Part shown: piece by piece, positions 1 to 64,000 of the stretch | Numbering within the stretch: the first letter of the stretch is position 1 | Layout: the number at the start of each line of letters is the position of its first letter | NCBI GenBank assembly: GCA_000433675.1 | Contig: FR893565.1 | Coordinates: 55-64,054, forward strand | Source of the DNA: Clostridium sp. CAG:433 | GTDB lineage: Bacteria; Bacillota_I; Bacilli_A; RF39; UBA660 | Length of the DNA stretch: 64,000 bases | Direction of reading: 5' to 3' | The notes under the pieces: generated by a model | The model's input: only the letters and a program-made list of their open reading frames with translations | What the model was told of the DNA's origin: nothing | Database searches by the model: none | Position numbers and translations under genes: made by a program

Positions 1-199
1 AATATTTCTTTAAATATTGGATCAAATGTTCCTGGTATTACTTCATATTTTTGTCTTACAACATCTTCTTGATAACTTTTTACATATTTAATATATATGC
101 ACCTGCCCTTCTTTAGTTTTTTTCTGAGGTCCTCATATATTATTTACTCCGTCTACATACCAAATTCCCCTAAAAAATAGAAAAAAATTGATATTTCTA

Positions 200-2758
200 T
201 CAATTTTCCATATTAAAGTCATCTAAAAAATCATCTATAGTCATAATCTTATCATCAATTTCTTTTAATGATACATCTTTTTTTGGAATACTTTCTATTT
301 CTTCTTCCTCTTCTAATACTTCAAGTTCCTCTTTTGATATTAATTCTTTTATTTCAAATACATCTAATACTTTTTTCTTAGATATAGATGATCCTGTTGA
401 GTATCTATCATTTATTGATATTTCAGCACTTCTTATATAATCAATATCAGAACTTGTCATAAATCCTAGTTTACTCTTACCATTTATTACAAAAGTTTTA
501 ACTATTTTATATGGATTAGTTTTAACTTCTCTAATTAATAATAATCCTCTTCTAGCTCTTGATGATTTTTCCATTTCTTCTAATTTTATTCTTTTAGCAG
601 TTCCTTTATTTGTAAATACAGCGATATATTCATCATTTTTATTAAATAAGCATCCTGATACTACTATATCATCTTTTAAATTAATAGACTTAACACCTGA
701 CGCTTTTATTCCAGAAATAGGAACTTCTTCTATATCATACCATAATCCGTAACCATTTTCTGTTGAAATTAATACTTCTTTATTTTTAGAATTAATAGCA
801 TTTACAACTTCATCATCATCTTTTAATTTAATACATGTTACTGCCTTTGAATATCTTTGAAGTTTAAACTCTGATAAATTAGTTCTTTTTATCATACCAT
901 TTTTAGTAAATATAGTAATAATATCATTTGTTTCAAAATTAGTTACTGGTATACATCCAATTATTTTTTCTTCTGATTTTATAGTTCTAATATTACTTAT
1001 ATGTTTTCCTAAATCTTTCCATTTTGCATCTGGGATTTCATGAACTGGAACATATAAATAATTACCTAAATTAGTAAATAAAAGTACTGTATCTAATGTA
1101 TTTAGTTCATATAAACCAAGTACATAATCATTATCTTTTAATAAAGTATCTTCATTCTTACTAGATTGATAACTTCTACTTGATACTCTTTTTATATATC
1201 CTTCTTTTGTTATAACTACTATTACATCTTCTTTTTGAATCATATCTATTGCATCTATTTTTATTTCAGATACTTCATCTTTAATAACTGTTTTTCTTTC
1301 TGTAGCATATTCTTTCTTTATATCTAATAATTCTTTTTTCATTTGTTTAAATAATATCTTTTCATTAGATAAAACTGAGTTTAAGAATTCTATTATCTGT
1401 TCTAATTTTGCTCTTTCTTCTTCTAAAGCTACTACATCTGTATTAGTTAAACGATATAATTTCATATCTACTATTGCAGTTGCTTGTTCTATAGTAAATT
1501 CAAATTCTTTTACTAAGTTATTTATAGCATCCATTCTATTATTACTTTTTCTAATGCACGCAATTACTTCATCTAATATACTCATTGCTTTTAAATAACC
1601 ATCTACTATATGCATTCTTGCTTTAGCATGTTCTAAATCAAATTTACTTTTTCTTATTGTAACTTCTTTTTGATGAGCAATATATGCATCAATTATATCA
1701 ACAAATCCAACAAGTTTTGGTCTTCTATTAACAATAGCAATCATATTAAAGCTATATGATATTTGCATATCTGTATTTTTAAGTAAATAATTTAAGATAA
1801 GTTCGCTATTAGCATCTTTCTTTAAATCAATTGCAATTCTAAGATCTCCTCTTGCTGTTTCATCTCTAGCATCTACTATTCCATCTATTTTCTTTTCTAT
1901 TCTAATATCATTTATTTTCTTAACTAAATTTGCTTTATTTACTTCATATGGAATTTCTGTAATAAGTATTTGATGAACTCCCTTTTCCTTTATGATTTCA
2001 TATTTACATTTTACATTTATTTTTCCTTTACCAGTTCTATATGCTTCTTCTATATTTTTCTTTCCTTCAATTGTTCCACCTGTTGGAAAGTCTGGTCCCT
2101 TTACTATATTAAATATTTCTTCAAAAGAACAATTTGGTTTATCTATTCTGTAAACTGTTGCATCTATTACTTCACCTAAATTATGTGTTGGTATATTAGT
2201 TGCATATCCAGCACTTATTCCTGTTGAACCATTTACAAGTAAATTAGGAAACTTACAAGGAAGTACTGTTGGTTCTACTCTTGTATCATCATAGTTAGGA
2301 GCCATATTAACAGTTCCTTTTTCTATATCTTTAAGTAGTTCACCTGCTATTTTAGATAATCTTGCTTCTGTATAACGCATAGCAGCAGCTGAATCACCAT
2401 CCATAGATCCATTATTACCATGCATATCAATATATGGAGTCATCATTTTCCAATCTTGACTCATTCTAACCATTGCATCATATATAGATGAATCACCATG
2501 TGGATGGTAATTACCCATTATTTCTCCAACAGCTTTGGCACTTTTTCTATATTTTTTATCATATGTATTTTTACTTTCATACATTCCATAAAGTATTCTT
2601 CTTTGAACAGGTTTAAGTCCATCTCTTACATCAGGAAGGGCTCTATCTTGAATTATTTCTTTAGCGTATGATGCGAATCTGTCACCCATTATTTCTTCAA
2701 GGGCATAATCATGTATTCTTTGTATTACTTCTTTTGTTTCATCATTTTTCTTTTTCAT
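200..2758 (-). CDS. gyrA: DNA gyrase subunit A
   Basis: 852 aa. Carries the GyrA N-terminal catalytic core motifs (AAMRYTEARL active-site region) and the C-terminal beta-pinwheel repeat region. Lies immediately downstream of gyrB. Stop codon is TGA. Confidence 0.97.
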   Translation of the reverse strand: MKKKNDETKEVIQRIHDYALEEIMGDRFASYAKEIIQDRALPDVRDGLKPVQRRILYGMYESKNTYDKKYRKSAKAVGEIMGNYHPHGDSSIYDAMVRMSQDWKMMTPYIDMHGNNGSMDGDSAAAMRYTEARLSKIAGELLKDIEKGTVNMAPNYDDTRVEPTVLPCKFPNLLVNGSTGISAGYATNIPTHNLGEVIDATVYRIDKPNCSFEEIFNIVKGPDFPTGGTIEGKKNIEEAYRTGKGKINVKCKYEIIKEKGVHQILITEIPYEVNKANLVKKINDIRIEKKIDGIVDARDETARGDLRIAIDLKKDANSELILNYLLKNTDMQISYSFNMIAIVNRRPKLVGFVDIIDAYIAHQKEVTIRKSKFDLEHAKARMHIVDGYLKAMSILDEVIACIRKSNNRMDAINNLVKEFEFTIEQATAIVDMKLYRLTNTDVVALEEERAKLEQIIEFLNSVLSNEKILFKQMKKELLDIKKEYATERKTVIKDEVSEIKIDAIDMIQKEDVIVVITKEGYIKRVSSRSYQSSKNEDTLLKDNDYVLGLYELNTLDTVLLFTNLGNYLYVPVHEIPDAKWKDLGKHISNIRTIKSEEKIIGCIPVTNFETNDIITIFTKNGMIKRTNLSEFKLQRYSKAVTCIKLKDDDEVVNAINSKNKEVLISTENGYGLWYDIEEVPISGIKASGVKSINLKDDIVVSGCLFNKNDEYIAVFTNKGTAKRIKLEEMEKSSRARRGLLLIREVKTNPYKIVKTFVINGKSKLGFMTSSDIDYIRSAEISINDRYSTGSSISKKKVLDVFEIKELISKEELEVLEEEEEIESIPKKDVSLKEIDDKIMTIDDFLDDFNMEN

Positions 2759-2770
2759 TTAAAGCACCTC

Positions 2771-4696
2771 CTATATCTTATAATCATCTTCCAAAGAAAA
2801 TTCTACATTTTCTTCTATCCATTCTTTTCTAGGATCAACATTATCACCCATAAGTACTGATACTCTTTTTTCTGCAAGTGCAGCATCAGTTATCTTAACT
2901 CTAATTAATAATCTATGTTCTGGATCCATTGTTGTTTCCCATAACTGTTCAGCATCCATTTCACCAAGACCTTTGTATCTTTGTGTATCAATTGGTTTTC
3001 TTGTCTTTGTATATTCTTTTAATTCATCATCATTATAAGCATACACTACTTCATTTTTAGCAAACTCTATTTTATAAAGTGGTGGTGTTGCGATATAAAG
3101 TCTTCCTTCTTCTATAAGTGGTCTCATATATCTATAGAAGAATGTTATTAAAAGAACTTGTATATGTGATCCATCAACATCGGCATCGGTCATTATTATT
3201 ACTTTATCATAATTACAATCTTTAATATCAAAATCTGTCCCAACACCCGCACCTATTGTATAAATAAGTGTATTAATTTCTGCATTTTTATATGCTTCTT
3301 CTATTTTTGCTTTTTCTGTATTAAGTACTTTACCACGAAGAGGTAATATTGCTTGATATCTTCTATCTCTTCCTGTTTTAGCAGAACCTCCTGCTGAATC
3401 ACCCTCTACTATAAATAGCTCATTTTTAGATGAATCTTTCTTTTGTGCAGGAGCAAGTTTATCACTAATATTTTTTTCTTTTTTTGTTCCGCTTGCTTTT
3501 CTAGCAGCCTCTCTTGCCTTTCTAGCTGCTTCTCTTGCGGCTTTTCCTTTTAATGCTTTATTTAATATTGTAACTGCTACTTCTTTATTTTCTTCTAAAT
3601 AAAATCCAAACTTTTCAGAAACTACATTTTCTACTACAGTTTTAGCAAGTGGTGTACCTAGTTTACCTTTTGTTTGTCCTTCAAATTGAAGTAATGCTTC
3701 TGGAATTCTAAGTGATATAACTGCGGTTAAACCTTCCCTTACATCAGGTCCTTCTAAGTTTTTATCTTTTGCTTTTAAGTATCCATTATTTCTAGCATAT
3801 TCATTAAATACTTTTGTTAATGCTGTTTTAAATCCTACCTCGTGTGAACCACCATCACTTGTTTTAACATTATTAACAAATGAAATAATGTTTTCATTAT
3901 ATGTATCTGTATACTGCATTGCAATTTCTACTTCAATTTTATCTTTTTCTCCAGTAAAATGTAATACATTATGAAGTGTATTTTTTCCTTCATTCATATA
4001 TTCTGCGAATGATTTAATACCATTTTCATAGTGATATTTTACTTCTTTTTTATCTTCTTCATCTATTACTTCTACAGAAAGACCTTTTAGTAAGAAGGCA
4101 GATTCTTGCATTCTTTCACATATAGTTGTAAATGAGAAGTTTGTAGTAGAAAATATTTTATCATCAGGCATAAATCTAACAGTAGTACCAGTTTTATTAG
4201 TAGGACCAACCTTTTTTAAAGGACTATCTACTTCTCCACCATTTTTAAAACTGATTGTATATTCTGCTCCATCTCTTTTAGAGGTTACTATCATCCATTT
4301 TGAAAGTGCATTTACAACAGAAGCACCTACACCATGAAGTCCACCAGATACTTTATAGTTTCCTTCTTCAAACTTACCACCAGCATGAAGTATTGTATAA
4401 ATTACTTCTACTGTACTTTTACCTGATTCATGCTTTCCGACAGGAACACCACGTCCATCATCTGAAACACTAACTGAACCATCTGAATGAAGAATTATCT
4501 TAATATTTTTACCATATCCATTCATTACTTCATCTATTGAATTATCTACTATTTCCCATACAAGATGGTGAAGTCCTCTTTTATCTGTTGAACCAATATA
4601 CATACCTGGTCTTTTTCTTACTGCTTCAAGACCCTCTAGTATTTTAATTGATTTTTCATTATATTCTGCCATAAATAAAACTCCTTTACTTTTCAC
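2771..4696 (-). CDS. gyrB: DNA gyrase subunit B
   Basis: 641 aa. Has the GHKL ATPase and TOPRIM motifs (HAGGKF, EGDSAGGSAK, PLRGKVLN). A Shine-Dalgarno AAAGGAG sits 8 nt upstream of the ATG. Confidence 0.97.
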   Translation of the reverse strand: MKSKGVLFMAEYNEKSIKILEGLEAVRKRPGMYIGSTDKRGLHHLVWEIVDNSIDEVMNGYGKNIKIILHSDGSVSVSDDGRGVPVGKHESGKSTVEVIYTILHAGGKFEEGNYKVSGGLHGVGASVVNALSKWMIVTSKRDGAEYTISFKNGGEVDSPLKKVGPTNKTGTTVRFMPDDKIFSTTNFSFTTICERMQESAFLLKGLSVEVIDEEDKKEVKYHYENGIKSFAEYMNEGKNTLHNVLHFTGEKDKIEVEIAMQYTDTYNENIISFVNNVKTSDGGSHEVGFKTALTKVFNEYARNNGYLKAKDKNLEGPDVREGLTAVISLRIPEALLQFEGQTKGKLGTPLAKTVVENVVSEKFGFYLEENKEVAVTILNKALKGKAAREAARKAREAARKASGTKKEKNISDKLAPAQKKDSSKNELFIVEGDSAGGSAKTGRDRRYQAILPLRGKVLNTEKAKIEEAYKNAEINTLIYTIGAGVGTDFDIKDCNYDKVIIMTDADVDGSHIQVLLITFFYRYMRPLIEEGRLYIATPPLYKIEFAKNEVVYAYNDDELKEYTKTRKPIDTQRYKGLGEMDAEQLWETTMDPEHRLLIRVKITDAALAEKRVSVLMGDNVDPRKEWIEENVEFSLEDDYKI

Positions 4697-4758
4697 TATA
4701 AGTGATTATAACACATTTTTCCCTTTAAATTCAAGGTATTTTACATTTTGTTTATGTA

Positions 4759-4787
4759 AAGAAAAAAGGTTTATTATTAAACCTTTA
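4759..4787 (-). terminator. Rho-independent terminator ending the adhesin-locus transcription units
   Basis: The hairpin AAAGGTTTAATAATAAACCTTT is followed by a T-run on the minus strand, directly after the stop of the 4788-5396 gene. Confidence 0.6.
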
Positions 4788-5396
4788 TTATTCTTCTCCA
4801 ACATTTGTATAACTAACATTTATATTAACTTCATCAGATGAATAACTTACTATATATACATTATTGTCTTCAGTTACATATGCATATCCTGTTCCATCAT
4901 TTTTAACAGTTATACCAAATGGTTTTAAAATCTCATTAAATGTTGCTGCTTTTACTGCAAAACTATATTTTGTATATTCTTTATCATCTATTGTTTGAGA
5001 TTCTTTAACAGTATTTTTATCATCTATATTTATACCTTTTAGAAATAAATCTGTATTAGTATAATCATATTTTAATTTTACATTAACTGTTTTACCTAAA
5101 ACATCAGTTACTTCTGTTTTGTTATCTTTTATTTTAGCAACATACGATGCATTATTATCATTAAAACTTATTGTATATTCTTTATTTTCTTTATTTAAAA
5201 CAACATAGTTTTCATTAAATGAATCTGTACGTATTGATACCTTTGTTCTATAACTTTTTACTTTATCTATTTTAGTATTATTTGCAGCTGAATTTAAATC
5301 ATCTACCTTACTATTTCCAAAAAATAACAAAAGTAATATACATAGAAATAAACACGCTATTAATATAATTATTCTTTTCGTTGGTATTGTTTTCAT
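4788..5396 (-). CDS. Small secreted/membrane-anchored protein. The likely true start is the internal ATG at 5394-5396, read as MKTIPTKR.
   Basis: The track ORF begins at a TTG that overlaps the end of the upstream gene. The internal ATG is preceded by GGAGG at 6-7 nt. It has a hydrophobic N-terminal signal/anchor (IILIACLFLCILLLLFF). It is the last gene before a hairpin/T-run terminator. Confidence 0.5.
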   Translation of the reverse strand: MKTIPTKRIIILIACLFLCILLLLFFGNSKVDDLNSAANNTKIDKVKSYRTKVSIRTDSFNENYVVLNKENKEYTISFNDNNASYVAKIKDNKTEVTDVLGKTVNVKLKYDYTNTDLFLKGINIDDKNTVKESQTIDDKEYTKYSFAVKAATFNEILKPFGITVKNDGTGYAYVTEDNNVYIVSYSSDEVNINVSYTNVGEE

Positions 5397-5407
5397 TTTT
5401 ACCTCCA

Positions 5408-8014
5408 TTATTCTGTAGTACAAGTTAAACTTGTATTAGTCTTTTTATTATTTATAGTTGTATTAGTTGAAACCATGTTACATGTCAATAAACCAGAATT
5501 ATCATTTGCTACTGTAAGATTTGTGTTATTATAAAATAAATAATCATCTACAGATGTAACTGTACTTGGTATTGTAACAGATTTAATATTATTACTTTGG
5601 AAAGCATTCATACTTATTTGAGTTATTCCTTCATTTAATGTTAAATTTTGTATATTTAATGACCCAAATGAATTTCTTCCTATTTTCTTAACACTTCCAT
5701 ATATATTTATTGTTTTTTCTTTTGTTGCATCCAATCCTTTAAATCCATCTTCTAATATTTCTTGTGATTTCGAAGAATTTTTACCAATATTTAAATTTGA
5801 AACAATTAATTTATTAAACATAGTAGAATCCATACTTGCTACTCCATCACCAATATTTAATGTATTTACAACTCTATTACCTAAAATAGAATTTCCTATT
5901 GTAGTAACAGAATCTGGAATCGTTATTTCATTAATTGTATTCTTTGCTTCTGAATTTAGATAAAAAGCCATATTAGATATTTTTTGTAATCCCTCATTAA
6001 GATTAATACCTTTAAGTGGCACTCCAGTAAATGCTTTTGAACCTATCTCTGTTACACTTCCAGGAATATCTATACTAAGTAATCCTGAATTTGCAAATGC
6101 ATCCTCATCAATTAATGTTAAACTATTTGGAAGTTTTATATCTGTTAAACTTGTATCAGACTCAAAGGCATAACCATTTATACTTGTAAGTTTTTCTGGT
6201 AAAGTAACAGATGTTATTGAACTATCATTTGAAAAACCACTATAAGGGATTGAGTATACATTATTTTTTATTACAACTTTTTCTAATGATGTAAATCCAC
6301 TAAATGACGCCTGATCAATAACTTGTTCTGTTTGAAGAGTATCACTACCTATAGTCAAATCTTTTAGTGTCGATTTTATACCAGAAAATGTACTAGAAGT
6401 AATCTTAAATCCACCACCTGTATTTAATGTTGCTACTGGTGTTCCAGAGAACACATTACCAACAGTTGTTAAACTGTCTGGAAGATTAACACTCTTAAAT
6501 GCATTATTACCAAAGCAATAATTATTAAGAGTTTTTATTCCCTCATTTAATGTTAATTTACTAATATTATTTGCTATAAAAGCATTTTCGCCTATAGTTT
6601 CTACTGATCCTGGAACATTTAATGCAGAAATACTATTTCCAGCAAAAGATGTTGAACCAATACTTGTAACTGAGTCTGGCAATGCTAATGCCAAAATTGA
6701 ATTGCTTACAAATGAATTATCACCCAAAGTTTTTATTGTAGGAGAAATTATTAGTTTAGATGATATACTTTTTTGAGCAAAACCAGCAGTTGATATACCA
6801 GTAACTGTCTTACCATCTATTTTTGTTGGAAGAGCCCATACATTATCTTTATATGATGATGGTGCTGTAGACTTAAATCCACTTATGTTTACTGTTCCAT
6901 CTGAGTTTTCAGTTGTAGAATATAAACTTTCATCTATATAATCTTTACATATTTTATTATATTCTTCTTCACTTATTGTTCCATAATCATATATATGTTC
7001 ATTACAAACATATTTAATAGTTCCATCATCTATATAATCTTTAATATTTTCAACAGTTGTTAAATCAACTCTAATTACAGGAGTTATGTAAAATGGTGTT
7101 CCAGATTCACTAAATCCAAATGTTGATTGCATTGAATTTTGCATTAGATAATAGAATGTATTTTCACCCATTATCAAACATGGCATATATGTTGACGATG
7201 GACAAATATTTAATCCATTTAACAATGCATTGTTATTTTCACTAAGTTCAACTGTGTTCATTATTCTTGCTTTTAAACCTGTAAAATCAAACGTTGAATT
7301 TATATTATATTTTGCTTCTGGTTTTGGAATTTTATCACTCCAAGTCTCAGTTATTGTATTAATATAATTTACTAAGGCTCCATCAGCTGACCCATTATTA
7401 TTCTCTAGTGCCTTACCATAATCATATACTCCAGTATTTTTGTATACTAATTCATATTTACCTTCATCTGTATTTCCATGAAGTACAAGCCACGCATAAC
7501 ATGTATCTGATTCATTATCACACAATTTATAATTAATTGGATCAAAATATACTACTTCATTTTCTTCGTATTTAGGAAGCTTACTTGGATCTATAGTACT
7601 TGTTGTTCCACATTTATCACTTTTTTTAGCACTCCATTTACCATCATTATAAATAACATTATATTCATTAATACATAGATTTGCACCTACTACTCTTTTG
7701 TCATTTATTGTAACTGATCCACTTTGTGGTTTATTTTTTACAGTTACTGAACTTAATTCATTTACACTGTAAACAGATTGACCTGACTTAAAAAAAGATT
7801 TATATTTGCTTGAATCTAAATCAGAGAAAGTCATATTTTGATTTACCGCTCTTGCATATAACTGTCCTGATTCGATAGATGTTTGTCTCTTACTATTTTC
7901 AATAACATCTAATACTTTTGGTACTGCTACTACGGCAATAACTGAAATTATTATAATAACCGCAAGTAATTCAATTAATGTAAACCCTTTATTTTTATCA
8001 TCTAACTTTTTCAT
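5408..8014 (-). CDS. Type IV pilin-like (prepilin-type N-terminal cleavage/methylation domain) protein fused to a BspA-type leucine-rich-repeat domain. Putative minor pilin/adhesin.
   Basis: The N-terminus MKKLDDKNKG|FTLIELLAVIIIISVIAVVAVP is a class III signal peptide with Gly at -1, Phe at +1 and Glu at +5. The rest carries about 20 BspA-like LRR units with a repeated '..I..IG..AF....L..V.LP.S...IG' pattern. AGGAGG sits 7 nt upstream. The gene has its own TTGACT-17-TATACT promoter. Confidence 0.8.
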   Translation of the reverse strand: MKKLDDKNKGFTLIELLAVIIIISVIAVVAVPKVLDVIENSKRQTSIESGQLYARAVNQNMTFSDLDSSKYKSFFKSGQSVYSVNELSSVTVKNKPQSGSVTINDKRVVGANLCINEYNVIYNDGKWSAKKSDKCGTTSTIDPSKLPKYEENEVVYFDPINYKLCDNESDTCYAWLVLHGNTDEGKYELVYKNTGVYDYGKALENNNGSADGALVNYINTITETWSDKIPKPEAKYNINSTFDFTGLKARIMNTVELSENNNALLNGLNICPSSTYMPCLIMGENTFYYLMQNSMQSTFGFSESGTPFYITPVIRVDLTTVENIKDYIDDGTIKYVCNEHIYDYGTISEEEYNKICKDYIDESLYSTTENSDGTVNISGFKSTAPSSYKDNVWALPTKIDGKTVTGISTAGFAQKSISSKLIISPTIKTLGDNSFVSNSILALALPDSVTSIGSTSFAGNSISALNVPGSVETIGENAFIANNISKLTLNEGIKTLNNYCFGNNAFKSVNLPDSLTTVGNVFSGTPVATLNTGGGFKITSSTFSGIKSTLKDLTIGSDTLQTEQVIDQASFSGFTSLEKVVIKNNVYSIPYSGFSNDSSITSVTLPEKLTSINGYAFESDTSLTDIKLPNSLTLIDEDAFANSGLLSIDIPGSVTEIGSKAFTGVPLKGINLNEGLQKISNMAFYLNSEAKNTINEITIPDSVTTIGNSILGNRVVNTLNIGDGVASMDSTMFNKLIVSNLNIGKNSSKSQEILEDGFKGLDATKEKTINIYGSVKKIGRNSFGSLNIQNLTLNEGITQISMNAFQSNNIKSVTIPSTVTSVDDYLFYNNTNLTVANDNSGLLTCNMVSTNTTINNKKTNTSLTCTTE

Positions 8015-8039
8015 AAATTCCTCCTAGTATTACATTATA

Positions 8040-8068
8040 AGTATAAAATACAATCAAAAATCAGTCAA
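8040..8068 (-). promoter_or_regulatory. SigA-type promoter (TTGACT-17-TATACT) for the pilin-LRR gene
   Basis: It sits between the terminator of the giant adhesin gene and the AGGAGG SD of the pilin-LRR gene. Confidence 0.55.
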
Positions 8069-8071
8069 TAT

Positions 8072-8097
8072 AAAAAGAGTTCAAATGAACTCTTTTT
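8072..8097 (-). terminator. Rho-independent terminator after the giant adhesin gene
   Basis: The hairpin AAAAAGAGTTCA-ttt-TGAACTCTTTTT is followed by a T-run and abuts the TAA stop. Confidence 0.65.
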
Positions 8098-11000
8098 ACA
8101 CTTTTCTTGATAGTTTTCTTTGCTCTTTAAATGCGAAGTATAAACCAAGAATTATTGATACCATCGCAACTATATAAATTATATATTTTATTTGATTTAC
8201 TCCTGTTTGGATTGTTATTATTAAATATGCTAATGCTGATTCTATTACTTTTCTCTTTTCATTAGTATTTTCTAAGATATTTCCATTTACTTTTCCATCT
8301 TCTGTTATTGTAAATTCTATATCTTTATTATCACTACTTACTAGTTTATAACTTCCTTCTTCAAGATTATTTAAATATATTCTTCCTTTTATTGAAGTCA
8401 TTTCACTATTATTTGATCCCGTAATATATCTACCTACTTCTTCGTCCTTTTCCATATTTAATAATTTATATTCATTATCTACTTTCTTATACAAATTATA
8501 TGTATTTTCTGTTGATAACTTACTTCCATCACTCATTTCATATACAATTATATTTTTTCCATTTTGATTTATATTTAATACTTTTTCTATTGTATTTATT
8601 ATACTTGCACCTATACTCTCTGATGGAGCTGAATCAATTATTGTAAGTGTTCCATTCTTAACAAAACTATAATCTCCATATGTTATTGTATGTCCATTTA
8701 AATATAGATTTATAATTTTATTTTCTGGTACTATTATATCTTCAGTTAATTCTATATCTTTATATATTACTATATTTGATTCTGTATTATCTTTAACTGA
8801 ATTAATTGCTGTTTGTAAACTAGTAAAGTTAATTCCATTTACCATTGCTACTCTTTCATCATCAGCAATTACAACTAAATAACCAACTTTTGTATTGTTT
8901 GTTGTATCATCGCTTATAGAAAGTTTATAACCCGGTTCTATTTCTGTTATTGTTCCAGAAACAGGAGCAGTACCACCAATTAATTTACCATCATATAAAT
9001 TAAATGTTCCTGCATTATTTACAGCATATTTTGATCCTTGAATTACTGGACTTGTAATACTTATTACTCCACCTTTTTCACCAATATTCAATACACCTTC
9101 ATCATTATATATGCACTCTGTACTACCTGATGTATAGTTACCACTAGTTATATTTAAAGTACCTTTATATCTATTATTAAATACCCTATTTGAACTATTA
9201 ACACTATTTAACGTTGAATTAGAAACTGTTAGTGTTGAATTATTACTTATATATGCAGTACCTGATAGAGTGTCTATAATACTACTACCACTATTATTAT
9301 TTAATACAAATCCTTTTGCAGTAGCATTTTGAATTTTCAACTGACCAGTATTAATTATTTTGGATAATATACCTCCAGTTATATTTGTAATTTTATTATT
9401 TGTTAATCCTGATACTGTTCCACCAGTCACATTTACTGTTCCTGAATTTTCAAAGGAATTCATAATACCAGAATTTTGAGTAAATATTCCACTAGAAGAG
9501 TTTGTACCTGATATTGTTCCTCCATTATTATTAATATTACCATTGTTTGTTACTGCAAAGTCACCACCAGTTATTTCCATAGTTCCATTATTTTCTATTG
9601 GAGACTCATAATCTATCTTGCCTGATGACACATTATCAATCATAGTTACTGAACCATTATTTATGAATGGTATATTAGATGTATAAATATTTTTACCATT
9701 TATATCAAACGTCATATTCATATTTTCATTAACAATTCCACCATCAATTTTATTTGTATAAATCCATACATTATCAAGTAATTGCAATGTATCATTATTT
9801 GATATCTCATTAACTGCAGACCTTATATTATTATATTCTTTATTACTTGTAGTATTTTTTATAACAGGTGTATCAACTAAATAATAGCCATCCGTTGATA
9901 CCTTAACATTATAGCCATCTTCAACTTCTATTGGTTTTGAAATATTTTTCTTTACAATTCCATCGTAGAAATATAGATTTAAATATGTAGCAGTAATTCT
10001 ACCACTAATCATTGGATCTGTTGTTGAAACATTAGAGTCCCCTTTTATACCTAAAGTTACATTTATATCGCCCTGATTTTTCATAGGTGAAATAGAACCT
10101 GTAACTGTTCCAGATTTAATAATTACTGTTGGAGTCGATGTATAGGAATACATATCATAAATACTTGTTATTTTTCCTGATTCCATTGTAACTCTACTTA
10201 CACCTATAATATTTTTTACAGTTGATGAAGTTATTGAAACTCCTGATTGATATCCTTTTATATTTCCATCTATTTCAGTATTATTTAGAGTAATATTATC
10301 ATAATCCGAAAGAATAACGGTATCTACTGCTCCACTATAATTTCCACCTTCAATTGATAATTTTAATCCTCCACTATATGATGAAAATTTTGGACTAAAC
10401 TTACCACAATTTACACTACTGTAATAAGAATTACAGTTTAATATATTGTACTTTTGATTTTTCATTTCAACATTCTTTAAATTAATTGTATTCCCAACAT
10501 GTTTACTTTGCATAAATATACCATTATAAGTATTTATTGTTGCACCATCTACTTTTACTGTTGTTTCTGGATTAATTACGGTTAAGAATTTTCCAAATTT
10601 AAAATTGAAAATTCCTCCTATTATTTCTACACTCTTTGCGTCATATGTTCGAATTAATCCAAATTCAGTTGCATCACTATCAGTTGTAGTCTGATTGCTA
10701 AATCTAGGGTCTCTAGTAATATTTGTATTATTTAAAATAAGCTGTCCAGTTAAAATATCAAGAGAATGTAATTCATCATCAGCCATATCATAATATTTAG
10801 ATGTTATATTTGAATTACTAATATTTAAAATTGGGCTATTAGAACCATAATTTTTAATAATACATCCATAAGACGATGATGTTATTGTTACACCTGTTAT
10901 ATTCATATTTGATTCATTTTTTATTAAACCAACATATTCAATAGTACCTTTATTTAGTGTGAAATCTTTAGTATTAGTTATTGTTGATGATGATGGTATT

Positions 11001-14000
11001 GTAATATTATTTGCTGTAAATGTAGAACTATTTGTTATTGGTCCAGTAATATTATCATTTTCAGAAACAAGTATACCATTATTAGTTAATGCATCACTAC
11101 TTCTAATTTGTGAATTTGAAATATTTATAGTACCATTATTTGTTATTGACTTACCACTAGTGTTTATTTTTATAGAATCAACTGTTGCTGTTCCTGAGTT
11201 AAATATTACACTATTTGATGATGTTTTACCATAAGAATTGTATAAAATTGATTCTTTAATATTTAATTCACCATTTACTTTATTACTTATCATTTCACAT
11301 TCAACTGTACTTTCAATATATATTTTATTCAATTTTAATATTCCAGAATTATCGATAACATTACTTCCACCAGTATTATATATACCGCCATCATCAATTG
11401 ATGGTGTTGTTTCATTATAATTACTATTTGTTATTGTTAACTCTCCTAAATTTGAAAGGAATAAAGCATTATTTTCATTTATTTTATAACCATTTACATC
11501 TATAGTAACATTTAATCCTTCTGGAACTACAGTTGCTTCAGCACTAGCAAGCGTTGAAATTTCACTTATTACTTGTATAGTATTACCATCTGTTGCTTCA
11601 TCTATAGCCTTTTGTAAAGTACTATATTCTTTTTCAGTATCAACGTTTCTTGCAACCATTGTTTCTTTTTCATCTTTATGTAAATATTTTGAATTATCTA
11701 CTTGAATTACAGTATATTCATCTTCAGTGTCATACACATTTCCATCAATTGGTGTTGTACCTGTGAATATTCCATCGTAGAACTTAAATACCGTTTTTGA
11801 ACCAGTTTTTATACCCGCAGTTGTACCTGTTATTTCAGGATTAGAAATTGATACATTTAAACTTCCATCATCGTTAGTATCACCTTTAATACCGAAAGTT
11901 ATAGTATTTTCACTAGTATTTCGTATTGCAATTCCATCTGCAGATGTATATGTTCCACTAATTATATTAACATCACCAGTTGTAGTAGAATAAATTGCGC
12001 TATTTCCTGAACTACTAACATTTGAACCAGTTACTGTTATATTTGCCGTTCCCGTTAATTGGAATGGTACACAAGCAGCAACATATTTACCACCATTTAC
12101 TATAACATTTCCTTTTTTAAAGTTTAAAATACCATATGTTGATGTTACCATTGATGTTGATGTTATATTATTATTATTAAATATTGCACTATTACCATTA
12201 TTAGTAAAGACATTATAATTATTAGTACTAAATACATTATTAGTAAACTCAATAGAATTATCATTTGTTCCAATATATTTTAATGAAGAATTTAAGTCAT
12301 GAATTTTTGCAATTCCTGAATTATAAATCAAATTATTTGCTTCACTATAATTACCACCAGAAACATCAACATTTCCATTTGCACTTGTTTTTATGGCATA
12401 TGATGTTTTAAAAGTTCCTCCTGTAATATTAGTTATTCCATCAGAATAAACTGCAATATACCCTACTTCAAAATTTCCATCATTTATGTTTGTTGTTGCA
12501 TCGCTAGAAGTATATATAATATTATCTGTATCATTACTAATATTTCTTATAGAGAATGTACCACCAGAAACATTTAGTTTAGAATTATTAGTTATAAATC
12601 TCATTGGCTTACTTGTTTTATAATTACCACTGAAATTATGAACAATTGAACCAGAATTGAAATTCATATTACCATTGTTTATAAATGTATTTATATTGCT
12701 ATAATAACATTTTAAATTAATTCCATTATTTTCCAATGTTCCATTATTTTCTAATAAACTTTCTCCATAAACTCTACTAATTTCTGAAGAAGAATCAGAC
12801 GTTTTCAATTTTAATGTTCCATTATTTACAATCAATGGATTTTGTTTTTTATAATATACTATTTTTTTGTCATCTAAATTTAATTCTATATTTTTATTAG
12901 AATCAACTGTAGAATTCAAAACCGTATATATATCTTTTATTATTTTTATTTTTGTTTGATTGTTATCGCCATTAACGTTTTCTATTGCTTCACTTAATGT
13001 TTTATATTTAGTTTCTCCAATTTGAGCAACATAATCTTTATCAATTATTTTATTTAATGATATTTTATTTATGTCATTAGTATTTGAATAGTCAACATCA
13101 TAACCATTAGGAACTAAATTTATTGAAGTATTTATTACTTCTTCATTATCACTTATAAGAGTTCCATCATAATAATTTACAATTGACTCATTAATAGTTT
13201 CAATACTATAGTCAATAGTGTCAATAATAATATTATCACTACTAACAGTTTCATCATCACTTCCAAGATTAATAGTTGAACCTTTTCCATAAATTCCTTT
13301 TTTGTAATTTAAAATTTTAAATCCATCATTTAAATTTAGTGTTCCTTCATTTGTTACTGCTGTAAGATTACTTTTTGTTGATGTCATGGTAGTATTTTCC
13401 GCTGTAAGTATACCTAAATTTTGAATTGTTCCATCAGCAAATTGTGTATTATTTATATTTGCATTTCCTCTATTTGATAAAATACCATTAATTTTAGAAT
13501 TATTATATTTAAACTCTCCATCAGCGTAATTAGTTATATTCATTGCAGTTACATTTTCTTCTATAGTCATATTTTTAGAGTTTTCAATTTTTGTATTAAC
13601 CATATCCATATTTTTCATTGTAACTGTACTATTTGAGTTTTCAAACAAGGACATTGATTGAATAATTACATTATCCATATTTAATGTACATGAATTGAAA
13701 TCAATACTATTTATAGTTGAATCTTTTATATCTATAGTACTACTACCATTATATATATCTCCTAGTGTAGAATTATTAATTTCTACTTTTTTATTTGTAT
13801 TTGAGCTAACGGTTCCTTCAATATAACTATTATTAATCTTAATATCCTTTTTACCCATAGAATACGAATTTTTTATTCCATTATCTATCGCTTGTGAACC
13901 GTATATATTTGAATTATTTATTTCAAGCATTCCTTTTTCACTTAATTTAAACGCATAAGAGCTAGTTGATGATGGTACAATAATTGATGAATTATTTATA

Positions 14001-17000
14001 GTTAACTTATAAATAGATGAATCTATTATTGCAGATGAATAATTATAATCCCTTATGATAACATTGTCTAATGTTAAGTCTGAATTACTTTGATTATATA
14101 TAGAACCACCAACAAATGTATAACCTTTAATATTATTTTTCTTAATACTTTTTGTATATAATGAATAATTACTTGTTGATGCAATTGTTCCAGAACCTTC
14201 TACAATTTCACCTGTTTCTCTGTTATTAACACCATAAGCATATGCTCGAACATATCCTCCATTACCTATGCTCAATTTTCCATAATTATCTACGCCTGAA
14301 GATGAAGTTGAATTATCCTTTGTATAAACTAATGTTTTTTCAACACTCAAATATGCACCTTCATTATTTTTTATAGCACTACTTGCAGAACTATAAATTG
14401 ATGAAACATAATCACTATCAGATAAAGTTGGTATATCAATTTTCGAATTAATTTCGTTTATCCTTAAACTTATTTGTGTTCTTGGTAGACATATTTTTAA
14501 ATAATATTCTCCGATTTTCGTTGGTTTTAACTCGAAATTAAATGTTTGAGCTGCTGTTGACGTTCTAACAAATCTTTTTTGAACATCAAAACTAGATTCA
14601 TTTACATTTTTATCACTACTCAAACCAATAGTTACATAACCAAATGAACTAGATGCTTTAGGGAGTGTTATCGTTCCTACTATAGATTTATATTTACTGT
14701 CAAAATTTATTTTATAATTTGAAAAAGTTGAATTCATATATGTTTCTCTAGAACTAATACTTATATTTCCATAACTAAATGAATTATAACTACACTTTTT
14801 CGTACTTGTTGAGTTGTTGCAAAAGATTGAAAAATCAGATGTATCATATTTTACAGTTTTAAAATCAGATATTTGACTATTAAAATCTTCTATACGATTA
14901 GCATAAGTTGGAACATATTTAGAATCTGTTACTTTTAAACTACCGTTATTTGTAATAACTGGATCTGAAGATGTTGTTGTCAAAGTGTGACCATTTAAAT
15001 CTAACTCAACACTTTTAGTACTTTCAATCTGCAATGAATTACTTATATTTAAATCCTTTATCAATTGAACAGTATCAACTTCTTTATTTAATGTAGTAGT
15101 AACACCATCATATCTTATGTAATCATTAGTCTTATCATCGTCATTTAAATATGTAATACCAATTTCAAAACTATCTGCATTCGTGTCTGATACTGGAAGA
15201 TTTCCATCTTTTTCATAAGCAAATTGTAAATAATATATATTACCCTTTTCCAAAACTTTTGAAATTGTACCAGAAGAAGACTTATTACTTGTAACAAGTA
15301 AACTATCTTTCGAATAACTTGAGCTATTATTATAATTTATCTTTGTTAAATCATTTTTCATTAAATTAATGAATCCCATAGAATAGTTATCATTTTTAGA
15401 AATATTATAATTTATATCTATTGGCATATCACTAGTAGCATTTGTTAAATCTATTTTTATATATGATATTGCTGTTGTATTTGCAATTCCTTTATTTTCA
15501 TTAGTAAATACACCTTTTTCGCTATTATAAGTAAATCCATATGCTGGTTCATTTTTTACATAAATATAATCTAATGTCTCATCCTCATCATTTATTTCTG
15601 TTTCTTCTTCTTTAACATCTTCTTTTATTAAATCAGGAACAAGTCCATAATATAATGTTGTATTTTCTTCTTCACCAAGTTCTATATTAAATGGATCATT
15701 TTGTGTACCACTACCAGATGTTATTTTTACTTTAGGATTTAAATAAACTGTTGGTTTTAAAACATAATAATTGTTTGCTGCTGGCATAGTATATAGAGCT
15801 GTTATCATTGCTGCCGTGAATGATGGGAATGATGCACCATAAATTGGACTCATTGTCATAAGTGGTGATGAAAGGTTTACACCCATCCAGTTATTATTTG
15901 ATGAACAATCACCATATACATTAGAATTTGAACTCATACACTTGCTTCTGTCATTTCCTGAACCATCGCCTGAAGCCATTATATAATCGCTAGGATATGG
16001 AAGACCAACCTTACCAAACCATGTTGTTGTTCTATCAACTAAATCAGTTGTTGGATAACTCGAGGAATCAAAATCTGTTTTTCCGTTTTTATCCCCTCTT
16101 TCATATGTATACATCTGATATGGAGTTAAATTTTGAGTATCATTTGAAATTGCTCCTGTATTCCATAAAACTGAATCAATCATTGATTTTGCACTATCAT
16201 TCAAGCCAATAGATGTAAAATCACAGAATGTAGTTGAAAGGCCTCCAGAATTCAAACATTTTCCACTTTTCTTATTCCAATACAAACTATTATTAGTAAC
16301 AATTTCAGAACCTGAATCGTGAAGAACTTTATTATTTTCATAACCTGGATTTAATAACTTCATTACAGCTGCTTGTGACCATTCATTAACTCCATATCCG
16401 TTATTTACTTTTGAACTACTTGAATCCCAAACAATATTGCTTCCAATAGAATCATTTCTAACTAGCTTTACTCTTTTTGCATAATTTCCATCAGCATCGG
16501 TTGTATTAAATATTCCTATTACTCTCCATAACTCGTTATTAAATTTAACATAATTTTTAGTATCTTTACCAATAAACCTAAAATTTGAATCTGCTGTTCC
16601 ATCATCTGTTACATATGGAAGATTAGACTTATTACTATCATCAATTGTTCCTTTTAAATGAGGTAATGTACCAATATTTATAATATTATCAGTCACAGGA
16701 ATAAGTGAAATGTTTTTTATATATGGATGTGGTTTACCTTCGGGATTGTAACTTGCAAAATGCACATAATACACGCTTCCTTTTGGAAGAACATATTTAT
16801 AATCACGGAAATCATAATAATTACTATTACCATTTATGTAATAGCTGTAATTTGAAAAAAATGACAACAATGTATTATTCATATTATTAATAATAAGTTC
16901 TTTTTTAGAATCTTTATTATTACTTGTTATATATATACTTGAATAACTATTCAATGCTAAATTAAAATCTATTATTTTATCCGTTTTTGACTCTGTTAAA

Positions 17001-20000
17001 TCAATCTTAACATATGAATCAAATTTTTCACCATAAGGTGCATTACTTGAAATTGAATATCGATCATATGAAGAATCATAACTATCAATTCCATAATAAT
17101 TTGTTCTTAAACTTGTAGATAAATCTATATTTTCTTTATCTCCTATACCTACCACATCTATTGAATTAATTATAAATTGATCTTTTGAATTATTATATGT
17201 ATAATCTGGCTCTGAATAATTATCATATCCTTTAAAATAATAAAATTGAAGATAATATTTTTTACCTTTTTTCAATGTTTGTGAATAATTGTATGGGCCA
17301 ATATTATGTTGTGAACTACTATTGACATACATATAACCTAATGCACTATAAGAAGCACTTGATAATTTAGAATTGTCCTCATTTATTACTATATTTCCGT
17401 AATTCCCATAATATAATGTATCTAGCGATGCATTAATTATTACTTCTTTATCTTCTGTTTCGTTTGTTAAATCAACTTCTATATATGAAAATGCTGTGGT
17501 ATTTTGCATATATTGATTATTAGATTTTAATGTTCTTGTTGTTTTGTCATATTCAAAACCGTATGAACTCGATATAGTTTCAAATTCAGTATTTTCATCC
17601 ACATCATATTTATTTATTTTTTGGAAAAACATGTCATAAATTGTAACCATATTTGTTTCATTTTGAGAATATGTAGTATAATCCAATCTTATATAATATT
17701 TCTTACCTTTAGTTAAATAAAATTTATAATTATCTCTCTTAGTAGTATCGTCTGTAGTTTTCGTTTGAGATATATTATTACCATAAGCATCATTTTCTCT
17801 TACAATTACTTCAAAGTTTCCATAATAAGTATCAATAGCATCACTTGAAATAAATAAATACTGATCATTCTCATATCCTGTTAAATCTATTACAGTATAT
17901 GCTTTTACACTTTTACCTGGCTCTGATGATAGTGTATTTGTTTCACTATCGTAAGTAAATCCAGTATCATCAACATTACTAAATCCTTGCATTAGATTAG
18001 TATTTGTTGTCGTAGGTTCAGACAATGTTCCGCTATTTGTATCTTCAACAGCTTTATCTATTTTAGTATAATAAACACCAGTTCTAACTATTCTTGCTTC
18101 TGCATCTTCTAGTATCTTTAATGTTGCGACTTGTCTATTATCACTTGTTACTACACTTGCATTATATAGATATGGTTTATCATTTACTTCACCTTCTATT
18201 GCAATGTTTCCTGCAATCATTCCATCGTAGAAATTAAATCTTCCTTTTGTATTTTTATCTATATATTCATTTACAACACCAAATGTTCCACCATTTATAT
18301 ATGGTTTTGTTGTTGATACTACTAATTCATCTTCTAATTCACCTAGTGTTAGTACACCTGTTGTTTCATTTTTTAATGCTACTCCTGCATTATTTACTAT
18401 ACTTCCTGCTTCTTCAGCATTATCTTTTATTATTAAATTTCCACCATTATTTATTGTATATGTATCTTTTACTCCTGTTATTGTTTTTCCATTTATATTA
18501 AGAGTTATATCTTGTCCTTCTAATACTTCTACACTTTCTTTTGTATCTGTTACCATTTCTATTGTGCATTGGTTACTTGGACATGCTTTTATCGCTCTTT
18601 CAAGTGAGCTAAAGTTTTCATATAAATTTTCATCTTCAAATAGTTTATTTTCTCTTCCAATTATTCTTGCAACTATTTTTTCTTCAGTTTTAACTGTTAT
18701 TTCTTTTGCTTCACTTAAGTTTCCAGCAACATCTTCTGCTATTACTTTTATTTTATAATCATTTCCTGATATTAAATCATTAAATGTATATGTACTATTT
18801 TTTTCTTCATTATAGTTCTCAGTATATACTATTGTTGTTTCTAATAAATCATCTTTATATATATGTATTTGTTTCATTCCTGATTCATTATCTATTGTAC
18901 TTACATTTATATCAAAACTTGTTCCTGATACATTTGTTTCATTTAATGAATTTATTATTGGTTTTATTTTATCTATATTTGTTATGTCATGTGATTCTGT
19001 TATACTATCTACATTTTCTTTTACCGATTTTGCTACTACTGTGCAGTTATAATCTATATCAAATGGTCCTGTATATTCTTTATATTCTCCTGTGTCTATT
19101 TTATATAGATATTTATAATCTTCATGACTTGATGTTATTGTTACTGTTACTTTATTGTTTGTCCACTCTGTTGGCACATGGCTTATACTTGGTTTTTCTA
19201 TTTCTTCATATGAACTACGCAATATCATATTATCTATTACTGGTAAATTAAAGTCATATTCTTTATCATTTAATGTCCATGTTTTAAACAAATTATGTTC
19301 TTTTGTTGGATTCTCACTTGGTTTAGTTGCCTTTAATCCATATTTAACTTGTTCTTGTTTAAATAAGTTATCTCCATCCATGAACTTAACTGTATATTCA
19401 TTTGCTTCATATACAGAATAAAGTGTTGTATCTTTTGTTATTTTTGTACTAAAGTCATAGGCTGTACCATTTTCTCCTAGTGACCAATATTTAAATGTGT
19501 GTCCAACTTTACTTGGATCTGTTTCTGGTTTTATAGCGGCTTTATTATATTCTATAGTTTCATCTTCTATATATTTAGTGCCATTATCTATAAATGATAC
19601 TTTATAATTATTTACACTATATACTGAGTAAAGTGTTATATCTTTTGTTATTTTTGCATTAAAGTCATAGGCTACACCATTTTCTTCTAGTGACCAATAT
19701 TTAAATGTATGTCCTTCCTTACTTGGATCTGTTTCTGGTTTTAATGCGACTTTATTATATTCTATAGTTTCATCTTCTATATATTTAGTGCCATTATCTA
19801 CAAATGATACTTTATAACTATTTACACTATATACTGAGTAAAGTGTTGTATCTTTTGTTATCTTTGTATTAAAGTCATATGCTACACCATTTTCATCTAG
19901 TGACCAATATTTAAATGTATAACCTTCTTTTATTGGATCAGTCTCTGGTTTTACTGCAATTTTATTATATTTAACTTTTTGTGTATCACCATATGCATTA

Positions 20001-22447
20001 CCTTGATCTATAAAATTAACGTTATATTCATTTATATTATATACCGCATATAATGTTATACCTTCAGTTATTAATGTATTAAAATCAAATTCTTCTCCAT
20101 CTTGTGTAGTTGACCAATATTTAAATGTATAACCTATTTTTCCTTGGCTTTCTATTTTTTCAACTTTATTATTATAATCTACCTTTTTAGTTGTTATTCT
20201 ATTTTCATCATTAAATATTACTGCATTTTTTATGATTTCATATTTTGAATATAATTTTTTATTTTCTTTTATTTTAGTTGTAAAATCAAAATTTTTGTTA
20301 TTTTCTATCCATCCTGTAAATGTATATCCTGTCTTGATTACAGTAGGAACTTCATTACTATTTATTGTATTATCATAGTCTACTTTTATTGTTTTTATTA
20401 GTTTATTACTATCATAGAACTCTACATTATATTTATTTATTTCATATACTGAATATAATGTTAAATTTCTTGTTATAGGTAAATTTAAATTATATTCTTT
20501 CCCATTCTCTTTTTTCGACCAATATTTAAACGTATAGCCTTCCATTGATACCTTTGGTGCGATTACTAGTGATCCTGCTTCTAGTTCTTGTTTATCTATT
20601 TCTTTTCCTTTATCAATAAAAGTTACTGTATATTTATTAATATCGTACACTGAATAAAGTGTTATATCTTTTGTTACTTTTGTACTTAAATCATAACTAT
20701 CACCATTTTCTTCTAGCGACCAATATTTAAATGTATAATATTCTTTTGATGGACTTGTTGGAACTTTTATATTTTCTCCATATTCAATTTCTTGTTCATC
20801 ATATTTTTCTTTTTCATTTATAAATGTTACTGTATATTTATTTATTTCATATACTGAATAAAGAGTAATATCTTTTGTTACTTTTGTGCTCAAATCATAT
20901 TCTTTTCCATTTGGTTCTTCTGACCAATATTTAAATGTATATCCTTCTTTTGATACCTTTGGAGCATTTAAACTTCCATTTTCTTTTACTTTTTCTGTTT
21001 TAACTATTTTTTCATTATCTACATATGTTACTGTATATTCTTTTATATCTTCTGTTTGTCCATATAATACCAAATCTTTTGTTACTTCATTATTAAAGTT
21101 ATATTTATTTGTATATTTCTTATCTGTATACCATCCTTTGAAGTTTTTATTATCTACTTTTGGTTCTTTTATTTTTTCTCCTTCTAGTACTGTATCTTCT
21201 TTATATGTTTTTCCATCTAAGATATATACTACATTTTCATATATTTCTCCTTTCGCGGTTACTTTGTTTATATATGTCTTTGCTTCACTTGTACTTTCTA
21301 TATCAAGTGTTAAGCCTTCTTCTCTTTTTTCTCCTGCATTTAATGTTATTCCTTCTAAGCTTCTGTTATATAAAACTCCATTCTTTTCTTCCCATGATGT
21401 ATTCTTTTCTTTATTAAATGTTAAGCCTTCTGGTACTTCATCTTTTACTACTGTTACTACTCCTGATTTCTTTCCTGTATTTTGAACAGTTATTTTATAT
21501 TTTACTTCACCAGTCATATTTTTAACATTTCTTAAAGCTTGTTGTACTTTATCTAAGTTTCCATATTTATATGTTGTTGTTTTTCCACCATTTACTATTG
21601 TCATTTCTGTTATTTGTTTTTTTAATTCTATTTTATATGGCGTTACTTCTTTTACTACTATATTTAATTTTGATGATCCTGATATATTTACTTTTTCTTC
21701 ACTTACTTTTTCATATATATCTTCATCAATTTCTAAATTGTATTCTCCTTCTTCTATATCACTAAATACATAATTACCATTTTCGTCTGTATATGTTTTC
21801 TTTATTATTTCTCCATCTTTTTTAAGAGCTAATTCTATATTTGATACATTCATTGATTGTTTATCTTGTACATTTCCTGTTAAACTGTTATTTTTTACTT
21901 CTACATTTTGTACATTTAAATTTGTATATTTTTCTTCACTTACTTCTTTTATTTTGATTTTAGGAGTTGCTTTATATCCATTTGGCGCACCCTCTAATTT
22001 CATAACAAGTTTTAATTCATTTTCTTTATTTACCTTTGCATTTTTTACTGTTATCTTTATATTTTTTCTGTTTTCAGAAACAGTACTTGTCACATCACCA
22101 TTTGTTATATCTTTGAAACTTGCATATTTTTCATTATCATCTAAACTAGCTTCAATTATAACATCTCTTTCTTTTATATTTTCATCAGTTGATAATGAAT
22201 ATTTAATTACATAGTCTATTTCATCATAACCCTTGCTTGTAATTAAATTATCTACTGCTGCTTCATTTATATTCGCACTTAAAGAAGACGTAACATTATT
22301 TATTACAGCCTTAGATACTTTTACCTTTCCTTTATCAAAATCCATATTCCCTATTTTTAATATTCCTACGATTGCTCCTACAACTACTATCATCATCATC
22401 AAAGCAACATATTTTCTTGTTCTTAACTCTTTTAATTTCATATACAA
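8096..22447 (-). CDS. Giant (4783 aa) multi-domain cell-surface protein/adhesin
   Basis: N-terminal signal/TM segment. Cna-B/SdrD-like motif (DENGNYVFSDIEEGEYNL). TIGR01451/DUF11-like motif (YKITVQNTGKKSGVVTVVKDEVPEGL). Ten Listeria-Bacteroides (Flg_new) repeats of about 70 aa with the GYTFKYWS...TKDITLYSVY pattern. A central Cys/Trp-containing globular module of about 330 aa. Four PPC-like beta-sandwich modules ending in KG.xYY.xF.Y. About four Asn/Gly/Thr-rich parallel beta-helix modules, each closing with a (F/L)xFYDG(I/K/M)(I/L) motif. A C-terminal hydrophobic segment followed by the basic tail KEQRKLSRKV, with no LPXTG. The probable true start is the ATG two codons inside the track TTG, with GGAGAG at 8 nt. 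Confidence 0.85.
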   Translation of the reverse strand: MYMKLKELRTRKYVALMMMIVVVGAIVGILKIGNMDFDKGKVKVSKAVINNVTSSLSANINEAAVDNLITSKGYDEIDYVIKYSLSTDENIKERDVIIEASLDDNEKYASFKDITNGDVTSTVSENRKNIKITVKNAKVNKENELKLVMKLEGAPNGYKATPKIKIKEVSEEKYTNLNVQNVEVKNNSLTGNVQDKQSMNVSNIELALKKDGEIIKKTYTDENGNYVFSDIEEGEYNLEIDEDIYEKVSEEKVNISGSSKLNIVVKEVTPYKIELKKQITEMTIVNGGKTTTYKYGNLDKVQQALRNVKNMTGEVKYKITVQNTGKKSGVVTVVKDEVPEGLTFNKEKNTSWEEKNGVLYNRSLEGITLNAGEKREEGLTLDIESTSEAKTYINKVTAKGEIYENVVYILDGKTYKEDTVLEGEKIKEPKVDNKNFKGWYTDKKYTNKYNFNNEVTKDLVLYGQTEDIKEYTVTYVDNEKIVKTEKVKENGSLNAPKVSKEGYTFKYWSEEPNGKEYDLSTKVTKDITLYSVYEINKYTVTFINEKEKYDEQEIEYGENIKVPTSPSKEYYTFKYWSLEENGDSYDLSTKVTKDITLYSVYDINKYTVTFIDKGKEIDKQELEAGSLVIAPKVSMEGYTFKYWSKKENGKEYNLNLPITRNLTLYSVYEINKYNVEFYDSNKLIKTIKVDYDNTINSNEVPTVIKTGYTFTGWIENNKNFDFTTKIKENKKLYSKYEIIKNAVIFNDENRITTKKVDYNNKVEKIESQGKIGYTFKYWSTTQDGEEFDFNTLITEGITLYAVYNINEYNVNFIDQGNAYGDTQKVKYNKIAVKPETDPIKEGYTFKYWSLDENGVAYDFNTKITKDTTLYSVYSVNSYKVSFVDNGTKYIEDETIEYNKVALKPETDPSKEGHTFKYWSLEENGVAYDFNAKITKDITLYSVYSVNNYKVSFIDNGTKYIEDETIEYNKAAIKPETDPSKVGHTFKYWSLGENGTAYDFSTKITKDTTLYSVYEANEYTVKFMDGDNLFKQEQVKYGLKATKPSENPTKEHNLFKTWTLNDKEYDFNLPVIDNMILRSSYEEIEKPSISHVPTEWTNNKVTVTITSSHEDYKYLYKIDTGEYKEYTGPFDIDYNCTVVAKSVKENVDSITESHDITNIDKIKPIINSLNETNVSGTSFDINVSTIDNESGMKQIHIYKDDLLETTIVYTENYNEEKNSTYTFNDLISGNDYKIKVIAEDVAGNLSEAKEITVKTEEKIVARIIGRENKLFEDENLYENFSSLERAIKACPSNQCTIEMVTDTKESVEVLEGQDITLNINGKTITGVKDTYTINNGGNLIIKDNAEEAGSIVNNAGVALKNETTGVLTLGELEDELVVSTTKPYINGGTFGVVNEYIDKNTKGRFNFYDGMIAGNIAIEGEVNDKPYLYNASVVTSDNRQVATLKILEDAEARIVRTGVYYTKIDKAVEDTNSGTLSEPTTTNTNLMQGFSNVDDTGFTYDSETNTLSSEPGKSVKAYTVIDLTGYENDQYLFISSDAIDTYYGNFEVIVRENDAYGNNISQTKTTDDTTKRDNYKFYLTKGKKYYIRLDYTTYSQNETNMVTIYDMFFQKINKYDVDENTEFETISSSYGFEYDKTTRTLKSNNQYMQNTTAFSYIEVDLTNETEDKEVIINASLDTLYYGNYGNIVINEDNSKLSSASYSALGYMYVNSSSQHNIGPYNYSQTLKKGKKYYLQFYYFKGYDNYSEPDYTYNNSKDQFIINSIDVVGIGDKENIDLSTSLRTNYYGIDSYDSSYDRYSISSNAPYGEKFDSYVKIDLTESKTDKIIDFNLALNSYSSIYITSNNKDSKKELIINNMNNTLLSFFSNYSYYINGNSNYYDFRDYKYVLPKGSVYYVHFASYNPEGKPHPYIKNISLIPVTDNIINIGTLPHLKGTIDDSNKSNLPYVTDDGTADSNFRFIGKDTKNYVKFNNELWRVIGIFNTTDADGNYAKRVKLVRNDSIGSNIVWDSSSSKVNNGYGVNEWSQAAVMKLLNPGYENNKVLHDSGSEIVTNNSLYWNKKSGKCLNSGGLSTTFCDFTSIGLNDSAKSMIDSVLWNTGAISNDTQNLTPYQMYTYERGDKNGKTDFDSSSYPTTDLVDRTTTWFGKVGLPYPSDYIMASGDGSGNDRSKCMSSNSNVYGDCSSNNNWMGVNLSSPLMTMSPIYGASFPSFTAAMITALYTMPAANNYYVLKPTVYLNPKVKITSGSGTQNDPFNIELGEEENTTLYYGLVPDLIKEDVKEEETEINDEDETLDYIYVKNEPAYGFTYNSEKGVFTNENKGIANTTAISYIKIDLTNATSDMPIDINYNISKNDNYSMGFINLMKNDLTKINYNNSSSYSKDSLLVTSNKSSSGTISKVLEKGNIYYLQFAYEKDGNLPVSDTNADSFEIGITYLNDDDKTNDYIRYDGVTTTLNKEVDTVQLIKDLNISNSLQIESTKSVELDLNGHTLTTTSSDPVITNNGSLKVTDSKYVPTYANRIEDFNSQISDFKTVKYDTSDFSIFCNNSTSTKKCSYNSFSYGNISISSRETYMNSTFSNYKINFDSKYKSIVGTITLPKASSSFGYVTIGLSSDKNVNESSFDVQKRFVRTSTAAQTFNFELKPTKIGEYYLKICLPRTQISLRINEINSKIDIPTLSDSDYVSSIYSSASSAIKNNEGAYLSVEKTLVYTKDNSTSSSGVDNYGKLSIGNGGYVRAYAYGVNNRETGEIVEGSGTIASTSNYSLYTKSIKKNNIKGYTFVGGSIYNQSNSDLTLDNVIIRDYNYSSAIIDSSIYKLTINNSSIIVPSSTSSYAFKLSEKGMLEINNSNIYGSQAIDNGIKNSYSMGKKDIKINNSYIEGTVSSNTNKKVEINNSTLGDIYNGSSTIDIKDSTINSIDFNSCTLNMDNVIIQSMSLFENSNSTVTMKNMDMVNTKIENSKNMTIEENVTAMNITNYADGEFKYNNSKINGILSNRGNANINNTQFADGTIQNLGILTAENTTMTSTKSNLTAVTNEGTLNLNDGFKILNYKKGIYGKGSTINLGSDDETVSSDNIIIDTIDYSIETINESIVNYYDGTLISDNEEVINTSINLVPNGYDVDYSNTNDINKISLNKIIDKDYVAQIGETKYKTLSEAIENVNGDNNQTKIKIIKDIYTVLNSTVDSNKNIELNLDDKKIVYYKKQNPLIVNNGTLKLKTSDSSSEISRVYGESLLENNGTLENNGINLKCYYSNINTFINNGNMNFNSGSIVHNFSGNYKTSKPMRFITNNSKLNVSGGTFSIRNISNDTDNIIYTSSDATTNINDGNFEVGYIAVYSDGITNITGGTFKTSYAIKTSANGNVDVSGGNYSEANNLIYNSGIAKIHDLNSSLKYIGTNDNSIEFTNNVFSTNNYNVFTNNGNSAIFNNNNITSTSMVTSTYGILNFKKGNVIVNGGKYVAACVPFQLTGTANITVTGSNVSSSGNSAIYSTTTGDVNIISGTYTSADGIAIRNTSENTITFGIKGDTNDDGSLNVSISNPEITGTTAGIKTGSKTVFKFYDGIFTGTTPIDGNVYDTEDEYTVIQVDNSKYLHKDEKETMVARNVDTEKEYSTLQKAIDEATDGNTIQVISEISTLASAEATVVPEGLNVTIDVNGYKINENNALFLSNLGELTITNSNYNETTPSIDDGGIYNTGGSNVIDNSGILKLNKIYIESTVECEMISNKVNGELNIKESILYNSYGKTSSNSVIFNSGTATVDSIKINTSGKSITNNGTINISNSQIRSSDALTNNGILVSENDNITGPITNSSTFTANNITIPSSSTITNTKDFTLNKGTIEYVGLIKNESNMNITGVTITSSSYGCIIKNYGSNSPILNISNSNITSKYYDMADDELHSLDILTGQLILNNTNITRDPRFSNQTTTDSDATEFGLIRTYDAKSVEIIGGIFNFKFGKFLTVINPETTVKVDGATINTYNGIFMQSKHVGNTINLKNVEMKNQKYNILNCNSYYSSVNCGKFSPKFSSYSGGLKLSIEGGNYSGAVDTVILSDYDNITLNNTEIDGNIKGYQSGVSITSSTVKNIIGVSRVTMESGKITSIYDMYSYTSTPTVIIKSGTVTGSISPMKNQGDINVTLGIKGDSNVSTTDPMISGRITATYLNLYFYDGIVKKNISKPIEVEDGYNVKVSTDGYYLVDTPVIKNTTSNKEYNNIRSAVNEISNNDTLQLLDNVWIYTNKIDGGIVNENMNMTFDINGKNIYTSNIPFINNGSVTMIDNVSSGKIDYESPIENNGTMEITGGDFAVTNNGNINNNGGTISGTNSSSGIFTQNSGIMNSFENSGTVNVTGGTVSGLTNNKITNITGGILSKIINTGQLKIQNATAKGFVLNNNSGSSIIDTLSGTAYISNNSTLTVSNSTLNSVNSSNRVFNNRYKGTLNITSGNYTSGSTECIYNDEGVLNIGEKGGVISITSPVIQGSKYAVNNAGTFNLYDGKLIGGTAPVSGTITEIEPGYKLSISDDTTNNTKVGYLVVIADDERVAMVNGINFTSLQTAINSVKDNTESNIVIYKDIELTEDIIVPENKIINLYLNGHTITYGDYSFVKNGTLTIIDSAPSESIGASIINTIEKVLNINQNGKNIIVYEMSDGSKLSTENTYNLYKKVDNEYKLLNMEKDEEVGRYITGSNNSEMTSIKGRIYLNNLEEGSYKLVSSDNKDIEFTITEDGKVNGNILENTNEKRKVIESALAYLIITIQTGVNQIKYIIYIVAMVSIILGLYFAFKEQRKLSRKV
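19350..20000 (-). repeat. Near-identical 210-nt tandem DNA repeats inside the giant adhesin gene, encoding Listeria-Bacteroides repeats 7-9
   Basis: Blocks starting at about 19561 and 19771 are more than 90% identical over about 200 nt, and a third copy follows. The period is 210 nt, or 70 aa. Confidence 0.7.
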
Positions 22448-22520
22448 ACTCTCCTATTTTTACATCTACATTAAGTATACCAAATTATGACATTTTTTTC
22501 TATATTTTCCCTTATATTTA

Positions 22521-22555
22521 TTAAAAAAATCAAGATTTTTTAAACCTTGATTTTA
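22521..22555 (-). terminator. Rho-independent terminator after the paralog B gene, upstream of the giant adhesin gene
   Basis: The hairpin AAATCAAG-(11 nt)-CTTGATTT is followed by a T-run on the minus strand. Confidence 0.55.
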
Positions 22556-24415
22556 CTTTGCTAAATATAGTCCGAAATTAGTACCATTTTTGTCTTTCTT
22601 CTTAGCAATTATATATACATTTTTTTCTTTATTTTGATAAATATTTTCAACAGTTGAATTTTTTATTTTTCTTATTTTCATTCCATCAAAATTAACTATT
22701 TTTATATATTTTCCTTTAGTATTATTTAGAAATATCGCACCCTTATATGGCAATATATCACTTGAATTGTTATTCATTAATTCTTCATTTTTTTCTAAAG
22801 AATAATTCTTTGCTTTAAAGTCATCACTATACATTTTTACTTTTTTGTTATCGATATATATTAATGAATCATCACTATTTTTTAAATTTTGTGACATTTT
22901 TACTTTTAGCATTTCATTTCCATTAGAATCTAAAAGTACAGTATTATTCTTTTCATCTTGATATTTATAATATTCTTTATTTTTTATCTTAATTACATTT
23001 GCGCCTGTATTATTCAAACTTTTCTTATCTTTTATAGAATACAATGTTACTGTTTCATTTTTAACAGGCCCAAATACTATTTTTTGTCCTAAAATAAGTA
23101 TTTCATTTTCTGAAATTGATAATTCTTCATTTTTATCATTATATAGAACATACTTTCCTTTATATTTTTCATCTTCTGATTTATTAGAATATTTTATCAT
23201 TTTATACCCATTTTCATATTGTGTATAATTTTGAAGAACAACCTTATCATTTTCATTATAAAATTCTGTTTTTTTATTTTTCATATTAACTACATATAAT
23301 AAATTTTTGCCACATAATTTACTTGAACAAGATACTTCTAAATAGTTGTTATCATTATCTGAATTTAATTTTGTAATCGAAGAATATATATTACCTTCTT
23401 TTGAATCATATGAATATATCTTATTAAATTTTTTATTTTTTAAATCATAAAATCCTAATTCTTTACTTTTTTTATTATCTACAAGGACTACATTTTGATT
23501 AGATTCATATACACTTACTGAATATAAATAATATTCATCATCATTCATATCTTTAGATATATTATTAATTTCTTCTACCTTTGAAAATGATTTATCTAAT
23601 TTTGTTTGTTCACCTTTTGTATTTATTTTATAATCTACTTTTGTACCATTTTCTCTTTTTGAAACAACTAATTCATTGTCAGTAGTTACTGTATAATTTT
23701 CAAAAGAATCACCAATCATTTTGTAATTATTGCAGTCATAATATTGATATACTCCTGTTTTTACATTTTTTGTAACTAAATATAGTGTATTATTTTCACT
23801 ATCAATAACTTCTTTATCAATCTTATATCCATCTAATATTTTATTTTTTACTTCATCATATATTACATATTTATTTTCTGTTACTATTTCAATTATTTTT
23901 TGATCATTATATAAGTTATATTCCGAAATATTTTCGAATAATTTTTCACCTTTATAATTTAAAAGTGTATATTTTTCACCTTTTTCTAATATATATTTTT
24001 GATTTAAGGAAATTAAAGCATTATTTGTTTTATAAAGTTCTTTAAAAGATTTATTAAAAATATAATATTTATCATTTTCACTTATAATAAAATAATCATC
24101 TTTAATAGAAACAATTTGTTTTTTATCTTCTTTTCCATTTTTCACTACATATGATCCAACTTTTTTTACCTTATCATTATATAGTTCTACTGTCTTATCA
24201 CCTTTTTTGTTTTCTTTAGTTGCTTTAATTGATGAACAATTAACATCTACACATGTTATATCGCTATAAACTGGTTTAAGTATATTTCTAACCATTTTAA
24301 TATTTTTAGAAGAAAAGTATTTTACTAAAAACACAATTGCCGCAATTACAAAAATAGAAACAATTACATATATAATTTTATTTATAACATTCTTTTTCAT
24401 TTTTATTTCCTCCAT
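22553..24415 (-). CDS. N-terminally TM-anchored extracellular Lys/Asn/Tyr-rich protein (paralog B). The likely real start is the ATG at 24398-24400.
   Basis: 620 aa (track). Single N-terminal TM helix (VINKIIYVIVSIFVIAAIVFLV). About 35% identical to the upstream paralog and ends with the same ...NFGLYLAK motif. GGAGG sits 8 nt upstream of the second Met. The track start overlaps the upstream stop as TAATG. Confidence 0.6.
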   Translation of the reverse strand: MEEIKMKKNVINKIIYVIVSIFVIAAIVFLVKYFSSKNIKMVRNILKPVYSDITCVDVNCSSIKATKENKKGDKTVELYNDKVKKVGSYVVKNGKEDKKQIVSIKDDYFIISENDKYYIFNKSFKELYKTNNALISLNQKYILEKGEKYTLLNYKGEKLFENISEYNLYNDQKIIEIVTENKYVIYDEVKNKILDGYKIDKEVIDSENNTLYLVTKNVKTGVYQYYDCNNYKMIGDSFENYTVTTDNELVVSKRENGTKVDYKINTKGEQTKLDKSFSKVEEINNISKDMNDDEYYLYSVSVYESNQNVVLVDNKKSKELGFYDLKNKKFNKIYSYDSKEGNIYSSITKLNSDNDNNYLEVSCSSKLCGKNLLYVVNMKNKKTEFYNENDKVVLQNYTQYENGYKMIKYSNKSEDEKYKGKYVLYNDKNEELSISENEILILGQKIVFGPVKNETVTLYSIKDKKSLNNTGANVIKIKNKEYYKYQDEKNNTVLLDSNGNEMLKVKMSQNLKNSDDSLIYIDNKKVKMYSDDFKAKNYSLEKNEELMNNNSSDILPYKGAIFLNNTKGKYIKIVNFDGMKIRKIKNSTVENIYQNKEKNVYIIAKKKDKNGTNFGLYLAK

Positions 24416-26301
24416 TAGTTTGCTAAATAAAGACCAAAATAATCTTTATTATCAATTGTATTTTTAGTAAATATTAGCACATTTGTTTTATCTATTTGTT
24501 TAACACTAACAATTTCAGTATTATTTATCTTCTTTATTACTCTTCCAGTATTTGAAACTATTTTTATGTAATCATTTGCACTATTATTTACAAATAATGT
24601 ATTTCTATATAAAGGTATTAAATCACCTTTTATATCATTTATTTTTTCATTATTTTCTAGATTATATTTATTTTTCTTTGAATTTTGAGCATTAATCATA
24701 ACAACTTTATTATTACTTAAATAGTAAACTAAATCATCACTATATGATAACTTTATATCATCTTTTGTACATTCTATTTTCTTACCCTTACTATTTAAAA
24801 TACATGTTTTATCATCTGTTTTATATTTATACAAAGTATAATTTGAAATACTTACTATCTTTGCTTCTTCATTTTCTTTATTGTAAGTTTTATTTTTCTT
24901 AAATGAATATAATAAAACATCATCCTCTGTTTTATCATTTGTGTATGATATTTCATCATCTACTACAATAATCTGTTTGTTTGAATCAATTACTTTTTTA
25001 TTATTATTGTCATATAAAACATATTTTGAATTGTTGTTATCATCATATTTTACACTTTTATACCCATTTTCGTACGAAGTATAGTTTAAAATAGATAAAT
25101 TATTATCTTTAATATCAAATACTTTTTTCATATTATTTAAATCATAAACTAAGTTTTCATTAGTTTTACAGTTATCTTTTTTGCATGATATTTGGTAAAT
25201 TCCATTTTTATTTACTTCTGTTATATTTGATTTTGAGTTTTCTTTTGAATAATCATATAATTTTTTATATTTATTATCTTTTACATTATATATACCAAAA
25301 GTATTGTCATCTTTTTTATTTACAAATACATTATTTTGATTTTCTTTATATACTGAATTATCATACACATAATATTTTGAACTATCTATAAGCATTTTTA
25401 TATCATTCACATATTTTTGTGTATTTTTTTCTGTATATTTCTTTTGGTTACCATTTTTATCTAAAATGTATTTACTTAATACGTTATTTTTTACTTTTGT
25501 AATTATTAAATTACCTTTATTATCTTTTTCACTAAAGTTTTGAAAATTATCACCAATTATTTCTTTTTTATCTACATCAAAGTAATAAAATAAATTATTT
25601 TTTACATCTTTAATTACTAAATATAGTGTATCACCATCATTATTTTTTACTTCTTTTGATACAGTATAATCTTCAAGAATTTTTTCTCCCTTGTTATCTA
25701 ATATAACACTAGTATTATTTACATTTATTAATACTATTTTGTCATTATTAAATGTTTTAGCGCTATCAATATTAGAATATTTTTCTTTACCATCTTTTGT
25801 TATAATCTCATAACCACCCTGTTTTTTCATTAATAGTAAATTATCTGTTAAATATTTTAATTCATTACTAGTACTATATTTTTTATTATCTTTTAAATCT
25901 GTTAAATAATATCCTGTTATATCATTATTACTTCTATTAACTTTTTTAAATATTAAATAATTTTCTGAAACTTCATTTATTTCATTTGATGTTTTTGAAT
26001 TACTATTAAAAGTTTCTTTATAACTTGATATTTTTTTACCATTATAATTATAAATATATTTTTTTGATGTTTTACTTTCATCACCACTTGATACGATTAT
26101 ATAATCACATTTTTCACTTATACATTTTACATCATAATATTTTTCATCAAATATCTTATTTACTTTTGTTATACCATCTATTTTTTTATTTGTTAAAATT
26201 AAATACACCATTAAAACAATTATTATTAATGCAACAATAAATAATATTTTTTGTTTTTTGGTCATTGATACTACTTCTTTTTCTTTACTATTTTTACCCA
26301 T
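24415..26301 (-). CDS. N-terminally TM-anchored extracellular Lys/Asn/Tyr-rich protein (paralog A)
   Basis: 628 aa. N-terminal TM helix (ILFIVALIIIVLMVYLIL). AGGAG sits 8 nt upstream of the ATG. Paralogous to the downstream gene; its C-terminus is ...YFGLYLAN. Confidence 0.6.
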   Translation of the reverse strand: MGKNSKEKEVVSMTKKQKILFIVALIIIVLMVYLILTNKKIDGITKVNKIFDEKYYDVKCISEKCDYIIVSSGDESKTSKKYIYNYNGKKISSYKETFNSNSKTSNEINEVSENYLIFKKVNRSNNDITGYYLTDLKDNKKYSTSNELKYLTDNLLLMKKQGGYEIITKDGKEKYSNIDSAKTFNNDKIVLINVNNTSVILDNKGEKILEDYTVSKEVKNNDGDTLYLVIKDVKNNLFYYFDVDKKEIIGDNFQNFSEKDNKGNLIITKVKNNVLSKYILDKNGNQKKYTEKNTQKYVNDIKMLIDSSKYYVYDNSVYKENQNNVFVNKKDDNTFGIYNVKDNKYKKLYDYSKENSKSNITEVNKNGIYQISCKKDNCKTNENLVYDLNNMKKVFDIKDNNLSILNYTSYENGYKSVKYDDNNNSKYVLYDNNNKKVIDSNKQIIVVDDEISYTNDKTEDDVLLYSFKKNKTYNKENEEAKIVSISNYTLYKYKTDDKTCILNSKGKKIECTKDDIKLSYSDDLVYYLSNNKVVMINAQNSKKNKYNLENNEKINDIKGDLIPLYRNTLFVNNSANDYIKIVSNTGRVIKKINNTEIVSVKQIDKTNVLIFTKNTIDNKDYFGLYLAN

Positions 26302-26391
26302 TTTATTACTCCTATTATTATTCTATATATATTATAGAATACATAACTAATTAAGTCAATTAAGCAAAAGAAAAAAAGCTATATAAATAGC

Positions 26392-28008
26392 TTAATTTAA
26401 TTCTGATAATATTGCTGGTAAAATTTGTTTCTTTCTTGAAACAAGTCCATCAACATAATATCCTTGTTTTATATCATCTAATTTATAAATACTTTCTAAA
26501 ACACTCTTAGCATTTTCTGTAAATATTAAATATGATCCGTTTTTAAGTATATCAGTAATAGCAATTACTATAAATTTATATCCTTCTTTATTATTTATTT
26601 CTTCTAATTTTTCTATATAAGTATCAAGTTCATCAAATATTCTATCAACATCTAGTGTAAATACTTGACCTATAGCCATTTTTTCATCACCAATTGGGAA
26701 TGATTTAAAATCACTTTTAATTACTTCTTCTTTTGTTAATCCTTCTAAAGATGTTCCTGCTTTAAACATATCAAGTGCATATTTTTCATAATCAACACCT
26801 GCGATTAATGCTAAATCTTCAGCAACTTTTTTATCTATTTCAGTAGTTGTTGGACTTTGTAAGCATAATGTATCTGATAATAATCCAGAAAGCATTATTC
26901 CCGCAATTTCCTTTGGAATTTCTACATTATTTTCTTTATACATAAAGTAAACTATTGTATTAGTAGATCCTACTGTCATATTTCTAAAATTAATTGGATT
27001 TGTTGTATTAATATTACCAATTTTATGGTGGTCAACAATTTCTAATATATTTGCTTCATCTAAACCTATTACACTTTGTTCTTTTTCTTGATGATCTACA
27101 AGCATAACTTTTTTATTATTCTTATTTATTATTTCTGTAATTCTTATTAATCCTAAACATTCATCATTATTATTTAAAATTGGATAGTTGTTATGTTTTA
27201 ATTTTTTAGTTGCTTCAATAAAATCAGTATAATAATCATTTTCTCTAAATATTTTAGATGTATCTTCTACAAGTAATGTTCCTATTTTATTTGATAAACA
27301 AATTAATTTAGATGTATGAAATGAATCTATATTTGTTTTTATTACATTAATTTTATTATTTTCAGCAAGTTTTAAATTTTCTTCTGTTATTTTTTCTGGT
27401 CCTGTTACTACAATTAATTTTACATTATCATCAATTGCTTTTTTTATAATATCTTGTCTATCTCCAACTATTAGGATGCTATCAGAGTTTAAATTAACAT
27501 TACTTGTAAATGTATCACTATCATATGACGCAACAAGTACATTACCTTTTATTTCATCATCAAATTTTAATACTTCTTCACCACTAACAGTTTCAAGTAT
27601 ATTATTATAATTTGAATCTATTTTATCAAAATCATTACTAATTAATTTTTTAGCAATATCTTTAATTGTTATTATTCCTTTGTATTTATTTCCATCTGTT
27701 ACAACTGGAGTACCTGTTACTCCTTTTTCTGTTAAATATTTATAAACACAATCTATTGATTTATTTTCATCAACAAATAATCCTTTATGATAATCCAAAT
27801 CTTTTAATTGTAATTTAACATCATTTAAATATTTTGGTTCTTTAACACCAAATTTATCTAGTACATATTTTGTTTCTTTATTAATATGACCAAGTACTCT
27901 TGGTTCTGTATCCATTCCTAATTTATTTTTTAAATGTGATAAACTTATTGCAGATGTTACTGCATCAGTATCTGGACTTTGATGTCCAAATATATAAACT
28001 TTATTCAT
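26392..28008 (-). CDS. ppaC: Manganese-dependent inorganic pyrophosphatase, family II (DHH/DHHA2) with inserted CBS domains
   Basis: The N-terminus IFGHQSPDTDAVTSAISL is the DHH phosphoesterase motif. An internal CBS pair and a C-terminal DHHA2 domain are present. Length 538 aa is typical of the CBS-PPases found in Clostridia-like Firmicutes. Confidence 0.85.
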   Translation of the reverse strand: MNKVYIFGHQSPDTDAVTSAISLSHLKNKLGMDTEPRVLGHINKETKYVLDKFGVKEPKYLNDVKLQLKDLDYHKGLFVDENKSIDCVYKYLTEKGVTGTPVVTDGNKYKGIITIKDIAKKLISNDFDKIDSNYNNILETVSGEEVLKFDDEIKGNVLVASYDSDTFTSNVNLNSDSILIVGDRQDIIKKAIDDNVKLIVVTGPEKITEENLKLAENNKINVIKTNIDSFHTSKLICLSNKIGTLLVEDTSKIFRENDYYTDFIEATKKLKHNNYPILNNNDECLGLIRITEIINKNNKKVMLVDHQEKEQSVIGLDEANILEIVDHHKIGNINTTNPINFRNMTVGSTNTIVYFMYKENNVEIPKEIAGIMLSGLLSDTLCLQSPTTTEIDKKVAEDLALIAGVDYEKYALDMFKAGTSLEGLTKEEVIKSDFKSFPIGDEKMAIGQVFTLDVDRIFDELDTYIEKLEEINNKEGYKFIVIAITDILKNGSYLIFTENAKSVLESIYKLDDIKQGYYVDGLVSRKKQILPAILSELN

Positions 28009-28056
28009 TTTATTATTACTCCTCCTTTTAACAATATTATTTTATTACTTTTTTTA

Positions 28057-28959
28057 CTATTTTTCAATCTCTTTATTCTTATATGTGTAAACATAAGCCA
28101 TATCATTATTTACGCTTGGATTACTCTTATATTCAATCTTATCAAACAAAGTGTCTTTTTCTTCATCAGAATAAAAACACTGAATCTTTCCTCTTTCTGA
28201 TAACATATTTCTAAATGATTCTAATATCAATTTTTCTCTTTTTTTAATTTCTTTTTCACTCATGCTTGTTATATCATGTGATAAATATATAAAATCATAT
28301 GGTTCTTTTACTTTACTTTCTATTTTTTCATCTTTTGAATAAATGAATTTTACATCTTTTTCTTTTATATTTTTTGCAAGTTCACCATAACCTTTACTTA
28401 ATGCGCTTCTAACTAAAGTTGATAATTCTTCAAAACTATATCTATCAGGTTCTATTAATTTTGATCTCCTAATTCTTTTGCCTATATAAATTTTATATAA
28501 TTCGTCAAAAAAATATCTTGTTTTATCATCTAAATTATCTCTTATAGATTTATATACATCGTAATTAAATGTATAACTATATCTTCCATGCGTATTCATA
28601 AGAAAACTATAGTAATCTTTAAATCTTAAATCTAAAGCAGCAATTTTTAACTTCATAAAGTATTCATCAAATCTATTATCACTAAATGCTGTAACATTCC
28701 CACCGTAAGATATTATATCAAATATTTCATCTGAAGAATTGATTTTACATATTGTATTTTTATCTTTTAACTTTATTTTTTTAAATGATTTTAATGATTG
28801 ATCTGAAAATAATTTTACTGGTCTATATCCAGTTTTTTCATAAACATTTCCTTCTATAAAATCACGAGCTACTACTATATCTTTTTCTACTTGCATAAAA
28901 AAACTCTCCTTTTTTTGGTTTCGGAGAGTTATTATATCATAAAAATTAATATTATTCAC
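28057..28959 (-). CDS. Hypothetical cytoplasmic protein
   Basis: 300-aa ORF with no TM segment. Overlaps the upstream gene by 8 nt, which suggests translational coupling. I recognise no diagnostic motif. Confidence 0.45.
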   Translation of the reverse strand: MNNINFYDIITLRNQKKESFFMQVEKDIVVARDFIEGNVYEKTGYRPVKLFSDQSLKSFKKIKLKDKNTICKINSSDEIFDIISYGGNVTAFSDNRFDEYFMKLKIAALDLRFKDYYSFLMNTHGRYSYTFNYDVYKSIRDNLDDKTRYFFDELYKIYIGKRIRRSKLIEPDRYSFEELSTLVRSALSKGYGELAKNIKEKDVKFIYSKDEKIESKVKEPYDFIYLSHDITSMSEKEIKKREKLILESFRNMLSERGKIQCFYSDEEKDTLFDKIEYKSNPSVNNDMAYVYTYKNKEIEK

Positions 28960-30364
28960 TATATTTTGATGTTATATTTAAATATTCTTCTAGTGTTTTA
29001 CCAGTATTATATACTTTTTCTGCAAGTTCCTTACCTAAATATCTTACATGCCATGGTTCATATTTATAACCTGTTATTTCTTCTTTACCTTTTGGATACC
29101 TTATTATAAATCCGTATTTATAACAATTTTTTTCTATCCATATTGCTTCAGGAGTACCTTCAAATGATGAATCTATTATATTTAAATCCATTGCAAGCCC
29201 TGTTTGATGTTCAGAATGTCCTGGTCTTGCTGAATATGTATCTGCTTTTGCTTTACCATCTTTTAAAACATAACTATTATATAAATTTGTTTGAAGTGAA
29301 TATGATCTATAACCAGACGCAATCCATAATTTTATATTATCATTTTTAGCAGCATTTTGCATTTCATCAAATGCATTTTTAGCATCCACCGAAAGTGATC
29401 CAGGATCATAGTCCTTTGGCAAAGAATATGTTTTATTAACAATAAGTATTCCATTTACATATGTTAAACCATCTATATTTTTTATTTCTGGTTCATTATT
29501 TGAAGTATTTTCTTCTTTTACATCATTATTTTCTTTTACTTCTTCTTTTTTCTTAGCTTCTACTTTTATTACAATAGATTTTATTAATTTTTGTGTCTTA
29601 TGTTTTATAGTTATTTTTGAAATACCATCTTTTTTAGCAATTATATTGCCTTTATTATCTTTCATGAATATATCACCTATTTTAGTATATTCATATTCTT
29701 TTAAAGTTGCATTATCTGGTTCATATGTTACATTTAATTTTATAGTATCTCCAGTTTCTGCTTTTAAATCTCGTATATTCATTTTAGTTACACTTATATA
29801 AGTTACAAAATATCTTTTATACTTTTTATTTTGAGAAATTGTTATATTTTTACTTGCTTTATTTTTTAATTTAATAGTCTCAACATTACCCTCTTTTGTA
29901 ACTCCATATATATCAACATATTTATTTTTTAGTAAATAATTTGGTAAAGATATATTAAATTTATCAGAGTTTTTAATTATATTACTATTTTCTATTACAA
30001 ACGATTTATCATTACTATAATTTTTGTATGCTAATTTTTTGTTAGATTTTTCTATTTTTAAACTCATATTTTTACTTATATTTTTGCTTGGTAAAATAAC
30101 ATAAGCATTTTTATATTGTATTTTTAAGTTTAAATTATTTTCTTTTATATAGCTTATTGTCTTATTATATAATTTTAATTTACTATATTTCTTTTTTATT
30201 ACAACCGTATTATTTTTGGCGTTTGGAAGACTATTATATATATTACTATTATATATAACATATGGTATAAAGTTCGCTAAAAAGATTATTAAAGCAAAAA
30301 CAACTAATACCATAATTATTCTATCTACTCTAAGTTTTCTTTTTTTCTTTCTTTTTTTACTCAT
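28952..30364 (-). CDS. Membrane-anchored D-alanyl-D-alanine carboxypeptidase (VanY / peptidase M15B family) with a Big_2-like domain
   Basis: N-terminal TM helix. The C-terminal motifs SGYRSYSLQ ... PGHSEHQTGLAMD ... EPWHVRY match the zinc-binding residues of VanY-type DD-carboxypeptidases. Confidence 0.8.
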   Translation of the reverse strand: MSKKRKKKRKLRVDRIIMVLVVFALIIFLANFIPYVIYNSNIYNSLPNAKNNTVVIKKKYSKLKLYNKTISYIKENNLNLKIQYKNAYVILPSKNISKNMSLKIEKSNKKLAYKNYSNDKSFVIENSNIIKNSDKFNISLPNYLLKNKYVDIYGVTKEGNVETIKLKNKASKNITISQNKKYKRYFVTYISVTKMNIRDLKAETGDTIKLNVTYEPDNATLKEYEYTKIGDIFMKDNKGNIIAKKDGISKITIKHKTQKLIKSIVIKVEAKKKEEVKENNDVKEENTSNNEPEIKNIDGLTYVNGILIVNKTYSLPKDYDPGSLSVDAKNAFDEMQNAAKNDNIKLWIASGYRSYSLQTNLYNSYVLKDGKAKADTYSARPGHSEHQTGLAMDLNIIDSSFEGTPEAIWIEKNCYKYGFIIRYPKGKEEITGYKYEPWHVRYLGKELAEKVYNTGKTLEEYLNITSKYSE

Positions 30365-30451
30365 AAACGTTTACCTTCAGTAATATTATAGCATATTTCA
30401 AAAAATAAATGTAAACTAAAAAGCCATAAATGTAAAATTTATGACTATTAA

Positions 30452-31264
30452 TTAATATAAAAGACTTAAAAGTGTATTAAAATCAACTCTTGTTAAAAAT
30501 AATATTAAAGCAGAAATAGCTAAATATGGACCAAATGGAAGCATATGTTCATCTTTTCTATAAACATTTATTATTGCAACTGGAAGCGCTAAAAATGATG
30601 CTAAAAAGACTACTACAATTGATAATCTCCATCCTAAAACAAAACCAATTAGAGCCATCATTTTTATGTCTCCGCCGCCCATCGAATCTTTTTTAAACAA
30701 AGCATTTCCTATCATTCTTATTAAATACATTATTAGGAACATTGCCATTCCATCCATAAGTATAAATAAAAGTTCATATCCAAAACTTAATAAACTAGTT
30801 ATTACTTCAGTTTTATATAATATTATTAATTTTATTATTATAAGTACTATCGAAAAAAATATATTAACTTCATCTGGTATTATCATATATTTTATATCAC
30901 TAATCATTATTATTACCATTGCTGATATAAATGTTAATGAATAAATAATATTAATTATTTCTGGATATACATCTTTATATGCTAAATAACCAAGTACAAA
31001 AAGCACACCAGTTAGAAGTTCAAACATAGGATAAAAAAGTGATATCTTTTCATGACAATGTTTACATCTTCCTTTTTGAAATATATAAGATAGTATTGGT
31101 ATTAATTCTAGTGCACCAAGTTTATGATTACAATTAGTACAATGTGATGGTGGATATACAATAGACATATCATTTGGAAGTCTATAACCTACTACATTAA
31201 AAAATGAGCCAAAGCAAATACCAATTATAAATATCATTATACTGTAAATTATTATTTCCATCAT
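30452..31264 (-). CDS. Prepilin peptidase (A24 family; PilD/ComC-like)
   Basis: Polytopic membrane protein. An N-terminal CxxC...CxxC zinc-ribbon motif pair is present (CTNC ... CKHC). A conserved Asp-containing loop (SMGGGDIKMMA) is present. It lies immediately downstream of the platform-protein gene. Confidence 0.85.
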   Translation of the reverse strand: MMEIIIYSIMIFIIGICFGSFFNVVGYRLPNDMSIVYPPSHCTNCNHKLGALELIPILSYIFQKGRCKHCHEKISLFYPMFELLTGVLFVLGYLAYKDVYPEIINIIYSLTFISAMVIIMISDIKYMIIPDEVNIFFSIVLIIIKLIILYKTEVITSLLSFGYELLFILMDGMAMFLIMYLIRMIGNALFKKDSMGGGDIKMMALIGFVLGWRLSIVVVFLASFLALPVAIINVYRKDEHMLPFGPYLAISALILFLTRVDFNTLLSLLY

Positions 31265-31273
31265 GTTCTCCTT

Positions 31274-32980
31274 CTATAATATGTTTTCATACATACTAAA
31301 CATTGGTATTATTACTGCAAGTAATATTCCACCTACTACAACTGCTAAGAATATAATCATAAGTGGCTCAATTAAAGCCTTAATTCTTGTTATTGCATTA
31401 ATATGTTCTTCTGCATAATAATCTGCTACCTTCTCCATCATTAAACCTAATTGTCCTGTTTTTTCACCCGTAACAATCATTTGGTATGCTATATTTGGAA
31501 AAGCCCAATTATCTTTAAACGCTACTGATATATTTTCACCCTTTGAAAGAGCTATAACAGCATCATATATTATCGATTTATATATTTCATTATCTGTTAT
31601 TCTACCTAATATATCCATACTATCTGTTATAAATATATTATTATTAATAAGAGTCGCAAATGTTTTAGAAAACATTGTCATTTCGTTATAAATAATTATA
31701 TTACCTACGACAGGTATATGCATAATCATATATTGAATATTTGATTTAAATGAAACACTTTTTTTAAATAATATAACAAATGTAGATACTATTAAAAGTA
31801 TTACAAGTATTATTATTAAATACTTTGATCTAACAAAATTACTTATATTTATTATTGCTTTTGTAATACCTGGGAGTTCCGCACCTAGGTTTTTATAAAT
31901 ATTTACAAATTGTGGAACTACTGAAACAATAATATAAATAATTATTATAATTGCAAATATAAATACAAATAATGGATACATCATTGCATTTACCATTTCT
32001 TTTCTTGATTTCTCAACTGATTTATAATATTCTGCCTGTTCGTCTAATACTTCTGGTAAATCACCTGTCATTTCTGCAGCTTTTACCATATTTATTAAAA
32101 GTTTTGGAAATATTACACCCATTCTAATCATTGCTTCAGATAAAGTTGCTCCCATAGATAGTTCATATACAACTGATTTCCATATTGTTTTATCTGATTC
32201 TGTTTTAGATTGTGTTGATAATATTTTTATTGAATCTACTATTGGAATACCTGCTTTTAAATAAGTTGATAATTGTGTTAAATAAAATACTAATATAGAC
32301 TTTTTCATTGGTCTATTAAGTGCAATATCTGTATTAAACATATTGGCTTTAGCAACTGCTTTTATTTCATATACTTTATAACCTTCTGATAATAAATATG
32401 AATGAACATCAAGTTTTGAGTATCCTAAAAATGATCCTTTTTCTATTTTACCTTCTGGATTTAATGCAGAATACTTAAATATTAACTTTTCTGTACTTCT
32501 TTTAGCATCTTCTGAATTAATATCAAGCGCAACAATTTGTTTTCTTCTATCTTGTCTTTTATTTTTTTCAAATATATCTTTTTCTTTTATTTTTTGAAGT
32601 AAACTTTTTTTGTTTTGTTTTTGAAGTTCTTTTTGTCTTAACTTTTCTTTTCTCATTTCTTCTTTTGCTTTTTTATGCTCTTCTTTTGTTATAACAAATT
32701 CTTTAGCACTATCACTAGATTCATCATTTTTAAATTTTAATGTTTCATTTTTTATTTCTTCATCTCTAACATTTTTACTTAAATCTATTTTTTCTTTTGT
32801 GTTATTAGTATCTTTTTTCATAAGTTTATTAACTCCTAAATTTATACTTTTTACTATATTAAAAGGTAGTAAAATAATAAATAAAAATATTTTACCGATA
32901 TAACCAAAAATTGAAGTTTTATTATCTTTATCCATAATACCACCTATTATTCTATTTTCTATACTAGTATTATAACACAC
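31274..32980 (-). CDS. Type II secretion system F-family platform protein (PilC/ComGB-like). The likely true start is the ATG at 32933-32935.
   Basis: Two GspF repeats are present, with the characteristic 'kaamtYP' motif and three TM helices in the C-terminal two-thirds. The PilC-like cytoplasmic N-domain starts around FKYSALNPEGK. There is an unusual extra N-terminal region of about 150 aa with one TM helix and a Lys/Glu-rich coiled-coil-like segment. GGTGG sits 4-5 nt upstream of the second Met. A TATAAT box lies inside the track-predicted first codons. Confidence 0.8.
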   Translation of the reverse strand: MCYNTSIENRIIGGIMDKDNKTSIFGYIGKIFLFIILLPFNIVKSINLGVNKLMKKDTNNTKEKIDLSKNVRDEEIKNETLKFKNDESSDSAKEFVITKEEHKKAKEEMRKEKLRQKELQKQNKKSLLQKIKEKDIFEKNKRQDRRKQIVALDINSEDAKRSTEKLIFKYSALNPEGKIEKGSFLGYSKLDVHSYLLSEGYKVYEIKAVAKANMFNTDIALNRPMKKSILVFYLTQLSTYLKAGIPIVDSIKILSTQSKTESDKTIWKSVVYELSMGATLSEAMIRMGVIFPKLLINMVKAAEMTGDLPEVLDEQAEYYKSVEKSRKEMVNAMMYPLFVFIFAIIIIIYIIVSVVPQFVNIYKNLGAELPGITKAIINISNFVRSKYLIIILVILLIVSTFVILFKKSVSFKSNIQYMIMHIPVVGNIIIYNEMTMFSKTFATLINNNIFITDSMDILGRITDNEIYKSIIYDAVIALSKGENISVAFKDNWAFPNIAYQMIVTGEKTGQLGLMMEKVADYYAEEHINAITRIKALIEPLMIIFLAVVVGGILLAVIIPMFSMYENIL

Positions 32981-33044
32981 CAGAAAAATTTTTTAAACTA
33001 TTTTTTCCTCATTCATATAATATACAAGAAGGAGGTATACTTTT

Positions 33045-33368
33045 ATGTTTAATCCAAATCTACTTTATATGCCTGGAAGAAGTATTTTACCTATTGCTAG
33101 AAAAACAATAAATTGGGCTGGACTACTTAGTAATACACAAAAAACACTTAATATTGTTAATCAAGCAATACCTATTGTTTATCAAGTAAAGCCTATGATT
33201 AATAATGCTAAAACAATGTTTAAGATTGCTAGTGAATTAACTAAGTCAAATACAAATGAAAACTCAAATGTTCAAAACAATGCAAATGAAAGTAACAGTA
33301 CCCAAAGTAATAGTTATAGTGTAAATAATAGTTCATCAAATAATGATGGTCCTTCCTTCTTCATTTAA
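33045..33368 (+). CDS. Small hypothetical protein, possibly YqfQ-like, with an Asn/Ser-rich tail
   Basis: AAGGAGG sits 9 nt upstream of the ATG. It is the only plus-strand gene in this neighbourhood. It is followed by a bidirectional hairpin terminator. Confidence 0.5.
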   Translation: MFNPNLLYMPGRSILPIARKTINWAGLLSNTQKTLNIVNQAIPIVYQVKPMINNAKTMFKIASELTKSNTNENSNVQNNANESNSTQSNSYSVNNSSSNNDGPSFFI

Positions 33369-33396
33369 AAAAAGACAAAATTAATTGTCTTTTTCT
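33367..33396. terminator. Bidirectional hairpin terminator between the small plus-strand gene and trmK
   Basis: AAAAAGACAA-ttaa-TTGTCTTTTT is flanked by an A-run and a T-run, and lies between convergent genes. Confidence 0.6.
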
Positions 33397-34064
33397 AATT
33401 CTTCTTTTATTATTTTTATAAGTCTCATATGATGAAGTCTACTCATAACATTATTTTTTGGAAGTTGCAATAATAAATTTTCATATTTTAATAATTTTTT
33501 AGAGTAATAATCTTTAAATAATTCATCTTTATTTTCCATTAATCTAGGCCCAAAATATATTTGATTATAATTATATTTTTCTACTCCTCTTTTGAATTCT
33601 ATAATTGTATAAATTATATCTTTATCAAGGACAAGTTTTTCTCTTGTTATTTTAAAACCTAATTTAATTACAGATTTTCTAAGTTTTACAACATCTGTAT
33701 TAGATTGAACTATTATTTTATTTATATCTTTTAATTTTTCAGAATTACTTAAAATCTTTTCAATATTATTATATCCCATTCCTGCGATAATAATAGTATC
33801 TACTTCGCCTTCTTTAATAACATCAAGTCCATCACCAAGTCTTAAGGAAATTTTTCTTTCCATAGAATATTTTTCTATGTTTTTTTTAGCTTGTTTAATT
33901 GCCCCTTCATGTATATCAGAGGCAATTATTTTTCTATTTTTTATATTTTCTTTTATATAAATATCAAGTAGTGCATGATCACAACCAATATCTATAATTC
34001 TATCTTCTTTATCTACAAATTCTGTTATTGCTTTTAATCTTTTTGATAATCTCATTTTAATCAA
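33381..34064 (-). CDS. trmK: tRNA (adenine22-N1)-methyltransferase
   Basis: The N-terminal [28 protein letters not shown] pattern is typical of TrmK/YqfN. It occupies the conserved position downstream of sigA in Firmicutes. Confidence 0.75.
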
Positions 34065-35148
34065 CCAAATAATCCTTTAATTTTTTACTTCTTGATGGAT
34101 GACGTAATTTTCTAAGTGCTTTTGCTTCTATTTGTCTAATTCTTTCTCTTGTAACACCAAATATAGTTCCTACTTCTTCTAGTGTTCTACAAGTTCCATC
34201 TATTAAACCAAATCTAAGTTTTATAACTTGTTCTTCTCTTTCTGTTAATGTTAATAATAATTCTGAAATTTCATCTTTAAGTACTTCATTAATCGCGTAT
34301 TCTTCTGGGCTTAAACTACTATCATCTTTAACGAAATCTCCTAAATGTGAATCATCTTCTTCACCAATTGGAGTTTCAAGTGATAGTGGATCCAAAGATA
34401 TTTTAATTATTTCTCTTACTTTATCTTCTGTTGTATTAAGTGCTTTAGCAAGTTCTTCTTCTGTTGGTTCTCTATCTAGTTCTAGAGTCATTTGTCTTTG
34501 AACTCTTTTTAATTTATTAATAGTTTCTACCATATGAACTGGTACTCTTATTGTTTTTGCTTGGTCAGCAATTGCTCTTGTTATTGCTTGACGAATCCAC
34601 CATGTTGCATATGTTGAAAATCTGTATCCTTTAGATGAATCAAATTTATCTACTGCTTTCATAAGTCCAATATTACCTTCTTGTATTAAATCTAGGAATG
34701 ATAAATTTCTACCTACATATCTTTTAGCAATTGATACAACAAGTCTAAGGTTAGATTCAGCAAGTATTGCTTTTGCTTCTTCATCACCTTCATCTATTCT
34801 TTTTGATAATTCAAGTTCTTCATCAAGTGATATAAGGCTTATTTTACCTATTTCTTTTAAATACATTCTAACAGGATCATTAATACTTAAATTTTTAGGT
34901 ATTTCAATATCTTCTAAAAGTAAATCATCAGCTTCTCCGCCATCTTCTGAACCAGCATCCATTTCAGAATCTGCGACTACTTCTATGTTATTATCATTTA
35001 AAAAATTATATAAGTCATCTAAAGATTCAGAATCCATATCTAAACCTTTTAGGGCTGCTGCTAGTTCTTCAAATGTTAAAAATCCTTTTTCTTTTCCTTT
35101 CTTTAATAGTTCTTCTTTTCTTTCTTCAAATGTTTTTATCTCATTCAT
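34057..35148 (-). CDS. rpoD: RNA polymerase primary sigma factor
   Basis: Sigma-70 regions 1.2 to 4 are recognisable, including the [18 protein letters not shown] region 2 and the [27 protein letters not shown] region 4. It overlaps dnaG by 8 nt. Confidence 0.97.
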
Positions 35149-36880
35149 CTTTATTACTCTCCTTTATTTTTAAATCTACTATTTTTTGCGCTATTTCCAT
35201 TCTTTTAACACTATTTGATTCGTTTTTTAACTCACTTGTAAGTTTTACAATTTGATTATTATACAAGCTTTCTTTAATTACGTCAAAATAATTGTCAATA
35301 TTATCATTTAATTCATCTTCTGTATACTTTAAATCTGATATATCAACTACTAAATTTATTAGTTCTTTTTTATCTTCTAAATATATTATGAAGTCACTTA
35401 AGTTAAAACTATTAAACTTCTTATAAAAAAGTACTATTTCACTCGCAAGTTTTCTTTCTGTATCATTTGGTAAATATGATAAATTGTTAAAATAATAAAG
35501 TATCATATTATTATCATTTATCATTCTATACAAAATATACTTAGATGCTTTTTCATATTTATTTATTTTTATATTTTTTGGTTTATGAGTTATAATTACT
35601 TTTTTTTCTGAATCTTTTAATTTTGATTTTATTAGATCATATGAAACATTAGTTGATTCTGATAATTTTTTTATTTCTATTTCTCTTACTATATCATCAT
35701 CTATTTTTTCAAATTCTTTTATCATAACATTTATATAGTTAGATACTTCTTTACTATCATTAAAATCAATATTTTCTTTATAACTAGATAATTTATAATC
35801 ATATACACTTTGTGCATGAGACAAATTATAAATCATTTTGTCTTTTCCTTTTGTAAGTATATATTCATCTGGATCTAAATTATCTTCTAGTCTTACAACC
35901 TTTATATTACTATCGTTTCCATTAGCAAGTTCAATAAATGCATTAGTTGCTTTTTCTCCTGCTTTATCTCCATCAAACATAAGTGTTATATTTGGTGCGA
36001 GTTTTTGAATTAAATTAAGCTGATATTTTGTAACTGCTGTACCCATTGTTGCAACAACATTTACAATACCAATAGTGCTTAATCTTATTACATCCATGAA
36101 ACCTTCTACAACAATTATATTTTTTTCTTTTCTTGCTTCTTTTTTTGCAATGTGATAGTTATATAAAAGTTCACCTTTTTTAAATATTTCTGTTTCTTTT
36201 GTATTAATATATTTGCTTTCGCTTTTTTGATTATATATTCTACCTGAAAAACCTACTACATTTCCTTCTAAATCATAAAGTGGAAACATTATTCTATTTT
36301 TATAAATATCATATATATTATTTCCATTTTGAACAGCAACTCCAGATGATACTATATCATCATCTTTAAACCCTTTTGCTTTTAAAGCATTGCATAATTC
36401 AGAATCAGAAAGTGAAAGCCCTATATTAAAGTTTTTAATAACATCTTCATCTATTTTTCTGTTTAACAAATATTTTTTTGCATCTTTACCATAAACAGTA
36501 TTTAAGTTGTTTTGATAAAATTTATAAGCAATATTATAAATGTCATATAATGGTGACTTTTTAGTATTTTCCTTTTTACTTGTACTTATATCAATACTAA
36601 CACCTATTTTATCCGCAACTATTTTTACTGCTTCATAAAATGAAACTTTTTCATATTCCATTACAAAATTAAATACATTACCAGCATTACCACAAACAAA
36701 GCATTTGTATACTCCCTTTTCAGGTGATACACTCATACTAGGATTATGATCATCATGAAATGGACATATTCCAAAATAATTTTTACCTCTTTGTGTTAAA
36801 GGTACATAATCTCTAATAATATCTACTATATTTGCTTTTCTTTGTATGCTAAGTATTTCTTCATAAGAAATGTTAGCCAT
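35141..36880 (-). CDS. dnaG: DNA primase
   Basis: An N-terminal CHC2 zinc finger ([13 protein letters not shown]...CFVCG) is followed by a TOPRIM domain (VVEGFMDV...DGDKAG). GGAGTG sits 6 nt upstream of the ATG. Confidence 0.95.
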
Positions 36881-37013
36881 TTAATCACTCCAAACCACTC
36901 AATTATTATATTCTCCGTTTCTCCCTCAAATTCCCCTAAAAAATTAAAAAAAATTTAATTTTTTTGCATATTTTACACTTTTTTTACATATTTTTTGATA
37001 GAAAGGGCATAAT

Positions 37014-37550
37014 ATGAGCAAAAAAAGATTAAAAATTATTTCTACAATTTTAGTGATTTTATTTAGTTTTTTATTCCATAGTATCTATGATAAATTTCCA
37101 AATTTTATTACTTCCCTATTCTTTCCAGTGAATGAATCAATATGGGAACATATGAAAATGGTATATTTAAGTTATATCGCTGCTTATATAATTGAACTTA
37201 TTATTATCCATAAAACTAATATGCATATTTATAATCAAAAAGCATCTATAGTAATAAGCATTTTATTTAATATTGTAATTTATTTAGCGTTCTATATACC
37301 AGTATATAATATTTTTGGATTTAATGAATTTGTTACTATTTTCTCTTATATAATCAGCATTATTATTACAGAAATAGTATCATATAAAGTAATTACAAGT
37401 GATAAAAATTATATTTTTTTAAATAAATATTCTTATCTTATACTATTTATAATAGAACTTATATTTATATATTTAACTTATTTCCCATTAAAATTAGATA
37501 TTTTTGTTGATGAACTAAATAAAAAAACAGGAATTAGTAATTTATACTAG
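37014..37550 (+). CDS. Hypothetical polytopic membrane protein
   Basis: 178 aa with 4-5 predicted TM helices. AAAGGG sits 8 nt upstream. It is followed by an imperfect hairpin and T-run. Confidence 0.5.
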   Translation: MSKKRLKIISTILVILFSFLFHSIYDKFPNFITSLFFPVNESIWEHMKMVYLSYIAAYIIELIIIHKTNMHIYNQKASIVISILFNIVIYLAFYIPVYNIFGFNEFVTIFSYIISIIITEIVSYKVITSDKNYIFLNKYSYLILFIIELIFIYLTYFPLKLDIFVDELNKKTGISNLY

Positions 37551-37562
37551 TTCCTGTTTTAA

Positions 37563-38117
37563 TTATTCAAACATATCTATTTTATATGTATTATTTACTT
37601 TTTTAAATATTATGTATAAAGGATATTCATCCTCTAATATCTCTTTTTCAGAATTATACTCAAGCTTACCAGTTGCGACTACATAATCATCATTTGTGCA
37701 AACTATTTTAAGTGGTCTTATACCCTTGTTTGTTGATCCCAACATGCTATACATAAGTATTTTTTCTAAATCTTGGCTGTTTTTATTATTTTCTAAATAA
37801 TTTATTGCTTTATCTGTAAAAAACTTTGAAGCAATTTCTTTATTAATTGTATAAATTGTTTCATTATTGTTATAAGTCGAGTCAATCATACCATCATTTT
37901 CTTTTACTTTTTGAATATTTTCAAAAGCATTTTTATACACTTTAGTAATTTCATCTAACACTTGATTGTCATCTGAATTCTTACTCTTTGTTATCGTTTC
38001 ACTTTCTTTAAACATATTATAGTCCATTTTACCTGAAGCATATTGTCCTACAATAAACATTAAAACACCTATAACAATTACTAATAATATAGTAACTACT
38101 ACTTTACCCTTTTTCAT
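37563..38117 (-). CDS. Hypothetical N-terminally anchored protein. The likely true start is MKKGKVVV at 38115-38117.
   Basis: GGAGG sits 7 nt upstream of the internal Met, followed by a TM helix (VVVTILLVIVIGVLMFIV). The track start lies further upstream and lacks an SD. Confidence 0.5.
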   Translation of the reverse strand: MKKGKVVVTILLVIVIGVLMFIVGQYASGKMDYNMFKESETITKSKNSDDNQVLDEITKVYKNAFENIQKVKENDGMIDSTYNNNETIYTINKEIASKFFTDKAINYLENNKNSQDLEKILMYSMLGSTNKGIRPLKIVCTNDDYVVATGKLEYNSEKEILEDEYPLYIIFKKVNNTYKIDMFE

Positions 38118-38208
38118 ATTTTTCCTCCTACTTTCTAAATTAATTATAAATAATTGAAAATAAATTATCAACAAAAAAAAAGACTACTTTACATGTAGCC
38201 TTTACAAA

Positions 38209-39477
38209 TTATTTATCTTTTTTCTCTTTTACTTTTCCTTTTTTAATAGACTCAATTTCAATTGTATTTGATAATGTATCTATTGCTTCTGGTTTTTCTT
38301 CCTTTTTCTTTTTATGAAATATCTTTTTTAATACTTCTTTTTTACATAAGAAATATCCAAGAACTATACCTAAAGTAAATGTTAGAAGCATACTTACTGT
38401 AAACATTATCCATTCACGAGTACTTGTTTCATCTGGACAAGTTTGTACTACTTTTTGCTCTTCTTTTTCTCTTGTTACTGAAAGTACATAAGTATCTTTG
38501 TTTTCAGTATCTTCACTTGTTACAATAATGTTAATTACATTTCTACCTACTTTTAAAGTAGTATTACCTTCCATATTTATTGTTGCATTTGGGTTTTCAG
38601 CCTCAGCAAGTATATTTAATTTTTTTGTTTTATATGGAACAGATAATGTATATTTTTTAGTATCCGCATTAAAATCTATTTTAAATTTATCTACTTTCAA
38701 ACTTTTTAATTTAGTATTTGCCTTTACAAGTTCTTCTTCTGTTGGTGTCATTTTAAGTGTTACTTTTACAACATATGTCTTAGTAGTTACTCCATCTTCA
38801 GCAGTTACTACAATTTTTATATCATTATCACCTTTAACTAAGTTTTTATAATTATCAGAAATCATTATTTTTGATCCTGAATTACTTGCAACTGCATTTA
38901 CAGTAAGTTCTGTTATATCAGTAATAGTAGTTGTATACTCTAATGTATTTTTATCAAACTTAGGATTTAATGTTGTATTTGGTATTTTTAGTGAACTAAG
39001 TGTTGCATCATTACTAAGTGATACAATTTTTACCATTGAACTTGTGTTAGTAGCATTTGCTGTTTTACCTGAAATAAGTACAACTCCAGAGCTATCAATA
39101 GTTAAATTACAATCTCCACTTTTAGCATTATTTTTAACTCCAAATACAATGGCTGCTAAAGTAGTATTTGTACTAATTGGTGCTCCACTAGCTTTTTTAG
39201 TAATTATAATTGGATTACCATTTACACCTATATCTGATACTTCACTGTTAGATGATTTATACTCTAATTTTGTTGTATCATATGATAAATTAATGCTGTA
39301 ACCCTGAATTGAATCTTCTGTTACATCAGAAGCTTTTACGTATACTGTAACCTCACTACCAGGTTTTGCAGTATCTACTGATTTTTCTACTTTAAATGTT
39401 AATGCACTTACCTTAATAGGCAAAAATATACTAAAAAGTGCAATAACAAAGGCAAATCTTAAAAACCCTTTTTTCAT
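38209..39477 (-). CDS. Surface protein with two cadherin-like beta-sandwich domains and a C-terminal TM anchor
   Basis: Signal peptide MKKGFLRFAFVIALFSIFLPIKVSA. Two modules carry the 'ATLSSLKI..TTLNPKFD.NTLEYTTT' and 'LKSLKVDKFKIDFNADTKKYTLSV' motifs typical of the cadherin-like beta sandwich family (PF12733). A C-terminal hydrophobic helix is followed by a KKKKEE basic tail. Confidence 0.6.
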   Translation of the reverse strand: MKKGFLRFAFVIALFSIFLPIKVSALTFKVEKSVDTAKPGSEVTVYVKASDVTEDSIQGYSINLSYDTTKLEYKSSNSEVSDIGVNGNPIIITKKASGAPISTNTTLAAIVFGVKNNAKSGDCNLTIDSSGVVLISGKTANATNTSSMVKIVSLSNDATLSSLKIPNTTLNPKFDKNTLEYTTTITDITELTVNAVASNSGSKIMISDNYKNLVKGDNDIKIVVTAEDGVTTKTYVVKVTLKMTPTEEELVKANTKLKSLKVDKFKIDFNADTKKYTLSVPYKTKKLNILAEAENPNATINMEGNTTLKVGRNVINIIVTSEDTENKDTYVLSVTREKEEQKVVQTCPDETSTREWIMFTVSMLLTFTLGIVLGYFLCKKEVLKKIFHKKKKEEKPEAIDTLSNTIEIESIKKGKVKEKKDK

Positions 39478-39493
39478 TCTTTTTCCCTCTTTC

Positions 39494-40510
39494 CTAAATT
39501 AATGATTTTCTTTTATAAATTCCTACACCTTTAGGAGCATATACATTAATAACTGCATCCTTTGTAATCTTTATAAAACATAAACCATTCACTATAACAT
39601 CTTCTCCCTTATTAACATTTAGAGTAATCTTTTCTAAATCTTTACCCCTCTTGTTGGTTATAGTGTTTATTCTATTAATTATTATATCATTTGAAATATA
39701 AAATGTAAAACTATTTATTTCACCCTTTACATATTCTAGACGTAAATACTTTTCTACTAATAAAGTTTTACCCATAGAAAGTTGATATGTTATTGGTCTT
39801 ATTTCATTATTTGGCATTATTTTTTTAAGTTCTTTACCACTTACAAAGTTTGAAATATTATCTTTTTCTATAAAACCTGGTGTATCTATAAATGTAAGAT
39901 CATCATTTATTTTTATTTCATTTATATTAATTGTTGTAGATGGTAATATACTTGTTGTTATTTCAAAATCATTATCTGAATAATTTTTTATAAATTTATT
40001 TATGAGTGTACTCTTACCAGCATTTGTATTTCCACATACATAAACATTATTACTAGTTTTATTTTCATCTATTTTTTCTTTTAATAAATCTAAATTATAA
40101 TTTGTTTTACTGCTTATTAAAACTATATCTACTATATTTTTATTTAGTTTTAATTCATTTAATTTTGATTTTATTTTATTTGGATTAACACTTTTTGGAA
40201 TAATATCATATTTTGTAATTACAAGTATAATCTTATTATCAATATATTTATTTACCATATCAATTGATGAATTCAAATTAAATATATCTACTAAGAATAA
40301 TACTAAATCATTTGTTTTATTTATATTTTTATAGATATCAATATATTCTTCACCTGTTGATACTATACTTTTATATTCCCCATAATTAATTAATTTAAAA
40401 CATCTTTCACAGTATTTGGCATCCATATATTTTTCTTCGTTTATATAACCAATTTTATTTTTATCTTGCATTTGCATTATAGCGCCACAACCTAAACATT
40501 TTTTAATCAT
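39494..40510 (-). CDS. yqeH: Ribosome biogenesis GTPase YqeH
   Basis: An N-terminal Cys4 zinc ribbon (CLGCG...CERCF) is followed by a circularly permuted GTPase with G4-G1-G3 order (TKYD ... GNTNAGKST ... DTPG). Confidence 0.85.
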   Translation of the reverse strand: MIKKCLGCGAIMQMQDKNKIGYINEEKYMDAKYCERCFKLINYGEYKSIVSTGEEYIDIYKNINKTNDLVLFLVDIFNLNSSIDMVNKYIDNKIILVITKYDIIPKSVNPNKIKSKLNELKLNKNIVDIVLISSKTNYNLDLLKEKIDENKTSNNVYVCGNTNAGKSTLINKFIKNYSDNDFEITTSILPSTTININEIKINDDLTFIDTPGFIEKDNISNFVSGKELKKIMPNNEIRPITYQLSMGKTLLVEKYLRLEYVKGEINSFTFYISNDIIINRINTITNKRGKDLEKITLNVNKGEDVIVNGLCFIKITKDAVINVYAPKGVGIYKRKSLI

Positions 40511-41027
40511 AATATTTTCCTTTTTCTAGTATTTTATTTTTATTAAAATTTCTTAGTACAAACCCTTCAAAAAATCTACAAAATTTTGTACGAATAGGTT
40601 CATATTCATCAAGTTTATCAACAAATATAACAAACAAATTATTTCTTTTTGCTCCTATTACATCTGTCATTATTTGATCACCTATAAAAGCACATTCTTC
40701 TTTTTTATATTTATTTAATACTTTTTTATAATTTTTCTTAAATGGTTTCATAGAACTAAAATATATTTCTACATTTAACTTTTCTTTAAATGGTAATAAC
40801 CTTTTTTCATATGAATTTGAAAATATAAAAAGTTTAAATCCCATTTCTTCTAATCTAAAAAACAATGTCATTATTTTATCATTTGGCATATTTTCTTTAT
40901 ATGTAATGATTGTGTTATCTAAATCAAAAAATAGGTATTTAATGCCTAGATCTTGAAGTTTTTCATAATTTATTTCATATATATCTTTTTTATACATATC
41001 TGGTTTAAATTTAAACATATTAATCAC
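40503..41027 (-). CDS. yqeG: YqeG-family HAD-IIIA phosphatase
   Basis: The HAD motif I FFDLDNTI is present. The 174-aa size and the 8-nt overlap with yqeH match the conserved yqeG-yqeH operon. Confidence 0.8.
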   Translation of the reverse strand: MINMFKFKPDMYKKDIYEINYEKLQDLGIKYLFFDLDNTIITYKENMPNDKIMTLFFRLEEMGFKLFIFSNSYEKRLLPFKEKLNVEIYFSSMKPFKKNYKKVLNKYKKEECAFIGDQIMTDVIGAKRNNLFVIFVDKLDEYEPIRTKFCRFFEGFVLRNFNKNKILEKGKYYD

Positions 41028-41061
41028 CTTTTATAGATTATACTTTTAATAAGTGTTAAAA

Positions 41062-41856
41062 TCAATACCTTTCTTCTTCTAATCTTTCATATTCTTTATT
41101 TGTTAAAAGACCAAATGGACTTTTATTACTCATAAATTTATCATTTACATTTTTTATTCTTTTTACATACACTATACCTGTTATATAAAGTGGTATAAAG
41201 AATACTAATATAAGTATTATAAATAAAAAGTCTGATGTTACAAATGCTAATATTTTTGTCAAATAATAATTATATACTGTATGAATTAATGTTGGTAAAA
41301 GTAATGAATTAAATAATTTAAACATTTTCATAGAATTCTTTTTAGTAAATTTTTCTGTTCCAACATAATATCCCATTACAATACCACATATTAAATGAAG
41401 TGGAATTGATGTTATTCCTCTTATAATTCCAAGATGTATCATAGAACTAAAATCTGTTTCTGTAAATACATACATTACTGTTTCAAATGCAGCAAAAGAA
41501 AGCGCAATTAAAGATGAATATACAAAACCATCATATACATCATCAAAATTACTATTTTTTTGAATAAAGAAATATAATACTGTTAATTTTGCTGATTCTT
41601 CTACAAATGCGAATATTAATACCTTTACAAAAGTATATGATTCATAATTTAAATAATTCAAATGTGGTAATATTACTTTACCAACAAGAAGAGATACAGC
41701 AATTGTAAATACACCTGATAAAAGTGCAAGTGCAATCATATAACCAGGTTCTTTGCTTTTTCTATCTGAATATAAAATTGCTGATATAAATATTATTGAA
41801 CTAAGTATTGATATAAATATTACAAATAAATAACTTAATGTTCCCATTTTACACAC
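41062..41856 (-). CDS. PrsW-family intramembrane metalloprotease
   Basis: Polytopic membrane protein carrying the conserved EExxK motif (FVEESAKL) and a His-containing motif (IHLGIIRG...PLHLICG). Confidence 0.7.
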   Translation of the reverse strand: MCKMGTLSYLFVIFISILSSIIFISAILYSDRKSKEPGYMIALALLSGVFTIAVSLLVGKVILPHLNYLNYESYTFVKVLIFAFVEESAKLTVLYFFIQKNSNFDDVYDGFVYSSLIALSFAAFETVMYVFTETDFSSMIHLGIIRGITSIPLHLICGIVMGYYVGTEKFTKKNSMKMFKLFNSLLLPTLIHTVYNYYLTKILAFVTSDFLFIILILVFFIPLYITGIVYVKRIKNVNDKFMSNKSPFGLLTNKEYERLEEERY

Positions 41857-41929
41857 TTCCCTACTTTATTACATATTTAGTATATCAGTTTTTTTAAAAG
41901 AAAAAAAGTTACAAACATGTAACTTTACA

Positions 41930-42139
41930 CTATTTAGCATTATTCATTGCTTTCATCATTTGATTAATTTGTTTTTGAGTTGGTGTTCTCCCCATTTGAC
42001 TCATCATAATTTTTATCATTTGTTCATTAATTGGTGGATTTTTCTTTAAATATTTTTCCATATATTTTTTACATACAAAGAATCCAATAACTGCTCCAAT
42101 TACTAAACCTATTACTACTAATAATATATCTTGTAACAT
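41930..42139 (-). CDS. YneF/UPF0154 family small membrane protein
   Basis: 69 aa. Single N-terminal TM helix ([18 protein letters not shown]). The C-terminus carries the conserved [23 protein letters not shown] motif of the UPF0154 family. Confidence 0.7.
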
Positions 42140-42207
42140 TTATTATTCCTCCTTAATTAATATTATAATAAATTTCAATATTTTATACAAGTGTTTCAAA
42201 AGTTATA

Positions 42208-42861
42208 TTATTCATTTTTTATTAAACTACCATCATCAGATAATAAATACATTCCATCTTCACACTCAAGTGCAGAATACTCTTTATTTTCTTTAGTTAA
42301 TATACCAATTGATTTTATTTTTGAAGTTACATTTATTTCTTTAAAAGATCCCATCAAAATATCAGAATTTTCTATAATAGAAGATACATCATCATTTTTT
42401 ATATCTGTGTACCATGCATTAACTTGATCATTTTCATTTGTTAAAAATACTAGAATTCTTTTATAAGTAGAATTTTCAATTGCTCCAATTGACTTAACTG
42501 TTGTATATCCTGGTATAGGTGCATGTATATTTACAGAAGAACCTAAATTTGGATCTTTACTTGTCATAAATATTAAACCAGCAGGTTTATCGTTTGCATA
42601 ATCTTGCTCGAATTTTATACTAAAGTCATTAGATAACTTTATATTCAATTTCTTTTCTGTAAATGCATTATATGTTTCTTTTATATCATTTTCCTTTATA
42701 TCATCTTTATTTTCATCTTTTACATTATTTTCTGTTACCTTTTTATCATTTTCTGTATTAAAGAACTTATCGTATACTATATACGAACCAAGTGCCAATA
42801 CCATTATTATAAGTATGATTAAAATAACTATTACTCCTTTGTTACTCTTTTTGTTTTCCAT
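42208..42861 (-). CDS. Hypothetical N-terminally anchored protein
   Basis: 217 aa. N-terminal TM helix (VIVILIILIIMVLALGSYIVY) followed by an acidic Lys/Asp/Glu-rich linker. Confidence 0.45.
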   Translation of the reverse strand: MENKKSNKGVIVILIILIIMVLALGSYIVYDKFFNTENDKKVTENNVKDENKDDIKENDIKETYNAFTEKKLNIKLSNDFSIKFEQDYANDKPAGLIFMTSKDPNLGSSVNIHAPIPGYTTVKSIGAIENSTYKRILVFLTNENDQVNAWYTDIKNDDVSSIIENSDILMGSFKEINVTSKIKSIGILTKENKEYSALECEDGMYLLSDDGSLIKNE

Positions 42862-42952
42862 ATTCTCTCCTCCTATTTTCTATTTAAAGAATATCATTTA
42901 TTAAATAGTTATTCAATACTAAAAAAGTTACTAAATTATAATTTTACACAAA

Positions 42953-43378
42953 TTATACTAGTAACTTTGTTTTTGTTTCATTTATCCAAAAATAATCTTT
43001 ACTTTTAAAATCAATCACAAATAAACATTCTCTTGAATCAACTATATCTCTTATAAATGTGTTAATATTTTTATTAGATTTTATTTTTAAAAAAGTATTA
43101 TTTATAGTAAGTCTACTTATTTCACTATCACTTTCTATAATATGAACATTATCTGTTTTAGTATAATATATATCATCTCTATGTTTAAGCATAACATAAT
43201 TATTAAATATTCTTTTATTAAATGGTATTGTAATTTGTTCAAATAATCTAAATTTATTAATTAAATCTTCATCATTAGATGAATAAATATCATAAAACAT
43301 TTTAAACAAAATATTTGCTTTATCGTTATAAAAAGTCTGAAACATATTATTAATTTTAAATATATAAAAAGTTCTCAT
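42953..43378 (-). CDS. Hypothetical cytoplasmic protein
   Basis: 141-aa ORF in the same orientation as its neighbours. No recognisable motif. Confidence 0.4.
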   Translation of the reverse strand: MRTFYIFKINNMFQTFYNDKANILFKMFYDIYSSNDEDLINKFRLFEQITIPFNKRIFNNYVMLKHRDDIYYTKTDNVHIIESDSEISRLTINNTFLKIKSNKNINTFIRDIVDSRECLFVIDFKSKDYFWINETKTKLLV

Positions 43379-43436
43379 ATAGTATCACCAAATATATTAT
43401 ATATTTTTATTTTTAAATAATTTGTCAAAAAAAGAA

Positions 43437-45422
43437 TTAAATAAGTGATTTAATTCTTTCTATTATTGAATCTAGATCTAATTTGTAATATTTAAGTATT
43501 TCTTCTTTTGATGCACTTTTTCCAAACTCACTTATCGTTAATAAATAATCTGTACTAGTTACAAATTTTTCCCAACCAAATGAACTTTCATATTCAAGTA
43601 CAAATATTTTAGCACCTGCTGGGAATAAACTATCTTTATAAGAATCAGTTTGTTCTAAGAATTTTTCCATACATGGCATGCTTATAATTCTAACTCCGAT
43701 TCCTTCAGCTTTAAATCTTTCTTTTATTGAGTTTGCGACTTGTACTTCTGCACCGGTTGCGATTATAACAATATCTACATTATCATCTGGATCAGCCTCA
43801 ATATATGCACCTTTTGATACTGATAACATATTTGTTCCACCTTGAACCTTTACTTCTGTTTTTGCAAGTGAAATAACAGCTGGTTTTCTCTCTTTTAGTA
43901 TACAGTTCCAAGCTCCAATTATTTCTACCATATCCGCAGGTCTATATACATATAAATTTGGTGTTGCTCTTAAAGATGCTAACTGTTCTATAGGTTGATG
44001 TGTTGGTCCATCTGCACCTACTGTAATTGAATCATGTGTAAATATATATGTTACAGGTAAATCCATTATAGCACTCATCCTAATTGATGGTTTCATATAA
44101 TCTGAAAATGCCATAAATGTTGATGCAAATGGTCTAAATCCTGATAAAGCAAGTCCATTACTTATTGCTCCACTTGCATTTTCTCTTACACCATACAATA
44201 TATTTCTTCCATTAAAATTATTATAAGCAATATCATTCTTACCATTTAAATATGTAAGTGTTGCACTTGCAACATCTGCTGCTCCACCAATAAAATTCCA
44301 CATAGAATCAGCAATTACATTCATAACTTTTGAATTACTTTCTCTTAAAGTTTCTTTTAAATCATAGTTAATACCAAAATCAACTTTTGTTAAATCTATT
44401 TCTGTATTATTATAAGCTAAATTTTGAAATTCATTATATTTATCAGCAGACATATCTTTTTTATATTCTTCAAGTGTTTTTTCCCATGTATCATATAAAT
44501 TTGATCCTCTTTGTATAACTTGATTTCTTAAATTTTCAGCTGGTTCTTTTAAAAGTGTAAATGGAAGTCCTTCAACCCCTAAACCTTTTTTTAACTGTTC
44601 ATAATCATCCTTTGTAAGTTCTCCAGAATGAATTTTAGGAGTACCTTCTAATTTAGACCCATCCCCAATTGTTGTATTTACAATTATTAAACTTGGATTA
44701 ATAATATTCTTTTTAGCTTTTTCAATAGATTTATTTATTTCAGATATTGATTTACCATTTTTTACTATTTGTACATGCCAACCTTGTGACATAAATCTTG
44801 ATGATATACTTTCTGTAAAGTTTTTATTAGTATTTGTATCCATTGATGATTTATTAGCATCATATAATACAATTAATTTGCCTAGTTTTAAGTTACCCGC
44901 AAATGATGCTGCTTCATAGGATATTCCTTCCATTAAGTCACCATCAGATGCTAAAACATAAGTATAATAATCTATTAGTTTTTTAGTTTTTTTATCAAAT
45001 GCGTTTTTTGGTTTTTTATTAAATCTTTCTTCTAAGATTTTTTCTCCAAGAGCCATACCTACAGCTGTTGCAAATCCTTCACCAAGCATTCCAGTACTTG
45101 CATCTACTCCAATAGTTCCAAATTCTGGATGAGATGGTGTTTTACTATTTAATCTTCTATAATTTTTTAAATCTTCTACTGTAAACTGATAACCGCTTAA
45201 AAATAAAGTTGCATAAAGAAGTGCTGAAGCATGTCCTGCACTTAAAACAAACCTATCTCTGTTTATCCAATCGTACATTGATGGATTAACTTTTATATGT
45301 TTTGCATATAAAGTATATAAAATTGGCGCAGCACTTAATGTTGAACCAGGATGTCCTCCTTTTGCATTTTGTATTATATCAAGTGCTAAACCTTTTAATA
45401 CTGCTAGTGATCTATTATCCAC
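43437..45422 (-). CDS. tkt: Transketolase
   Basis: 661 aa. The thiamine-diphosphate binding motif (GHPGSTLSAAPILYTLYAKH ... GDGDLMEGISYEA) and the C-terminal transketolase domain are present. It starts with GTG. A TATAAT box lies about 25 nt upstream. Confidence 0.95.
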   Translation of the reverse strand: MDNRSLAVLKGLALDIIQNAKGGHPGSTLSAAPILYTLYAKHIKVNPSMYDWINRDRFVLSAGHASALLYATLFLSGYQFTVEDLKNYRRLNSKTPSHPEFGTIGVDASTGMLGEGFATAVGMALGEKILEERFNKKPKNAFDKKTKKLIDYYTYVLASDGDLMEGISYEAASFAGNLKLGKLIVLYDANKSSMDTNTNKNFTESISSRFMSQGWHVQIVKNGKSISEINKSIEKAKKNIINPSLIIVNTTIGDGSKLEGTPKIHSGELTKDDYEQLKKGLGVEGLPFTLLKEPAENLRNQVIQRGSNLYDTWEKTLEEYKKDMSADKYNEFQNLAYNNTEIDLTKVDFGINYDLKETLRESNSKVMNVIADSMWNFIGGAADVASATLTYLNGKNDIAYNNFNGRNILYGVRENASGAISNGLALSGFRPFASTFMAFSDYMKPSIRMSAIMDLPVTYIFTHDSITVGADGPTHQPIEQLASLRATPNLYVYRPADMVEIIGAWNCILKERKPAVISLAKTEVKVQGGTNMLSVSKGAYIEADPDDNVDIVIIATGAEVQVANSIKERFKAEGIGVRIISMPCMEKFLEQTDSYKDSLFPAGAKIFVLEYESSFGWEKFVTSTDYLLTISEFGKSASKEEILKYYKLDLDSIIERIKSLI

Positions 45423-45458
45423 TTTTCTTCACCCAATCCCTTACTATAAAACATTATA

Positions 45459-45492
45459 ACAAAAAAAGTTACTATTTAAAAGTAACTTTTTA
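45459..45492. terminator. Bidirectional terminator at the end of essC
   Basis: AAAAAAAGTTACT-atttaaa-AGTAACTTTTT. The essC TAA stop lies in the T-run. Confidence 0.65.
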
Positions 45493-48400
45493 TATTTGTT
45501 CAATAAATTTGACATAAGTTGGGATTCCTCTTCTTATAACAAATCCAAAATTATATGGTACATCTTCTTTCATTTCAGGAACACGTTTACTTGTATTAAT
45601 TAAAATTTGTTCTCCAAGTCCATTTCCTAAATAAATACCATTACTTGAATTATAATTATCTTTAAACCAAGAATCATATGTAAATTTCTTTATCTTATCT
45701 AATGTATCTATTATTACAAAATTAATAACACCAAGATCTGCTAAATTTGCAAATAATGTATTCATTTCATTTTTTCTATCTGGACTAATCTTATTAATAA
45801 ATGATGATATACCAATTATTACACAGTTAACTTTATTTTTTCCATCAAATACATTTTTGTTTCCATTATTTGAATTATATAATTCCAACGAATCATTAAT
45901 ATATTTTTTAATAGCATCAAATACATTATTAAAATTTCCTTCAAAATAATTTGAATATGATTTGATTTTGTCATTTAAAGCGAAATTTTCTGCATTAATA
46001 ATTATATTTGTTAATGACTTTTTATTTATACATTGTTCAATAAATGGAGCACTAATTCCTTCAAGTAAAGTTATATCTTGTGATGTCATTATATTTACAA
46101 CATCTTTTGTAAAATCATATGTTGCAACTGATAAATCAAGCTTATTAATACCAAGTGCAAGTAAATTATTATTTTCTACTGCACTTCTGCAATCATCATA
46201 ACTTACTATTTCAGGAAGAATTGGTACTCTTCTAGCAATATAATTATACTTTTCTTTATTCTTATTGCAATAATCTTTTATATAATTTGGTATTTCAGAT
46301 TTTTCAGAGGCAAGCGCTGTTTGAAATTCATATATGTCATCTTCTTTGATAAGACCTCTACCAAATAATTTTGATGGATATGTCTTATGTACATTACCAA
46401 GTACAGTGCTATAATCGTCTTCACTATTAAGTTGAAGTGTAAATACTTGTCCAAAGTTTTGTTTTAACTTGAATCTTACACCATTAACTGTATTGACAGC
46501 AAGGACAAAGAAAATACCATATTTTGTACAATCTCTTGTTAATATATTAAGAATGTCCTCATGACTTTGGAAATTTTCAATATATGCTTCATAGTTATTT
46601 ATTATAATAACTAGATTTGGAATTATATTTCCACTATCTTTACAATAAGAAACATAATTACCATTATAATTTGAAAATAAACTTTTTCTTTCATCTATTT
46701 CAGTTTGAATCATCTTATATAAGTTTTCTATTTTTTCATCATCATTTGGATACATTATATCTCCCACATATGGAGAATTATTAAAACATCTTAAACTTTC
46801 TGATCCAAAATCAACAACATAATAGTTTACTTCATTTGGAGTATATGCAACCATTGATGAATAAATCATAGTTGTTATAAAGTTTTCTTTACCAGATCCA
46901 GCAGAACCATATATAATTGAATTACCTTTTTCTGTTAAATTAATAGTTAACAATCTTTGCTCTTGATTTGCTGGAACATCATACTCACCAACAACTGGAT
47001 TTAAAACATAATTCTTTTTAACATAATTATATTTTTTAATAAGATTATCAACAAATATACATTCTGGAATTTTACTAAGCCATAATGGTCTTGTAACTAT
47101 ATTCTCTTCTTTTGCTATATTTGATAAATATTTAACAATATTTATTAATTCTTCTCCATAATTTGCTGTAGACTTTTGTTCTACTCTAGTTTGAACAGTT
47201 CTAATTTTATAACCCATATTGTTTATAAAATCTATTGATGTATCTGATTGTCTTTTTAATGCATCTGTTGGAATATATTTTGTACCTGTATAAGCAGATT
47301 GTCCAAGTACAAATATTTCATTAAATCCAACTTGTAAATAAAATCTACCTGTTTGAGTTAAGAATGCTGCATCTGGTTGTTTTATAACCTCTGATGAATC
47401 ACTCTTATCCTGAACTCTTAAACATACTCTAAATCTTGTGTTACTCCATATCTGTGAATCAACAACACCACTTGGTTTTTGAGTTGCTAGTATTAAATGT
47501 ACTCCTAAACTACGTCCAATTCTCGCAGTACTTATTAATTGATCCATAAATTCTGGTTGTTGATTTTTAAGTTCAGCAAATTCATCTGCGATTATAAGTA
47601 AATGAGATACAGGTTCATCTACAACATGATTTCTATACATTTCTTGATATTTATAAATATCTACTGTACTTTCTTCTGATATTTCTCTTGCTTTATTAAA
47701 TAGTGCCTGTCTTCTTTTAAGTTCACTTTCTATTGACGCAAGTGATCTATTTATTTCATTTTTATCTAAGTTTGTAATTGTTCCAACTAAATGTGGTAAT
47801 TTTATTCCTAGATTTTGATTTTCAAATGCACCAGCAAGTCCACCACCTTTATAGTCTATTAATATAAACTGTACTTCATCAGGATGATAATTAACCGCAA
47901 GTGATAATATATATGTAATAATAAATTCTGATTTACCTGAACCTGTCATACCAGCAATAAGTCCATGTGGTCCATGATATTTTTCATGTAAATCTAGACT
48001 AATTTTTTCACCATTTTTTCCAACACCTACTGGCACTGACATACTAAGAATTGGAACATTATCAATCCATCTTTGCTTTGAATTAAATGACTCTATCTTA
48101 CCTATATTATACATTTCAAGAAAACCAAGTCTTTTAGGTATTATTCCTTCACCTTCATCTTTTATTTCTATTGGAATATTCGACAATGTTTTAAAACATT
48201 TAGGAAAGTTACAATCACTTAAATCTAAACTAAATTCTTGAACTAAACTATTTGATATATTTCTTGATATAGTTGATTTTTCTTTTGATACTTCAATAAA
48301 TGTTTGACATTGATCGGGTAAATTTGAAATTCTATCATTTAAAATAATTACACTAAACCCAACATAATTTTTATTGTTTATAATGTTATTTATTAAATCT

Positions 48401-50103
48401 ATATTTCTAACAGAATTAATTGAATCTATTATTAATACATATAATGAATCAAAATTTTCTATGCCTGACATGCTATTATTAAGCGCATCCATTCTTTTAT
48501 TATAAATTTTATCTAATTGATATGATACTTCCTTATATTCTTTTTCATTACTTGAAAAGTATCTTACTGATTTATCATTGCTCCATAAATGTGGTATTGA
48601 TCTTACTTCTTCATAATTATTTTTATTTTCTTCAGTTGTAAATATAACAAACTTTAAATCATCATAACTATGAAATGTTGAAAGTTGTAATAAAATATTT
48701 TTTATAATTCTATTTTGATAAATCTTATCTCCAATTATTGCGGATATATAATTTTCTCTAAATGAAAAAGGTATTGGAACATTTTCTAATAGTGTTTTAC
48801 TTGATTTTAATTCTTTTACTTTATCCAAAAGTACATCCTCTGTCATAGAAAAATGTTCTTCAGGATAAACAACATTTATATCAAGTGGAAGTTTACCACT
48901 TCCTAAGCTAACACTTAAAAAGTCATCATCTTCTATTCTTCTTTCCCAAAGTCTATCTTCTCTATTTAAAATTACTTTTTCACATTCGGATAAATTTAAA
49001 AATCTTTTATGCATTATATCTTGTTGATTTTGTTTTTCGTTTTCTATCTGTTTTTTTATTGAATCAATATATGCTGAATATTTCTTTTTTCTTTCTTTTT
49101 CTTTTTTCTTTTCTAATCTTTTTTGAAATCTATTTGTCAAAAGTGGCCACATTAAGAAACTTAACATCATCGCACCACTCATAACAAGTGATGGTATAGC
49201 ATTATTCATTGTTTGATTACCATTATTTACATTATTCATTGTTGTATAAAATGTCATAACAGATGTCATACTCATAGTAAGCATAGGTCCTATTGTTAAT
49301 ATTGCTGGCATTTCATTTTTATCTCCACCACCTGGAGGATTATCTACTCTTATTGAAATACTATTTATTGAGTATATAAATCTTGGTTTTCTATAAAAAT
49401 AATCCTCTTTTGAATAAAGTTCCATATCTTTTTCTTCTTGTGGTTCATCTATTCTATTTTGAGATAAATCTTGTTGCATCTCTACACTTTTCATAAATGT
49501 TTGAACATTGTTATAATTATTAGAAATACCTAAAACATAATTACCATCTTTTTTTAGGAGTAATAATTCTAGTCCAAGAATGAAAATTACATCACCTATT
49601 TCTATTTTTGTACCACTATTAACCTTTAATCCATTTATAAAAATATTTGTTTGATTATCATTATTTGTAATTATTATATTAGGACCCTCTTGTTTTATAG
49701 TAATAGCGTTAAATTGAATCGCATTAAAATTATAAGAAATTGTACAGTTACTATCTGAACCTATTGTAATACCCATAGGTAATTCAGTACTGCATGAATA
49801 AAAATGCATTTTTTCATATGTACTTGGCATAAATAAATATACTTTATCATACGAATATGCATAAGTTATCTCATAGTAAGAATTTTCTTTAGCAACAACA
49901 AAAGGAACTCTTTTAGAGTTCTCAACGATATAATAATCACTATTGCTTACTATTTTCCATTCACCATCTGAATTAGCCTCTAAATTAATGATATTTTTTT
50001 CTATTCCATTTTCATCAATCTCAGAAAGCCATATATTACCTGTTACTTTATTGGGCAACATATAAGTTAATAATTTATCATTTTTGGCTAAAACTACTTT
50101 CAT
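45490..50103 (-). CDS. essC: Type VII secretion system FtsK/SpoIIIE-family ATPase EssC (YukB-like)
   Basis: 1537 aa. Two N-terminal FHA-like domains. Two TM helices around residues 270-320. A strongly conserved D1 ATPase region ([23 protein letters not shown] ... DYKGGGLAG ... [22 protein letters not shown]). A degenerate D2 Walker A ([10 protein letters not shown]). D3 has no obvious Walker A. The stop codon sits inside a bidirectional hairpin/T-run terminator. Confidence 0.95.
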   Translation of the reverse strand: [1537 protein letters not shown]

Positions 50104-50125
50104 ATATCTTTTTCCCTTTCATTCT

Positions 50126-50380
50126 TTATATCAATATAAATTCAGTACCATTAACTATTCCAGAACCCTTAACATAAACATTAAGATCATAAACAATACA
50201 ACCATCTTTATCATATAAATTTAATTTATCAGTATCTACTAATGAATTATCTGATAATTCATTTATTACGTCAATACAATATTTTCTTATAGTTCCAACT
50301 TTTTTATTTATAGGTATAAATATATCATAACTTTTACTTAAAAGAGGAACATTTATTGTTATTAAAATCTTATTATTCAT
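50126..50380 (-). CDS. esaB: Ubiquitin-like T7SS protein EsaB/YukD
   Basis: 84-aa beta-grasp-sized protein immediately upstream of essC. The pattern 'ILITI...YD...P....VG.....I.......L.L.........L...GI.NG..L.L' resembles YukD. Confidence 0.7.
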   Translation of the reverse strand: MNNKILITINVPLLSKSYDIFIPINKKVGTIRKYCIDVINELSDNSLVDTDKLNLYDKDGCIVYDLNVYVKGSGIVNGTEFILI

Positions 50381-50405
50381 AAATTTCCTTTCATAGACTT
50401 AAATA

Positions 50406-51728
50406 CTAGTTTTTCTTTGACGTTGGATTTGCTAAACTTTTAAGCATATCAGAAGCCTCTGGCACATTACTCTTCATACCTAATTGTTCTTGTAAATATC
50501 CATCATATGGATTCTTTTTTACTCCAAGTAACTCTTGTGACGCCTTGTCAAAATCAAAGTTTTTTGCACTTGTATTAGTTCTTCTCATTGTATTTACAAC
50601 TCTTGGGTCTGGGAGATCTTTTTCAGGTGGATTTACTAAATTATTATAATCTTCAAGGAAAGAACCTGTAGGCTTTTTTGTAAGTGTATCGTTAGGTGTG
50701 GTAGTTGCATGATAATCACTTGTTGATCTTGAAGAGAAGCTTCTTGATGGACCAGCTGTTGTACTACCTCCACCATCACCTGAACCTGATGGACTAACAA
50801 GTGAATTAACAATAGATTGAATTGTAGCATAATTATATCCTGCAGCAGCTAAAGCTTTCTTTCTAGCATCGCCATTACCCCATTTTCCTGCTAACACTTC
50901 TTTTGCGATTGCCATATCAGTTTTAAATGTACCAGAAACACCTTTTTTAGCATATTCTGTTAAGTTTGGTCTTTTTATATTTAAGCTTTGATATGCAGTG
51001 CTTCCTGCATATTTTTTACTACTTGCAGATTTTAATGATAATGTTGTATTATCTGGTAATTGTTTTTCAAGTAGTAAAATATTACTTAAATAGTTTGTCC
51101 ACCAACTATCAATTGAATCTCTTTTTTTCATTACTCTTTGATATGCTGATAAAACTCTATACCATCCATAATATAAATAACTATCTTTTCCAACTGTACT
51201 TTTCATAGAATAAAAATTTTTATAACTATTATATAAAGCTGATCCATATGAATCAAAATTAGATTTTAGATTTTTTAGTTTTTGGTAATTTATTTTAAAA
51301 CTATTATCTAATTGTAATTGCGAAGTGCTATATATATTGTTTGATGAAAAAGTTGCAAGGCCTGATGAATCATTTTGTAAATTATCTATAAGATAAACCA
51401 TATTTTTTAGTTCTGAAGAAATTTTTTGGGCATATGCTGTTTTTGTAGAATAATCTGTCGTACTCTTCATTTTTAATTGTTGTTTTTGAATTAACTCCGC
51501 ATATTGTAAAACTTTTAAATATCCTTTAAGGAAAGTAATTAAGTGATCAAGTTGTTCATAATGTGTTTTAAGTGCACTAGACAATTTTCTAATGGCTGAT
51601 GAATCACATACACTTTCTACATTTCTAAAATTGTATGTTTTTAATTTTCTTACTTCCTTTATACAGTCATTACAAGTCATTAGCAAGTTAGATATTTTTA
51701 TATCTTTAAAATAATTTGTATAATTCAT
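50406..51728 (-). CDS. T7SS-associated soluble protein with an N-terminal helical domain, one Cpl-7-type (CW_7) cell-wall-binding repeat and a Gly/Ser/Thr/Pro-rich disordered C-terminus
   Basis: The motif MAIAKEVLAGKWGNGDARKKALAAAGYNYATIQSIVNSLV matches the Cpl-7 repeat consensus (..ViaGkWGNGeeRk.rL..aGYdY.aVQ..VNel). No TM helix is present. There is an L-K-G motif at about residue 67 in a predicted helical N-terminal region of about 200 aa. It is located between the WXG100 genes and esaB. Confidence 0.6.
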   Translation of the reverse strand: MNYTNYFKDIKISNLLMTCNDCIKEVRKLKTYNFRNVESVCDSSAIRKLSSALKTHYEQLDHLITFLKGYLKVLQYAELIQKQQLKMKSTTDYSTKTAYAQKISSELKNMVYLIDNLQNDSSGLATFSSNNIYSTSQLQLDNSFKINYQKLKNLKSNFDSYGSALYNSYKNFYSMKSTVGKDSYLYYGWYRVLSAYQRVMKKRDSIDSWWTNYLSNILLLEKQLPDNTTLSLKSASSKKYAGSTAYQSLNIKRPNLTEYAKKGVSGTFKTDMAIAKEVLAGKWGNGDARKKALAAAGYNYATIQSIVNSLVSPSGSGDGGGSTTAGPSRSFSSRSTSDYHATTTPNDTLTKKPTGSFLEDYNNLVNPPEKDLPDPRVVNTMRRTNTSAKNFDFDKASQELLGVKKNPYDGYLQEQLGMKSNVPEASDMLKSLANPTSKKN

Positions 51729-51744
51729 AATATTTTCCTACTTT

Positions 51745-52389
51745 CTACTTTATAAATTTTAATAATTCACTTAAGGATATCGCACCTGATGCAGTACTAT
51801 TACTATGTGATGCATTATCAACAATTTTGTCTGTTTGCTTAACGTTACTTCCAATACTATTTAAATCTTTTACCTTTTCATTTGTATTTGTAGTAGTTGT
51901 GTTAGTTTTTTGTGTCTTATCAGGTATCGGATAACTAGGATTAAGGTCTATTATTCCTGTTACAAGCGTATCAGTTGTTTTTAACTTTCCAATATAATTA
52001 GGTGTTTTTATGTTTATTTTTCCAATACCACTAACTATTTTTACATTTGATCCACCTGTTTTTGGAATCGAGATAGTTGGTGCTGAAAAACCTAGTTTTG
52101 CTATTTGCTCTGCATTTATTTCAGTATCTGTTGCTCTATTTTGTTCAACAATTTCTTTTATTGTTTCTAAATATAAAGGTAATGTTTTTTCTGTTACTTC
52201 TGGTATTTCCTTATATTTTTTACTAATTTCATTATAAAATTTATTTGCTGCTGTTCCTTTCCAAAAGCCACTTCTACTATTTGAGAATGAGTTAACTTTT
52301 TCAAATTGTTCATTAAGATCTCTAACAACTGCATTAATTCTATCACATATGTCAATGACAGCATCATATTTGATTGATGTATTATTCAC
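51745..52389 (-). CDS. WXG100-family protein with a roughly 110-aa Thr/Asn-rich C-terminal extension
   Basis: The N-terminal approximately 100 aa form a helical hairpin with a central W-x-G (SGFWKGTAANKFYNE), aligning with the three downstream small WXG100 proteins. The extension ends ...LSELLKFIK. Confidence 0.65.
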   Translation of the reverse strand: MNNTSIKYDAVIDICDRINAVVRDLNEQFEKVNSFSNSRSGFWKGTAANKFYNEISKKYKEIPEVTEKTLPLYLETIKEIVEQNRATDTEINAEQIAKLGFSAPTISIPKTGGSNVKIVSGIGKINIKTPNYIGKLKTTDTLVTGIIDLNPSYPIPDKTQKTNTTTTNTNEKVKDLNSIGSNVKQTDKIVDNASHSNSTASGAISLSELLKFIK

Positions 52390-52403
52390 TTTTATCTCAC
52401 TCC

Positions 52404-52703
52404 TTATATTTTTCTATTTAAAAAATGTGTTTCAAATTTTTGATATGCTTTTTTTACTTCTTTAATCGTGTTAGCATCATCTTCAACCTGATTTTGATAT
52501 GCTTGAAAAAATTTCACATAGTCTTCCATATTACTACAAAATTTTTCTGATGCTGCTCCCTTCCAATATGTGTTCAATTCACTTAAATATTGGCTTATTT
52601 TTGTATTATCACTTTTTATTGCTGCCGCACATTCGTTTATTTCTTCTGCTACCCTATCAAATTCAGCATATTCTACAATTAAATCTTCCATATTTTCCTC
52701 CAA
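52404..52703 (-). CDS. WXG100-family (EsxA-like) secreted protein
   Basis: 99 aa with a central W-x-G (LNTYWKGAASEKF). Helical-hairpin size and composition. Confidence 0.7.
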   Translation of the reverse strand: MEENMEDLIVEYAEFDRVAEEINECAAAIKSDNTKISQYLSELNTYWKGAASEKFCSNMEDYVKFFQAYQNQVEDDANTIKEVKKAYQKFETHFLNRKI

Positions 52704-52771
52704 ACCTTTCGTCAGTAAATACTAAAGTTTAATATTCACTGACCAAAGTCTCTATAGTATAGAGAACTTTA

Positions 52772-53056
52772 TTAACCCATAATTTGAGTATCTGTTTTTT
52801 TATAATTTTCAACAACTGATGTTAAATGAGCTGCTTCATCTGTTACAGCTTTATAAAAATCAGCAAATTTAGCACTAATTGTATTAAATTTTTGTTTTGA
52901 TTCCATTGCAGCATTACCAGCCCAAACATCTTCATTACCAATTTTAGATGATAATGTTGTTATTTCATCTAATATTGATTGCATTTCTCTTGCATAACTA
53001 TTTAAATTTGAGCTTACACTCATAATTTGAGAATATGTTAATGTTGATCCATTCAT
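52772..53056 (-). CDS. WXG100-family (EsxA-like) secreted protein
   Basis: 94 aa with a central W-x-G (EDVWAGNAAMESKQKF). Confidence 0.7.
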   Translation of the reverse strand: MNGSTLTYSQIMSVSSNLNSYAREMQSILDEITTLSSKIGNEDVWAGNAAMESKQKFNTISAKFADFYKAVTDEAAHLTSVVENYKKTDTQIMG

Positions 53057-53068
53057 ATTTTGTTCCTC

Positions 53069-53362
53069 CTATCTGATTCCGTCTTGGTTTGCTTCGTTAA
53101 CTTTTTGGTATGCATTTGCTGCACTTATTAGAAACTCACCCATTTCGCAAATTGTTTTATTTAAGACTTTCATATTTTCTATTTCAGCAGCTACTGCACT
53201 TGTATATTTTTCTGCATCGCTACCTTTCCAAGAATTTCTAAGATTTTCATTTTCACTAGTTATTTTATTTAAAACTTCTGAAAAATCATTACCTTTTTCT
53301 AGAATACTATTACCGATTTGTCTTGTTTGATTATAATCAATACTTAAATCCACAACCTTCAC
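53069..53362 (-). CDS. WXG100-family (EsxA-like) secreted protein
   Basis: 97 aa with a central W-x-G (LRNSWKGSDAEKY). GTG start, with GGAGG immediately upstream. A TTGACA-18-TATTAT promoter lies about 30 nt upstream. Confidence 0.7.
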   Translation of the reverse strand: MKVVDLSIDYNQTRQIGNSILEKGNDFSEVLNKITSENENLRNSWKGSDAEKYTSAVAAEIENMKVLNKTICEMGEFLISAANAYQKVNEANQDGIR

Positions 53363-53386
53363 CTCCCTCCGCTATTTTATACAAAT

Positions 53387-53416
53387 ATAATACCACTTAT
53401 ATTTACATCATGTCAA
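53387..53416 (-). promoter_or_regulatory. Internal SigA-type promoter (TTGACA-18-TATTAT) ahead of the first WXG100 gene
   Basis: Seen on the minus strand in the 84-nt gap between the GT2 pair and the WXG100 genes. A second TTGACA lies 34 nt further upstream. Confidence 0.5.
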
Positions 53417-53446
53417 TTATTACACAACTTTTTTATCCATATTGTG

Positions 53447-54379
53447 TCAATCATTATATATTTTTTTTGATAAATTAAAAAATAGATATTCAACCATATT
53501 TAATACATCATTATCACCTATATTTCCAAAAATAATATCATTTTTATCAGAGACTTTTAATTCAATACCATATTCATTAATTTTTTTATATAATTTGTTA
53601 AAGCTATCTTTCAGTTTTACAACATCACTTTTTGTTTTAAAGTATTTTACATATACATTTGAAAAATGAATTAATTCATTATATAGCTCATAAATTATTT
53701 TATATTCATCGAAGCCCCTTTTATCTGCTTCTTCTGCCATCCATAGCATATTTTCACATAATATAGGAACCTCATTATAACAATAATCTTCTATATTATT
53801 GGTTATACTTCCTTCTGTACATGAATAAAGTAATACATCGCTATTAATATATGAATATTTGTCTGTACCTATTTTCAAAAGTCTATTAAAACAATTATCC
53901 TCGCCATTTCTGCTATCATTAAATTGAAACTTATTTTCATCAATATATTTTCTTTTATATAATTTGCCATGTAATTGAAAACTAAAATCATTCGAAATAG
54001 TTAGTATGGTATTATCATAATTTTCATAATAAACATTACCGCAAATAATATCATTATTCTTAATATTTTTTAAAAGTGTTTCTAACGAATAAATATCAAT
54101 AAACATATCATCTGCATCTAAAAAATAAATATATTCACCATTTGAATGGTCTAAACCGTATTGTCTAGCAACTCCTGGTCCACTATTTTTATCAAGTTTA
54201 TATTCTATTATGTTAATTCTGTCTTTAAATTTATTTATAATATCTTTATAATCATGATCTGAACAATCATCAATTATATATACATTAATTTTGTCATTAA
54301 CCGTTTGCATACATATACTCAATAATGCTTTAGAAATTGTTTTATGTGCATTATATGCTGGAATAATTATATCTATCAT
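53447..54379 (-). CDS. Family 2 glycosyltransferase (GT-A fold)
   Basis: The N-terminus IDIIIPAYNAHKTI, together with the IIDDCSD and FLDADDMF (DxD) motifs, places it in GT2. It is paralogous to the upstream gene. Its start ATG directly abuts the upstream stop (TAAATG). Confidence 0.85.
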   Translation of the reverse strand: MIDIIIPAYNAHKTISKALLSICMQTVNDKINVYIIDDCSDHDYKDIINKFKDRINIIEYKLDKNSGPGVARQYGLDHSNGEYIYFLDADDMFIDIYSLETLLKNIKNNDIICGNVYYENYDNTILTISNDFSFQLHGKLYKRKYIDENKFQFNDSRNGEDNCFNRLLKIGTDKYSYINSDVLLYSCTEGSITNNIEDYCYNEVPILCENMLWMAEEADKRGFDEYKIIYELYNELIHFSNVYVKYFKTKSDVVKLKDSFNKLYKKINEYGIELKVSDKNDIIFGNIGDNDVLNMVEYLFFNLSKKIYND

Positions 54380-55324
54380 TTAATCATCCTCCAATCCTAT
54401 TTCTATTAAAAAATTATCGAATGTAACTAATGGATTAAGTACATTTTCAGTATATCCCTCTGTTACTGCACATTTCATTTTATATTGTAATATGTTATAT
54501 CTATCTATATCCGATATTTCAAGAATATAATCATCATAAATTTCTTTGATTTTTTTTATATTCTTTATTAATTCTTTATTTTTATTTAAAAAATCAAATC
54601 CATAATAAATAGTTAAAAGTGATTCATATGATAAGGATGCTAAATTTTCTTCTGAACATTTTCCTTTTACTCCACACTCTAATGCATAAAGCATTGATTT
54701 AGAATAATTGTATATAGAATTTTCTCTATAATTTTCCTTTCTAGTTAATGAGTTTTCATTATTCATCCATATATATGTTTTTTCATTAACAATATTCATC
54801 TTAGGATTATATAATAAAACTAAATGATTAAATGCGTTATCTTCTTCTGCATAGTAATTTGGAAATCTAATATTATTATCCTCTAGAAATTTTCTTCTGT
54901 AAATTTTACCATGAAGCGCTACTGTATCATTAACAAAAGTATTAAATTTATGCTCTCTAGTTTCTTCTAAAAAAGTACTAAAAACAACATCTAAAGACTC
55001 TTGTTCTATCTTTTTATACAATGTAATTATGGATAGTGGTGTTGCAAAAATATCATCTGAATCTATAAAAACAACATATTCACTGTTTGATTGATCTAAT
55101 CCATATTGTCTCGCATAACCAGGTCCTTTATTTTCATTTAATTTTAGTTCTTTTATGTTAATAAAATCTTTAAAAAAATCTATTTCTTTACTATAATCCT
55201 TTATAGAATTATCATTTATAATATATACATTTAAATCTTCTGAATTTCTTTGATACGCTATAGAATATAATGTTCTTTCAATCGTTTCATGAGCATTATA
55301 TGCCGGAATAATTACATCTATCAT
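54380..55324 (-). CDS. Family 2 glycosyltransferase (GT-A fold)
   Basis: IDVIIPAYNAHETI, IINDNSIKD and FIDSDDIF (DxD) motifs. AGGAG sits 8 nt upstream of the ATG. It is the first long gene of the minus-strand operon that is divergent from lexA. Confidence 0.85.
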   Translation of the reverse strand: MIDVIIPAYNAHETIERTLYSIAYQRNSEDLNVYIINDNSIKDYSKEIDFFKDFINIKELKLNENKGPGYARQYGLDQSNSEYVVFIDSDDIFATPLSIITLYKKIEQESLDVVFSTFLEETREHKFNTFVNDTVALHGKIYRRKFLEDNNIRFPNYYAEEDNAFNHLVLLYNPKMNIVNEKTYIWMNNENSLTRKENYRENSIYNYSKSMLYALECGVKGKCSEENLASLSYESLLTIYYGFDFLNKNKELIKNIKKIKEIYDDYILEISDIDRYNILQYKMKCAVTEGYTENVLNPLVTFDNFLIEIGLEDD

Positions 55325-55381
55325 ATTTTACATCTCCTAGTATTTTAATATTAACACAAAAGAAAATAAAAAAAAACAAGG

Positions 55382-55513
55382 ATTTGAGTTTTTATGAATA
55401 TATTTCCTCATAAGTTTCCTGTTTTGATAAATTATTATCTATATTACTTGCTCTTTCCATCATAAGTAAGAATCCTAAAACTCCTACAACAATAACTACT
55501 AAATAACCAAAAT
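55382..55513 (-). CDS. Putative 43-aa single-TM peptide (MKKYFGYLVVIVVGVLGFLLMMERASNIDNNLSKQETYEEIYS), divergent from lexA. Candidate SOS-induced cell-division inhibitor (SosA/YneA-like position).
   Basis: This ORF is below the track's size cut-off and was found by translating the minus strand. It has a weak SD (GAAGGG). It starts about 40 nt from two LexA operators. Coordinates are accurate to within about 10 nt because of my manual indexing in this region. Confidence 0.35.
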
Positions 55514-55554
55514 ACTTTTTCATACTAACCCTTCTTTCTGATTAAATTCTATCA

Positions 55555-55596
55555 CGAACAAACATTCGTGTCAATAATGCTTCGAACAATTGTTTG
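55555..55596 (+). promoter_or_regulatory. Two Cheo-box-like LexA operators (CGAACAAACATTCG and CGAACAATTGTTTG). The second overlaps the lexA -35 box.
   Basis: The Firmicutes LexA consensus is CGAACRNRYGTTCG; each site matches at 12-13 of 14 positions. They are spaced 14 nt apart, between the divergent lexA gene and the small-peptide/GT2-T7SS operon. Confidence 0.7.
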
Positions 55597-55622
55597 ACAT
55601 TTTACACTTTGTATGTTAAAAT
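55594..55622 (+). promoter_or_regulatory. SigA-type lexA promoter, TTGACA-17-TAAAAT
   Basis: A perfect -35 hexamer, a 17-nt spacer and an A/T-rich -10 lie about 25 nt upstream of the lexA start. Confidence 0.6.
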
Positions 55623-55646
55623 GAAATTGTTATAAGGAGAGATATA

Positions 55647-56258
55647 ATGGAAAAGTTAACAAGTAAGCAAAATAATGTATTAGATTATTTAAAACAATTC
55701 CTTGCTAAAAAAGGATATCCACCTACTGTGAGAGAAATATGTGCCGCACTTAATTTATCTTCACCAGCAACTGTTCATGCACATTTAAATACATTAGAAG
55801 AAAAGGGATATATTTCAAAAGGTAATTCAAAAAATAGAGCTATTGAATTACTTGTAAAAAATGAATATGAAGAAGCAGATAGCGTGGATATTCCACTTTT
55901 AGGTAAGGTTGCTGCTGGTAATCCTATTGAAGCAATTGAAATGCCTGATGAATATTTTACTGTACCATCTTACTTAATCCCTGCAAAAAGAGAAGTATTT
56001 GCTCTTAGAGTAAACGGTGAATCAATGATTAATGCTGGTATTCATGATAATGATATAGTTATAATTCAAAGACAACAAACTGCGAACAATGGTGATATGG
56101 TAGTTGCTATGACTGATGATTATGGTGTTACATTAAAAACATTTTATAAAGAAAATGGATATTTCCGTCTTCAACCAGAAAATGATACAATGGCTCCAAT
56201 AATATTAGATAGTGTTACAATAGTTGGAAAAGCAATTGGATTATATAGAAAAATATAA
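55647..56258 (+). CDS. lexA: SOS transcriptional repressor LexA
   Basis: N-terminal winged HTH. The Ala-Gly autocleavage site (KVAAGNPIEA) and the S24 peptidase Ser/Lys dyad (NGESM ... TLKTF) are present. AAGGAG is the SD. Confidence 0.95.
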   Translation: MEKLTSKQNNVLDYLKQFLAKKGYPPTVREICAALNLSSPATVHAHLNTLEEKGYISKGNSKNRAIELLVKNEYEEADSVDIPLLGKVAAGNPIEAIEMPDEYFTVPSYLIPAKREVFALRVNGESMINAGIHDNDIVIIQRQQTANNGDMVVAMTDDYGVTLKTFYKENGYFRLQPENDTMAPIILDSVTIVGKAIGLYRKI

Positions 56259-56327
56259 AAAAGGAATTTCTATAAAATTCCTTTAATCTATATAAACGCT
56301 TGCTAAAGAAGCAGTAGCGTATAATAA

Positions 56328-56360
56328 TTACAGGTTATTTATTAACCTGTTTTTATTTTC
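56328..56360 (+). terminator. Rho-independent terminator downstream of lexA
   Basis: ACAGGTTA-tttat-TAACCTGT is followed by TTTTTATTTT. A weaker hairpin (AAGGAATTT-ctataa-AAATTCCTT) lies directly after the lexA stop at 56259-56288. Confidence 0.5.
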
Positions 56361-56441
56361 CAACACTAATAATATATTATTCAAATTAATTTATATTATT
56401 CATTAATAATATATTTTTGTTTTTAAATTTTGTATAGACTT

Positions 56442-57323
56442 TTATACTAATTCATACTCTCTTGCTATTATTCTGTCATCACTACAATATTCAATCACAT
56501 ATTTATTTTCTTTCTTGCATATTATTATTCCTATTGTTTTATTTTGATTTATACTTTTTAGATTTTTATCTATATAATTCATATAAAATTCTATTTGTCC
56601 TATATGTTCTTTTCTTAATTCAGTTACTTTTAGTTCAACAACTACAAAGCAATTAAATTCATAATTAAATAATAATAAATCAATATAATTATATCTATCT
56701 CCTATTTTTATTTTATATTCATTATCTATAAAACTAAATTCGTTGCCTAATTCTTTTAAAAATAATGATATATCTTCTAATATCAGTTTTTGAAATATTT
56801 TTTCTGATATTTCATTGTAACCACTTGTATTTCTTATTTGAATTGGATTCTTTACTAAATCTGGTACTTTTAATTCTTCTTTAGTTTTTAATTTTTTCTT
56901 TGTTTCTTCATCTAATCTTTCATATTCATTATTTTTTATTCTTTCTCTTAATTCTCTTACTGATAAGTTTTGTTCTTCTGTTATTTTTATATAATAATTT
57001 ATTTTATCTATGTCAAACCAAATAAGTTCACAATAATGGGAATAACTTAATTTGTCCGACACTGTCGGATGTTTTATTAAAACTTCATAAAATCTTCTAA
57101 AATATCTTAATCTTGTTGGTGTATAACCTTTACCGAACTCATTTGTAAGTCTTTTAGAATATTTTTTTATTATTCCTTCTCCATAATGTTTACCAGCTTC
57201 AGCTAATAATTTTCCAACATTATAATATGTAGTTAAATCACTTTTATTTTTACTATAATCTTTTACCTTTTTAGTAATTTCATTATTTACTAATTCTGTT
57301 TTTATTTCATCATAATAATTCAA
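56442..57323 (-). CDS. DUF1016/YhcG-family PD-(D/E)XK nuclease-like protein
   Basis: 293 aa. The N-terminal DUF1016_N-like helical region and the C-terminal PDDEXK signature (D...VVVELKVTELRKEHIGQ) are present. It starts at TTG, with AAGGAGG 7 nt upstream. Confidence 0.7.
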   Translation of the reverse strand: MNYYDEIKTELVNNEITKKVKDYSKNKSDLTTYYNVGKLLAEAGKHYGEGIIKKYSKRLTNEFGKGYTPTRLRYFRRFYEVLIKHPTVSDKLSYSHYCELIWFDIDKINYYIKITEEQNLSVRELRERIKNNEYERLDEETKKKLKTKEELKVPDLVKNPIQIRNTSGYNEISEKIFQKLILEDISLFLKELGNEFSFIDNEYKIKIGDRYNYIDLLLFNYEFNCFVVVELKVTELRKEHIGQIEFYMNYIDKNLKSINQNKTIGIIICKKENKYVIEYCSDDRIIAREYELV

Positions 57324-57335
57324 ATTTAATCCTCC

Positions 57336-58235
57336 TTATGTTAATTCATATTCTCTTGCTATTATTCTATCATCAGAGCAATATTTAATTACATATTCAT
57401 TGTCATGCTTACAAATAATGATTCCTACTGTATCATTTTCTTCAATAGTTTTTATATTTTTATCAATATAATTCATATAAGTCATAATCTGACCAGTATG
57501 TTCCTTCTTAAGTTCAGTTACTTTTAATTCTACAACTACATAACACTTGTATTTAATATTATAAAGTAGTAAATCAATATAATTATATCTATCATCTAAT
57601 TTGATCTTATATTCGTTATCAATAAAAGTGAATCCATTACCTAATTCTTTTAAAAATGTTGGAATGTCCTCAAGTATTAACTTTTGCAGTATTTTTTCAG
57701 ATATAATTTCTTTTTTATTACTATTTCTAATATGAATAGGATTTTTAACAAAGTCTATTATTCATATATCATCCCTACTTTTCAATTTATTTCTTGCATC
57801 AGCGGGTATTCTTTCGTACTCATTAGATTTTATTTTATTTCTTAATTGTCTAACATCTAAATTATAGACTTCACATTGATTGACATAATATTCTATTTTA
57901 TTTATATCATCAAATGATAACATTTCATACCAATGACTCCATGTTAACTTTCCCGACAATGTCGGGACTTTTTCAATTATATTATAAAATTGTTTAATTT
58001 TATATAATAATGATGACGTATATTTTTTACCAAATTTATTTGTTAATCTTTTAGAATAGTCCTTTATTACATTTTTTCCATACTTAGTATCTACATTTTT
58101 AAGTAGTTCTCCAACTTCTAAATATGTTTTTATTTTTTCCTTTGCTTTTGAATAATCTTTTACGTTTTGATATATTTCATGATTTAATATCTTGTTTTCT
58201 ATTTGTTGATATGTTTTATCTATTTCTTCTATCAT
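57336..58235 (-). pseudogene. Tandem duplicate of the DUF1016/YhcG gene, interrupted by a single in-frame TGA at 57762-57764
   Basis: The 157-aa ORF 57762..58235 aligns with the N-terminal half of the intact copy. The downstream 141 codons (57336..57761) remain in the same frame and translate to the PDDEXK half (VVVELKVTELKKEHTGQ ...AREYELT*). TGA is a genuine stop in this genome, since gyrA ends in TGA. Confidence 0.6.
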
Positions 58236-58247
58236 ATCTACTCCTTT

Positions 58248-60278
58248 CTATGGGCTACAAGTTTCAATTTTTAATTTATTATTTTTAATCTTAAACATAA
58301 TACTTCCATCTTGATCTGTTCTATATATTTTTGAATTATCTAAATTATTTAACACCTCTTTATTTGGATGACCATATCTGTTATTCTTGCCTACACTTAT
58401 AACACTATATTTAGGATTCATTTCATCTATAAAATTTTTATCACTACTTGTTTTACTTCCATGATGACCAATTTTTAATACATCAATTTTTGAAACATTA
58501 TATTTTTCTAATATATCTTTTTCTTTCCCTACTCCTGCATCTCCCATAAACATAAACTTATAACCATTTAACTCCGTATATATAACATTACTATTTTCAT
58601 TTTCATTATCATATTCTTTTGTTTGTAAAAAATGAAGTTTATTATTATCAATATTTAATTCTTTAATACAGGAATAATACTTTATCTTCTTTTTGTCTAA
58701 GACTTCTATTAATTCGTTTTCCAAATCATTATATGAGCCACAATTAAAGATTACTTTCTCTACTTTAAAGTTTTCTACTAAATTAATCGCTTCTCCCATA
58801 TGATCGTAGTCGCCATGAGTTAAAACTAAATAATCTATTTTTTTAATACCTACTGATTTAAAGTACGGAATAAGTATATTTTTAGATATATCATAATTAA
58901 TATTTCCTCCCGTATCAATTAATATATTTTTATTTTTTAATCTAATAAGAGATGAGTCACCTTGCCCAACATCTAAAATACTTACTTCACTATTTACTAT
59001 TCTTCCATTATTAATAAGAAAAATTAGACTTATAATTGCTATAATAATTTTATAAACTAAACTCTTTTTTCTTTTTAAAATATATATAAATATTATGTAA
59101 TACATAATTATTAAAAAAATATTCATCTTACATATTGAAAAAGAAAGAAATTTTATATTAGAAAAAAAGTCTGTAATTTTTTCAAAATAACTTATAAACA
59201 TATATAATATATTATCTAAACTAGGAAATAATACTGTAACCAAACTAAGTGGAAATAATATATATGAAACAAATGGTATATAAATAATGTTAAGAATAAT
59301 ACCAAGAAAATTAACTTCAAAAAAGTTATTAATAAGAACTGGCATTGATGAAAAGAATGATATTAATGATGTTTTAAGTGATTTAATAATAAATTTTCCT
59401 TTAATTAATTTACTACATCTTATTAAAGTAAAACTGATTATGAATGAAAACAAAAATCCAATATTATAAATATTATAAGGGTTTATAATCACTAATATTG
59501 AAAAAAGCAAAAGAACTAAATTTGAATTATCTATGTTTAATTTAAAACTTTTATTTATAAAAAATAATATAAATTGAAAAGTTGCTCGTACCATTGATAT
59601 TGTAAAATTTGTTAAAAATAAGTAAATGCTTAAGAAAATTGAAACTATTATATATCTTTTTCTTTCTTTAATTTTGTTTAATAATTTTAGTAAAACAATT
59701 GATATTAAAGATACATGCATACCTGATACTGCAAATAAATGACTAACACCAATTTTCTGATATTTAGTATAAACATCTTTTTCAATTAAACTTTTATCAG
59801 CATATAGAAATGCAAGTATATATCCTTTTGATTTATTTGCATTTTCAATTTTTCTAAGTAAATTATTTTTAAGTGTATAAAAAACATTATCGTTTTTCTT
59901 TATTACAATAATCTTACTAGCTGTTACAACATAATTTATTTTATTACTTAGTAAATATCTTTTATAATTAAACAAATTAAAATTGCCATTTTCTTTAGGC
60001 TTTTTAAATACACCATAAACATATATATAATCACCATAAGATACATTTATATCACTATAATAATTTACAAGTACCTTTTCTTTTCCTTTTACCCATATAG
60101 TAGTTTTATCTTTACTCTTTTTATAATCCATTACTGTTCCATATAAATTCTTATCACTATCTTTATATTCTGATTTTATTATAATAAAATTAATAAAAAT
60201 AAATGAAGAAATTAAACTTAATACAAGTAATACATAGAATATATAATTACACTGTAATATATTTTTTAATTTTTTCAA
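58248..60278 (-). CDS. comEC: DNA internalisation competence protein ComEC/Rec2
   Basis: 676 aa. N-terminal OB/DUF4131 region, then a polytopic competence domain, then a C-terminal metallo-beta-lactamase domain (LVLTHGDYDHMGE ... GHHGSKTSS). Confidence 0.9.
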   Translation of the reverse strand: MKKLKNILQCNYIFYVLLVLSLISSFIFINFIIIKSEYKDSDKNLYGTVMDYKKSKDKTTIWVKGKEKVLVNYYSDINVSYGDYIYVYGVFKKPKENGNFNLFNYKRYLLSNKINYVVTASKIIVIKKNDNVFYTLKNNLLRKIENANKSKGYILAFLYADKSLIEKDVYTKYQKIGVSHLFAVSGMHVSLISIVLLKLLNKIKERKRYIIVSIFLSIYLFLTNFTISMVRATFQFILFFINKSFKLNIDNSNLVLLLFSILVIINPYNIYNIGFLFSFIISFTLIRCSKLIKGKFIIKSLKTSLISFFSSMPVLINNFFEVNFLGIILNIIYIPFVSYILFPLSLVTVLFPSLDNILYMFISYFEKITDFFSNIKFLSFSICKMNIFLIIMYYIIFIYILKRKKSLVYKIIIAIISLIFLINNGRIVNSEVSILDVGQGDSSLIRLKNKNILIDTGGNINYDISKNILIPYFKSVGIKKIDYLVLTHGDYDHMGEAINLVENFKVEKVIFNCGSYNDLENELIEVLDKKKIKYYSCIKELNIDNNKLHFLQTKEYDNENENSNVIYTELNGYKFMFMGDAGVGKEKDILEKYNVSKIDVLKIGHHGSKTSSDKNFIDEMNPKYSVISVGKNNRYGHPNKEVLNNLDNSKIYRTDQDGSIMFKIKNNKLKIETCSP

Positions 60279-60819
60279 ATAAAGAATCGCCTATTCCAGA
60301 TACATTTTTAATATCTTCTATAGAACTAAAATTACCATTTTCTTCTCTATACTTTACTATATTACTTGCTTTTGATTCACCTATTCCAGTAATGGATGAA
60401 AGTTCTTTTGTAGTCGCAGTATTAATATTTACTAAACTACTATTCTTCGTATTTTGAGTTATAGTATTATTACTTATATTTGTATTTTCAGAGTTTGATG
60501 GCACAATAATAACCATTTCATCAGTTATCTTTTTACTTAAATTAACTGAGTAAGTATTTGCATTTTCTTTTAAACCTCCTGATGCATTTATTGCATCTAT
60601 TACTCTTGATCCTTCTTTTAACTTATACACACCTGGATCTTTTACCTCACCTTTAATATCCACATAATAATATTTTTTCTCACTACTTTGATTATTTTCT
60701 TTGACAATACTATCATTTTCTTTAGCGCTCGCACCATTTGTAATTAAAACTGAAATAATGGTAAATAAGACTAAAACACCTAAAATTACATACTTAAAAT
60801 TTTCTTCTATTTTTTTCAT
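60247..60819 (-). CDS. comEA: Competence protein ComEA (membrane-anchored helix-hairpin-helix DNA receptor)
   Basis: N-terminal TM helix, then a SLBB-like domain (VDIKGEVKDPGVYKL), then tandem HhH motifs (VNINTATTKELSSITGIGESKASNIVKYREENGNF..IEDIKNVSGIG). Confidence 0.85.
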   Translation of the reverse strand: MKKIEENFKYVILGVLVLFTIISVLITNGASAKENDSIVKENNQSSEKKYYYVDIKGEVKDPGVYKLKEGSRVIDAINASGGLKENANTYSVNLSKKITDEMVIIVPSNSENTNISNNTITQNTKNSSLVNINTATTKELSSITGIGESKASNIVKYREENGNFSSIEDIKNVSGIGDSLFEKIKKYITV

Positions 60820-60868
60820 AAAAAAACACCTCCTATAGATATATTCTCTATAAGAAGTGCAAATTCCC

Positions 60869-62014
60869 CTATTTTAGAACTTTTTTTTGTAAAAAATTGT
60901 AATTTTCTATTGAAACTCTCTGTACAAGAGCAAGTCCTATTGCTAGAGTAAGTGCAAATGAACCACCATAACTTAAAAATGGAAGTGGTACACCTGTTAA
61001 AGGAACAAGGCCTAAAACACCAGTTAAATTTACAACTACATGAAGTAAAATATAACTCGCGACTCCATAACAAATAGTCCTGTTTACTATATTATATGAC
61101 CTAAGTCCAATCATAAATATTCTAATAATTATTATCATGTAAATAAGTATAACAACAATTCCTGTAATAAGTCCCATATCTTCTACTACTATTGGAAATA
61201 TAAAGTCAGTATATGCTTCTGGTAAATATAAATATTTTTGTTTACTATTTCCAGGTTCTATACTAAATAATTTACCATTGTTTATAGCAATATAACCATT
61301 ACATACTTGATATCCTGTATCTTCTTGATATCTAGTACATGGTTTTTTATAATTAAATCTAGATTTCTGCATTCCTGTTAATGCGCTTCCACCTGTTACT
61401 AAAAGAATAAGTAAAATAATAACTACAACTACGAGTCCTGCAAAAGTTGTTTTAACTTTTATTTCTTTACTTACATTTGATGAATAAAATAATATAGCGG
61501 ATATAAAGAATAATATAAGTCCTGTACCACCATCAGGTTGTAATAGTGTTAAAATTGTAAATATTGCGCCTAATACAAGTGGTGTTAATGCTACTACAGG
61601 ATTATCTAGTCTTTTTTGATTCATTTGATAGTATACACCAGTAAATAAAATAAGTGCTACTTTAGCAAATTCACTCGGTTGAAGACCAAACGGTCCAATA
61701 TAAATCCAGCTTTTAACACCCGCAGATGTTTCTGTTCCTGCAACAAGTAAAAATATAAGCATTAGTATTAATACTCCCGCAATCAAGAATATTAATTTAT
61801 TATATTTTTTTAATGGTTTTCTAATTATTATAATTGCCATTACAAGTGCTGAAACTAAAAATATTAATTGTCTAAAAAAATATTTCGTATTTTCTCCTGT
61901 ATTTAAAAATGATTTCATGCTTGATGCATCAAGTATCATAAATAAACCAAAGATAAACATAAATATTGATAAAATTAATAATGGTTTGTCCATTTTATTA
62001 AATGCCCTTATCAT
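60869..62014 (-). CDS. SEDS-family peptidoglycan glycosyltransferase (FtsW/RodA/SpoVE)
   Basis: 10-TM protein carrying the conserved SEDS motifs (QPSEFAK ... GLVPLTGVPLPFLSYGGS). Confidence 0.9.
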   Translation of the reverse strand: MIRAFNKMDKPLLILSIFMFIFGLFMILDASSMKSFLNTGENTKYFFRQLIFLVSALVMAIIIIRKPLKKYNKLIFLIAGVLILMLIFLLVAGTETSAGVKSWIYIGPFGLQPSEFAKVALILFTGVYYQMNQKRLDNPVVALTPLVLGAIFTILTLLQPDGGTGLILFFISAILFYSSNVSKEIKVKTTFAGLVVVVIILLILLVTGGSALTGMQKSRFNYKKPCTRYQEDTGYQVCNGYIAINNGKLFSIEPGNSKQKYLYLPEAYTDFIFPIVVEDMGLITGIVVILIYMIIIIRIFMIGLRSYNIVNRTICYGVASYILLHVVVNLTGVLGLVPLTGVPLPFLSYGGSFALTLAIGLALVQRVSIENYNFLQKKVLK

Positions 62015-62138
62015 TTTCTTATCACCTAATATAATTTTAACATAAATATATAAAATTACCTAGATATTAGGTAAATTAAATAACATTTTATTTACATTAT
62101 TAATACAATATAATAGAAAACAAAAAGGAGGTAACGTT

Positions 62139-62330
62139 ATGTATTATTACGGATACAGTGGTGGTTATGGATATAATAATCCTTGCTGTGGCGGTAATCA
62201 AGGTGGTTATGTTTATCCAGTAAATACTGGTTATGGATATAATAATGGCTCAGGTGCCGCTATTATATTAGTATTATTTATATTACTTGTAATAGTTATA
62301 GGAGCAGGATTCTTTAATAGAAATAACTAA
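62139..62330 (+). CDS. YjcZ-like small Gly/Tyr-rich sporulation-family protein
   Basis: 63 aa. An N-terminal (G/Y/N)-rich region with a CC pair is followed by a C-terminal TM helix (AAIILVLFILLVIVIGAGFF). AAAGGAGG sits 8 nt upstream. Confidence 0.55.
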   Translation: MYYYGYSGGYGYNNPCCGGNQGGYVYPVNTGYGYNNGSGAAIILVLFILLVIVIGAGFFNRNN

Positions 62331-62335
62331 ACATA

Positions 62336-62370
62336 AAAAAAGCCTTTTGGTCTATCCAAGAGGTTTTTTA
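62336..62370. terminator. Bidirectional terminator between the YjcZ-like gene and degV
   Basis: An A-run, then CCTTTTGG-tctat-CCAAGAGG, then a T-run. The degV TAG stop lies in the loop. Confidence 0.55.
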
Positions 62371-63245
62371 ATTAAACTTATTCCACATAAATCATCACAT
62401 CCATATGATGCGACTACTCCATTTATATCTCTTCTAATGACTCTATCAAAATAATGTAAATCTTCTAAATATGTTACTATATCATCCATATTTACATATT
62501 TTTGATTAAGATTACCAACTACTACAGCACTACTTTCAAAAGACTCTTTATTTTCATTATTTACTATATTTTTTGTAAAATTCATCATTCCATCTTTTCT
62601 TTTAGATTTAAATATATTTTTAGTATATAAATTACCTTCATCATTAAAGTCAACTCTAAACTTTATACCCGCAATGACTGCTGTTTTAAGACCAATTAAT
62701 AATGCCTTTTCTTTTTTGCATAATTCTGATTTATTTCTTCCACTTCTTATAAATCCTTTTGGATCAGGTACATAAAAACTAGATGCAATCCTTTTCTTTA
62801 TATCATTTAAGTAATTGACTATTTTTTTAGCATCATAACCTTTTCTTCTTAAATGTTCAGCAATTTCACTAATAAGTGTCCCACCAGTTGCTCCTGTAAA
62901 TGTATCTACAACATATATTTTATTTTCATATTCATCATTTAATTCATTTGCGGCAAGAGAAGCTGAATTAAAACTTCCTTCACTAATACCACTACTCATA
63001 CTTAAATGTACAACATCTTTTTTATCTTTTAGTATTGATTCAAATTTATCTATAAAGTCACTTAATATTGGCGAAGCAGTCGTAAACGTACTTCCATTTT
63101 TTGTTTTTTCCAGTATAGTTTTTGAATCTATATCAATAACATCTCTATATGTCTTATCCTTATTTTCAATTATAGTTGCAGGTATCATATTATCCATATT
63201 TAATGGATCTATACCACTATCACATGTTACTATTACTTTTTCCAT
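62352..63245 (-). CDS. DegV-family (EDD-fold fatty-acid-binding) protein
   Basis: 297 aa. The N-terminus KVIVTCDSGIDPLNM is a DegV-like start. Size and composition are consistent with this family. This is a moderate-confidence call made from motif memory only. Confidence 0.6.
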   Translation of the reverse strand: MEKVIVTCDSGIDPLNMDNMIPATIIENKDKTYRDVIDIDSKTILEKTKNGSTFTTASPILSDFIDKFESILKDKKDVVHLSMSSGISEGSFNSASLAANELNDEYENKIYVVDTFTGATGGTLISEIAEHLRRKGYDAKKIVNYLNDIKKRIASSFYVPDPKGFIRSGRNKSELCKKEKALLIGLKTAVIAGIKFRVDFNDEGNLYTKNIFKSKRKDGMMNFTKNIVNNENKESFESSAVVVGNLNQKYVNMDDIVTYLEDLHYFDRVIRRDINGVVASYGCDDLCGISLIKKPLG

Positions 63246-63373
63246 AAAAAGCCTCCTCTAGTAGAATATTTAATGCTACTTCATGCATAATTATAACAAA
63301 TCTAGTAAATTTATTTTGAATTTTGAGTTCTTTTTTACACACATAAAGAAAAATTTTACATATTAAATAAAAT

Positions 63374-63958
63374 ATGATAAAATATTTATCGGATTTAGGG
63401 GTGATGTATATGATTAAATCTAATCAAATTTTAGATGAAAAGGATAAAAGACTTAGAAAAAAAAGTATTGATGTAACTTTTCCTTTAGAAGATAAATATA
63501 AAAAATTCATAGATGAATCAATTGAAATGCTTACTTTAAGCCAAATTGAAGAAGAAGCAGAAAAATATAATTTAAGACCTGGTATGGGACTTTCTGCAGT
63601 ACAAGTTGGAATTTTAAAAAGAATATTTGTAATTGTTTATGAATATGAAGAAGGAAAATTTGAAAATTATATTTTCATTAATCCAAAGATTTTAAGTCAT
63701 TCAGAAGAAATGGTTTATGTTGATGGTGGTGAAGGATGCCTTAGTGTAAATAGAGAAATTGAAGGTATCGTTCCAAGATATGCAAGACTTAATGCTGAAT
63801 ACTATGATATAGATGGTAATAAACATAAAATAAGATTAAGAGAAGAACTTGCGATAGCATTCCAACATGAATATGATCATTTAGATGGTATACTTTTCTA
63901 TGACAAAATAGATAAGAAAAATCCATATAAAAATCAAAATTTAATGAGAGCAATTTAA
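63374..63958 (+). CDS. def: Peptide deformylase
   Basis: All three PDF motifs are present: GLSAVQVG (motif 1), EGCLSV (motif 2) and QHEYDHLDG (motif 3, HExxH). Confidence 0.9.
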   Translation: MIKYLSDLGVMYMIKSNQILDEKDKRLRKKSIDVTFPLEDKYKKFIDESIEMLTLSQIEEEAEKYNLRPGMGLSAVQVGILKRIFVIVYEYEEGKFENYIFINPKILSHSEEMVYVDGGEGCLSVNREIEGIVPRYARLNAEYYDIDGNKHKIRLREELAIAFQHEYDHLDGILFYDKIDKKNPYKNQNLMRAI

Positions 63959-64000
63959 AAGAAAGTTTATTTTAAAAATGAAGTTGTCAACAAAAAGTAG

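Follow-up and report, generated by a model that had tools for sequence, protein, structure and literature searches.

The 64-kb window analysed here, a 64,000-nucleotide stretch of contig FR893565.1 from Clostridium sp. CAG:433, encodes on its minus strand a predicted modular prepilin of 868 aa (positions 5408..8014), in which a pilin module precedes a middle domain and a BspA-type leucine-rich-repeat (LRR) region. Direct reading of the sequence placed the ATG at 8014-8012 and a Shine-Dalgarno GGAGG (8020..8024, minus strand) 5 nt ahead of it. The gene lies between a giant adhesin gene and parE; homologues in relatives adjoin suf/rnf, tig/lon or trmK, and neither here nor in any relative examined did we find a pilin–LRR gene inside a pilus operon. 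The upstream giant gene, whose stop codon is at 8098-8096, is ended by an intrinsic-terminator-like hairpin (8067..8102, minus strand) consisting of a 16-pair stem and a T run. With a folding energy of −17.9 kcal/mol (z −5.7), matched in none of 200 shuffles, this hairpin separates the giant adhesin gene from the pilin–LRR operon. The original prediction had taken the proximity of the two genes as a physical link between two adhesion systems; they are indeed neighbours, but with a strong terminator between them the link is one of adjacency only. Both genes are strain-variable.

On its downstream side, the gene is followed 11 nt past its stop by a 202-aa partner gene (4788..5396, minus strand) with its own GGAGG. 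The two are co-transcribed as a bicistronic unit, closed by a second terminator-like hairpin (4758..4786, minus strand) with a perfect 9-bp stem, a 4-nt loop and a T run (−7.9 kcal/mol, z = −2.5), which was absent from the consensus scan because its stem has only 2 G-C pairs. The partner consists of a transmembrane segment at its N-terminus and an extracytoplasmic domain, and we found no family for it in Pfam, NCBIfam or PDB. It is conserved (94% identical in the conspecific locus L006) and adjoins both pilin-carried and non-pilin-carried LRR genes. With respect to expression, the gene had been credited with its own promoter and terminators. A promoter is plausible, in that the 81-nt intergenic region contains a TTGACT-17 nt-TATACT site (8040..8068, minus strand) matching the consensus, a match at the level of sequence only, yet such sites occur in the region at chance level (33 found versus 35.2 expected from shuffled sequence). 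The terminators belong elsewhere: the downstream hairpin follows the 202-aa gene, and the upstream one terminates the giant gene.

The N-terminus of the protein reads MKKLDDKNKG followed by FTLIELLAVIIIISVIAVVAVP, with the layout of a class III signal peptide: a charged 10-aa leader (7985..8014, minus strand) with predicted cleavage past Gly10, Gly at −1, Phe at +1 (where Phe or Met is expected), Glu at +5 and a hydrophobic stretch of ~21 residues, together with Pro at +22. Both PF07963 N_methyl (31.2 bits; cut-off 21.2) and TIGR02532 (29.3 bits; cut-off 16.3) recognised it, confirming the class III signal peptide with Glu+5 that had been proposed for this ORF. Residues K9-I20 (KGFTLIELLAVI) were unchanged in all seven pilin modules of alignment A2, in which overall identity falls to 29%, and the prepilin motif is therefore no chance match. 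Among 102 relatives of the module, 101 carry N_methyl; Gly−1, Phe+1 and Pro+22 vary little or not at all, with Pro32 (mature position 22) invariant in all 102. Six-frame motif scans of the 64 kb, strict as well as relaxed, returned this prepilin and no other.

Residues 11-135 (7610..7984, minus strand) constitute the pilin module. Its AF2 model (pLDDT about 77) comprises a 51-residue alpha1 helix (13-63) and a 4-6-stranded beta-sheet (74-131), and the Cys114-Cys135 pair is kept in 18/18 pilin-type sequences of alignment A1. All 21 PDB matches of the module profile were type IV pilins or pseudopilins, the best being Streptococcus sanguinis PilE1 (E=1.2e-9 over 68 residues). The module is 90-96% identical among A1 orthologues whose overall identity is 63-78%, and 80-82% identical in P0007 and P0060. 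Between conspecific alleles, it likewise retains 90-96% identity as opposed to about 50% for the LRR region; that the globular head (36-135) alone stays at 91-96% in alleles with an LRR region at 50-51% suggests a constraint beyond the needs of a membrane anchor. A search at E<=1e-10 assembled a module family of 531 representative clusters, in which the match was always N-terminal and, among the top 150, about 85% of clusters exceeded 200 aa. The family serves as a carrier of many other cargo domains, its cargoes including, besides LRR_5, ALK_LTK_GRD, DUF6273, fn3, Laminin_G_3, Big_2, Flg_new and GH20.

The remainder of the protein falls into two parts, making three modules in total: the pilin module (11-135), a middle domain (about 136-332) and a capped BspA-type LRR solenoid (about 333-868). 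The boundary between pilin and cargo was placed at about residues 135-145 (GTTSTIDPSKLP), because homologues without the middle domain exist and a paralogue swaps only residues 1-140. Linker and middle domain (136-332; 7019..7609, minus strand) are unannotated, with conserved Cys165-Cys172 and Cys271-Cys279 pairs, a low-confidence AF2 model (pLDDT 25-60) and neither a Pfam family, nor a PDB sequence relative, nor any likeness to the giant neighbour; the shorter homologues P0108-P0111 lack this domain. The solenoid (5411..7018, minus strand) is capped by Cys337-Cys356 at its N-terminal and Cys845-Cys865 at its C-terminal end, and comparison of conspecific strains revealed a hypervariable stretch at residues 481-840. 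PF13306 LRR_5 matched in four stretches (E=2e-64), as in BspA-type proteins, whose tandem repeats of about 22-23 residues build a right-handed beta-solenoid. The about 20 rungs originally counted, spaced by about 22 aa, held up, but they occupy about 535 aa with caps instead of the 800 aa assumed. Similarly, structure prediction supported the solenoid (pLDDT >90 over residues 340-867) while setting the middle domain apart from it. The best Foldseek matches of the LRR part (E 5e-12 to 5e-5) were the BspA-type proteins BACOVA_04585 (4fs7), Faecalibacterium prausnitzii 4gt6, the pneumococcal adhesin PcpA (4cp6) and Treponema pallidum TpLRR (6mlx), which share its fold and repeat type at an identity of just 14-18%. 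None of the N_methyl-free LRR_5 homologues found here has a prepilin N-terminus.

With N_methyl and LRR_5 in one ORF, the protein has the makeup of a modular pilin. The notion that pilins measure about 15 kDa, against which its length had first appeared anomalous, is outdated, as the literature records modular pilins several hundred residues long, the longest one singled out in 2021 having 860 residues (PMC8179133). The closest precedents are S. sanguinis PilB (vWA module) and PilC (lectin module), located in a tip complex (Raynaud et al. 2021, PMC8179133; PMC9934059). They share with the present protein a class III signal peptide, a small pilin module, a short linker and a bulky binding module, as well as a monoderm host and a presumed adhesin role, and PilE1, the nearest PDB sequence relative of our module, is the major pilin of the same organism. 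Here, in contrast, the cargo is a 190-aa domain followed by about 20 LRRs of the BspA type, for a total protein length of 868 aa, and the gene is located away from the pilus locus, alongside that of a dedicated 202-aa membrane protein. Within the species, this cargo is hypervariable, undergoing recombination with a paralogue whose N-terminus is not of the pilin type. Other bulky minor pilins with extra domains are GspK (T2SS), CofB (ETEC T4bP) and ComZ, in which these domains confine the subunit to the filament tip (PMC8179133). The extra domain of GspK is inserted in the pilin fold, whereas the cargo here is appended C-terminally, and Glu5, missing from GspK (PMC9934059), is kept.

The architecture itself is not new, as pilin plus LRR_5 was already listed by Raynaud et al. 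2021. Their combination IPR012902-IPR026906 (N_methyl and BspA-type LRR), which agrees with our protein in both signatures and in their order, covers 18 proteins in which LRR_5 is hit once and 6 in which it is hit twice (Dataset S1, PMC8179133), and ranks as the 7th most frequent modular pilin architecture, noted to have ‘no clear function’ (PMC8179133). That entry is a database count; anatomy, genomic context, machinery and population data are given here for one protein of this kind, and our literature search returned no functional description of a pilin–LRR fusion.

We then considered the pilus machinery. A prepilin peptidase had been placed about 22 kb away, and indeed an intact PilD/ComC-type enzyme (A24_N_bact and Peptidase_A24) is encoded at 30452..31264 on the minus strand, 22.4 kb from the pilin–LRR gene. 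It features CTNC and CKHC (two CxxC motifs of the N-terminal zinc-binding region), IPD129 and GGGDIK196-201, is 96% identical to the copy in the conspecific locus L038, and, with its catalytic-type motifs, is the presumed processing enzyme of the protein. The adjacent gene (31274..32980, minus strand; peptidase and platform genes together lie 22-25 kb from the pilin–LRR gene) encodes an intact platform protein (T2SSF) of the PilC/GspF type, extended at its N-terminus by about 165 aa; gene callers put its start at 32935, yielding 553 aa. The original prediction had named the lack of a pilus ATPase or major pilin from the genome as the observation that would speak against it. The 64-kb window contains neither: a Walker A/T2SSE motif scan and tblastn with the ATPases of relatives detected no assembly ATPase, and no major or second pilin was found. 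At the species level, the ATPase question was settled by the conspecific loci L038-L047, which are 96.8-97.0% identical in DNA over window positions 30448-37565 and encode, in order, pilC, pilD, one variable gene, a T2SSE ATPase, a 160-aa pilin-like gene and a 147-aa N_methyl pilin. Homology to the window ends exactly 3’ of pilD, where the window’s strain is rearranged, so that its ATPase is inferred from the conspecific strains. Relatives at about 76% DNA identity share the same core pilus locus. Neither YhcG paralogue identity (77-84%) nor sample lists or cluster members tied a detached ATPase locus (L017) to the window’s strain. The two small pilins beside the ATPase look weakly ComGE/GF-like, that is, minor, and our searches of the species returned no candidate major pilin. 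As for distribution, the lineage is an uncultured one of the class Bacilli, and the exact sequence of the pilin–LRR gene occurs in 154 index blocks of public assemblies, human gut metagenomes included; a scan of genome contigs returned no match with the protein alone and one distant MAG locus (L005) with the alignment.

Taken together, we regard the gene as probably encoding a type IV minor pilin of modular build, on which an LRR adhesin is displayed, a reading drawn from sequence, profile and comparative evidence. This upholds the core of the original prediction, with the amendments that the cargo consists of two modules and that the gene is bicistronic. In the scenario we envisage, the prepilin would enter the membrane via its hydrophobic N-terminal helix, the PilD-type peptidase (30452-31264) would cut after Gly10 and probably N-methylate Phe11, and the pilin module (11-135) would dock into a type IV filament, whose assembly would rely on the PilC-type platform (31274-32980) together with a GspE/PilB-type ATPase. 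Given a bulky cargo of about 730 aa, the subunit would most likely sit at or near the filament tip, where its LRR surface could bind a strain-specific gut ligand, with the 202-aa membrane protein acting as a dedicated partner of the cargo. From cleavage and methylation to filament incorporation, tip position and adhesion, these steps are inferred. Speaking against this explanation, the pilin–LRR gene lies outside pilus operons, and the window is devoid of an ATPase, a major pilin and any other prepilin.

The same observations lend some weight to a possible, albeit doubtful, alternative, namely that PilD processes a surface adhesin which does not polymerise: the prepilin N-terminus would be a cleavable anchor, retained in the membrane, from which the LRRs project through the wall, and the protein would remain lodged in the cytoplasmic membrane or form no more than a short stub. 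Display on the membrane surface had been the second option of the original prediction. That the gene, in the window as in every relative examined, lies outside any pilus operon would suit such an anchor, as would the missing ATPase and major pilin, and N_methyl termini are also found in relatives on other large surface proteins (826-1086 aa). Moreover, the cargo, together with its 202-aa partner, is found on another N-terminal module that spans the membrane, suggesting that tethering is what the cargo needs, and filament incorporation is therefore not essential to the cargo as such. However, a plain anchor requires neither a 100-residue head that is held near-constant while the rest of the protein drifts, nor the conserved Pro+22 and Cys114-Cys135 pair, and the species does encode a filament ATPase and accessory pilins.

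The paralogue with the non-pilin N-terminal module deserves attention in its own right, because alleles of the pilin–LRR gene are mosaic with it. Its alternative carrier (‘AYATLSQNL...PGDKITY.FDVINEGD’) is also present between pilD and the ATPase gene. We considered a TasA/camelysin identity for this carrier, but did not adopt it beyond a lead, as the match to Peptidase_M73 (19.9 bits) was below the 22.5 cut-off and NCBIfam and PDB offered no support. Tentatively, the locus might represent a ‘swappable-handle’ adhesin cassette, in which cargo and 202-aa partner are mounted, within one species, on either of two N-terminal carriers: the type IV pilin module or the alternative module, possibly a TasA/camelysin-like fibre subunit. 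The two cassettes would trade LRR segments by recombination.

Returning to the pilin carrier, an unlikely variant of filament incorporation is that the protein is a subunit of a competence (Com-type) or T2SS-like filament instead of an adhesive pilus, its LRR cargo serving DNA-uptake-linked or cell-cell contact functions, or being released. ComEC and ComEA are encoded in the window, the ATPase of relatives comes near the ComGA cut-off (272 versus 300 bits), and the resemblance of the small pilins to ComGE/ComGF, weak as it is, points the same way. The protein itself matched ComGC (29.4 bits; cut-off 75), GspG (26.8; 88.85) and ComGE (21.7; 49) at its N-terminus, yet every one of these equivalog matches was below cut-off and confined to the N-terminal helix. 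Furthermore, the platform protein fits GspF/PilC (280 and 245 bits, full-length) far better than ComGB (146 bits), and LRR_5 surface proteins are generally adhesins. Finally, it is most improbable that the N-terminus is an ordinary Sec signal peptide or uncleaved signal anchor with an incidental prepilin likeness and no role for PilD: a charged n-region preceding a hydrophobic core is a generic signal layout, and membrane insertion by Sec/SRP is common to all prepilins anyway, but two independent curated models exceed their cut-offs, KGFTLIELLAVI persists down to 29% identity, N_methyl recurs throughout the relatives, the window encodes an intact PilD, and both the charged Glu within the hydrophobic core and the Pro that immediately follows the single AxA-like site (VAV↓P) would disfavour cleavage by signal peptidase I.

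Modular pilins are the current explanation for the many functions of simple type IV filaments, but studies so far concern, to our knowledge, only the vWA and lectin examples from S. sanguinis. A modular pilin of the LRR type would widen the concept to include the principal adhesin repeat family of bacteria from gut and mouth. Since pilin-type genes can sit far from pilus loci, operon-based annotation will miss them. The near-invariant pilin handle, as compared to a cargo of about 50% identity between conspecific strains, offers a tangible example, open to testing, of how a pilus adhesin diversifies at the strain level, with a bearing on colonisation specificity and on immune or phage pressure. 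If the swappable-handle reading were true, binding specificities would differ from strain to strain while the filament interface stayed constant, and the cassette would serve a prevalent human gut commensal as a means of diversifying its pilus-tip adhesins.

The pilin-LRR gene (8014 to 5408, minus strand) encodes an 868-aa product that starts at an ATG with GGAGG ahead of it. Its N-terminus, MKKLDDKNKG↓FTLIELLAVIIIISVIAVVAVP, is a class III (prepilin) signal, with a charged leader of ten residues that ends in Gly (−1), followed by Phe (+1), Glu (+5) and, at position 22 of the mature protein, Pro. The original prediction of such a signal was borne out by profile searches, in which both Pfam N_methyl (31.2 bits; gathering cut-off 21.2) and NCBIfam TIGR02532 (29.3 bits; cut-off 16.3) matched; LRR_5 matched at E = 2e-64. 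Strict and relaxed six-frame scans returned no second prepilin motif in the 64 kb, and KGFTLIELLAVI is invariant across seven aligned pilin modules otherwise down to 29% identical. A chance match to the prepilin motif is excluded.

The pilin part and the ~20 BspA-type LRR units had been described correctly, but not the single 800-aa LRR domain: the protein consists of three modules. The pilin module (residues 11-135, from AlphaFold models and profile search) is predicted to comprise a 51-residue α1 helix (13-63) followed by a sheet of four to six strands (74-131), in models of both the full protein and the module alone (the full-length model is numbered one below the protein, Met1 being absent from the input alignment). 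Cys114 and Cys135 are kept in 18/18 pilin-type sequences of the orthologue alignment. All 21 PDB matches of the module's profile are type IV pilins or pseudopilins, with the Streptococcus sanguinis major pilin PilE1 scoring best (E = 1.2e-9 over 68 residues). A middle domain with two conserved Cys pairs, preceded by a linker (GTTSTIDPSKLP), extends to ~residue 332; it was poorly modelled, has no relative in Pfam or PDB and is wholly missing from the shorter homologues P0108-P0111. Residues 333-868 form a capped LRR solenoid predicted with pLDDT >90 (N-cap Cys337-Cys356, ~20 rungs ~22 residues apart, C-cap Cys845-Cys865); in structure it comes closest to pneumococcal PcpA, TpLRR and the BspA-type surface proteins of gut bacteria.

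[quoted passage not shown] We infer cleavage, polymerisation, tip location and adhesion as follows: the prepilin would enter the membrane, PilD would cut after Gly10 and probably N-methylate the new terminus, the pilin module would bring the protein into the filament, and the tip-borne protein would expose an LRR binding surface that differs between strains.

An identical protein is found in 154 index blocks of public assemblies, human gut metagenomes included, and named homologues of the neighbouring genes belong to ‘Bacilli bacterium’ MAGs. Despite ~95% identity of the flanking DNA (ParE 99.5%, ParC 99.1%, the product of the adjoining 202-aa gene 94%), the pilin-LRR protein of the conspecific contig L006 is only 65% identical to the one studied here, with identity varying along its length: 85-98% over residues 1-240, 38-55% over 241-320, 72-85% over 321-480, 38-50% over 481-840 and 86% in the C-cap. 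Likewise, in orthologues that are 63-78% identical overall, the pilin module retains 90-96% where the LRR region falls to 50-51%. Repeat number also varies, alleles of 703 aa lacking ~165 residues. This constraint on the globular pilin head fits docking of the module into conserved partners and exceeds the needs of a membrane anchor. On one metagenomic scaffold (L028 and L029; ENA ERZ28594908 scaffold_140), the exact gene occurs twice, at 4402-9008 and 53478-58084, ~49 kb apart, whether through genuine duplication or as an artefact of assembly.

A different N-terminal module of ~208 aa (MHKMKVKNLENIILSVLAICLIGITIAYATLSQNL...) carries the same middle domain and LRR in the paralogue P0062 (772 aa)/P0005 (937 aa). 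This non-pilin carrier (…LIGIT(I/V)AYATLSQNL…SAPGDKITY.FDVINEGD…) gave a sub-threshold camelysin/TasA (Peptidase_M73) match as its only family hint, and nothing in NCBIfam or PDB. In the conspecific locus L008, pilin and non-pilin versions (the latter at 3850-6168) lie in tandem, each with its own ~200-aa partner gene. Over residues 161-560, our protein shares 70-98% identity with that non-pilin paralogue and only 38-92% with the L006 and L008 pilin alleles; it is a mosaic, which points to recombination between pilin and non-pilin cassettes. In L038, two further genes begin with the non-pilin carrier, namely the variable gene lying between pilD and the assembly ATPase gene and one with a different cargo (11286-12635 and 19800-21236).

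The pilin module, for its part, matches 531 representative clusters at E ≤ 1e-10, always at the N-terminus, and ~85% of the top 150 matches exceed 200 aa. Cargoes among 102 of these clusters include ALK_LTK_GRD, LRR_5, DUF6273, fn3, Laminin_G_3, Big_2, Flg_new and GH20, which marks the module as a general carrier of varied cargoes. Related contigs also encode other large N_methyl proteins (L004 7306-13261 and 16198-18320; L005 7415-11515; L009 14485-17703): a tandem pair of pilin-LRRs of 869 and 1086 aa that directly follows trmK, an N_methyl+Flg_new protein (826 aa) and an N_methyl+ALK_LTK_GRD protein (1072 aa). Three pilins of 187-236 aa, which share 43-54% identity with ours over the first 55 residues, are candidate major pilins.

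The existence of an alternative, non-pilin carrier and the position of the gene outside the pilus loci lend some weight to a different outcome, in which PilD processes the protein but leaves it as a membrane-anchored adhesin. Given the conserved pilin head, we consider this possible, though distinctly less probable than the minor pilin.

As for the machinery that a minor pilin would require, the prepilin peptidase predicted elsewhere in the window is intact (30452-31264, minus strand), with A24_N_bact and Peptidase_A24 domains, two CxxC motifs, IPD and GGGDIK. It adjoins a PilC/GspF-type platform protein gene (31274-32980, minus strand). The N-terminal extension of the platform protein (~165 aa; one transmembrane segment and a K/E-rich low-complexity region) is kept in the lineage, where the proteins measure 553-621 aa, and up to 908 aa in relatives, against NCBIfam GspF/PilC models of ~400 positions. 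We found neither a T2SSE-type ATPase nor another pilin in the 64-kb window, an absence that, if genome-wide, would by the original criterion refute the pilus reading; conspecific strains, however, carry both. Four contigs (L038, L040, L042, L044) match the window at 96.8-97.0% identity along 7.1 kb (30448-37565) and thus belong to the same species. In each, pilC and pilD are followed by a single variable gene, then by genes for T2SSE (420 aa), a pilin-like protein of 160 aa (QG↓YFLVE) and an N_methyl pilin of 147 aa. Relatives at ~76% DNA identity carry yqfQ, pilC, pilD, a T2SSE ATPase gene in divergent orientation and, beyond it, a pair of small pilin-like genes. The core of a type IV filament machine is therefore present in the species, and the ATPase of the window strain is inferred from its conspecifics. 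Since homology ends at 30448, four bases past the pilD stop codon, the window strain is rearranged 3′ of pilD; in L017, L039 and L043, of the same clade, the ATPase block is likewise detached from pilCD. Beyond the breakpoint, the window instead encodes a protein with a VanY domain (28952-30364) and carries an unannotated ORF of 300 aa (28057-28959).

The ATPase is of GspE/PilB type but scores under every equivalog cut-off (ComGA 272 vs 300), and the small pilins next to it are weakly ComGE/GF-like; service in a Com- or T2SS-like filament seems unlikely. That the N-terminus, with its N_methyl match, is a plain Sec signal is highly improbable. The window also encodes ComEC and ComEA (58248-60819, minus strand) and the type VII secretion ATPase EssC (45490-50103, minus strand; TIGR03928, 991 bits, above cut-off), so the organism has T7SS and DNA-uptake components besides type IV filament genes. 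YhcG/DUF1016 nuclease-like genes form tandem arrays of variable copy number (L017, L038-L040): one full and one truncated copy in the window (56442-58235, minus strand), two to five in related contigs, there next to the ATPase/pilin block.

The predicted transcription unit also needed correction. Upstream lies a giant gene (8096-22447, minus strand; 4783 aa, ten Flg_new repeats, CarboxypepD_reg/SdrD_B, a C-terminal transmembrane segment), which is closed by a strong hairpin (−17.9 kcal/mol, z = −5.7). The strong promoter proposed for the pilin-LRR gene corresponds to a TTGACT-17-TATACT site after this hairpin, but such sites occur at chance level in this 25% G+C DNA. The gene lacks a terminator of its own, as a 9-bp hairpin with a T run comes only after the partner gene (5396-4788, minus strand; 202 aa), which begins 11 nt past the stop codon with its own GGAGG. 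The two form a two-gene unit, the partner encoding a membrane protein with no family match in Pfam, NCBIfam or PDB. Every related contig examined keeps the gene order giant gene, pilin-LRR, 202-aa gene, parE, parC. The giant protein is itself strain-variable, ranging from 4781 to 5375 aa, and ~650 alignable residues of its C-terminal 1000 aa are only 53% identical to the L006 copy. Directly upstream of its gene are two adjoining ORFs (22553-24415 and 24415-26301, minus strand; 620 and 628 aa) whose products match no Pfam or NCBIfam family, carry a transmembrane segment at the N-terminus and resemble each other at the C-terminal end (…FGLYLAK/…FGLYLAN).

With its anatomy and transcription unit corrected, the original observation is confirmed, and the interpretation as a modular minor pilin bearing an LRR adhesin is partly supported. 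The closest characterised systems are the S. sanguinis modular pilins PilB (vWA) and PilC (lectin), which assemble with PilA into a tip complex (PMC8179133, PMC9934059); Glu+5 is absent from PilA and the K subunit (PMC9934059) but kept here. The architecture itself is not new: Raynaud et al. (Dataset S1) list the combination of IPR012902 with IPR026906, the BspA-type LRR entry, in 18 proteins plus six with two copies, as the seventh most frequent modular pilin type, without assigned function (PMC8179133). Our literature search found no work on the function of any pilin-LRR fusion. What sets this protein apart is a cargo that is hypervariable within the species on a near-invariant handle, and its mosaicism with a differently headed paralogue, together with a dedicated partner gene and a location away from the pilus loci.

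Follow-up and report, generated by a model that had tools for sequence, protein, structure and literature searches.

What is encoded by an open reading frame of 14.3 kb, and can a frame of this size be trusted to represent a real gene? The question arises from a window of 64,000 nucleotides of Clostridium sp. CAG:433, a human-gut, uncultured, small-genome, low-GC member of the Bacilli, probably of order RF39. A first-pass annotation of this DNA had reported there a surface protein of modular build in which the domains are combined in an unusual way, a description that our domain scans and structural models support. The frame lies exactly where it had been placed (positions 8096-22447, minus strand), and as called mechanically it comprises 4783 codons beginning with a TTG at 22447, two codons before an ATG; all the features described below are on the same strand. 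An AGGAG ribosome-binding site, as read from the sequence (22451..22455), is located 9 nt upstream of the ATG at 22441 and only 3 nt from the TTG; for this reason the true start is probably the ATG, which gives a gene of 4,781 codons (8096..22441, stop codon at 8096-8098) and a predicted product of 4,781 aa. This product is identical to NCBI entry CDD29929.1 (Clostridium sp. CAG:433). A terminator-like hairpin of 16 pairs followed by a run of Ts (8067..8102) overlaps the stop codon. Promoter-like sites show no excess over shuffled sequence.

The concern that the frame might be an assembly chimera of collapsed repeats, raised already in the first-pass annotation, or else a pseudogene, derives from the repetitiveness of the gene at the protein level, from the interruption of one allele (at locus L102), and from the contig of the closest GTDB MAG, which breaks 383 nt from gyrB, at the expected position of the gene. 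Against this, the exact 4,781-aa sequence occurs as a gene call on at least 9 independently assembled metagenome contigs, its sequence cluster has 22 members with lengths of 4,781-4,787 aa, a full-length allele is found at 96.5% identity, the gene is carried at 17 metagenome loci, and homologues collinear with the giant protein reach 5,161 aa. Long near-identical DNA repeats are absent from the gene: repeats at the DNA level are confined to the zone of Flg_new units described below, and are at most 80% identical. With a GC content of 25%, about 9% of random codons are stops, and by our own arithmetic an ORF of this length would arise by chance with P ~ e^-440. Overall, these observations refute the notion of a chimera and reduce the probability of either kind of artefact to a negligible level; the giant ORF is a real gene.

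Only two hydrophobic segments are present in the whole protein, at aa 10-30 and aa 4749-4770. The first of them, which had been noticed before as a signal or transmembrane segment, is preceded by a basic n-region and is a predicted signal peptide or signal-anchor (22352..22417, aa 11-32; the N-terminus reads MKLKELRTRKYVALMMM...). The same basic and hydrophobic layout is kept throughout the family, where it is followed by a G-x-x-DKY-x-GK-x-x-V motif. Since there is no obvious AXA cleavage site at the N-terminus, the protein might conceivably be tethered at both ends. Next comes a Cna-B or transthyretin-like beta-sandwich (21659..21886, aa 188-263), which bears out the Cna-B-like domain of the first-pass annotation with scores just at threshold (CarboxypepD_reg 32.5 bits for a cut-off of 32.3, SdrD_B 28.8 for a cut-off of 29.7). 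The repeat that had been ascribed to TIGR01451 is matched, when scanned as a segment, by the DUF11 model PF01345 (21245..21526, aa 308-401; 33.6 bits, cut-off 24.6, E 5e-8), but the NCBIfam model TIGR01451 itself gives no match in a scan of the whole protein. There follow ten Flg_new units of the Listeria-Bacteroides or InlB B-repeat type (19214..21238, aa 404-1078), the same number as counted earlier, recognized by PF09479 above its gathering score (308 bits over 10 stretches). The two Ig/Fn3-like spacers proposed after these units (18680..19192, aa 1086-1256) fared less well, as all their scores stay below threshold (DUF7743 25.4 bits for a cut-off of 27, fn3 E 0.002).

The Flg_new units match the InlB B-repeat (PDB 2y5p, E 1.4e-4), a feature shared with the Listeria internalins, and the protein is publicly annotated as 'internalin-like protein (LPXTG motif)'. 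In contrast to the Listeria internalins, however, the giant protein lacks both an LRR domain (LRR families have no match in it at E<=1, and LRR_5 is found in the neighbouring pilin gene only) and an LPXTG. The public name is misleading, being wrong in both respects.

The middle of the chain contains four copies of a family-specific, beta-rich module of about 145 aa ending in a KGxxYY motif, to which neither Pfam nor the PDB provides an assignment. Three of these modules, M1-M3, are contiguous (16643..18001, aa 1483-1935); the fourth, M4 (15128..15577, aa 2291-2440), is preceded by an acidic linker (aa 2261-2290) and is modelled by AF2 with low confidence (pLDDT below 50). The four modules are therefore present as first described, but their designation as PPC-like finds no support in HMM searches: PPC (PF04151) has no match in M1 or M2 (E<=10), nor in 34 instances of the module (E<=0.1), and we reject this assignment. 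The only signals, all sub-threshold, are from PA14 (E 0.0026, with hints for M1) and RsgI3 (E 0.07).

Between M3 and M4 lies a domain of about 320 aa (15668..16621, aa 1943-2260) that had been overlooked, and which AF2 models with a pLDDT of about 88. Its top structural match in BFVD is a DUF6273 protein (probability 1.0, 330 columns, E 5.6e-3). Pfam DUF6273 (PF19789) is matched by 4 of 77 homologues of the domain (best 1.8e-5), while the giant's own copy gives no match at E<=10; these matches point to a relationship at the level of the superfamily. DUF6273 has been described as a C-type-lectin-like receptor-binding domain (PMC10743442, PMC11792537), and the central domain is likely to be a ligand-binding head. 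The same superfamily includes targets of diversity-generating retroelements (DGR) in gut phages (the 'tentaclins' and the targets of Faecalibacterium prophages), for which the literature reports a C-type-lectin-like fold and a receptor-binding role; the giant's domain differs from these in falling below the Pfam DUF6273 threshold. There is no reverse transcriptase among the scanned ORFs of the window and no template-repeat-like DNA copy of the central-domain region within it, and on these grounds we reject the hypothesis that the lectin-like domain is a DGR target. In contrast to the phage genes, the giant gene varies by divergence of whole alleles rather than by DGR mutagenesis.

A large part of the remaining chain consists of Asn-rich modules, each closed by an FYDG cap. 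Module 1 is short (18002..18679, aa 1257-1482), begins with the motif KIVARIIG...LERAI, and precedes M1, with its FNFYDG cap at aa 1404. Module 2 (13040..15118, aa 2444-3136; cap at aa 3090) contains a beta-sandwich-like insert at approximately aa 2480-2700, and is followed by module 3 (11660..13033, aa 3139-3596; cap at aa 3554), module 4 (9872..11659, aa 3597-4192; cap at aa 4158) and module 5 (8858..9868, aa 4194-4530; cap at aa 4482). Module 5 was modelled with AF2, and the Asn-rich module is predicted to fold as an all-beta solenoid with pLDDT values of 60-97. The capping motif and the beta-helical character recognized at first sight are consistent with this model; the number of caps, however, is five instead of about four, with a sixth module truncated, and the HMM for Beta_helix (PF13229) or related families finds no match in the whole protein or in BH1, BH3 and BH4 (E<=1-10). 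A PDB profile search was likewise negative. The model has structural neighbours among beta-helix proteins only (Ag43, tailspikes, Awp1, tapirin, polygalacturonases), and every one of these matches is weak, with a best E of 0.023.

The earlier characterization of these modules as autotransporter-like holds as a fold analogy only. Autotransporter adhesins (Antigen 43, pertactin, Hbp) and phage tailspikes share with the giant protein a predicted all-beta solenoid with N- and C-terminal caps, and Ag43 is its best, though weak, structural neighbour. Unlike them, the giant protein carries five solenoids in tandem within one chain, shows no relationship at the sequence level, and belongs to a monoderm member of the Bacillota; Pfam identifies neither an Autotransporter family nor a C-terminal outer-membrane beta-barrel that could act as a translocator, the C-terminus being a single hydrophobic helix.

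Since polygalacturonases, a pectate lyase, an alginate epimerase and phage depolymerase tailspikes are among the Foldseek neighbours, one may ask whether the solenoids are catalytic polysaccharide depolymerases (of the pectate-lyase, GH28 or tailspike type), with the KGxxYY and lectin-like modules as carbohydrate-binding modules, so that the whole protein would be a cell-bound array for the degradation of glycans or mucin rather than an adhesin; the sub-threshold PA14 hints for M1 point in the same direction. Yet none of these Foldseek matches reaches significance (E 0.02-7), neither the whole protein nor any single module scanned matches a Pfam family of glycoside hydrolases, lyases or Beta_helix (E<=1), and between strains the solenoids fall to 25-38% identity and vary in number, a behaviour unlike that of conserved active-site scaffolds. 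We consider a degradative array improbable.

This variability is best appreciated in the context of the family. A search retrieved 535 representatives at E<=1e-3 and 97 at E<=1e-30, and defines a family of proteins of 850-5,541 aa in which the ends are constant and the middles shuffled. Thirty complete members all share the N-terminal signal and the C-terminal cassette described below, and between these ends the Flg_new units number 0-15, the M modules 0-6, the central domain 0-1 and the caps 2-7; no relative emerged when GTDB genomes were queried with the C-terminal 594 aa. Among strains whose GyrB is 100% identical, BH3 is conserved at only 25-28% and BH5 at 29-32% identity, with the ORF remaining open, while the C-terminal 253 aa are 96-97% identical. 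At another locus (L082) identity is 97-98% for VanY and PPase on the flanks, but only 31-38% for BH2-5. These comparisons show directly that the giant gene is a diversity hotspot, in which the ends are conserved and the passenger region is exchanged or has diverged between strains of one species. Such variability is as expected where a structure exposed at the surface is under pressure from the immune system or from phages.

The genes around the giant gene might suggest a different role, as it has pilC/pilD on one side and a pilin-LRR gene on the other: genes for T2SSF and for a prepilin peptidase are located 8-10 kb upstream, and directly downstream is a prepilin (KGFTLIE) fused to BspA LRRs, which also varies between strains. 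The giant protein might then belong to an adjacent type IV pilus or competence apparatus, for example as a pilus tip or accessory adhesin. It has, however, no class III (G/FTLIE) signal and no match to N_methyl; terminator-like hairpins stand on both of its flanks; and four family members (at L082, L083, L085 and L086) have no pilus genes adjoining them. The N-terminal part of the pilin is dissimilar to the central domain (hhalign probability 0.6%), and we reject any kinship between the two. A place in the pilus apparatus is accordingly very improbable. Upstream of the giant gene are two paralogous genes (22553..26301), which encode N-terminally anchored proteins of 620 and 628 aa. These have no recognisable family and no Pfam or PDB relative. 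A homologue is found directly upstream of the giant gene in three of the five locus types examined, and it is possible that they are its partner.

The C-terminal end is one of the two constant ends of the molecule, and bears on how it might be held at the cell. Following module 5, a truncated sixth start-module (aa 4531-4640) and a small conserved beta domain with the motif G-x-Y-K-L ... F-x-I (aa 4641-4727) occupy positions 8267..8857. Then come a juxtamembrane motif A-x-L-I-x-x-[IL]-Q-T-G (8201..8236, aa 4738-4749, with IQTG at aa 4746-4749) and a hydrophobic helix (aa 4750-4772) with the basic tail KEQRKLSRKV (aa 4773-4783 of the 4783-codon frame), which together span 8099..8200. The helix, the tail and the lack of LPXTG are all as first reported: the regular expressions LP.TG and [LIVNSP]P.T[GNAS] have no match in the whole protein, leaving the IQTG as sole candidate. 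That this makes a non-sortase membrane anchor, as the first-pass annotation had concluded, is more doubtful, because the IQTG before the helix had been overlooked. In the family it is part of a near-invariant pentapeptide, [ST][IL]QTG (Thr4748 is conserved in 78 of 78 sequences, Gly4749 in 75 of 78, the Gln in 64 of 75), and together with helix and basic tail it has the layout of a sorting signal. The Gly is 34 aa from the C-terminus, and the succession of motif, hydrophobic stretch and Lys/Arg tail is kept in 78 cluster representatives. Sortase substrates are defined by this tripartite layout and by the position of the motif (PMC4155245), both of which are found in the giant's C-terminus.

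From these features of the sequence, sortase-type processing at the candidate IQT|G site, contained in the peptide AYLIITIQTGVNQIK, appears to have close to an even chance, and to be slightly likelier than a permanent membrane anchor. The latter would leave architecture and role unchanged, with A-x-L-I-x-x-IQTG as a structural juxtamembrane strand or turn, or as a docking site for the 620-aa membrane partner, rather than as a cleavage site; in the related wall-less Mollicutes, a permanent single-pass membrane segment anchors large adhesins in this way. Several observations speak for such an anchor, which we regard as a serious possibility that falls somewhat short of even odds. NCBIfam sorting-signal models have no match in the C-terminal 52 and 96 aa (E<=10); position 2 of the pentapeptide is Ile or Leu, not Pro; and the ELII upstream is unusually hydrophobic for a sorting signal, the ELII(T/S)I stretch resembling a beta-strand and being drawn as such by AF2, with low confidence. 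No sortase gene is present in the window or adjoining four of five family loci, the gene for the membrane-anchored partner is kept upstream at three loci, and the orders around this lineage are in the course of losing wall functions (PMC10868615). On the other hand, the invariance is focused on exactly the T-G that forms the scissile pair of sortase signals, with the canonical spacing from the C-terminus and with a hydrophobic run and a basic tail after it; relatives encode sortases, as in the case of one family member (P0145) with a sortase gene 3 kb away; and the presence of VanY, CW_7 and FemAB genes indicates peptidoglycan. For RF39 a cell wall is predicted in most cases, and the order does not figure among those reported to be without srtA/B (PMC10868615).

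The closest parallel to the candidate site is CbpA of C. difficile (NVQTG): both are large adhesins of gut Bacillota with a pentapeptide of polar residue, aliphatic residue and Q-T-G, followed by a hydrophobic stretch and a basic tail. This precedent is itself unproven, since NVQTG was not cleaved in vitro by the SrtB of C. difficile (PMC4155245), a result that also favours the membrane anchor. A broader comparison is with the LPXTG adhesins (Cna/SdrD, and the 7,651-aa adhesin of Mobiluncus mulieris; PMC10619420), which have in common with the giant protein an export signal at the N-terminus, a long stalk built from repeated beta domains, one of Cna-B type among them, binding domains, and a T-G motif 17-45 aa from the end that is followed by a hydrophobic stretch and a basic tail. 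The giant protein differs from them in that its [ST][IL]QTG lacks the proline, stands in a hydrophobic A-x-L-I-x-x context and is unrecognised by sorting-signal HMMs, and in that half of its stalk is beta-solenoid instead of Ig-like. We see in it an uncharacterised variant within a class that is already familiar, and not a new kind of system. A bolder proposal, which we find rather doubtful, is that the C-cassette (small beta domain, A-x-L-I-x-x-[IL]-Q-T-G, helix and K/R tail) is a previously unrecognised sorting signal specific to RF39-type gut Bacilli at the transition between walled and wall-less life, processed by a dedicated non-canonical sortase or other enzyme, perhaps with the 620-aa membrane partner, and serving to mount megadalton-scale fibres of beta-solenoids and lectins whose alleles can be swapped. 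A search with the C-cassette, aimed at unrelated passengers, had matches only in the gene of the same species, and provided the allele comparison.

Taken together, judging from its architecture, the giant protein most likely has an adhesin role, and we think there is a reasonable probability that it is a Sec-exported, C-terminally retained, strain-variable fibrillar adhesin of Clostridium sp. CAG:433. In such an adhesin the basic and hydrophobic N-terminus would direct Sec export; the Flg_new, Ig-like and beta-solenoid modules would make up a stalk that is both long and stiff; ligand, possibly a glycan, would likely be bound by the central DUF6273 (C-type-lectin-like) domain and by the four KGxxYY modules that flank it; and the C-cassette, with its small beta domain, A-x-L-I-x-x-[IL]-Q-T-G motif, stretch of about 20 hydrophobic residues and Lys/Arg tail, would retain the chain at the cell surface, where processing of sortase type at IQT|G might lead to its attachment to peptidoglycan.

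Bacteria of the RF39 type, which are uncultured and have small genomes, are widespread in the human gut. If the genome of Clostridium sp. CAG:433 is about 1.3 Mb in size, as that of a circular relative, we infer that approximately 1% of it is devoted to this one gene. Three module families for which Pfam has no model are now delimited (the FYDG-capped solenoid, the KGxxYY module and the DUF6273-related domain on secreted proteins), and the sharply conserved non-LPXTG candidate sorting motif, if real, would allow wall-anchored proteins to be predicted more widely among Bacillota that are poorly known. The giant gene is also one of the most strain-variable loci seen here and a potential strain marker; this strong variability marks its product as a probable point of contact with host mucus, immunoglobulin or phages.

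The giant gene occupies an unbroken frame running from 22447 to 8096 on the minus strand, which carries nearly all genes of the window (GC ~25%), and comprises 4783 codons counted from a TTG. An AGGAG box at 22455-22451 lies 9 nt 5' of an ATG at 22441 and merely 3 nt 5' of the TTG; on the basis of this spacing, the true product is most likely a protein of 4,781 aa predicted to start at the ATG. Gene calls of exactly this 4,781-aa sequence come from 9 independent metagenome contigs, among them an 88.5-kb human-gut contig; the 90% cluster of the protein has 22 members (4,781-4,787 aa), a database protein (P0130) is a full-length allele with 96.5% identity, and there are collinear homologues of up to 5,161 aa. 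By our own arithmetic stops make up ~9% of random codons at the GC of the window, so that a frame of this length is impossible by chance. The first-pass annotation had raised the prospect of an assembly chimera of collapsed repeats; this origin is excluded by the nine contigs, by the 22-member cluster, and by the DNA repeats of the gene, which occur only in the Flg_new zone and share 80% identity at most. The probability that the ORF is an artefact is negligible. The sequence has in fact been publicly available, with a name that misleads, from the MetaHIT CAG assemblies onwards: the product of 8096-22441 is NCBI CDD29929.1, 'internalin-like protein (LPXTG motif) [Clostridium sp. CAG:433]'. Both parts of this name are wrong, since the protein differs from internalins in having no LRR domain, and LPXTG is absent throughout its length.

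With residues counted from the TTG, the hydropathy profile has two membrane-like segments (aa 10-30 and aa 4749-4770) and no others. Between them lie a Cna-B-like domain (aa 188-263; Pfam CarboxypepD_reg and SdrD_B, barely at threshold), a DUF11 domain (aa 308-401; 33.6 bits), and the ten Flg_new units that had been claimed (aa 404-1078, from the Pfam match and delimitation of the units); the proposed Ig/Fn3-like spacers are represented by two candidate domains at aa 1086-1256, with scores below threshold. The InlB B-repeat is the sole PDB sequence match for the whole protein. A family HMM confirms four KGxxYY modules, M1-M4 (aa 1483-1615, 1617-1772, 1774-1922 and 2291-2440), and a previously unlisted central domain of 320 aa (aa 1943-2260) sits between M3 and M4. 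Motif and fragment-BLAST analysis places FYDG caps at aa 1404, 3090, 3554, 4158 and 4482, each preceded by an Asn/Ser/Thr/Gly-rich stretch. The solenoid modules each start with a motif of the type (V/I)AxIG...Y.TLxxAI...L.LnG; a sixth such start, at aa 4531, belongs to a truncated module.

About four capped beta-helix modules had been described. The caps are real and number five. The Pfam Beta_helix, PPC and autotransporter models match neither the whole protein nor its isolated modules, and NCBIfam likewise gives no match. An AF2 model of aa 4190-4783, built with an alignment that combined the internal modules with eight relatives from the database, is an all-beta solenoid (pLDDT 60-97 until about aa 4600). 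In the PDB, Foldseek places it next to Antigen 43, tailspikes, Awp1, tapirins, polygalacturonases and AlgE4, all weak matches (best E 0.023). Because the model is a solenoid and these neighbours are exclusively beta-helices, a parallel beta-helix-like fold of the modules is supported, though not proven; with no barrel, the protein is not an autotransporter. The FYDG-capped module also occurs in Flg_new proteins of about 720 aa from other bacteria. An insertion in solenoid module 2 (14348-15010, minus strand; aa ~2480-2700) is Ser-rich and beta-sandwich-like; it contains a GEYYLKI motif, matches Ig-like_KY weakly (E 0.009), and may be a fifth, degenerate binding module.

The KGxxYY module occurs 108 times inside the family and has 1 match in an index of 5.8 billion proteins. 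A Pfam scan of 34 instances found no family, a PDB search found no relative, and AF2 failed to yield a usable model. The count of four modules stands; their description as PPC-like is unsupported, as no PPC model matches, and a PA14-like lectin sandwich is hinted at by sub-threshold scores only. The central domain has 359 homologues, mostly secreted proteins of 400-550 aa with 40-45% identity and no Pfam annotation. Its AF2 model (pLDDT about 88) has no match in the PDB; in a comparison with predicted structures of viral proteins, a DUF6273 protein ranks first (prob 1.0 over 330 columns). Of 77 homologues, 4 score as DUF6273 in Pfam. Two papers assign DUF6273 domains a C-type-lectin-like character and a receptor-binding role in the DGR targets of gut phages (PMC10743442, PMC11792537); no DGR occurs at the giant gene. 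The homologues P0002-P0120, mostly 400-550 aa, have N-termini ending ...YAYF, some matching Peptidase_M73/camelysin (TasA-like), and would form a separate, widespread family of secreted Bacillota proteins without a Pfam model. The solenoid, KGxxYY and central modules are all outside current Pfam models.

This architecture suggests a protein exported by Sec, in which the Flg_new, Ig-like and solenoid modules would build a stiff stalk, the DUF6273-like domain and KGxxYY modules would bind a ligand, probably a glycan, and the C-terminal cassette would retain the whole on the surface. It would work like the fibrillar adhesins of Gram-positive bacteria, yet it falls outside the LPXTG tests for that class; that the modules form a depolymerase array instead is improbable.

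Searched exhaustively with HMMER, the last 1,199 aa matched 535 representatives (97 at E<=1e-30), many of 3,000-5,500 aa and aligned through the final residue. Their common C-terminus consists of A-x-L-I-x-x-[IL]-Q-T-G, then some 5 residues and a Tyr, followed by a hydrophobic run of about 17 residues and a Lys/Arg tail; among 78 sequences, Thr4748 is conserved in 78/78, Gly4749 in 75/78, Ala4740 in 69/78 and Gln4747 in 64/75. The Gly of IQTG lies 34 residues before the end. Sortase substrates are defined by positional and tripartite criteria (PMC4155245), with which this C-terminus agrees, its pentapeptide being unorthodox. Thus the 'non-sortase C-terminal TM anchor' of the first-pass annotation is right as to the missing LPXTG, but the conserved IQTG, hydrophobic run and Lys/Arg tail have the layout of a sortase substrate. 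The closest published analogue is NVQTG of C. difficile CbpA, which SrtB did not cleave in vitro (PMC4155245); we found no mention of IQTG with a sortase in the literature. The motif could be either a candidate cleavage site or a structural juxtamembrane element. We tentatively favour sortase-type cleavage between its T and G, at a little under an even chance, over a permanent anchor, which has a somewhat smaller though substantial probability. No sortase gene is present in the 64-kb window; the family member P0145 has a sortase and a SpaA pilin 3 kb away. At the locus of a family relative (L085, 356-2525) a SpaA-domain pilin terminates ...VTMPITSKESNLAYLIMILINSVGYAFIKKYN, an atypical 'MPITS' signal, and adjoins a 163-aa sortase (LMTC motif), a pair which suggests that sorting motifs of a non-canonical kind are commonplace in this lineage. 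Within the window, a 422-aa signal-peptide protein (38209-39477, minus strand) with a cohesin and two cadherin-like domains ends in a hydrophobic stretch and Lys-rich tail, and is another non-LPXTG-anchored surface protein.

GyrB is 90% identical to that of an 'uncultured Bacilli' rabbit MAG and about 70% to those of MAGs named Bacilli, Tenericutes, Mycoplasma or Erysipelotrichaceae, one a circular 1.26-Mb genome. CAG-433 is a GTDB family name in the order RF39 (PMC8035907), and presumably applies to the source organism. Most of RF39 is predicted to have a peptidoglycan wall, and the order is outside those reported without srtA/B (PMC10868615); genes for VanY, a CW_7 protein and PrsW are present in the window. 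The contig of the closest GTDB genome (CANRCC010000010.1, 1-383; GyrB 90%) stops 383 nt upstream of gyrB, where the giant locus is expected; short-read MAGs probably lose such genes systematically.

The giant gene sits between pilC/pilD and a prepilin-LRR gene, a setting which would fit a pilus accessory protein; this role is very unlikely, as the protein has no class III signal, hairpins bracket the gene on both sides, and four other loci of the family have no pilus neighbours. The prepilin-LRR product itself (868 aa; 5408-8014, minus strand), in which the canonical prepilin signal KGFTLIELL (N_methyl) is fused to four BspA-type LRR_5 blocks, is a giant, adhesive-looking pilin. Prepilin peptidase, PilC/T2SSF, ComEC and ComEA are encoded at 30452-32980 and 58248-60819 (minus strand), with no T2SSE pilus ATPase among the scanned window ORFs; they represent a dispersed competence-pilus gene set of a reduced genome. 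At 45490-52389 (minus strand), a gene whose 1,537-aa product has two FtsK/SpoIIIE domains (EssC-like?) follows, on the coding strand, genes for a CW_7-repeat protein of 440 aa and for a 214-aa protein whose N-terminus looks LXG-like by eye; these may be a type VII secretion remnant. Directly upstream of the giant gene are two paralogues with an N-terminal membrane anchor (620 and 628 aa, 32% identical; 22553-24415 and 24415-26301, minus strand), for which Pfam and the PDB hold no relatives. Anchored proteins of this type (615-660 aa, no known family) occupy the same position in the related locus L082 and, at 35-37% identity, in the distant L086 and L087, and for this reason a dedicated partner of the giant protein is possible.

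Thirty complete family members, 850-5,541 aa long, have the N-terminal signal and the C-terminal cassette in common, with 0-15 Flg_new units, 0-6 KGxxYY modules, 0-1 central domains and 2-7 caps in between. Relative to the window, L082 has 97-98% identity in the flanking VanY and PPase, 95% in the first 400 aa of the giant protein and 67% in its last 253 aa, 41% in M1-3 and 31-38% in solenoids BH2-5, the solenoid values being no higher than against a much more distant organism. The C-terminal pattern also retrieved 17 human-gut loci, several with GyrB 100% identical across 641 aa. At this identity the alleles share 96-97% of the C-terminal 253 aa, 53-68% of M4, 29-32% of BH5 and 25-28% of BH3, and their ORFs are open with 4-8 caps; the downstream pilin-LRR (64-100%) and a 211-aa protein (86-100%) also vary. 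One contig (L102, ERZ1673738.65) carries, upstream of 10001, an interrupted divergent allele whose ORF covers just 1,153 aa ahead of the C-terminus; the interruption reflects pseudogenisation, a phase-off copy or a fault of assembly. These comparisons are direct evidence that within one species the ends are conserved while the passenger is exchanged or fast-diverging, the cause of which would be replacement of alleles by recombination, or diversifying selection exerted by immunity or phages. The main interest of the giant protein lies in the candidate [ST][IL]QTG sorting cassette and in the extreme divergence of alleles within a species, rather than in a categorically new mechanism.

Follow-up and report, generated by a model that had tools for sequence, protein, structure and literature searches.

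In the uncultured bacterium 'Clostridium sp. [quoted passage not shown] With moderate confidence, we interpret it as a T7SS variant in which a core of EssC and a ubiquitin-like protein would export polymorphic cargo that is probably glycosylated in the cytoplasm. If this is true, the system is likely to build a glycosylated, variable coat on the cell surface and not to deliver toxins.

Extent and strain distribution of the island

The nine genes from the first glycosyltransferase (GT2) gene to essC constitute exactly one presence/absence polymorphism of 9.9 kb, carried by only some strains. At the empty site (L011), window position 45500 is fused directly to 55390, leaving the order tkt, 43-aa ORF, lexA, with flanks 93-96% identical to the window at the nucleotide level. 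Three diverged island alleles and this one empty site were found among strains whose LexA sequences are 99-100% identical. All nine ORFs are intact here and complete in the three alleles, and the intergenic gaps span 0-84 bp. The gene order and coordinates given by the initial annotation for the minus-strand genes at 45490-55324 (two GT2, three WXG100, the WXG-like p214, p440 with its CW_7 repeat, p84 and a full-length EssC) were recovered as described. The bracketing by tkt and lexA was also recovered, except that the first GT2 gene is separated from lexA by an ORF for a 43-aa transmembrane protein (55392-55523).

45501..55389, no strand: strain-variable island of nine genes, defined by the empty site in L011
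45461..45491, minus: A/U-rich hairpin and U-run 3' of essC, modest, terminator-like
45490..50103, minus: essC/TsxC, FtsK/SpoIIIE-type ATPase, 1537 aa (TIGR03928, PF01580)
50126..50380, minus: p84, ubiquitin-like (TsxB/EsaB-type), 84 aa, no C-terminal Gly-Gly
50406..51728, minus: p440, family-specific helical N-domain (1-260), single CW_7 repeat, variable tail rich in Ser/Thr/Gly
50796..50912, minus: CW_7 (Cpl-7 type) peptidoglycan-binding repeat of p440, residues 273-311 (PF08230 E 5e-18)
51745..52389, minus: p214, WXG100-like N-terminus (WKG at residue 43) and Thr/Ser/Asn-rich tail, 214 aa
52404..52703, minus: w99, variable WXG100 with C-terminal YxxxE tail AYQKFETHFLNRKI (PF06013 E 8.2e-11)
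52772..53056, minus: w94, conserved WXG100, EsxB-like, C-terminal YKKTD (PF06013 E 3.6e-8)
53069..53362, minus: w97, conserved WXG100, EsxA-like (PF06013 E 8.1e-9)
53387..53416, minus: promoter-like site upstream of w97 (TTGACA, 18 nt, TATTAT, TG extension)
53447..54379, minus: soluble GT2 (GT-A) glycosyltransferase, 310 aa (PF00535 E 4.7e-25)
54380..55324, minus: soluble GT2 (GT-A) glycosyltransferase, 314 aa (PF00535 E 4.7e-23)

A strong terminator had been annotated near tkt. A hairpin followed by a U-run is indeed present, but it is modest and A/U-rich (10-11-bp stem, -8.6 to -11.2 kcal/mol and z -1.57 in the minus-strand fold of 45423-45495), and a G+C-based terminator scan did not detect it. 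The promoter-like site matches 11 of 12 consensus positions, a consensus match alone of a kind that occurs barely above chance in this region.

Conserved core and membrane partners

By sequence, fold and conservation, the core of the system is an EssC-type hexameric ATPase together with p84 and the w97/w94 pair. With the NCBIfam equivalog model for EssC, TIGR03928 (cut-off 778), EssC reaches 991 bits, and it also matches PF01580 (E 1.6e-44). Its D1 ATPase is canonical, as first described, having GMTGSGKS (residue 718) as Walker A and LLIIADE (residue 835) as Walker B, and a second Walker A-like motif, GSAGSGKE, occurs at residue 1066. The N-terminus carries a degenerate FHA domain (E 0.019), and hydropathy indicates two membrane helices of weak hydrophobicity (approximately 266-288 and 301-323); EssC is the sole membrane protein of the island, hydrophobic helices occurring in no other product. 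Only 22 bp separate essC from the p84 gene on its upstream side. The next gene upstream is p440; it does not hold the slot of essB, where the initial annotation had placed it. The Pfam YukD model does not recognise p84, which is too diverged.

As for the four WXG100 paralogs previously proposed, three pass the Pfam gathering score of 27.3 bits (42.5, 34.0 and 36.1 bits), while the fourth, p214, falls below threshold (WXG100 E 0.019; TIGR03930 E 0.0044) yet retains its WKG. w97 keeps 73-78% identity to distant lineages, and w94 62-72% in lineages whose EssC is ~60% identical. With dN/dS of 0.06-0.22 for essC, p84, w94 (0.10-0.15) and w97 (0.12-0.22), purifying selection on these four is strong, and we regard the core genes as functional. 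A decaying, non-functional T7SSb remnant is scarcely credible. It would accord with the missing accessory genes, the strains without the island and the split essC of L042 and L045, but the nine ORFs are intact, EssC recurs unchanged in 46 collection blocks, the core dN/dS values (0.06-0.22) are low and the three diverged alleles hold complete ORFs.

The six core genes of T7SSb are normally contiguous. A profile search of the ORFs scanned (at least 100 aa at 1-43400, most of those of at least 60 aa elsewhere) gave no match to EssB/YukC, EsaA/YueB or EssA in the island or the 64-kb window, in agreement with their reported absence from the locus, and the flanking set that might have overturned that report was not found within 10 kb beyond either window end, i.e. 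in ~84 kb of one genome overall. Furthermore, the three genes were not found adjoining essC in about a dozen related lineages (L001-L004, L023, L026-L030, L037-39, L041, L042, L045), whose loci occupy at least four different chromosomal contexts; the neighbourhood comparison initially suggested thus revealed a recurrent EssB-less arrangement. In S. aureus and B. subtilis, EssB, EsaA and EssA are all essential (PMC4949537; bioRxiv 10.1101/2025.01.24.634720), FHA domains of T7SSb bind EssB, and YukD bridges YukB and YukC (PMC9600267; bioRxiv 10.1101/2025.01.24.634720).

The island might accordingly supply the ATPase, p84 and substrates of an ordinary T7SSb whose EssB/YukC, EsaA/YueB and EssA are encoded at another chromosomal locus, a scenario that we consider unlikely but deserving serious weight. 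EssC exceeds the T7SSb equivalog cut-off and has an FHA-like N-terminus, FHA is detected outright in EssC of some related lineages and, since this region binds EssB in T7SSb (PMC9600267), a partner may exist; the genome inspected amounts to ~84 kb. Nevertheless, the partners are absent beside essC across those lineages and contexts, the island is gained or lost as a unit, so that an island-less strain would keep orphan partners, p84 has diverged beyond the Pfam YukD model, and T7SSc-j are established variants that manage without EssB, EsaA and EssA (PMC11217815).

The resemblance to T7SSb (Ess/Yuk of Staphylococcus aureus and Bacillus subtilis) comprises an EssC that has an active D1, a pair of transmembrane helices and an N-terminus resembling FHA, the WXG100 proteins, a small ubiquitin-fold gene beside essC and a strain-variable substrate module. 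The island differs in that EssB/YukC, EsaA/YueB and EssA were not found at the locus or within ~84 kb, its conserved WXG100 genes form a pair instead of a single esxA, its p84 is missed by Pfam YukD, and its variable putative cargo is linked to glycosyltransferases rather than toxin/immunity genes. With T7SSc-j it shares the universal triad of TsxA (WXG100), TsxB (ubiquitin-like) and TsxC (ATPase), as well as WXG-like partners adjoining candidate substrates, and with T7SSg the two WXG100 core proteins and the small number of components (Garrett, Higginson and Palmer 2024, PMC11217815). In contrast, the TsgC of T7SSg is devoid of FHA domains and is accompanied by a beta-propeller TsgL, neither of which applies to the island, in which we also found no kinase, PPM phosphatase, vWA, DUF6382-FHA, Ig-repeat TsxI, EspG-like or AAA+ component of T7SSc-f, h-j (PMC11217815). 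CW_7 proteins and glycosyltransferases are unnamed as T7SSc-j components in that paper, whose supplementary text does not name the lineage of the island (PMC11217815).

Variable proteins as candidate cargo

In sequence comparisons between alleles, the most variable island genes are p440 (42-55% identity), p214 (43-48%) and w99 (41-55%), the three being 41-55% identical between strains with 90-97% identical EssC and 99-100% identical LexA. None of the trio has a signal peptide, transmembrane segment or toxin domain; each carries either a WxG motif (residues 43-47) or an N-domain of WXG-like type, and they have Ser/Thr-rich tails. Their hypervariability, the lack of Sec signals, the YxxxE tails and the WXG-like N-termini make them resemble cargo rather than machinery. 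In keeping with this, sister lineages combine the same p84-essC core with other partners, either an ADP-ribosyltransferase toxin plus a glycohydrolase or proteins of the RHS and M15 peptidase types. The YxxxE tail is kept in homologues of w99, those of L026 and L030 bearing 250-aa Ser/Thr-rich N-extensions, and p214, a putative cargo or co-secretion partner, retains its position between w99 and p440 in its homologues.

The 440-aa protein carries, as previously described, one Cpl-7 repeat, which matches those of 5i8l and 4cvd; this CW_7 is allele-specific, being absent from the p440 homologues of L023, L003, L004, L026 and L030. The N-domain belongs to a family with just 29 representatives among 1.84e9 proteins. 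The AlphaFold model, of low confidence (pLDDT 48), places helices at 44-88, 93-123, 148-173 and 183-222, and Foldseek returned no PDB match at E <= 1e-3. The possibility that p440 is a cryptic EssB pseudokinase, for which a structure search had been proposed, was rejected on this negative result, the all-helical prediction and the absence of a transmembrane segment. Like LXG effectors with their Lap partners (T7SSb), p440 has a helical N-domain of roughly 200-260 aa followed by a variable C-terminus, and its gene lies near small WXG100/DUF3130-like proteins (w99 DUF3130 E 8.8e-5). A relation to LXG-type targeting domains is conjectural given the low-confidence model, and p440 has no PF04740 LXG or solved-structure match; unlike LXG effectors, its C-terminus is of low complexity rather than an enzyme toxin, and an immunity gene is absent.

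The compact, divergent T7SS without local EssB, EsaA and EssA put forward initially is upheld by these results, but not the proposed replacement of those components by a wall-binding protein and glycosyltransferases. That p440 and the glycosyltransferases act as structural substitutes, forming or preparing a wall conduit, appears improbable. The peptidoglycan-binding CW_7 would fit such a role, as would the 582-aa Ser/Thr-repeat protein adjoining essC in L041, with a LysM-like segment recognised by eye, and T7SSb recruits a wall hydrolase, EssH (PMC13059805). However, CW_7 is missing in most p440 homologues, p440 is among the least conserved island genes, lacks a transmembrane segment or kinase-like fold and is wholly missing from sister lineages with the same p84-essC core, and GT2 genes accompany Ser/Thr-rich proteins even where essC is not nearby. 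The identities of the trio and its dN/dS of 0.5-1.0 (values inflated by saturation and poor alignment), as against 0.06-0.22 for the core, suggest the behaviour of cargo and not of a conserved conduit.

We give little credence to an antibacterial system with the trio as polymorphic toxins and with glycosyltransferases that confer immunity by modifying the producer's envelope. The trio is hypervariable like T7SSb toxin modules, glycosyltransferase divergence follows that of the trio (65-68% in allele C vs 85-91% in allele B), and sister loci contain true toxin/immunity pairs. On the other hand, neither p440 nor any of ten members of its family yielded a toxin domain, the variable regions consist of Ser/Thr/Gly repeats of low complexity, and small immunity-like genes are absent from the island.

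Glycosyltransferases and proposed working of the system

The two GT2 genes annotated in the locus were confirmed (PF00535), the 310-aa product having no transmembrane segment. TarS and TarP glycosylate wall teichoic acid, and GalT1 glycosylates a serine-rich adhesin; these are the closest solved relatives of both the 310-aa enzyme (TarS 5tze, E 7e-14; GalT1 5hea; TarP 6h1j) and the 314-aa enzyme (TarS, E 2e-12).

In the export model that we favour, the EssC transmembrane helices would form the membrane channel, p84 would aid its assembly, and a w97/w94 dimer would prime the EssC ATPase via a C-terminal YxxxD signal; export would then require no EssB, EsaA or EssA, at any rate none encoded at the locus. 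w99, p214 and p440, helical proteins with Ser/Thr-rich low-complexity tails, would be the exported trio; gene association suggests that the two soluble GT2s O-glycosylate these tails in the cytoplasm before export, and CW_7 in this strain's allele may then tether p440 to peptidoglycan. A parallel for such glycosylation would be that of serine-rich-repeat adhesins, whose export depends on an accessory Sec system (SecA2/SecY2, with GtfA/B, GalT1 and further glycosyltransferases) and with which the island shares soluble cytoplasmic GT2 (GT8 in relatives) genes beside Ser/Thr-rich repeats and an export ATPase, GalT1 itself being among the relatives above. The likeness is one of proposed function only. 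The presumed exporter is a T7SS, glycosylation is deduced, and SecA2, SecY2, Asp, GtfA/B, a signal peptide and an LPXTG anchor are lacking.

Alternatively, the GT2s might be unrelated to the secreted proteins and modify wall teichoic acid or another wall polymer, like TarS and TarP, to which they are equally close, merely sharing the island, which we find doubtful although it retains a real chance. Besides those best solved relatives, the nearest NCBIfam models, each scoring far under its cut-off, describe polysaccharide and teichuronic-acid enzymes, and one lineage with the trio (L004) has no adjacent glycosyltransferase. Conversely, in four of five lineages the trio is accompanied by GT2 genes (with an extra GT8 in L030) although the gene order is rearranged, the pairs remaining beside Ser/Thr-rich proteins across three different orders, and no flippase, polymerase or teichoic-acid biosynthesis gene is adjacent in the window, the LicD gene of L044 being the sole such exception among the loci seen. 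In L040 and L044, GT2s directly follow a signal-less Ser/Thr-repeat protein inside housekeeping regions. Finally, homologues of the 314-aa enzyme (42-49% identity) neighbour either T7SS genes or genes for Ser/Thr-repeat proteins. Among six GT2 homologues selected by glycosyltransferase similarity alone, three have essC and a ubiquitin-like gene less than 10 kb away, one adjoins a WXG100-like gene and two are directly downstream of signal-less Ser/Thr-repeat proteins, one such upstream protein comprising ~35 copies of SNGSVSG(A/T)PT. These associations argue that the GT2s probably decorate Ser/Thr-rich proteins before export.

Composition and machinery of the island locus

The nine genes of the island lie on the minus strand of a window with a G+C content of ~25%, and are tightly packed, with intergenic gaps of 0-84 bp that leave no space for a further gene.

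Genes of the island (window positions; w, WXG100 proteins; p, other island proteins, named by length in amino acids)
54380-55324, minus strand: GT2 glycosyltransferase, 314 aa
53447-54379, minus strand: GT2 glycosyltransferase
53069-53362, minus strand: w97, WXG100 above the Pfam threshold
52772-53056, minus strand: w94, WXG100 above the Pfam threshold
52404-52703, minus strand: w99, WXG100 above the Pfam threshold
51745-52389, minus strand: p214, WXG100 match below threshold (E 0.019), WKG at residue 43
50406-51728, minus strand: p440, one CW_7 repeat
50126-50380, minus strand: p84, ubiquitin-like
45490-50103, minus strand: essC, TIGR03928

The gene content reported in the initial annotation was recovered in full, i.e. 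two GT2 genes, WXG100 proteins, a CW_7 protein, a ubiquitin-like protein and EssC, and several details of the layout were revised. The hairpin following essC, described as a strong terminator beside tkt, is modest and A/U-rich; lexA does not bracket the locus directly, a 43-aa transmembrane ORF intervening between it and the island; and p440 does not occupy the position attributed to essB, since the gene abutting essC is p84.

The broad-sense type VII secretion system (T7SS) triad TsxA/TsxB/TsxC, comprising a WXG100 protein, a ubiquitin-like protein and an EccC/EssC-type ATPase (PMC11217815), is complete at the locus, which is almost certainly a T7SS. Three proteins exceed the PF06013 gathering score, each with the WxG motif at residues 45-47. 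EssC scored 991 bits against the TIGR03928 EssC equivalog (cut-off 778; aligned residues 235-1532), matches PF01580 (E 1.6e-44), carries Walker A and B motifs in D1 and, alone among the island proteins, has hydrophobic helices, two weakly hydrophobic ones at about residues 266-323. In T7SSb, EssC has N-terminal FHA domains from which the residues that bind phosphothreonine are missing. The island protein, whose database entry CDD29965.1 is titled 'FHA domain containing protein', gives a Pfam FHA match below threshold (E 0.019, residues 112-173), and its FHA-like region reads GS...QFNAI where relatives, which give FHA and Yop-YscD_cpl matches, read ...SRQHA. The small p84 protein, whose gene adjoins that of the ATPase, has no C-terminal Gly-Gly; its assignment as ubiquitin-like required structure comparison, as searches for YukD by sequence gave no Pfam or NCBIfam match, and profiles built from 4 and from 35 sequences returned noise only when run against the PDB.

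Nearly all knowledge of type VII secretion in Bacillota comes from T7SSb, in which EssB, EsaA and EssA are essential. The absence of these three components from the locus, noted in the initial annotation, was upheld for the island, the scanned window ORFs and 10 kb beyond either end, the Pfam scan covering every ORF of 100 aa or more at 1-43400 and most of those of at least 60 aa elsewhere, and the NCBIfam scan the proteins of the island and ORFs without annotation. In the island, the scanned window ORFs and 10 kb on either side, no PF10140 or TIGR03926 match was obtained for the bitopic membrane pseudokinase EssB/YukC, and none for EsaA/YueB, a polytopic protein whose extracellular domain is long; EssA, a membrane protein of small size, gave no TIGR03927 match in the scanned ORFs. 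A complete EssB/EsaA/EssA set flanking the window, which had been considered as an alternative, was not found, the contigs that reach 10 kb past each window end containing housekeeping genes only. Similarly, the possibility that p440 is a cryptic EssB pseudokinase did not survive the check proposed for it, since the protein is predicted to be all-helical, with no transmembrane segment and no significant PDB fold match. Sister loci with an EssC homolog (L001, L002, L028, a 'Mollicutes bacterium' lineage and the loci sharing the p440 module) also show no EssB, EsaA or EssA within 10 kb. We are therefore highly confident that the accessory membrane genes are not encoded locally, and consider the odds that they are missing from the whole genome to be evenly balanced. 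In canonical T7SSb, YukD bridges YukB and YukC (bioRxiv 10.1101/2025.01.24.634720), so that a partner not seen here is possible.

T7SS diversity of such kind is already documented: Garrett, Higginson and Palmer (PMC11217815) defined the eight variants T7SSc-j in 2024 from RefSeq genomes, and the triad of WXG100 protein, ubiquitin-like protein and ATPase is common to all of them. Judged by the Pfam and NCBIfam domains of its nine proteins, the island differs from T7SSc, d, e, f, h, i and j in having no Ser/Thr kinase, PPM phosphatase, vWA, DUF6382-FHA, Ig-repeat TsxI, EspG-like or AAA+ TsfV component. T7SSg has an ATPase without FHA domains and the DUF5050 beta-propeller TsgL, whereas the N-terminus of the island EssC is FHA-like and no beta-propeller/DUF5050 protein is encoded. 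By its match to the EssC model the ATPase belongs to the T7SSb type; since EssB, EsaA and EssA, all three of them defining for T7SSb, were not found locally, the locus is not filed under T7SSb. The lineage is not named in the available part of the supplementary text of PMC11217815, and a literature search touching on T7SS variants beyond T7SSj, with terms not specific to this question, returned none. The most fitting description of the locus is that of one more T7SS variant, very compact and located on a strain-variable island, whose polymorphic cargo is rich in Ser/Thr and has a link to glycosyltransferases. It points to another T7SS variant in uncultured, prevalent bacteria of the human and ruminant gut; the component set of this variant may be the smallest yet seen, which bears on what minimally forms a T7SS channel.

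Conserved core and probable polymorphic cargo

The accessory nature of the island is apparent from a metagenome contig of an island-free strain (L011) with flanks of 93-96% nucleotide identity to the window, in which position 45500 is joined directly to 55390, none of the nine island genes is present and the order is tkt, 43-aa ORF, lexA. Reading of the junction sequences revealed no obvious direct repeats or tRNA. Contigs carrying an identical EssC originate from gut metagenomes, the human gut being named for some. Among strains with 99-100% identical LexA, three island alleles were found: relative to the window (allele A), allele B (L020, L022, L029) shows 55% identity in w99, 43% in p214, 52-55% in p440 and 85-91% in the GT2 genes, and allele C (L023, L024) shows 42%, 48%, 42-44% and 65-68%, respectively. 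The dN/dS ratios of essC, p84, w94 and w97 (0.06-0.22) indicate that these genes are maintained; those of w99, p214 and p440 amount to 0.46-1.0, values affected by saturation.

EssC-based scans recovered loci with a 59-63% identical EssC in metagenome-assembled genomes (MAGs) whose sources were the rumen and the ileum of goats and sheep, as well as in other public MAG or metagenome contigs of unstated source. The module formed by p84, w97, w94, w99, p214 and p440 recurs in five of the retrieved contigs (L003, L004, L023, L026, L030), in three gene orders. Across these loci w97 and w94 remain 62-78% identical, whereas the trio of w99, p214 and p440 falls to 23-32%, which fits a conserved EsxA/EsxB-like pair accompanied by variable cargo. 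At other sister loci essC is retained, in most cases together with p84, and the cargo differs or is missing. In L002 (15048-23911), the p84-essC core is combined with a 2573-aa protein that has an ADP-ribosyltransferase toxin domain at its end; next come a 92-aa ORF and an ADP-ribosylglycohydrolase, and these genes are likely to form a toxin/immunity set. L028 carries RHS and M15/VanY peptidase proteins with essC, and L001 the essC core with nothing else. In the very prevalent 'Mollicutes bacterium' lineage, essC is 42% identical, retains an intact SRQHA FHA motif and is followed by a p84 homolog and two genes of ~73 aa.

The trio probably represents the cargo of the system, and p440 behaves like a polymorphic substrate rather than a conserved structural part. 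Its single CW_7 repeat (PF08230, 65 bits with the cut-off at 25, E 5e-18, residues 273-311) aligns to the Cpl-7 repeats 5i8l and 4cvd. Full-length homologs are few (~22 clusters at 90% identity), all other matches being to the CW_7 repeat of endolysins only, and they share a conserved N-domain of ~260 aa, an optional CW_7 and a hypervariable tail rich in Ser/Thr/Gly/Pro, which in many cases consists of tandem repeats. When 1.84 billion representatives were searched exhaustively with HMMER, only 29 relatives of the N-domain emerged; ten members of this family contain no toxin domain, and one gives a weak WXG100 match. A reading as toxins was accordingly set aside. The AlphaFold model of p440 predicts four long helices at a confidence (pLDDT 48) too poor for reliable fold assignment, and its comparison with PDB folds gave no significant neighbor except the CW_7 repeat itself. 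An LXG domain was not recognized: p440 has no PF04740 match at E <= 0.1, and the family profile matched no solved LXG structure, nor anything else below E 0.05, among PDB sequences; the low-confidence model predicts a helical hairpin architecture. As a defining component of the system, CW_7 was ruled out by the homolog alignments: the repeat is allele-specific, being absent from the p440 homologs of all five module loci.

Residues 1-235 of EssC, the FHA-like region, are 63% identical between alleles A and C, as against 95% for the rest of the protein and 93% for the intervening p84. This co-variation of the EssC N-terminus with the variable trio in one allele pair is a hint that the cargo or an allele-specific partner may be contacted by the FHA region. 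The strong variability of the cargo between strains gives a hint of selective pressure from phage or host immunity.

Glycosyltransferases and the proposed modification of cargo

Both island GT2 proteins are soluble GT-A enzymes with similarity to the TarS/TarP type (E 7e-14 and 2e-12), which acts on the poly-ribitol-phosphate of wall teichoic acid, and their acceptor is not readable from the sequence. Since TarS, TarP and GalT1 are the closest relatives of solved structure, this acceptor could be teichoic acid or protein. In four of the five lineages with the trio, GT2 genes are found alongside it, across three gene orders and in L030 together with a GT8, and this gene association favors a protein acceptor.

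To test the association independently, six homologs of the 314-aa GT2 (42-49% identity) were picked on glycosyltransferase similarity alone and their neighborhoods examined. In L041, essC and a ubiquitin-like gene are accompanied by genes for five glycosyltransferases, a WXG-like protein and a 582-aa Ser/Thr-repeat protein; L042 and L045 combine essC, a ubiquitin-like gene and helical no-Pfam or WXG-like proteins with GT2 genes; and in L043 the GT2 pair adjoins a WXG-like cluster. In L040 (7946-8974) and L044 (7766-9994), largely Ser/Thr-rich tandem-repeat proteins without signal peptide, that of L044 with ~35 copies of SNGSVSG(A/T)PT, are encoded immediately upstream of a GT2 pair, within clusters of housekeeping genes. 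These two repeat proteins share the short motif Y-W-x-D-G...G-V/A-x-M-G-Y/W-T-D; a similar segment was noted by eye only, with no BLAST match, in a 235-aa ORF after the GT2 pair of L042.

The occurrence of cytoplasmic glycosyltransferases beside signal-less Ser/Thr-repeat proteins and a T7SS suggests that cargo is glycosylated before export. From gene association only, we rate the probability that the GT2 enzymes glycosylate the cargo at slightly below even. A literature search touching on T7SS and glycosylation, with terms not specific to this question, retrieved no report of glycosylated T7SS cargo. The proposed modification would resemble that of accessory-Sec serine-rich adhesins, a functional resemblance only, as the window has neither the SecA2/SecY2 translocase nor the priming enzymes GtfA/GtfB, and no substrate with a signal peptide or LPXTG anchor. 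Soluble glycosyltransferases are linked time and again to Ser/Thr-repeat proteins that have no signal and lie beside EssC. This suggests an undescribed class of T7SS cargo, glycosylated surface proteins rather than toxins, and provides a concrete, testable enzyme-substrate pairing. A broader scenario, which we regard as rather unlikely, is that a widespread clade of uncultured low-G+C gut Bacilli, lacking EssB, EsaA and EssA genome-wide, uses EssC and the ubiquitin-like protein as sole dedicated machinery to export Ser/Thr-rich repeat proteins, O-glycosylated beforehand in the cytoplasm by GT2/GT8 enzymes dedicated to this task, as a hypervariable wall-attached coat. If true, this would be to the T7SS what the accessory-Sec route for serine-rich adhesins is to Sec export.

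Neighboring loci of the window

The 43-aa single-pass membrane ORF (MKKYFGYLVVIVVGVLGFLLMM...; 55392-55523, minus strand) is divergent from lexA, and the intergenic region (55524-55646) contains two LexA-box-like sites, CGAACAAACATTCG and CGAACAATTGTTTG, and strong promoter-like hexamers on both strands. The ORF looks like a SosA/YneA-type SOS cell-division inhibitor. It was rejected as a candidate EssA on account of its location outside the island, its retention in the island-free strain and its divergent arrangement to lexA with LexA-box-like sites. No terminator was predicted between it and the GT2/T7SS genes directly downstream, so that SOS read-through into the island is conceivable.

A second strain-variable site adjoins lexA at 56442-58235, where an intact YhcG/DUF1016 nuclease gene lies beside a second, split or truncated copy (157 aa plus a 49-aa remnant); this second copy is intact (299 aa) in L006 and replaced by a Bro-N gene in L011 (3759-4863). 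Many assemblies break at the right end of the window (~63958-64000), where L013 and L014 carry an IS element (HTH_Tnp_1 ORF and rve integrase) after the peptide deformylase gene.

T7SSg and T7SSh have been reported adjoining Tad pili. The proximity of a Tad pilus to the T7SS in the window is probably coincidental, housekeeping genes separating both systems. The regions 5408-8014, 8096-22447 and 30452-32980 include a giant 4783-aa protein with at least 10 Listeria-Bacteroides (Flg_new) repeats, downstream of which three ORFs of 620, 628 and 300 aa (22553-26301 and 28057-28959) have no Pfam/NCBIfam match. Further genes (38209-39477, 42953-43378 and 33045-33368) encode a cohesin and cadherin-like surface protein and the sporulation-associated SirA and YqfQ; together with YlbD/YlbE in the left flank and CotE in L028, the sporulation-associated genes suggest that this uncultured low-G+C lineage forms spores.

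Follow-up and report, generated by a model that had tools for sequence, protein, structure and literature searches.

Results

The p440 gene is part of a T7SS operon

The window, i.e. the whole 64,000-nucleotide stretch of DNA analysed here, contains a T7SS operon with the gene order WXG100x3 - p214 - p440 - p84 - EssC. All genes of the operon are on the minus strand and are spaced by 12-80 bp from the promoter-like site on the WXG1 side through EssC, and no convincing internal terminator is present between WXG1 and EssC. The host, 'Clostridium sp. CAG:433', belongs to uncultured Bacilli and is prevalent in the human gut. The features of the operon and of the p440 protein are:

53387..53416, minus strand: promoter-like site of the T7SS operon (TTGACA-18-TATTAT, 11/12 matches, TG extension; a consensus match only)
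52772..53353, minus strand: WXG1 and WXG2, conserved WXG100 pair and candidate core EsxA-type components (PF06013 matches)
52404..52691, minus strand: WXG3, third and variable WXG100 gene and candidate p440 partner (PF06013 E=8e-11)
51745..52389, minus strand: p214, WXG100 domain with FWKG motif, candidate co-secretion partner that covaries with p440
50406..51728, minus strand: p440 gene, 440-aa soluble protein
51360..51728, minus strand: Module A of p440, putative divergent WXG100-type hairpin plus third helix, residues 1-123
51288..51359, minus strand: A-B linker, variable and disordered, residues 124-147
51051..51287, minus strand: Module B, helical hairpin, residues 148-226
50925..51050, minus strand: closing segment, residues 227-268
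50796..50912, minus strand: one peptidoglycan-binding repeat of the CW_7 (Cpl-7) type, residues 273-311
50409..50795, minus strand: hypervariable tail, predicted disordered, residues 312-440
50126..50380, minus strand: p84, small conserved protein at the position of the ubiquitin-like EsaB/YukD (88-96% identity between strains)
45490..50103, minus strand: EssC, T7SS membrane ATPase (TIGR03928 991 bits, cut-off 778; FtsK_SpoIIIE)

The T7SS operon context claimed for p440 by an earlier, sequence-only reading of this DNA is real, as is evident from the TIGR03928 score of EssC and the three WXG100 genes upstream. By its NCBIfam score EssC is of the T7SSb type; EssA, EssB and EsaA were not found in the locus or in the whole 64-kb window. 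In one MAG, L004, the essC gene call comprises two ORFs.

The promoter-like site is followed by the RBS GGAGGGAGG and by WXG1 and WXG2, which are 85-96% identical between strains. WXG3 gives a weak Lap-type signal (DUF3130 E=9e-5, TIGR04197 E=0.0015). The WXG domain of p214 is related to the WXG100 proteins of the locus (hhalign probability 97%, E=3.5e-11) and carries a Thr/Asn/Ser-rich extension that terminates in a conserved ISLSELLKFIK. A p214 homologue is encoded immediately 5' of the p440 homologue in the related loci L007-L009, L012 and L014, and one gene farther upstream in L010. Homologues of p84 occur in L010 and L013; p84 was considered as an EsaB/YukD protein, an assignment that found no confirmation: neither sequence nor profile searches gave a YukD match in Pfam or the PDB, and the likeness is one of position only.

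p440 is not flanked by prophage genes. Two GT2 enzymes encoded upstream were considered as glycosylators of Ser/Thr residues in the p440 tail; their genes are missing from locus L009, which argues that they are no obligatory part of the system. The LexA box GAAC-N4-GTTC has zero sites across the window and, thus, a link to SOS could not be drawn despite a conserved and divergently oriented lexA gene.

p440 is a soluble protein in which CW_7 is the only recognisable family

The sequence-only reading placed p440 correctly at 50406-51728; the ORF, however, runs on the minus strand, from an ATG at 51728 to a stop codon at 50406-50408. The ATG is preceded by an AGGA RBS (~9 nt 5'), and the start is fixed by the N-terminus MNYTNYF, which is conserved across the family. 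The hydrophobicity over 19 residues peaks at 0.86, i.e. p440 has no TM segment and no signal peptide and is soluble as proposed. The protein is present in 699 blocks of the collection.

Besides CW_7, zero Pfam or NCBIfam families match p440 and, therefore, no catalytic domain is recognisable, in agreement with what had been read from the sequence. The NCBI name of the protein (CDD29967.1), 'glycosyl hydrolase family 25', did not hold up, since the GH25 catalytic domain (PF01183) is missing and CW_7 alone is present. This public label is a mis-annotation and needs correction.

The N-terminal domain consists of two helical modules

An AF2 model built from an alignment of 36 sequences gives residues 1-268 as a confident helical bundle (pLDDT 88.8, pTM 0.85); it supersedes the N-terminal part of a poor full-length model (pLDDT 48) from a 13-sequence family alignment. 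A helical N-terminal domain had been anticipated, and the first ~225 aa are indeed helical in AF2.

Module A has helices at residues 12-29, 35-39, 44-88 and 93-115 (pLDDT 86-98). The position that corresponds to the WxG turn, between helices 1 and 2, is C41-D42-S43 in p440; in 17/24 relatives position 41 is Trp, followed by E/D and then by S/A/G. By hhalign, Module A matches the WXG domain of p214 with a probability of 81% (E=1.4e-6; reversed control 0.5%) and the WXG100 proteins of the locus with 17.6% (control 2.7%). p440 itself has no PF06013 (WXG100) match; among 36 N-terminal domains, sub-threshold matches to WXG100 were obtained for 4/36 (best E=3.3e-5) and to YwqH-like proteins for 3/36. 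Stand-alone Module A proteins of 99-161 aa exist. The linker to Module B varies in length in the alignments and has a pLDDT <50 at residues 122-139.

Module B is a hairpin of helices 148-173 and 183-223 (AF2, pLDDT 95-97) with the motif DSYLxYGW at the turn and KRDSIDxWWTNYxxNxxxLExxLPD in the helix; W189 (29/30), W209 (28/30) and P225 (30/30) are highly conserved. It has no relationship to WXG100 that hhalign detects (3.9%). Module B occurs solo in proteins of ~100-125 aa and elsewhere heads proteins of 446-1094 aa. The closing segment carries the motif PxLxxYxKxGxxGE[IF], which is conserved across the family and includes P254 and Y259, and in the AF2 model its strand 264-267 pairs with an N-terminal strand at residues 2-4.

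The suggestion that the domain is LXG-like because it contains an L-K-G tripeptide fell away: L67-K68-G69 is located midway along helix 44-88 instead of in a turn, and the Gly is found in 7/25 members. A scan of p440 with PF04740 (LXG) gave no match at E<=1, and the 25 families with the most matches, as listed for the 36 N-terminal domains, do not include LXG. A PDB sequence-profile search with the N-terminal domain returned nothing significant (S. aureus EsxA appeared at E=0.057 amid coiled-coil noise), Foldseek returned no related solved fold, and a word-index search with the module-B N-terminus of P0161 gave no useful match. The wider proposal of an export domain of the WXG100/LXG superfamily in p440 draws support from the Trp at position 41 of most relatives and from the match of Module A to the WXG domain of p214; this predicted helical export domain is a previously undescribed family. 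As neither Pfam nor NCBIfam has a model for the N-terminus and no paper was found that joins T7SS to CW_7 or Cpl-7, the impression that this architecture lies outside described families was borne out.

The CW_7 repeat retains the muropeptide-contacting residues of Cpl-7

The Cpl-7 repeat EVLAGKWGNGDARKKALAAAGYNYATIQSIVNSL noticed by the sequence-only reading comprises residues 277-310, and its identity is far beyond chance: the PF08230 match (65 bits, E=5e-18; gathering cut-off 25 bits) spans profile positions 2-40 of 40. In phmmer, Cpl-7's solved wall-binding domain, 5i8l, matches with E=5e-21, and 4cvd matches as well. The AF2 model based on 13 sequences has a three-helix bundle formed by helices 271-279, 287-295 and 300-311 (pLDDT 68-78). 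In Cpl-7, the muropeptide is contacted by V260, I261, G266, N267, R271, Q286 and V289, and mutation of R271 or Q286 reduces binding (PMC5705596). The equivalents in p440, at identical spacing, are V278, L279, G284, N285, R289, Q304 and V307, with R289 and Q304 corresponding to R271 and Q286; W283 is also retained, and the sole difference at a ligand position is A280 in place of Q262. The contact positions are invariant in 13 family members. The presence of this wall-binding module implies an extracellular location of p440, even though both a signal peptide and a TM segment are missing, and makes the chaperone role considered earlier unlikely.

The tail had been described as a Gly/Ser/Thr/Pro-rich region of ~130 aa. 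This composition applies to residues 312-376 (54%) and not to residues 377-440 (25%, approximately background), and disorder is predicted throughout (AF2 13-sequence model, pLDDT 23-31). The tail contains no hydrophobic segment, matches no Pfam family, and its distal part gave no useful match in a word-index search. Several tail alleles are simple SPSRSFSSRSTSGYHASTT repeats.

A hypervariable cassette comprises WXG3, p214 and p440

The family defined by the N-terminal domain is small, with 42 clusters among 1.84 billion proteins, and every member looked up sits among WXG100 genes and/or beside EssC. Across 43 family clusters, a CW_7 repeat is found in 3 and a LysM in 1, so that wall binding is not the core function of the family. 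LysM takes the place of CW_7 in another branch of the p440 family, and attachment to the wall thus recurs as a theme. L011 encodes an A protein of 119 aa, then a protein consisting of B and LysM, and then EssC. In L013 an A protein of 161 aa comes first, followed by DUF4176, a 1094-aa protein headed by B, a 132-aa ORF and EssC.

Between strains, WXG3, p214 and p440 are 56%, 46% and 59% identical, respectively, and in the same strains EssC, p84, WXG1 and WXG2 are 94-96% identical; the locus outside these three genes has an identity of 86-99%. The boundaries of this hypervariable cassette are at gene ends, with the 5' boundary at ~52735, just upstream of WXG3. Within the cassette, the CW_7 repeat is an island of 82-90% nucleotide identity, and the tail has a nucleotide identity between strains of 17-30%. 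The tail also varies independently, as the tails of L007 and L008 diverge though they share the remaining cassette. WXG3, p214 and p440 covary across four loci, and p440-type and p214-type proteins are present in all lineage loci examined, even at an EssC identity of only 49-63%. The covariation of the three genes matches the published pattern in which small WXG100-like proteins flank T7SS substrates as their cognate partners (PMC11217815).

Discussion

p440 combines a two-module helical domain, occurring exclusively in a T7SS context and with A and B found both split and fused, with a CW_7 repeat that retains the ligand residues, and it belongs to a hypervariable cassette. We suggest that p440 is probably a T7SS-exported, wall-anchored surface protein that is co-secreted with cognate small partners, and we infer its secretion, its binding to the wall and the physical complex with these partners from the anatomy and genomic context of the protein. 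In this model: (i) p440 would be a substrate of the adjacent streamlined T7SS, (ii) the fusion of modules A and B would give a ready-made export-competent bundle in which Module A is the equivalent of small 'Lap'-like helpers that related loci encode separately, (iii) WXG3 and p214 would bind the A-B bundle as cognate co-secretion partners, (iv) EssC would recognise and export the p440/WXG3/p214 complex, and (v) exported p440 would be held non-covalently on the peptidoglycan of its own cell by the single CW_7 repeat and in that way display the hypervariable disordered tail on the cell surface. The missing signal peptide alone is no proof of T7SS export, since phage CW_7 proteins also have none.

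Three alternatives were weighed. p440 could be a secreted, wall-anchored and wall-spanning part of the machine that replaces EsaA, EssA and EssB of the canonical T7SSb, comparable to certain mycobacterial ESX substrates that are proposed to make up the outer portion of the export route; we consider this unlikely. The distribution of p440- and p214-type proteins over all lineage loci is what a machine part would give, as are the failure to find the three membrane components in the window, the recurrence of peptidoglycan-binding modules (CW_7, LysM) and the long Ser/Thr/Gly/Asn-rich tails that could span the wall. An allelic divergence giving 46-59% identity beside an EssC that is 96% identical is, however, unusual for a core component, most family members have no wall-binding module, Module B at the head of an effector-like protein of 1094 aa suits cargo targeting better, and the missing core genes could sit elsewhere in the genome. 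A bolder and rather less probable version is that a T7SS devoid of EsaA, EssA and EssB exports its own wall-anchored outer end, built from p440 (with CW_7 or LysM) and p214, and that exposure to phages and host IgA keeps the cassettes as highly divergent alleles. If true, the T7SS of a monoderm would have a conduit built from its substrates.

The combination of a conserved N-terminal trafficking region with an independently swapped C-terminus also resembles polymorphic toxins, and p440 could be such an antibacterial toxin, with the helical domain for targeting, the CW_7 repeat docking on a competitor's wall and the tail as a small, unrecognised toxin. Interbacterial antagonism is the role of T7SSb with the best documentation (PMC10765036), and the small ORF after the B-led 1094-aa protein is reminiscent of a toxin-immunity pair. 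We nevertheless regard this reading as quite improbable: there is no space for an immunity gene, as p84 begins 25 bp past the p440 stop codon and is 88-96% conserved in the four alleles, and the tails, of low complexity or repeat-like and predicted to be disordered, have neither a hydrophobic segment nor a Pfam match. Far more improbable is that p440 is a decayed wall hydrolase or endolysin remnant that is merely located in the T7SS locus and not exported. Elsewhere, CW_7 is nearly confined to lysins, with GH25, amidase, CHAP or GH73 in ~1,000 proteins for which a CW_7-only match was obtained, and the NCBI name of p440 points the same way. This reading is largely refuted by the domain scans, which detect no GH25 or other catalytic domain; furthermore, the N-terminal domain is conserved, confidently folded and confined to T7SS loci, the gene order is kept across strains and distant relatives, and no prophage genes flank p440.

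Among known systems, p440 lies close to the LXG polymorphic toxins of T7SSb with their targeting partners Lap1/Lap2 (DUF3130/DUF3958), such as TelA-C of S. intermedius and YxiD of B. subtilis. Both are soluble proteins without a signal peptide, encoded near EssC and directly 3' of small covarying WXG100-like genes (WXG3 and p214 for p440), and both have an N-terminal helical domain of ~200-270 aa, in p440 a putative member of the WXG100 superfamily, and a variable C-terminus. p440 differs in that it does not match PF04740 and has C-D-S rather than LxG/WxG in the turn, in that Module A, the helper-like part, forms one chain with the cargo instead of being a protein by itself, and in that its passenger is a peptidoglycan-binding repeat with a disordered tail instead of a toxin domain; nor does it have an immunity gene. 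Similarly, in EsxA/EsxB and PE-PPE, helix-turn-helix hairpins pair into four-helix bundles, and A and B are likewise encoded by adjacent genes in some genomes; p440, in contrast, fuses both hairpins within 440 aa, has lost the Trp of the turn, and its Module B has no detectable sequence link to WXG100.

The CW_7 repeat is shared with the endolysin Cpl-7 of the pneumococcal phage Cp-7 and other CW_7 hydrolases as a three-helix module that keeps the contact residues for GlcNAc-MurNAc-L-Ala-D-isoGln. Cpl-7 has three such repeats and p440 has one, which is joined to a helical domain of the T7SS type, without a catalytic module, and is encoded in a chromosomal secretion operon and not in a phage lysis cassette. 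EsaA/YueB of T7SSb is, like p440, a T7SS-locus protein proposed to cross the wall and to be surface-exposed; it is, however, a polytopic membrane protein of large size, and p440 neither contains a TM segment nor resembles it in sequence. Neither does p440 have Pfam or NCBIfam matches to EssB, EsaA or EssA.

At the level of the whole locus, T7SSc-j (Garrett, Higginson and Palmer 2024, PMC11217815) also have an EssC-type ATPase and WXG100 proteins without the T7SSb membrane components, a small protein at the TsxB-type position comparable to p84, and substrates flanked by small WXG100-like genes. No described subtype shares the gene set of the p440 locus, in which kinase, phosphatase, FHA protein, TsxI and beta-propeller are all lacking, and PMC11217815 makes no mention of p214 or p440 families. 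Likewise, a literature search for T7SS with CW_7, Cpl-7 or LysM substrates returned no such protein.

The T7SSb substrates characterised to date are mostly WXG100 proteins or released antibacterial toxins. A substrate that stays on the wall of its producer would broaden the roles of T7SS, for example to surface display, adhesion or the building of an export route. The two-module domain, occurring both fused and split, provides a natural test of how Lap-like helpers pair with the targeting domains of effectors. Finally, the sharp three-gene cassette in an otherwise near-clonal locus points to a surface structure under strong pressure to diversify, and the cassette could double as a marker for strain typing.

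Results

As had been proposed from the sequence alone, the open reading frame at 50406-51728 is genuine: it lies on the minus strand, starts with an ATG at 51728 and encodes 440 aa (p440). The predicted Cpl-7 repeat is likewise confirmed as PF08230 (CW_7) over residues 273-311 (65 bits, E=5e-18, cut-off 25), spanning the peptide quoted originally (residues 277-310), and matches Cpl-7's solved wall-binding domain (5i8l, E=5e-21; also 4cvd). This is the sole match of p440 to a Pfam or NCBIfam model, in agreement with the claimed lack of a catalytic domain, and the protein is soluble as claimed, having no hydrophobic stretch fit for a signal peptide or transmembrane segment (highest 19-residue Kyte-Doolittle mean 0.86). 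The tail (312-440) is predicted to be disordered (AF2 pLDDT 23-31); its description as Gly/Ser/Thr/Pro-rich holds for residues 312-376 (54%) and fails for residues 377-440 (25%).

In Cpl-7, GlcNAc-MurNAc-L-Ala-D-isoGln is the ligand of each repeat and sits in a groove with R271 at its centre; V260, I261, G266, N267, Q286 and V289 are further contacts, and alanine at the Arg or the Gln lowers binding (PMC5705596). By alignment with 4cvd and 5i8l, these contacts map with identical spacing to V278, L279, G284, N285, R289, Q304 and V307 of p440 and are invariant across the close family, which makes binding of p440 to peptidoglycan plausible. p440 is identical to NCBI CDD29967.1 of 'Clostridium sp. 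CAG:433'; relatives carry the label 'Bacilli bacterium', and p440 turns up in 699 of the assembly collection's blocks, most of them human-gut metagenomes. The public name of CDD29967.1, 'glycosyl hydrolase family 25', is a mis-annotation, p440 being without a GH25 domain, and was probably transferred via the CW_7 repeat.

An AF2 model based on an alignment of close relatives only was poor (pLDDT 48). HMMER, run exhaustively with an N-terminal profile against 1.84 billion representatives, revealed a small family of just 42 clusters (E<=1e-3), and a 36-sequence family alignment yielded a model of residues 1-268 at pLDDT 88.8 and pTM 0.85. In line with the helical N-terminus suggested earlier, this model has helices at 12-29, 35-39, 44-88, 93-115, 148-173 and 183-223, with a disordered linker (122-139) between helices. 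The N-terminal strand (2-4) finds its partner in a short strand at 264-267, a pairing that accounts for the conservation of both the start MNYTxYF and the motif PxLxxYxKxGxxGE[IF]. The domain is built of two modules, each of which also exists separately: module A (1-123) as stand-alone proteins of 99-161 aa, and module B (148-226) as stand-alone proteins (~100-125 aa) or at the N-terminus of proteins of 446-1094 aa.

The sequence-only reading took an L-K-G tripeptide as an LXG-like sign. This does not hold: the tripeptide lies in the middle of helix 44-88, its Gly is retained in only 7/25 members, and PF04740 (LXG) does not match p440. The true hairpin turn is formed by residues 40-43, where the window protein has C-D-S; in 17 of 24 relatives a Trp stands at this turn, with E/D and S/A/G as the next two residues, a WxG-type motif.

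Profile comparisons by hhalign (probability), each with its reversed control
p214 N-terminus and the WXG100 proteins of the locus: 97%, E=3.5e-11; control 2.7%
Module A and the WXG domain of p214: 81%, E=1.4e-6, 99 columns; control 0.5%
Module A and the WXG100 proteins of the locus: 17.6%; control 2.7%
Module B and the WXG100 proteins of the locus: 3.9%; control 0.1%

The proposed placement of p440 inside a T7SS operon is correct, with WXG100 genes 5' and the membrane ATPase EssC 3' of it.

Gene order around p440
55324-53447, minus strand: two soluble GT2 glycosyltransferases, directly 5' of the T7SS operon
53416-53387, minus strand: promoter-like site, then a strong RBS
53353-52772, minus strand: WXG1 and WXG2
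52691-52404, minus strand: WXG3
52389-51745, minus strand: p214 (214 aa), between WXG3 and p440
50380-50126, minus strand: p84 (84 aa), after p440, in the EsaB/YukD position
50103-45490, minus strand: EssC (TIGR03928, 991 bits)
3' of EssC in minus-strand reading: transketolase and SirA

The T7SS genes lie 12-80 bp from one another, and within the operon no minus-strand terminator is convincing. EssA, EssB and EsaA are absent from the locus and from the rest of the 64-kb window. Neither Pfam nor the PDB gives a YukD match for p84, even when queried with a profile; the protein may be ubiquitin-like but very divergent, or of another kind. The GT2 pair is kept in two related loci (L007 and L008) and missing from a third (L009); one speculative role for these enzymes would be to glycosylate p214 and p440 on their Ser/Thr-rich tails prior to export. 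An ORF at the end of a distant locus (L014:5451-6056) has an N-terminal sequence that is GT2-like by eye alone.

lexA adjoins the T7SS locus, divergently transcribed, in all strains (window 55324-55647); the canonical Firmicutes SOS box GAAC-N4-GTTC occurs nowhere in the 64 kb, upstream of lexA included. Between lexA and the GT2/T7SS genes lies a 43-aa ORF (55392-55523, minus strand) with no family match on record, which is called in all nine related loci (L001-L009) and directly precedes WXG1 in L009. In the MAG locus L004 (L004:11626-16184, GCA_958451395.1) essC is called as two ORFs of 330 and 1174 aa, either a frameshift/pseudogene of that strain or an assembly error.

Four syntenic loci (the window, L007, L008 and L009) allowed a within-species comparison. 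Between the window and L007, amino acid identity is high for LexA (99.5%), EssC (96%), p84 (96%), WXG1/WXG2 (94-95%) and transketolase (94%) and low for WXG3 (56%), p214 (46%) and p440 (59%). The latter three vary together: one type is common to L007 and L008 (95%, 94% and 85%), and the window and L009 each have another. The edges of the variable stretch are sharp. Nucleotide identity is 92-98% down to ~52,735, in the WXG2/WXG3 spacer; over WXG3 it is 60-70%, over the tail of p214 36-44% and over the helical domain of p440 58-77%. It climbs to 82-90% exactly across the CW_7 repeat, drops to 17-30% in the p440 tail and is back at 89-98% at ~50,386, the first comparison window mostly within p84. 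The p440 tail differs even between L007 and L008 and is thus exchanged independently of the remaining cassette. The p214 tails are almost wholly divergent except for the C-terminal ISLS(E/D)LLKF(I/M)K(K) found in all strains (51745-51790, minus strand; ISLSELLKFIK in both the window and L007 alleles), which could be a recognition or secretion signal.

The comEC-lexA stretch differs in gene content in L007, L008 and L009, and a variable island therefore adjoins the T7SS locus. In the window it holds tandem YhcG/DUF1016 PDDEXK nuclease genes (56442-58235, minus strand); the upstream copy is broken in the window (157-aa and 49-aa fragments) and intact in L002 (299 aa).

Every p440 family member looked up is set in a T7SS locus.

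Distant-relative loci
L010: three WXG genes, p214-like gene, p84, CW_7 protein, EssC
L011: module A protein (119 aa), module B + LysM protein, EssC (63% identity)
L012: p214-like gene, then two tandem A+B paralogues (L012:4879-7192), neither with CW_7
L013: four WXG genes, 161-aa protein, DUF4176, module-B-led 1094-aa protein, 132-aa ORF, EssC (49% identity)
L014: p214-like gene, then A+B protein

That A and B are either fused or encoded by neighbouring genes argues for the two modules as binding partners. In L013, the 161-aa protein scores 33.8 bits against the profile of module A and the 1094-aa protein has a weak HD-domain signal; L013:1958-6515 looks like a helper/chaperone/effector/immunity set built with the targeting modules of p440. 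Module B can also lead a large effector-like protein. CW_7 is found on only 3/43 family clusters and LysM on 1/43; the remaining clusters have Ser/Thr/Gly/Asn-rich tails.

Discussion

We infer that p440 is most likely a T7SS substrate in which an undescribed two-module targeting domain is joined to a putative wall-binding passenger. The initial impression that this architecture belongs to no described family stands: no Pfam or NCBIfam model covers the N-terminal domain, a full-text literature search found no paper on type VII secretion together with CW_7 or Cpl-7, and titles and abstracts yielded nothing comparable on LysM or peptidoglycan-binding T7SS substrates. A survey of the alternative subtypes T7SSc-j contains none with this gene set and nowhere mentions such substrates (PMC11217815). 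The T7SS of this uncultured gut bacterium is a streamlined one.

We suggest that p440 would be synthesised in the cytoplasm, where its fused A+B bundle would offer a WXG-type export domain, and that WXG3 and p214 would attach to it as cognate partners, much as Lap proteins are reported to bind LXG toxins (PMC11217815). EssC would then export the complex of the three proteins and, outside the cell, CW_7 would keep p440 on peptidoglycan with the variable tail exposed.

The constant presence of the family, the missing core genes and the recurrence of wall-binding modules would also suit a secreted structural or conduit element standing in for EsaA, EssA and EssB; given the extreme variability of p440 and the use of module B on an effector-like protein, we regard this as rather unlikely. 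An antibacterial polymorphic toxin is more doubtful still: p440 C-termini are indeed swapped, but the tails are disordered and repeat-like and the operon leaves no space at all for an immunity gene. That p440 is a decayed lysin, finally, is largely refuted by the domain scans and by the T7SS-specific nature of the helical domain.

Elsewhere in the window, a giant ORF of 4783 aa (8096-22447, minus strand) carries Listeria-Bacteroides repeats (Flg_new), at least 8 in number, along with SdrD-B/CarboxypepD_reg-like domains, and its product is presumably a huge surface protein. In an 868-aa protein (5408-8014, minus strand), a type-IV-pilin methylation motif at the N-terminus is joined to leucine-rich repeats of the BspA type; this protein may be an adhesin displayed at a pilus tip or by a pseudopilin, and genes for a PilD-like prepilin peptidase and a PilC/T2SSF protein lie ~22 kb from it (30452-32980, minus strand).
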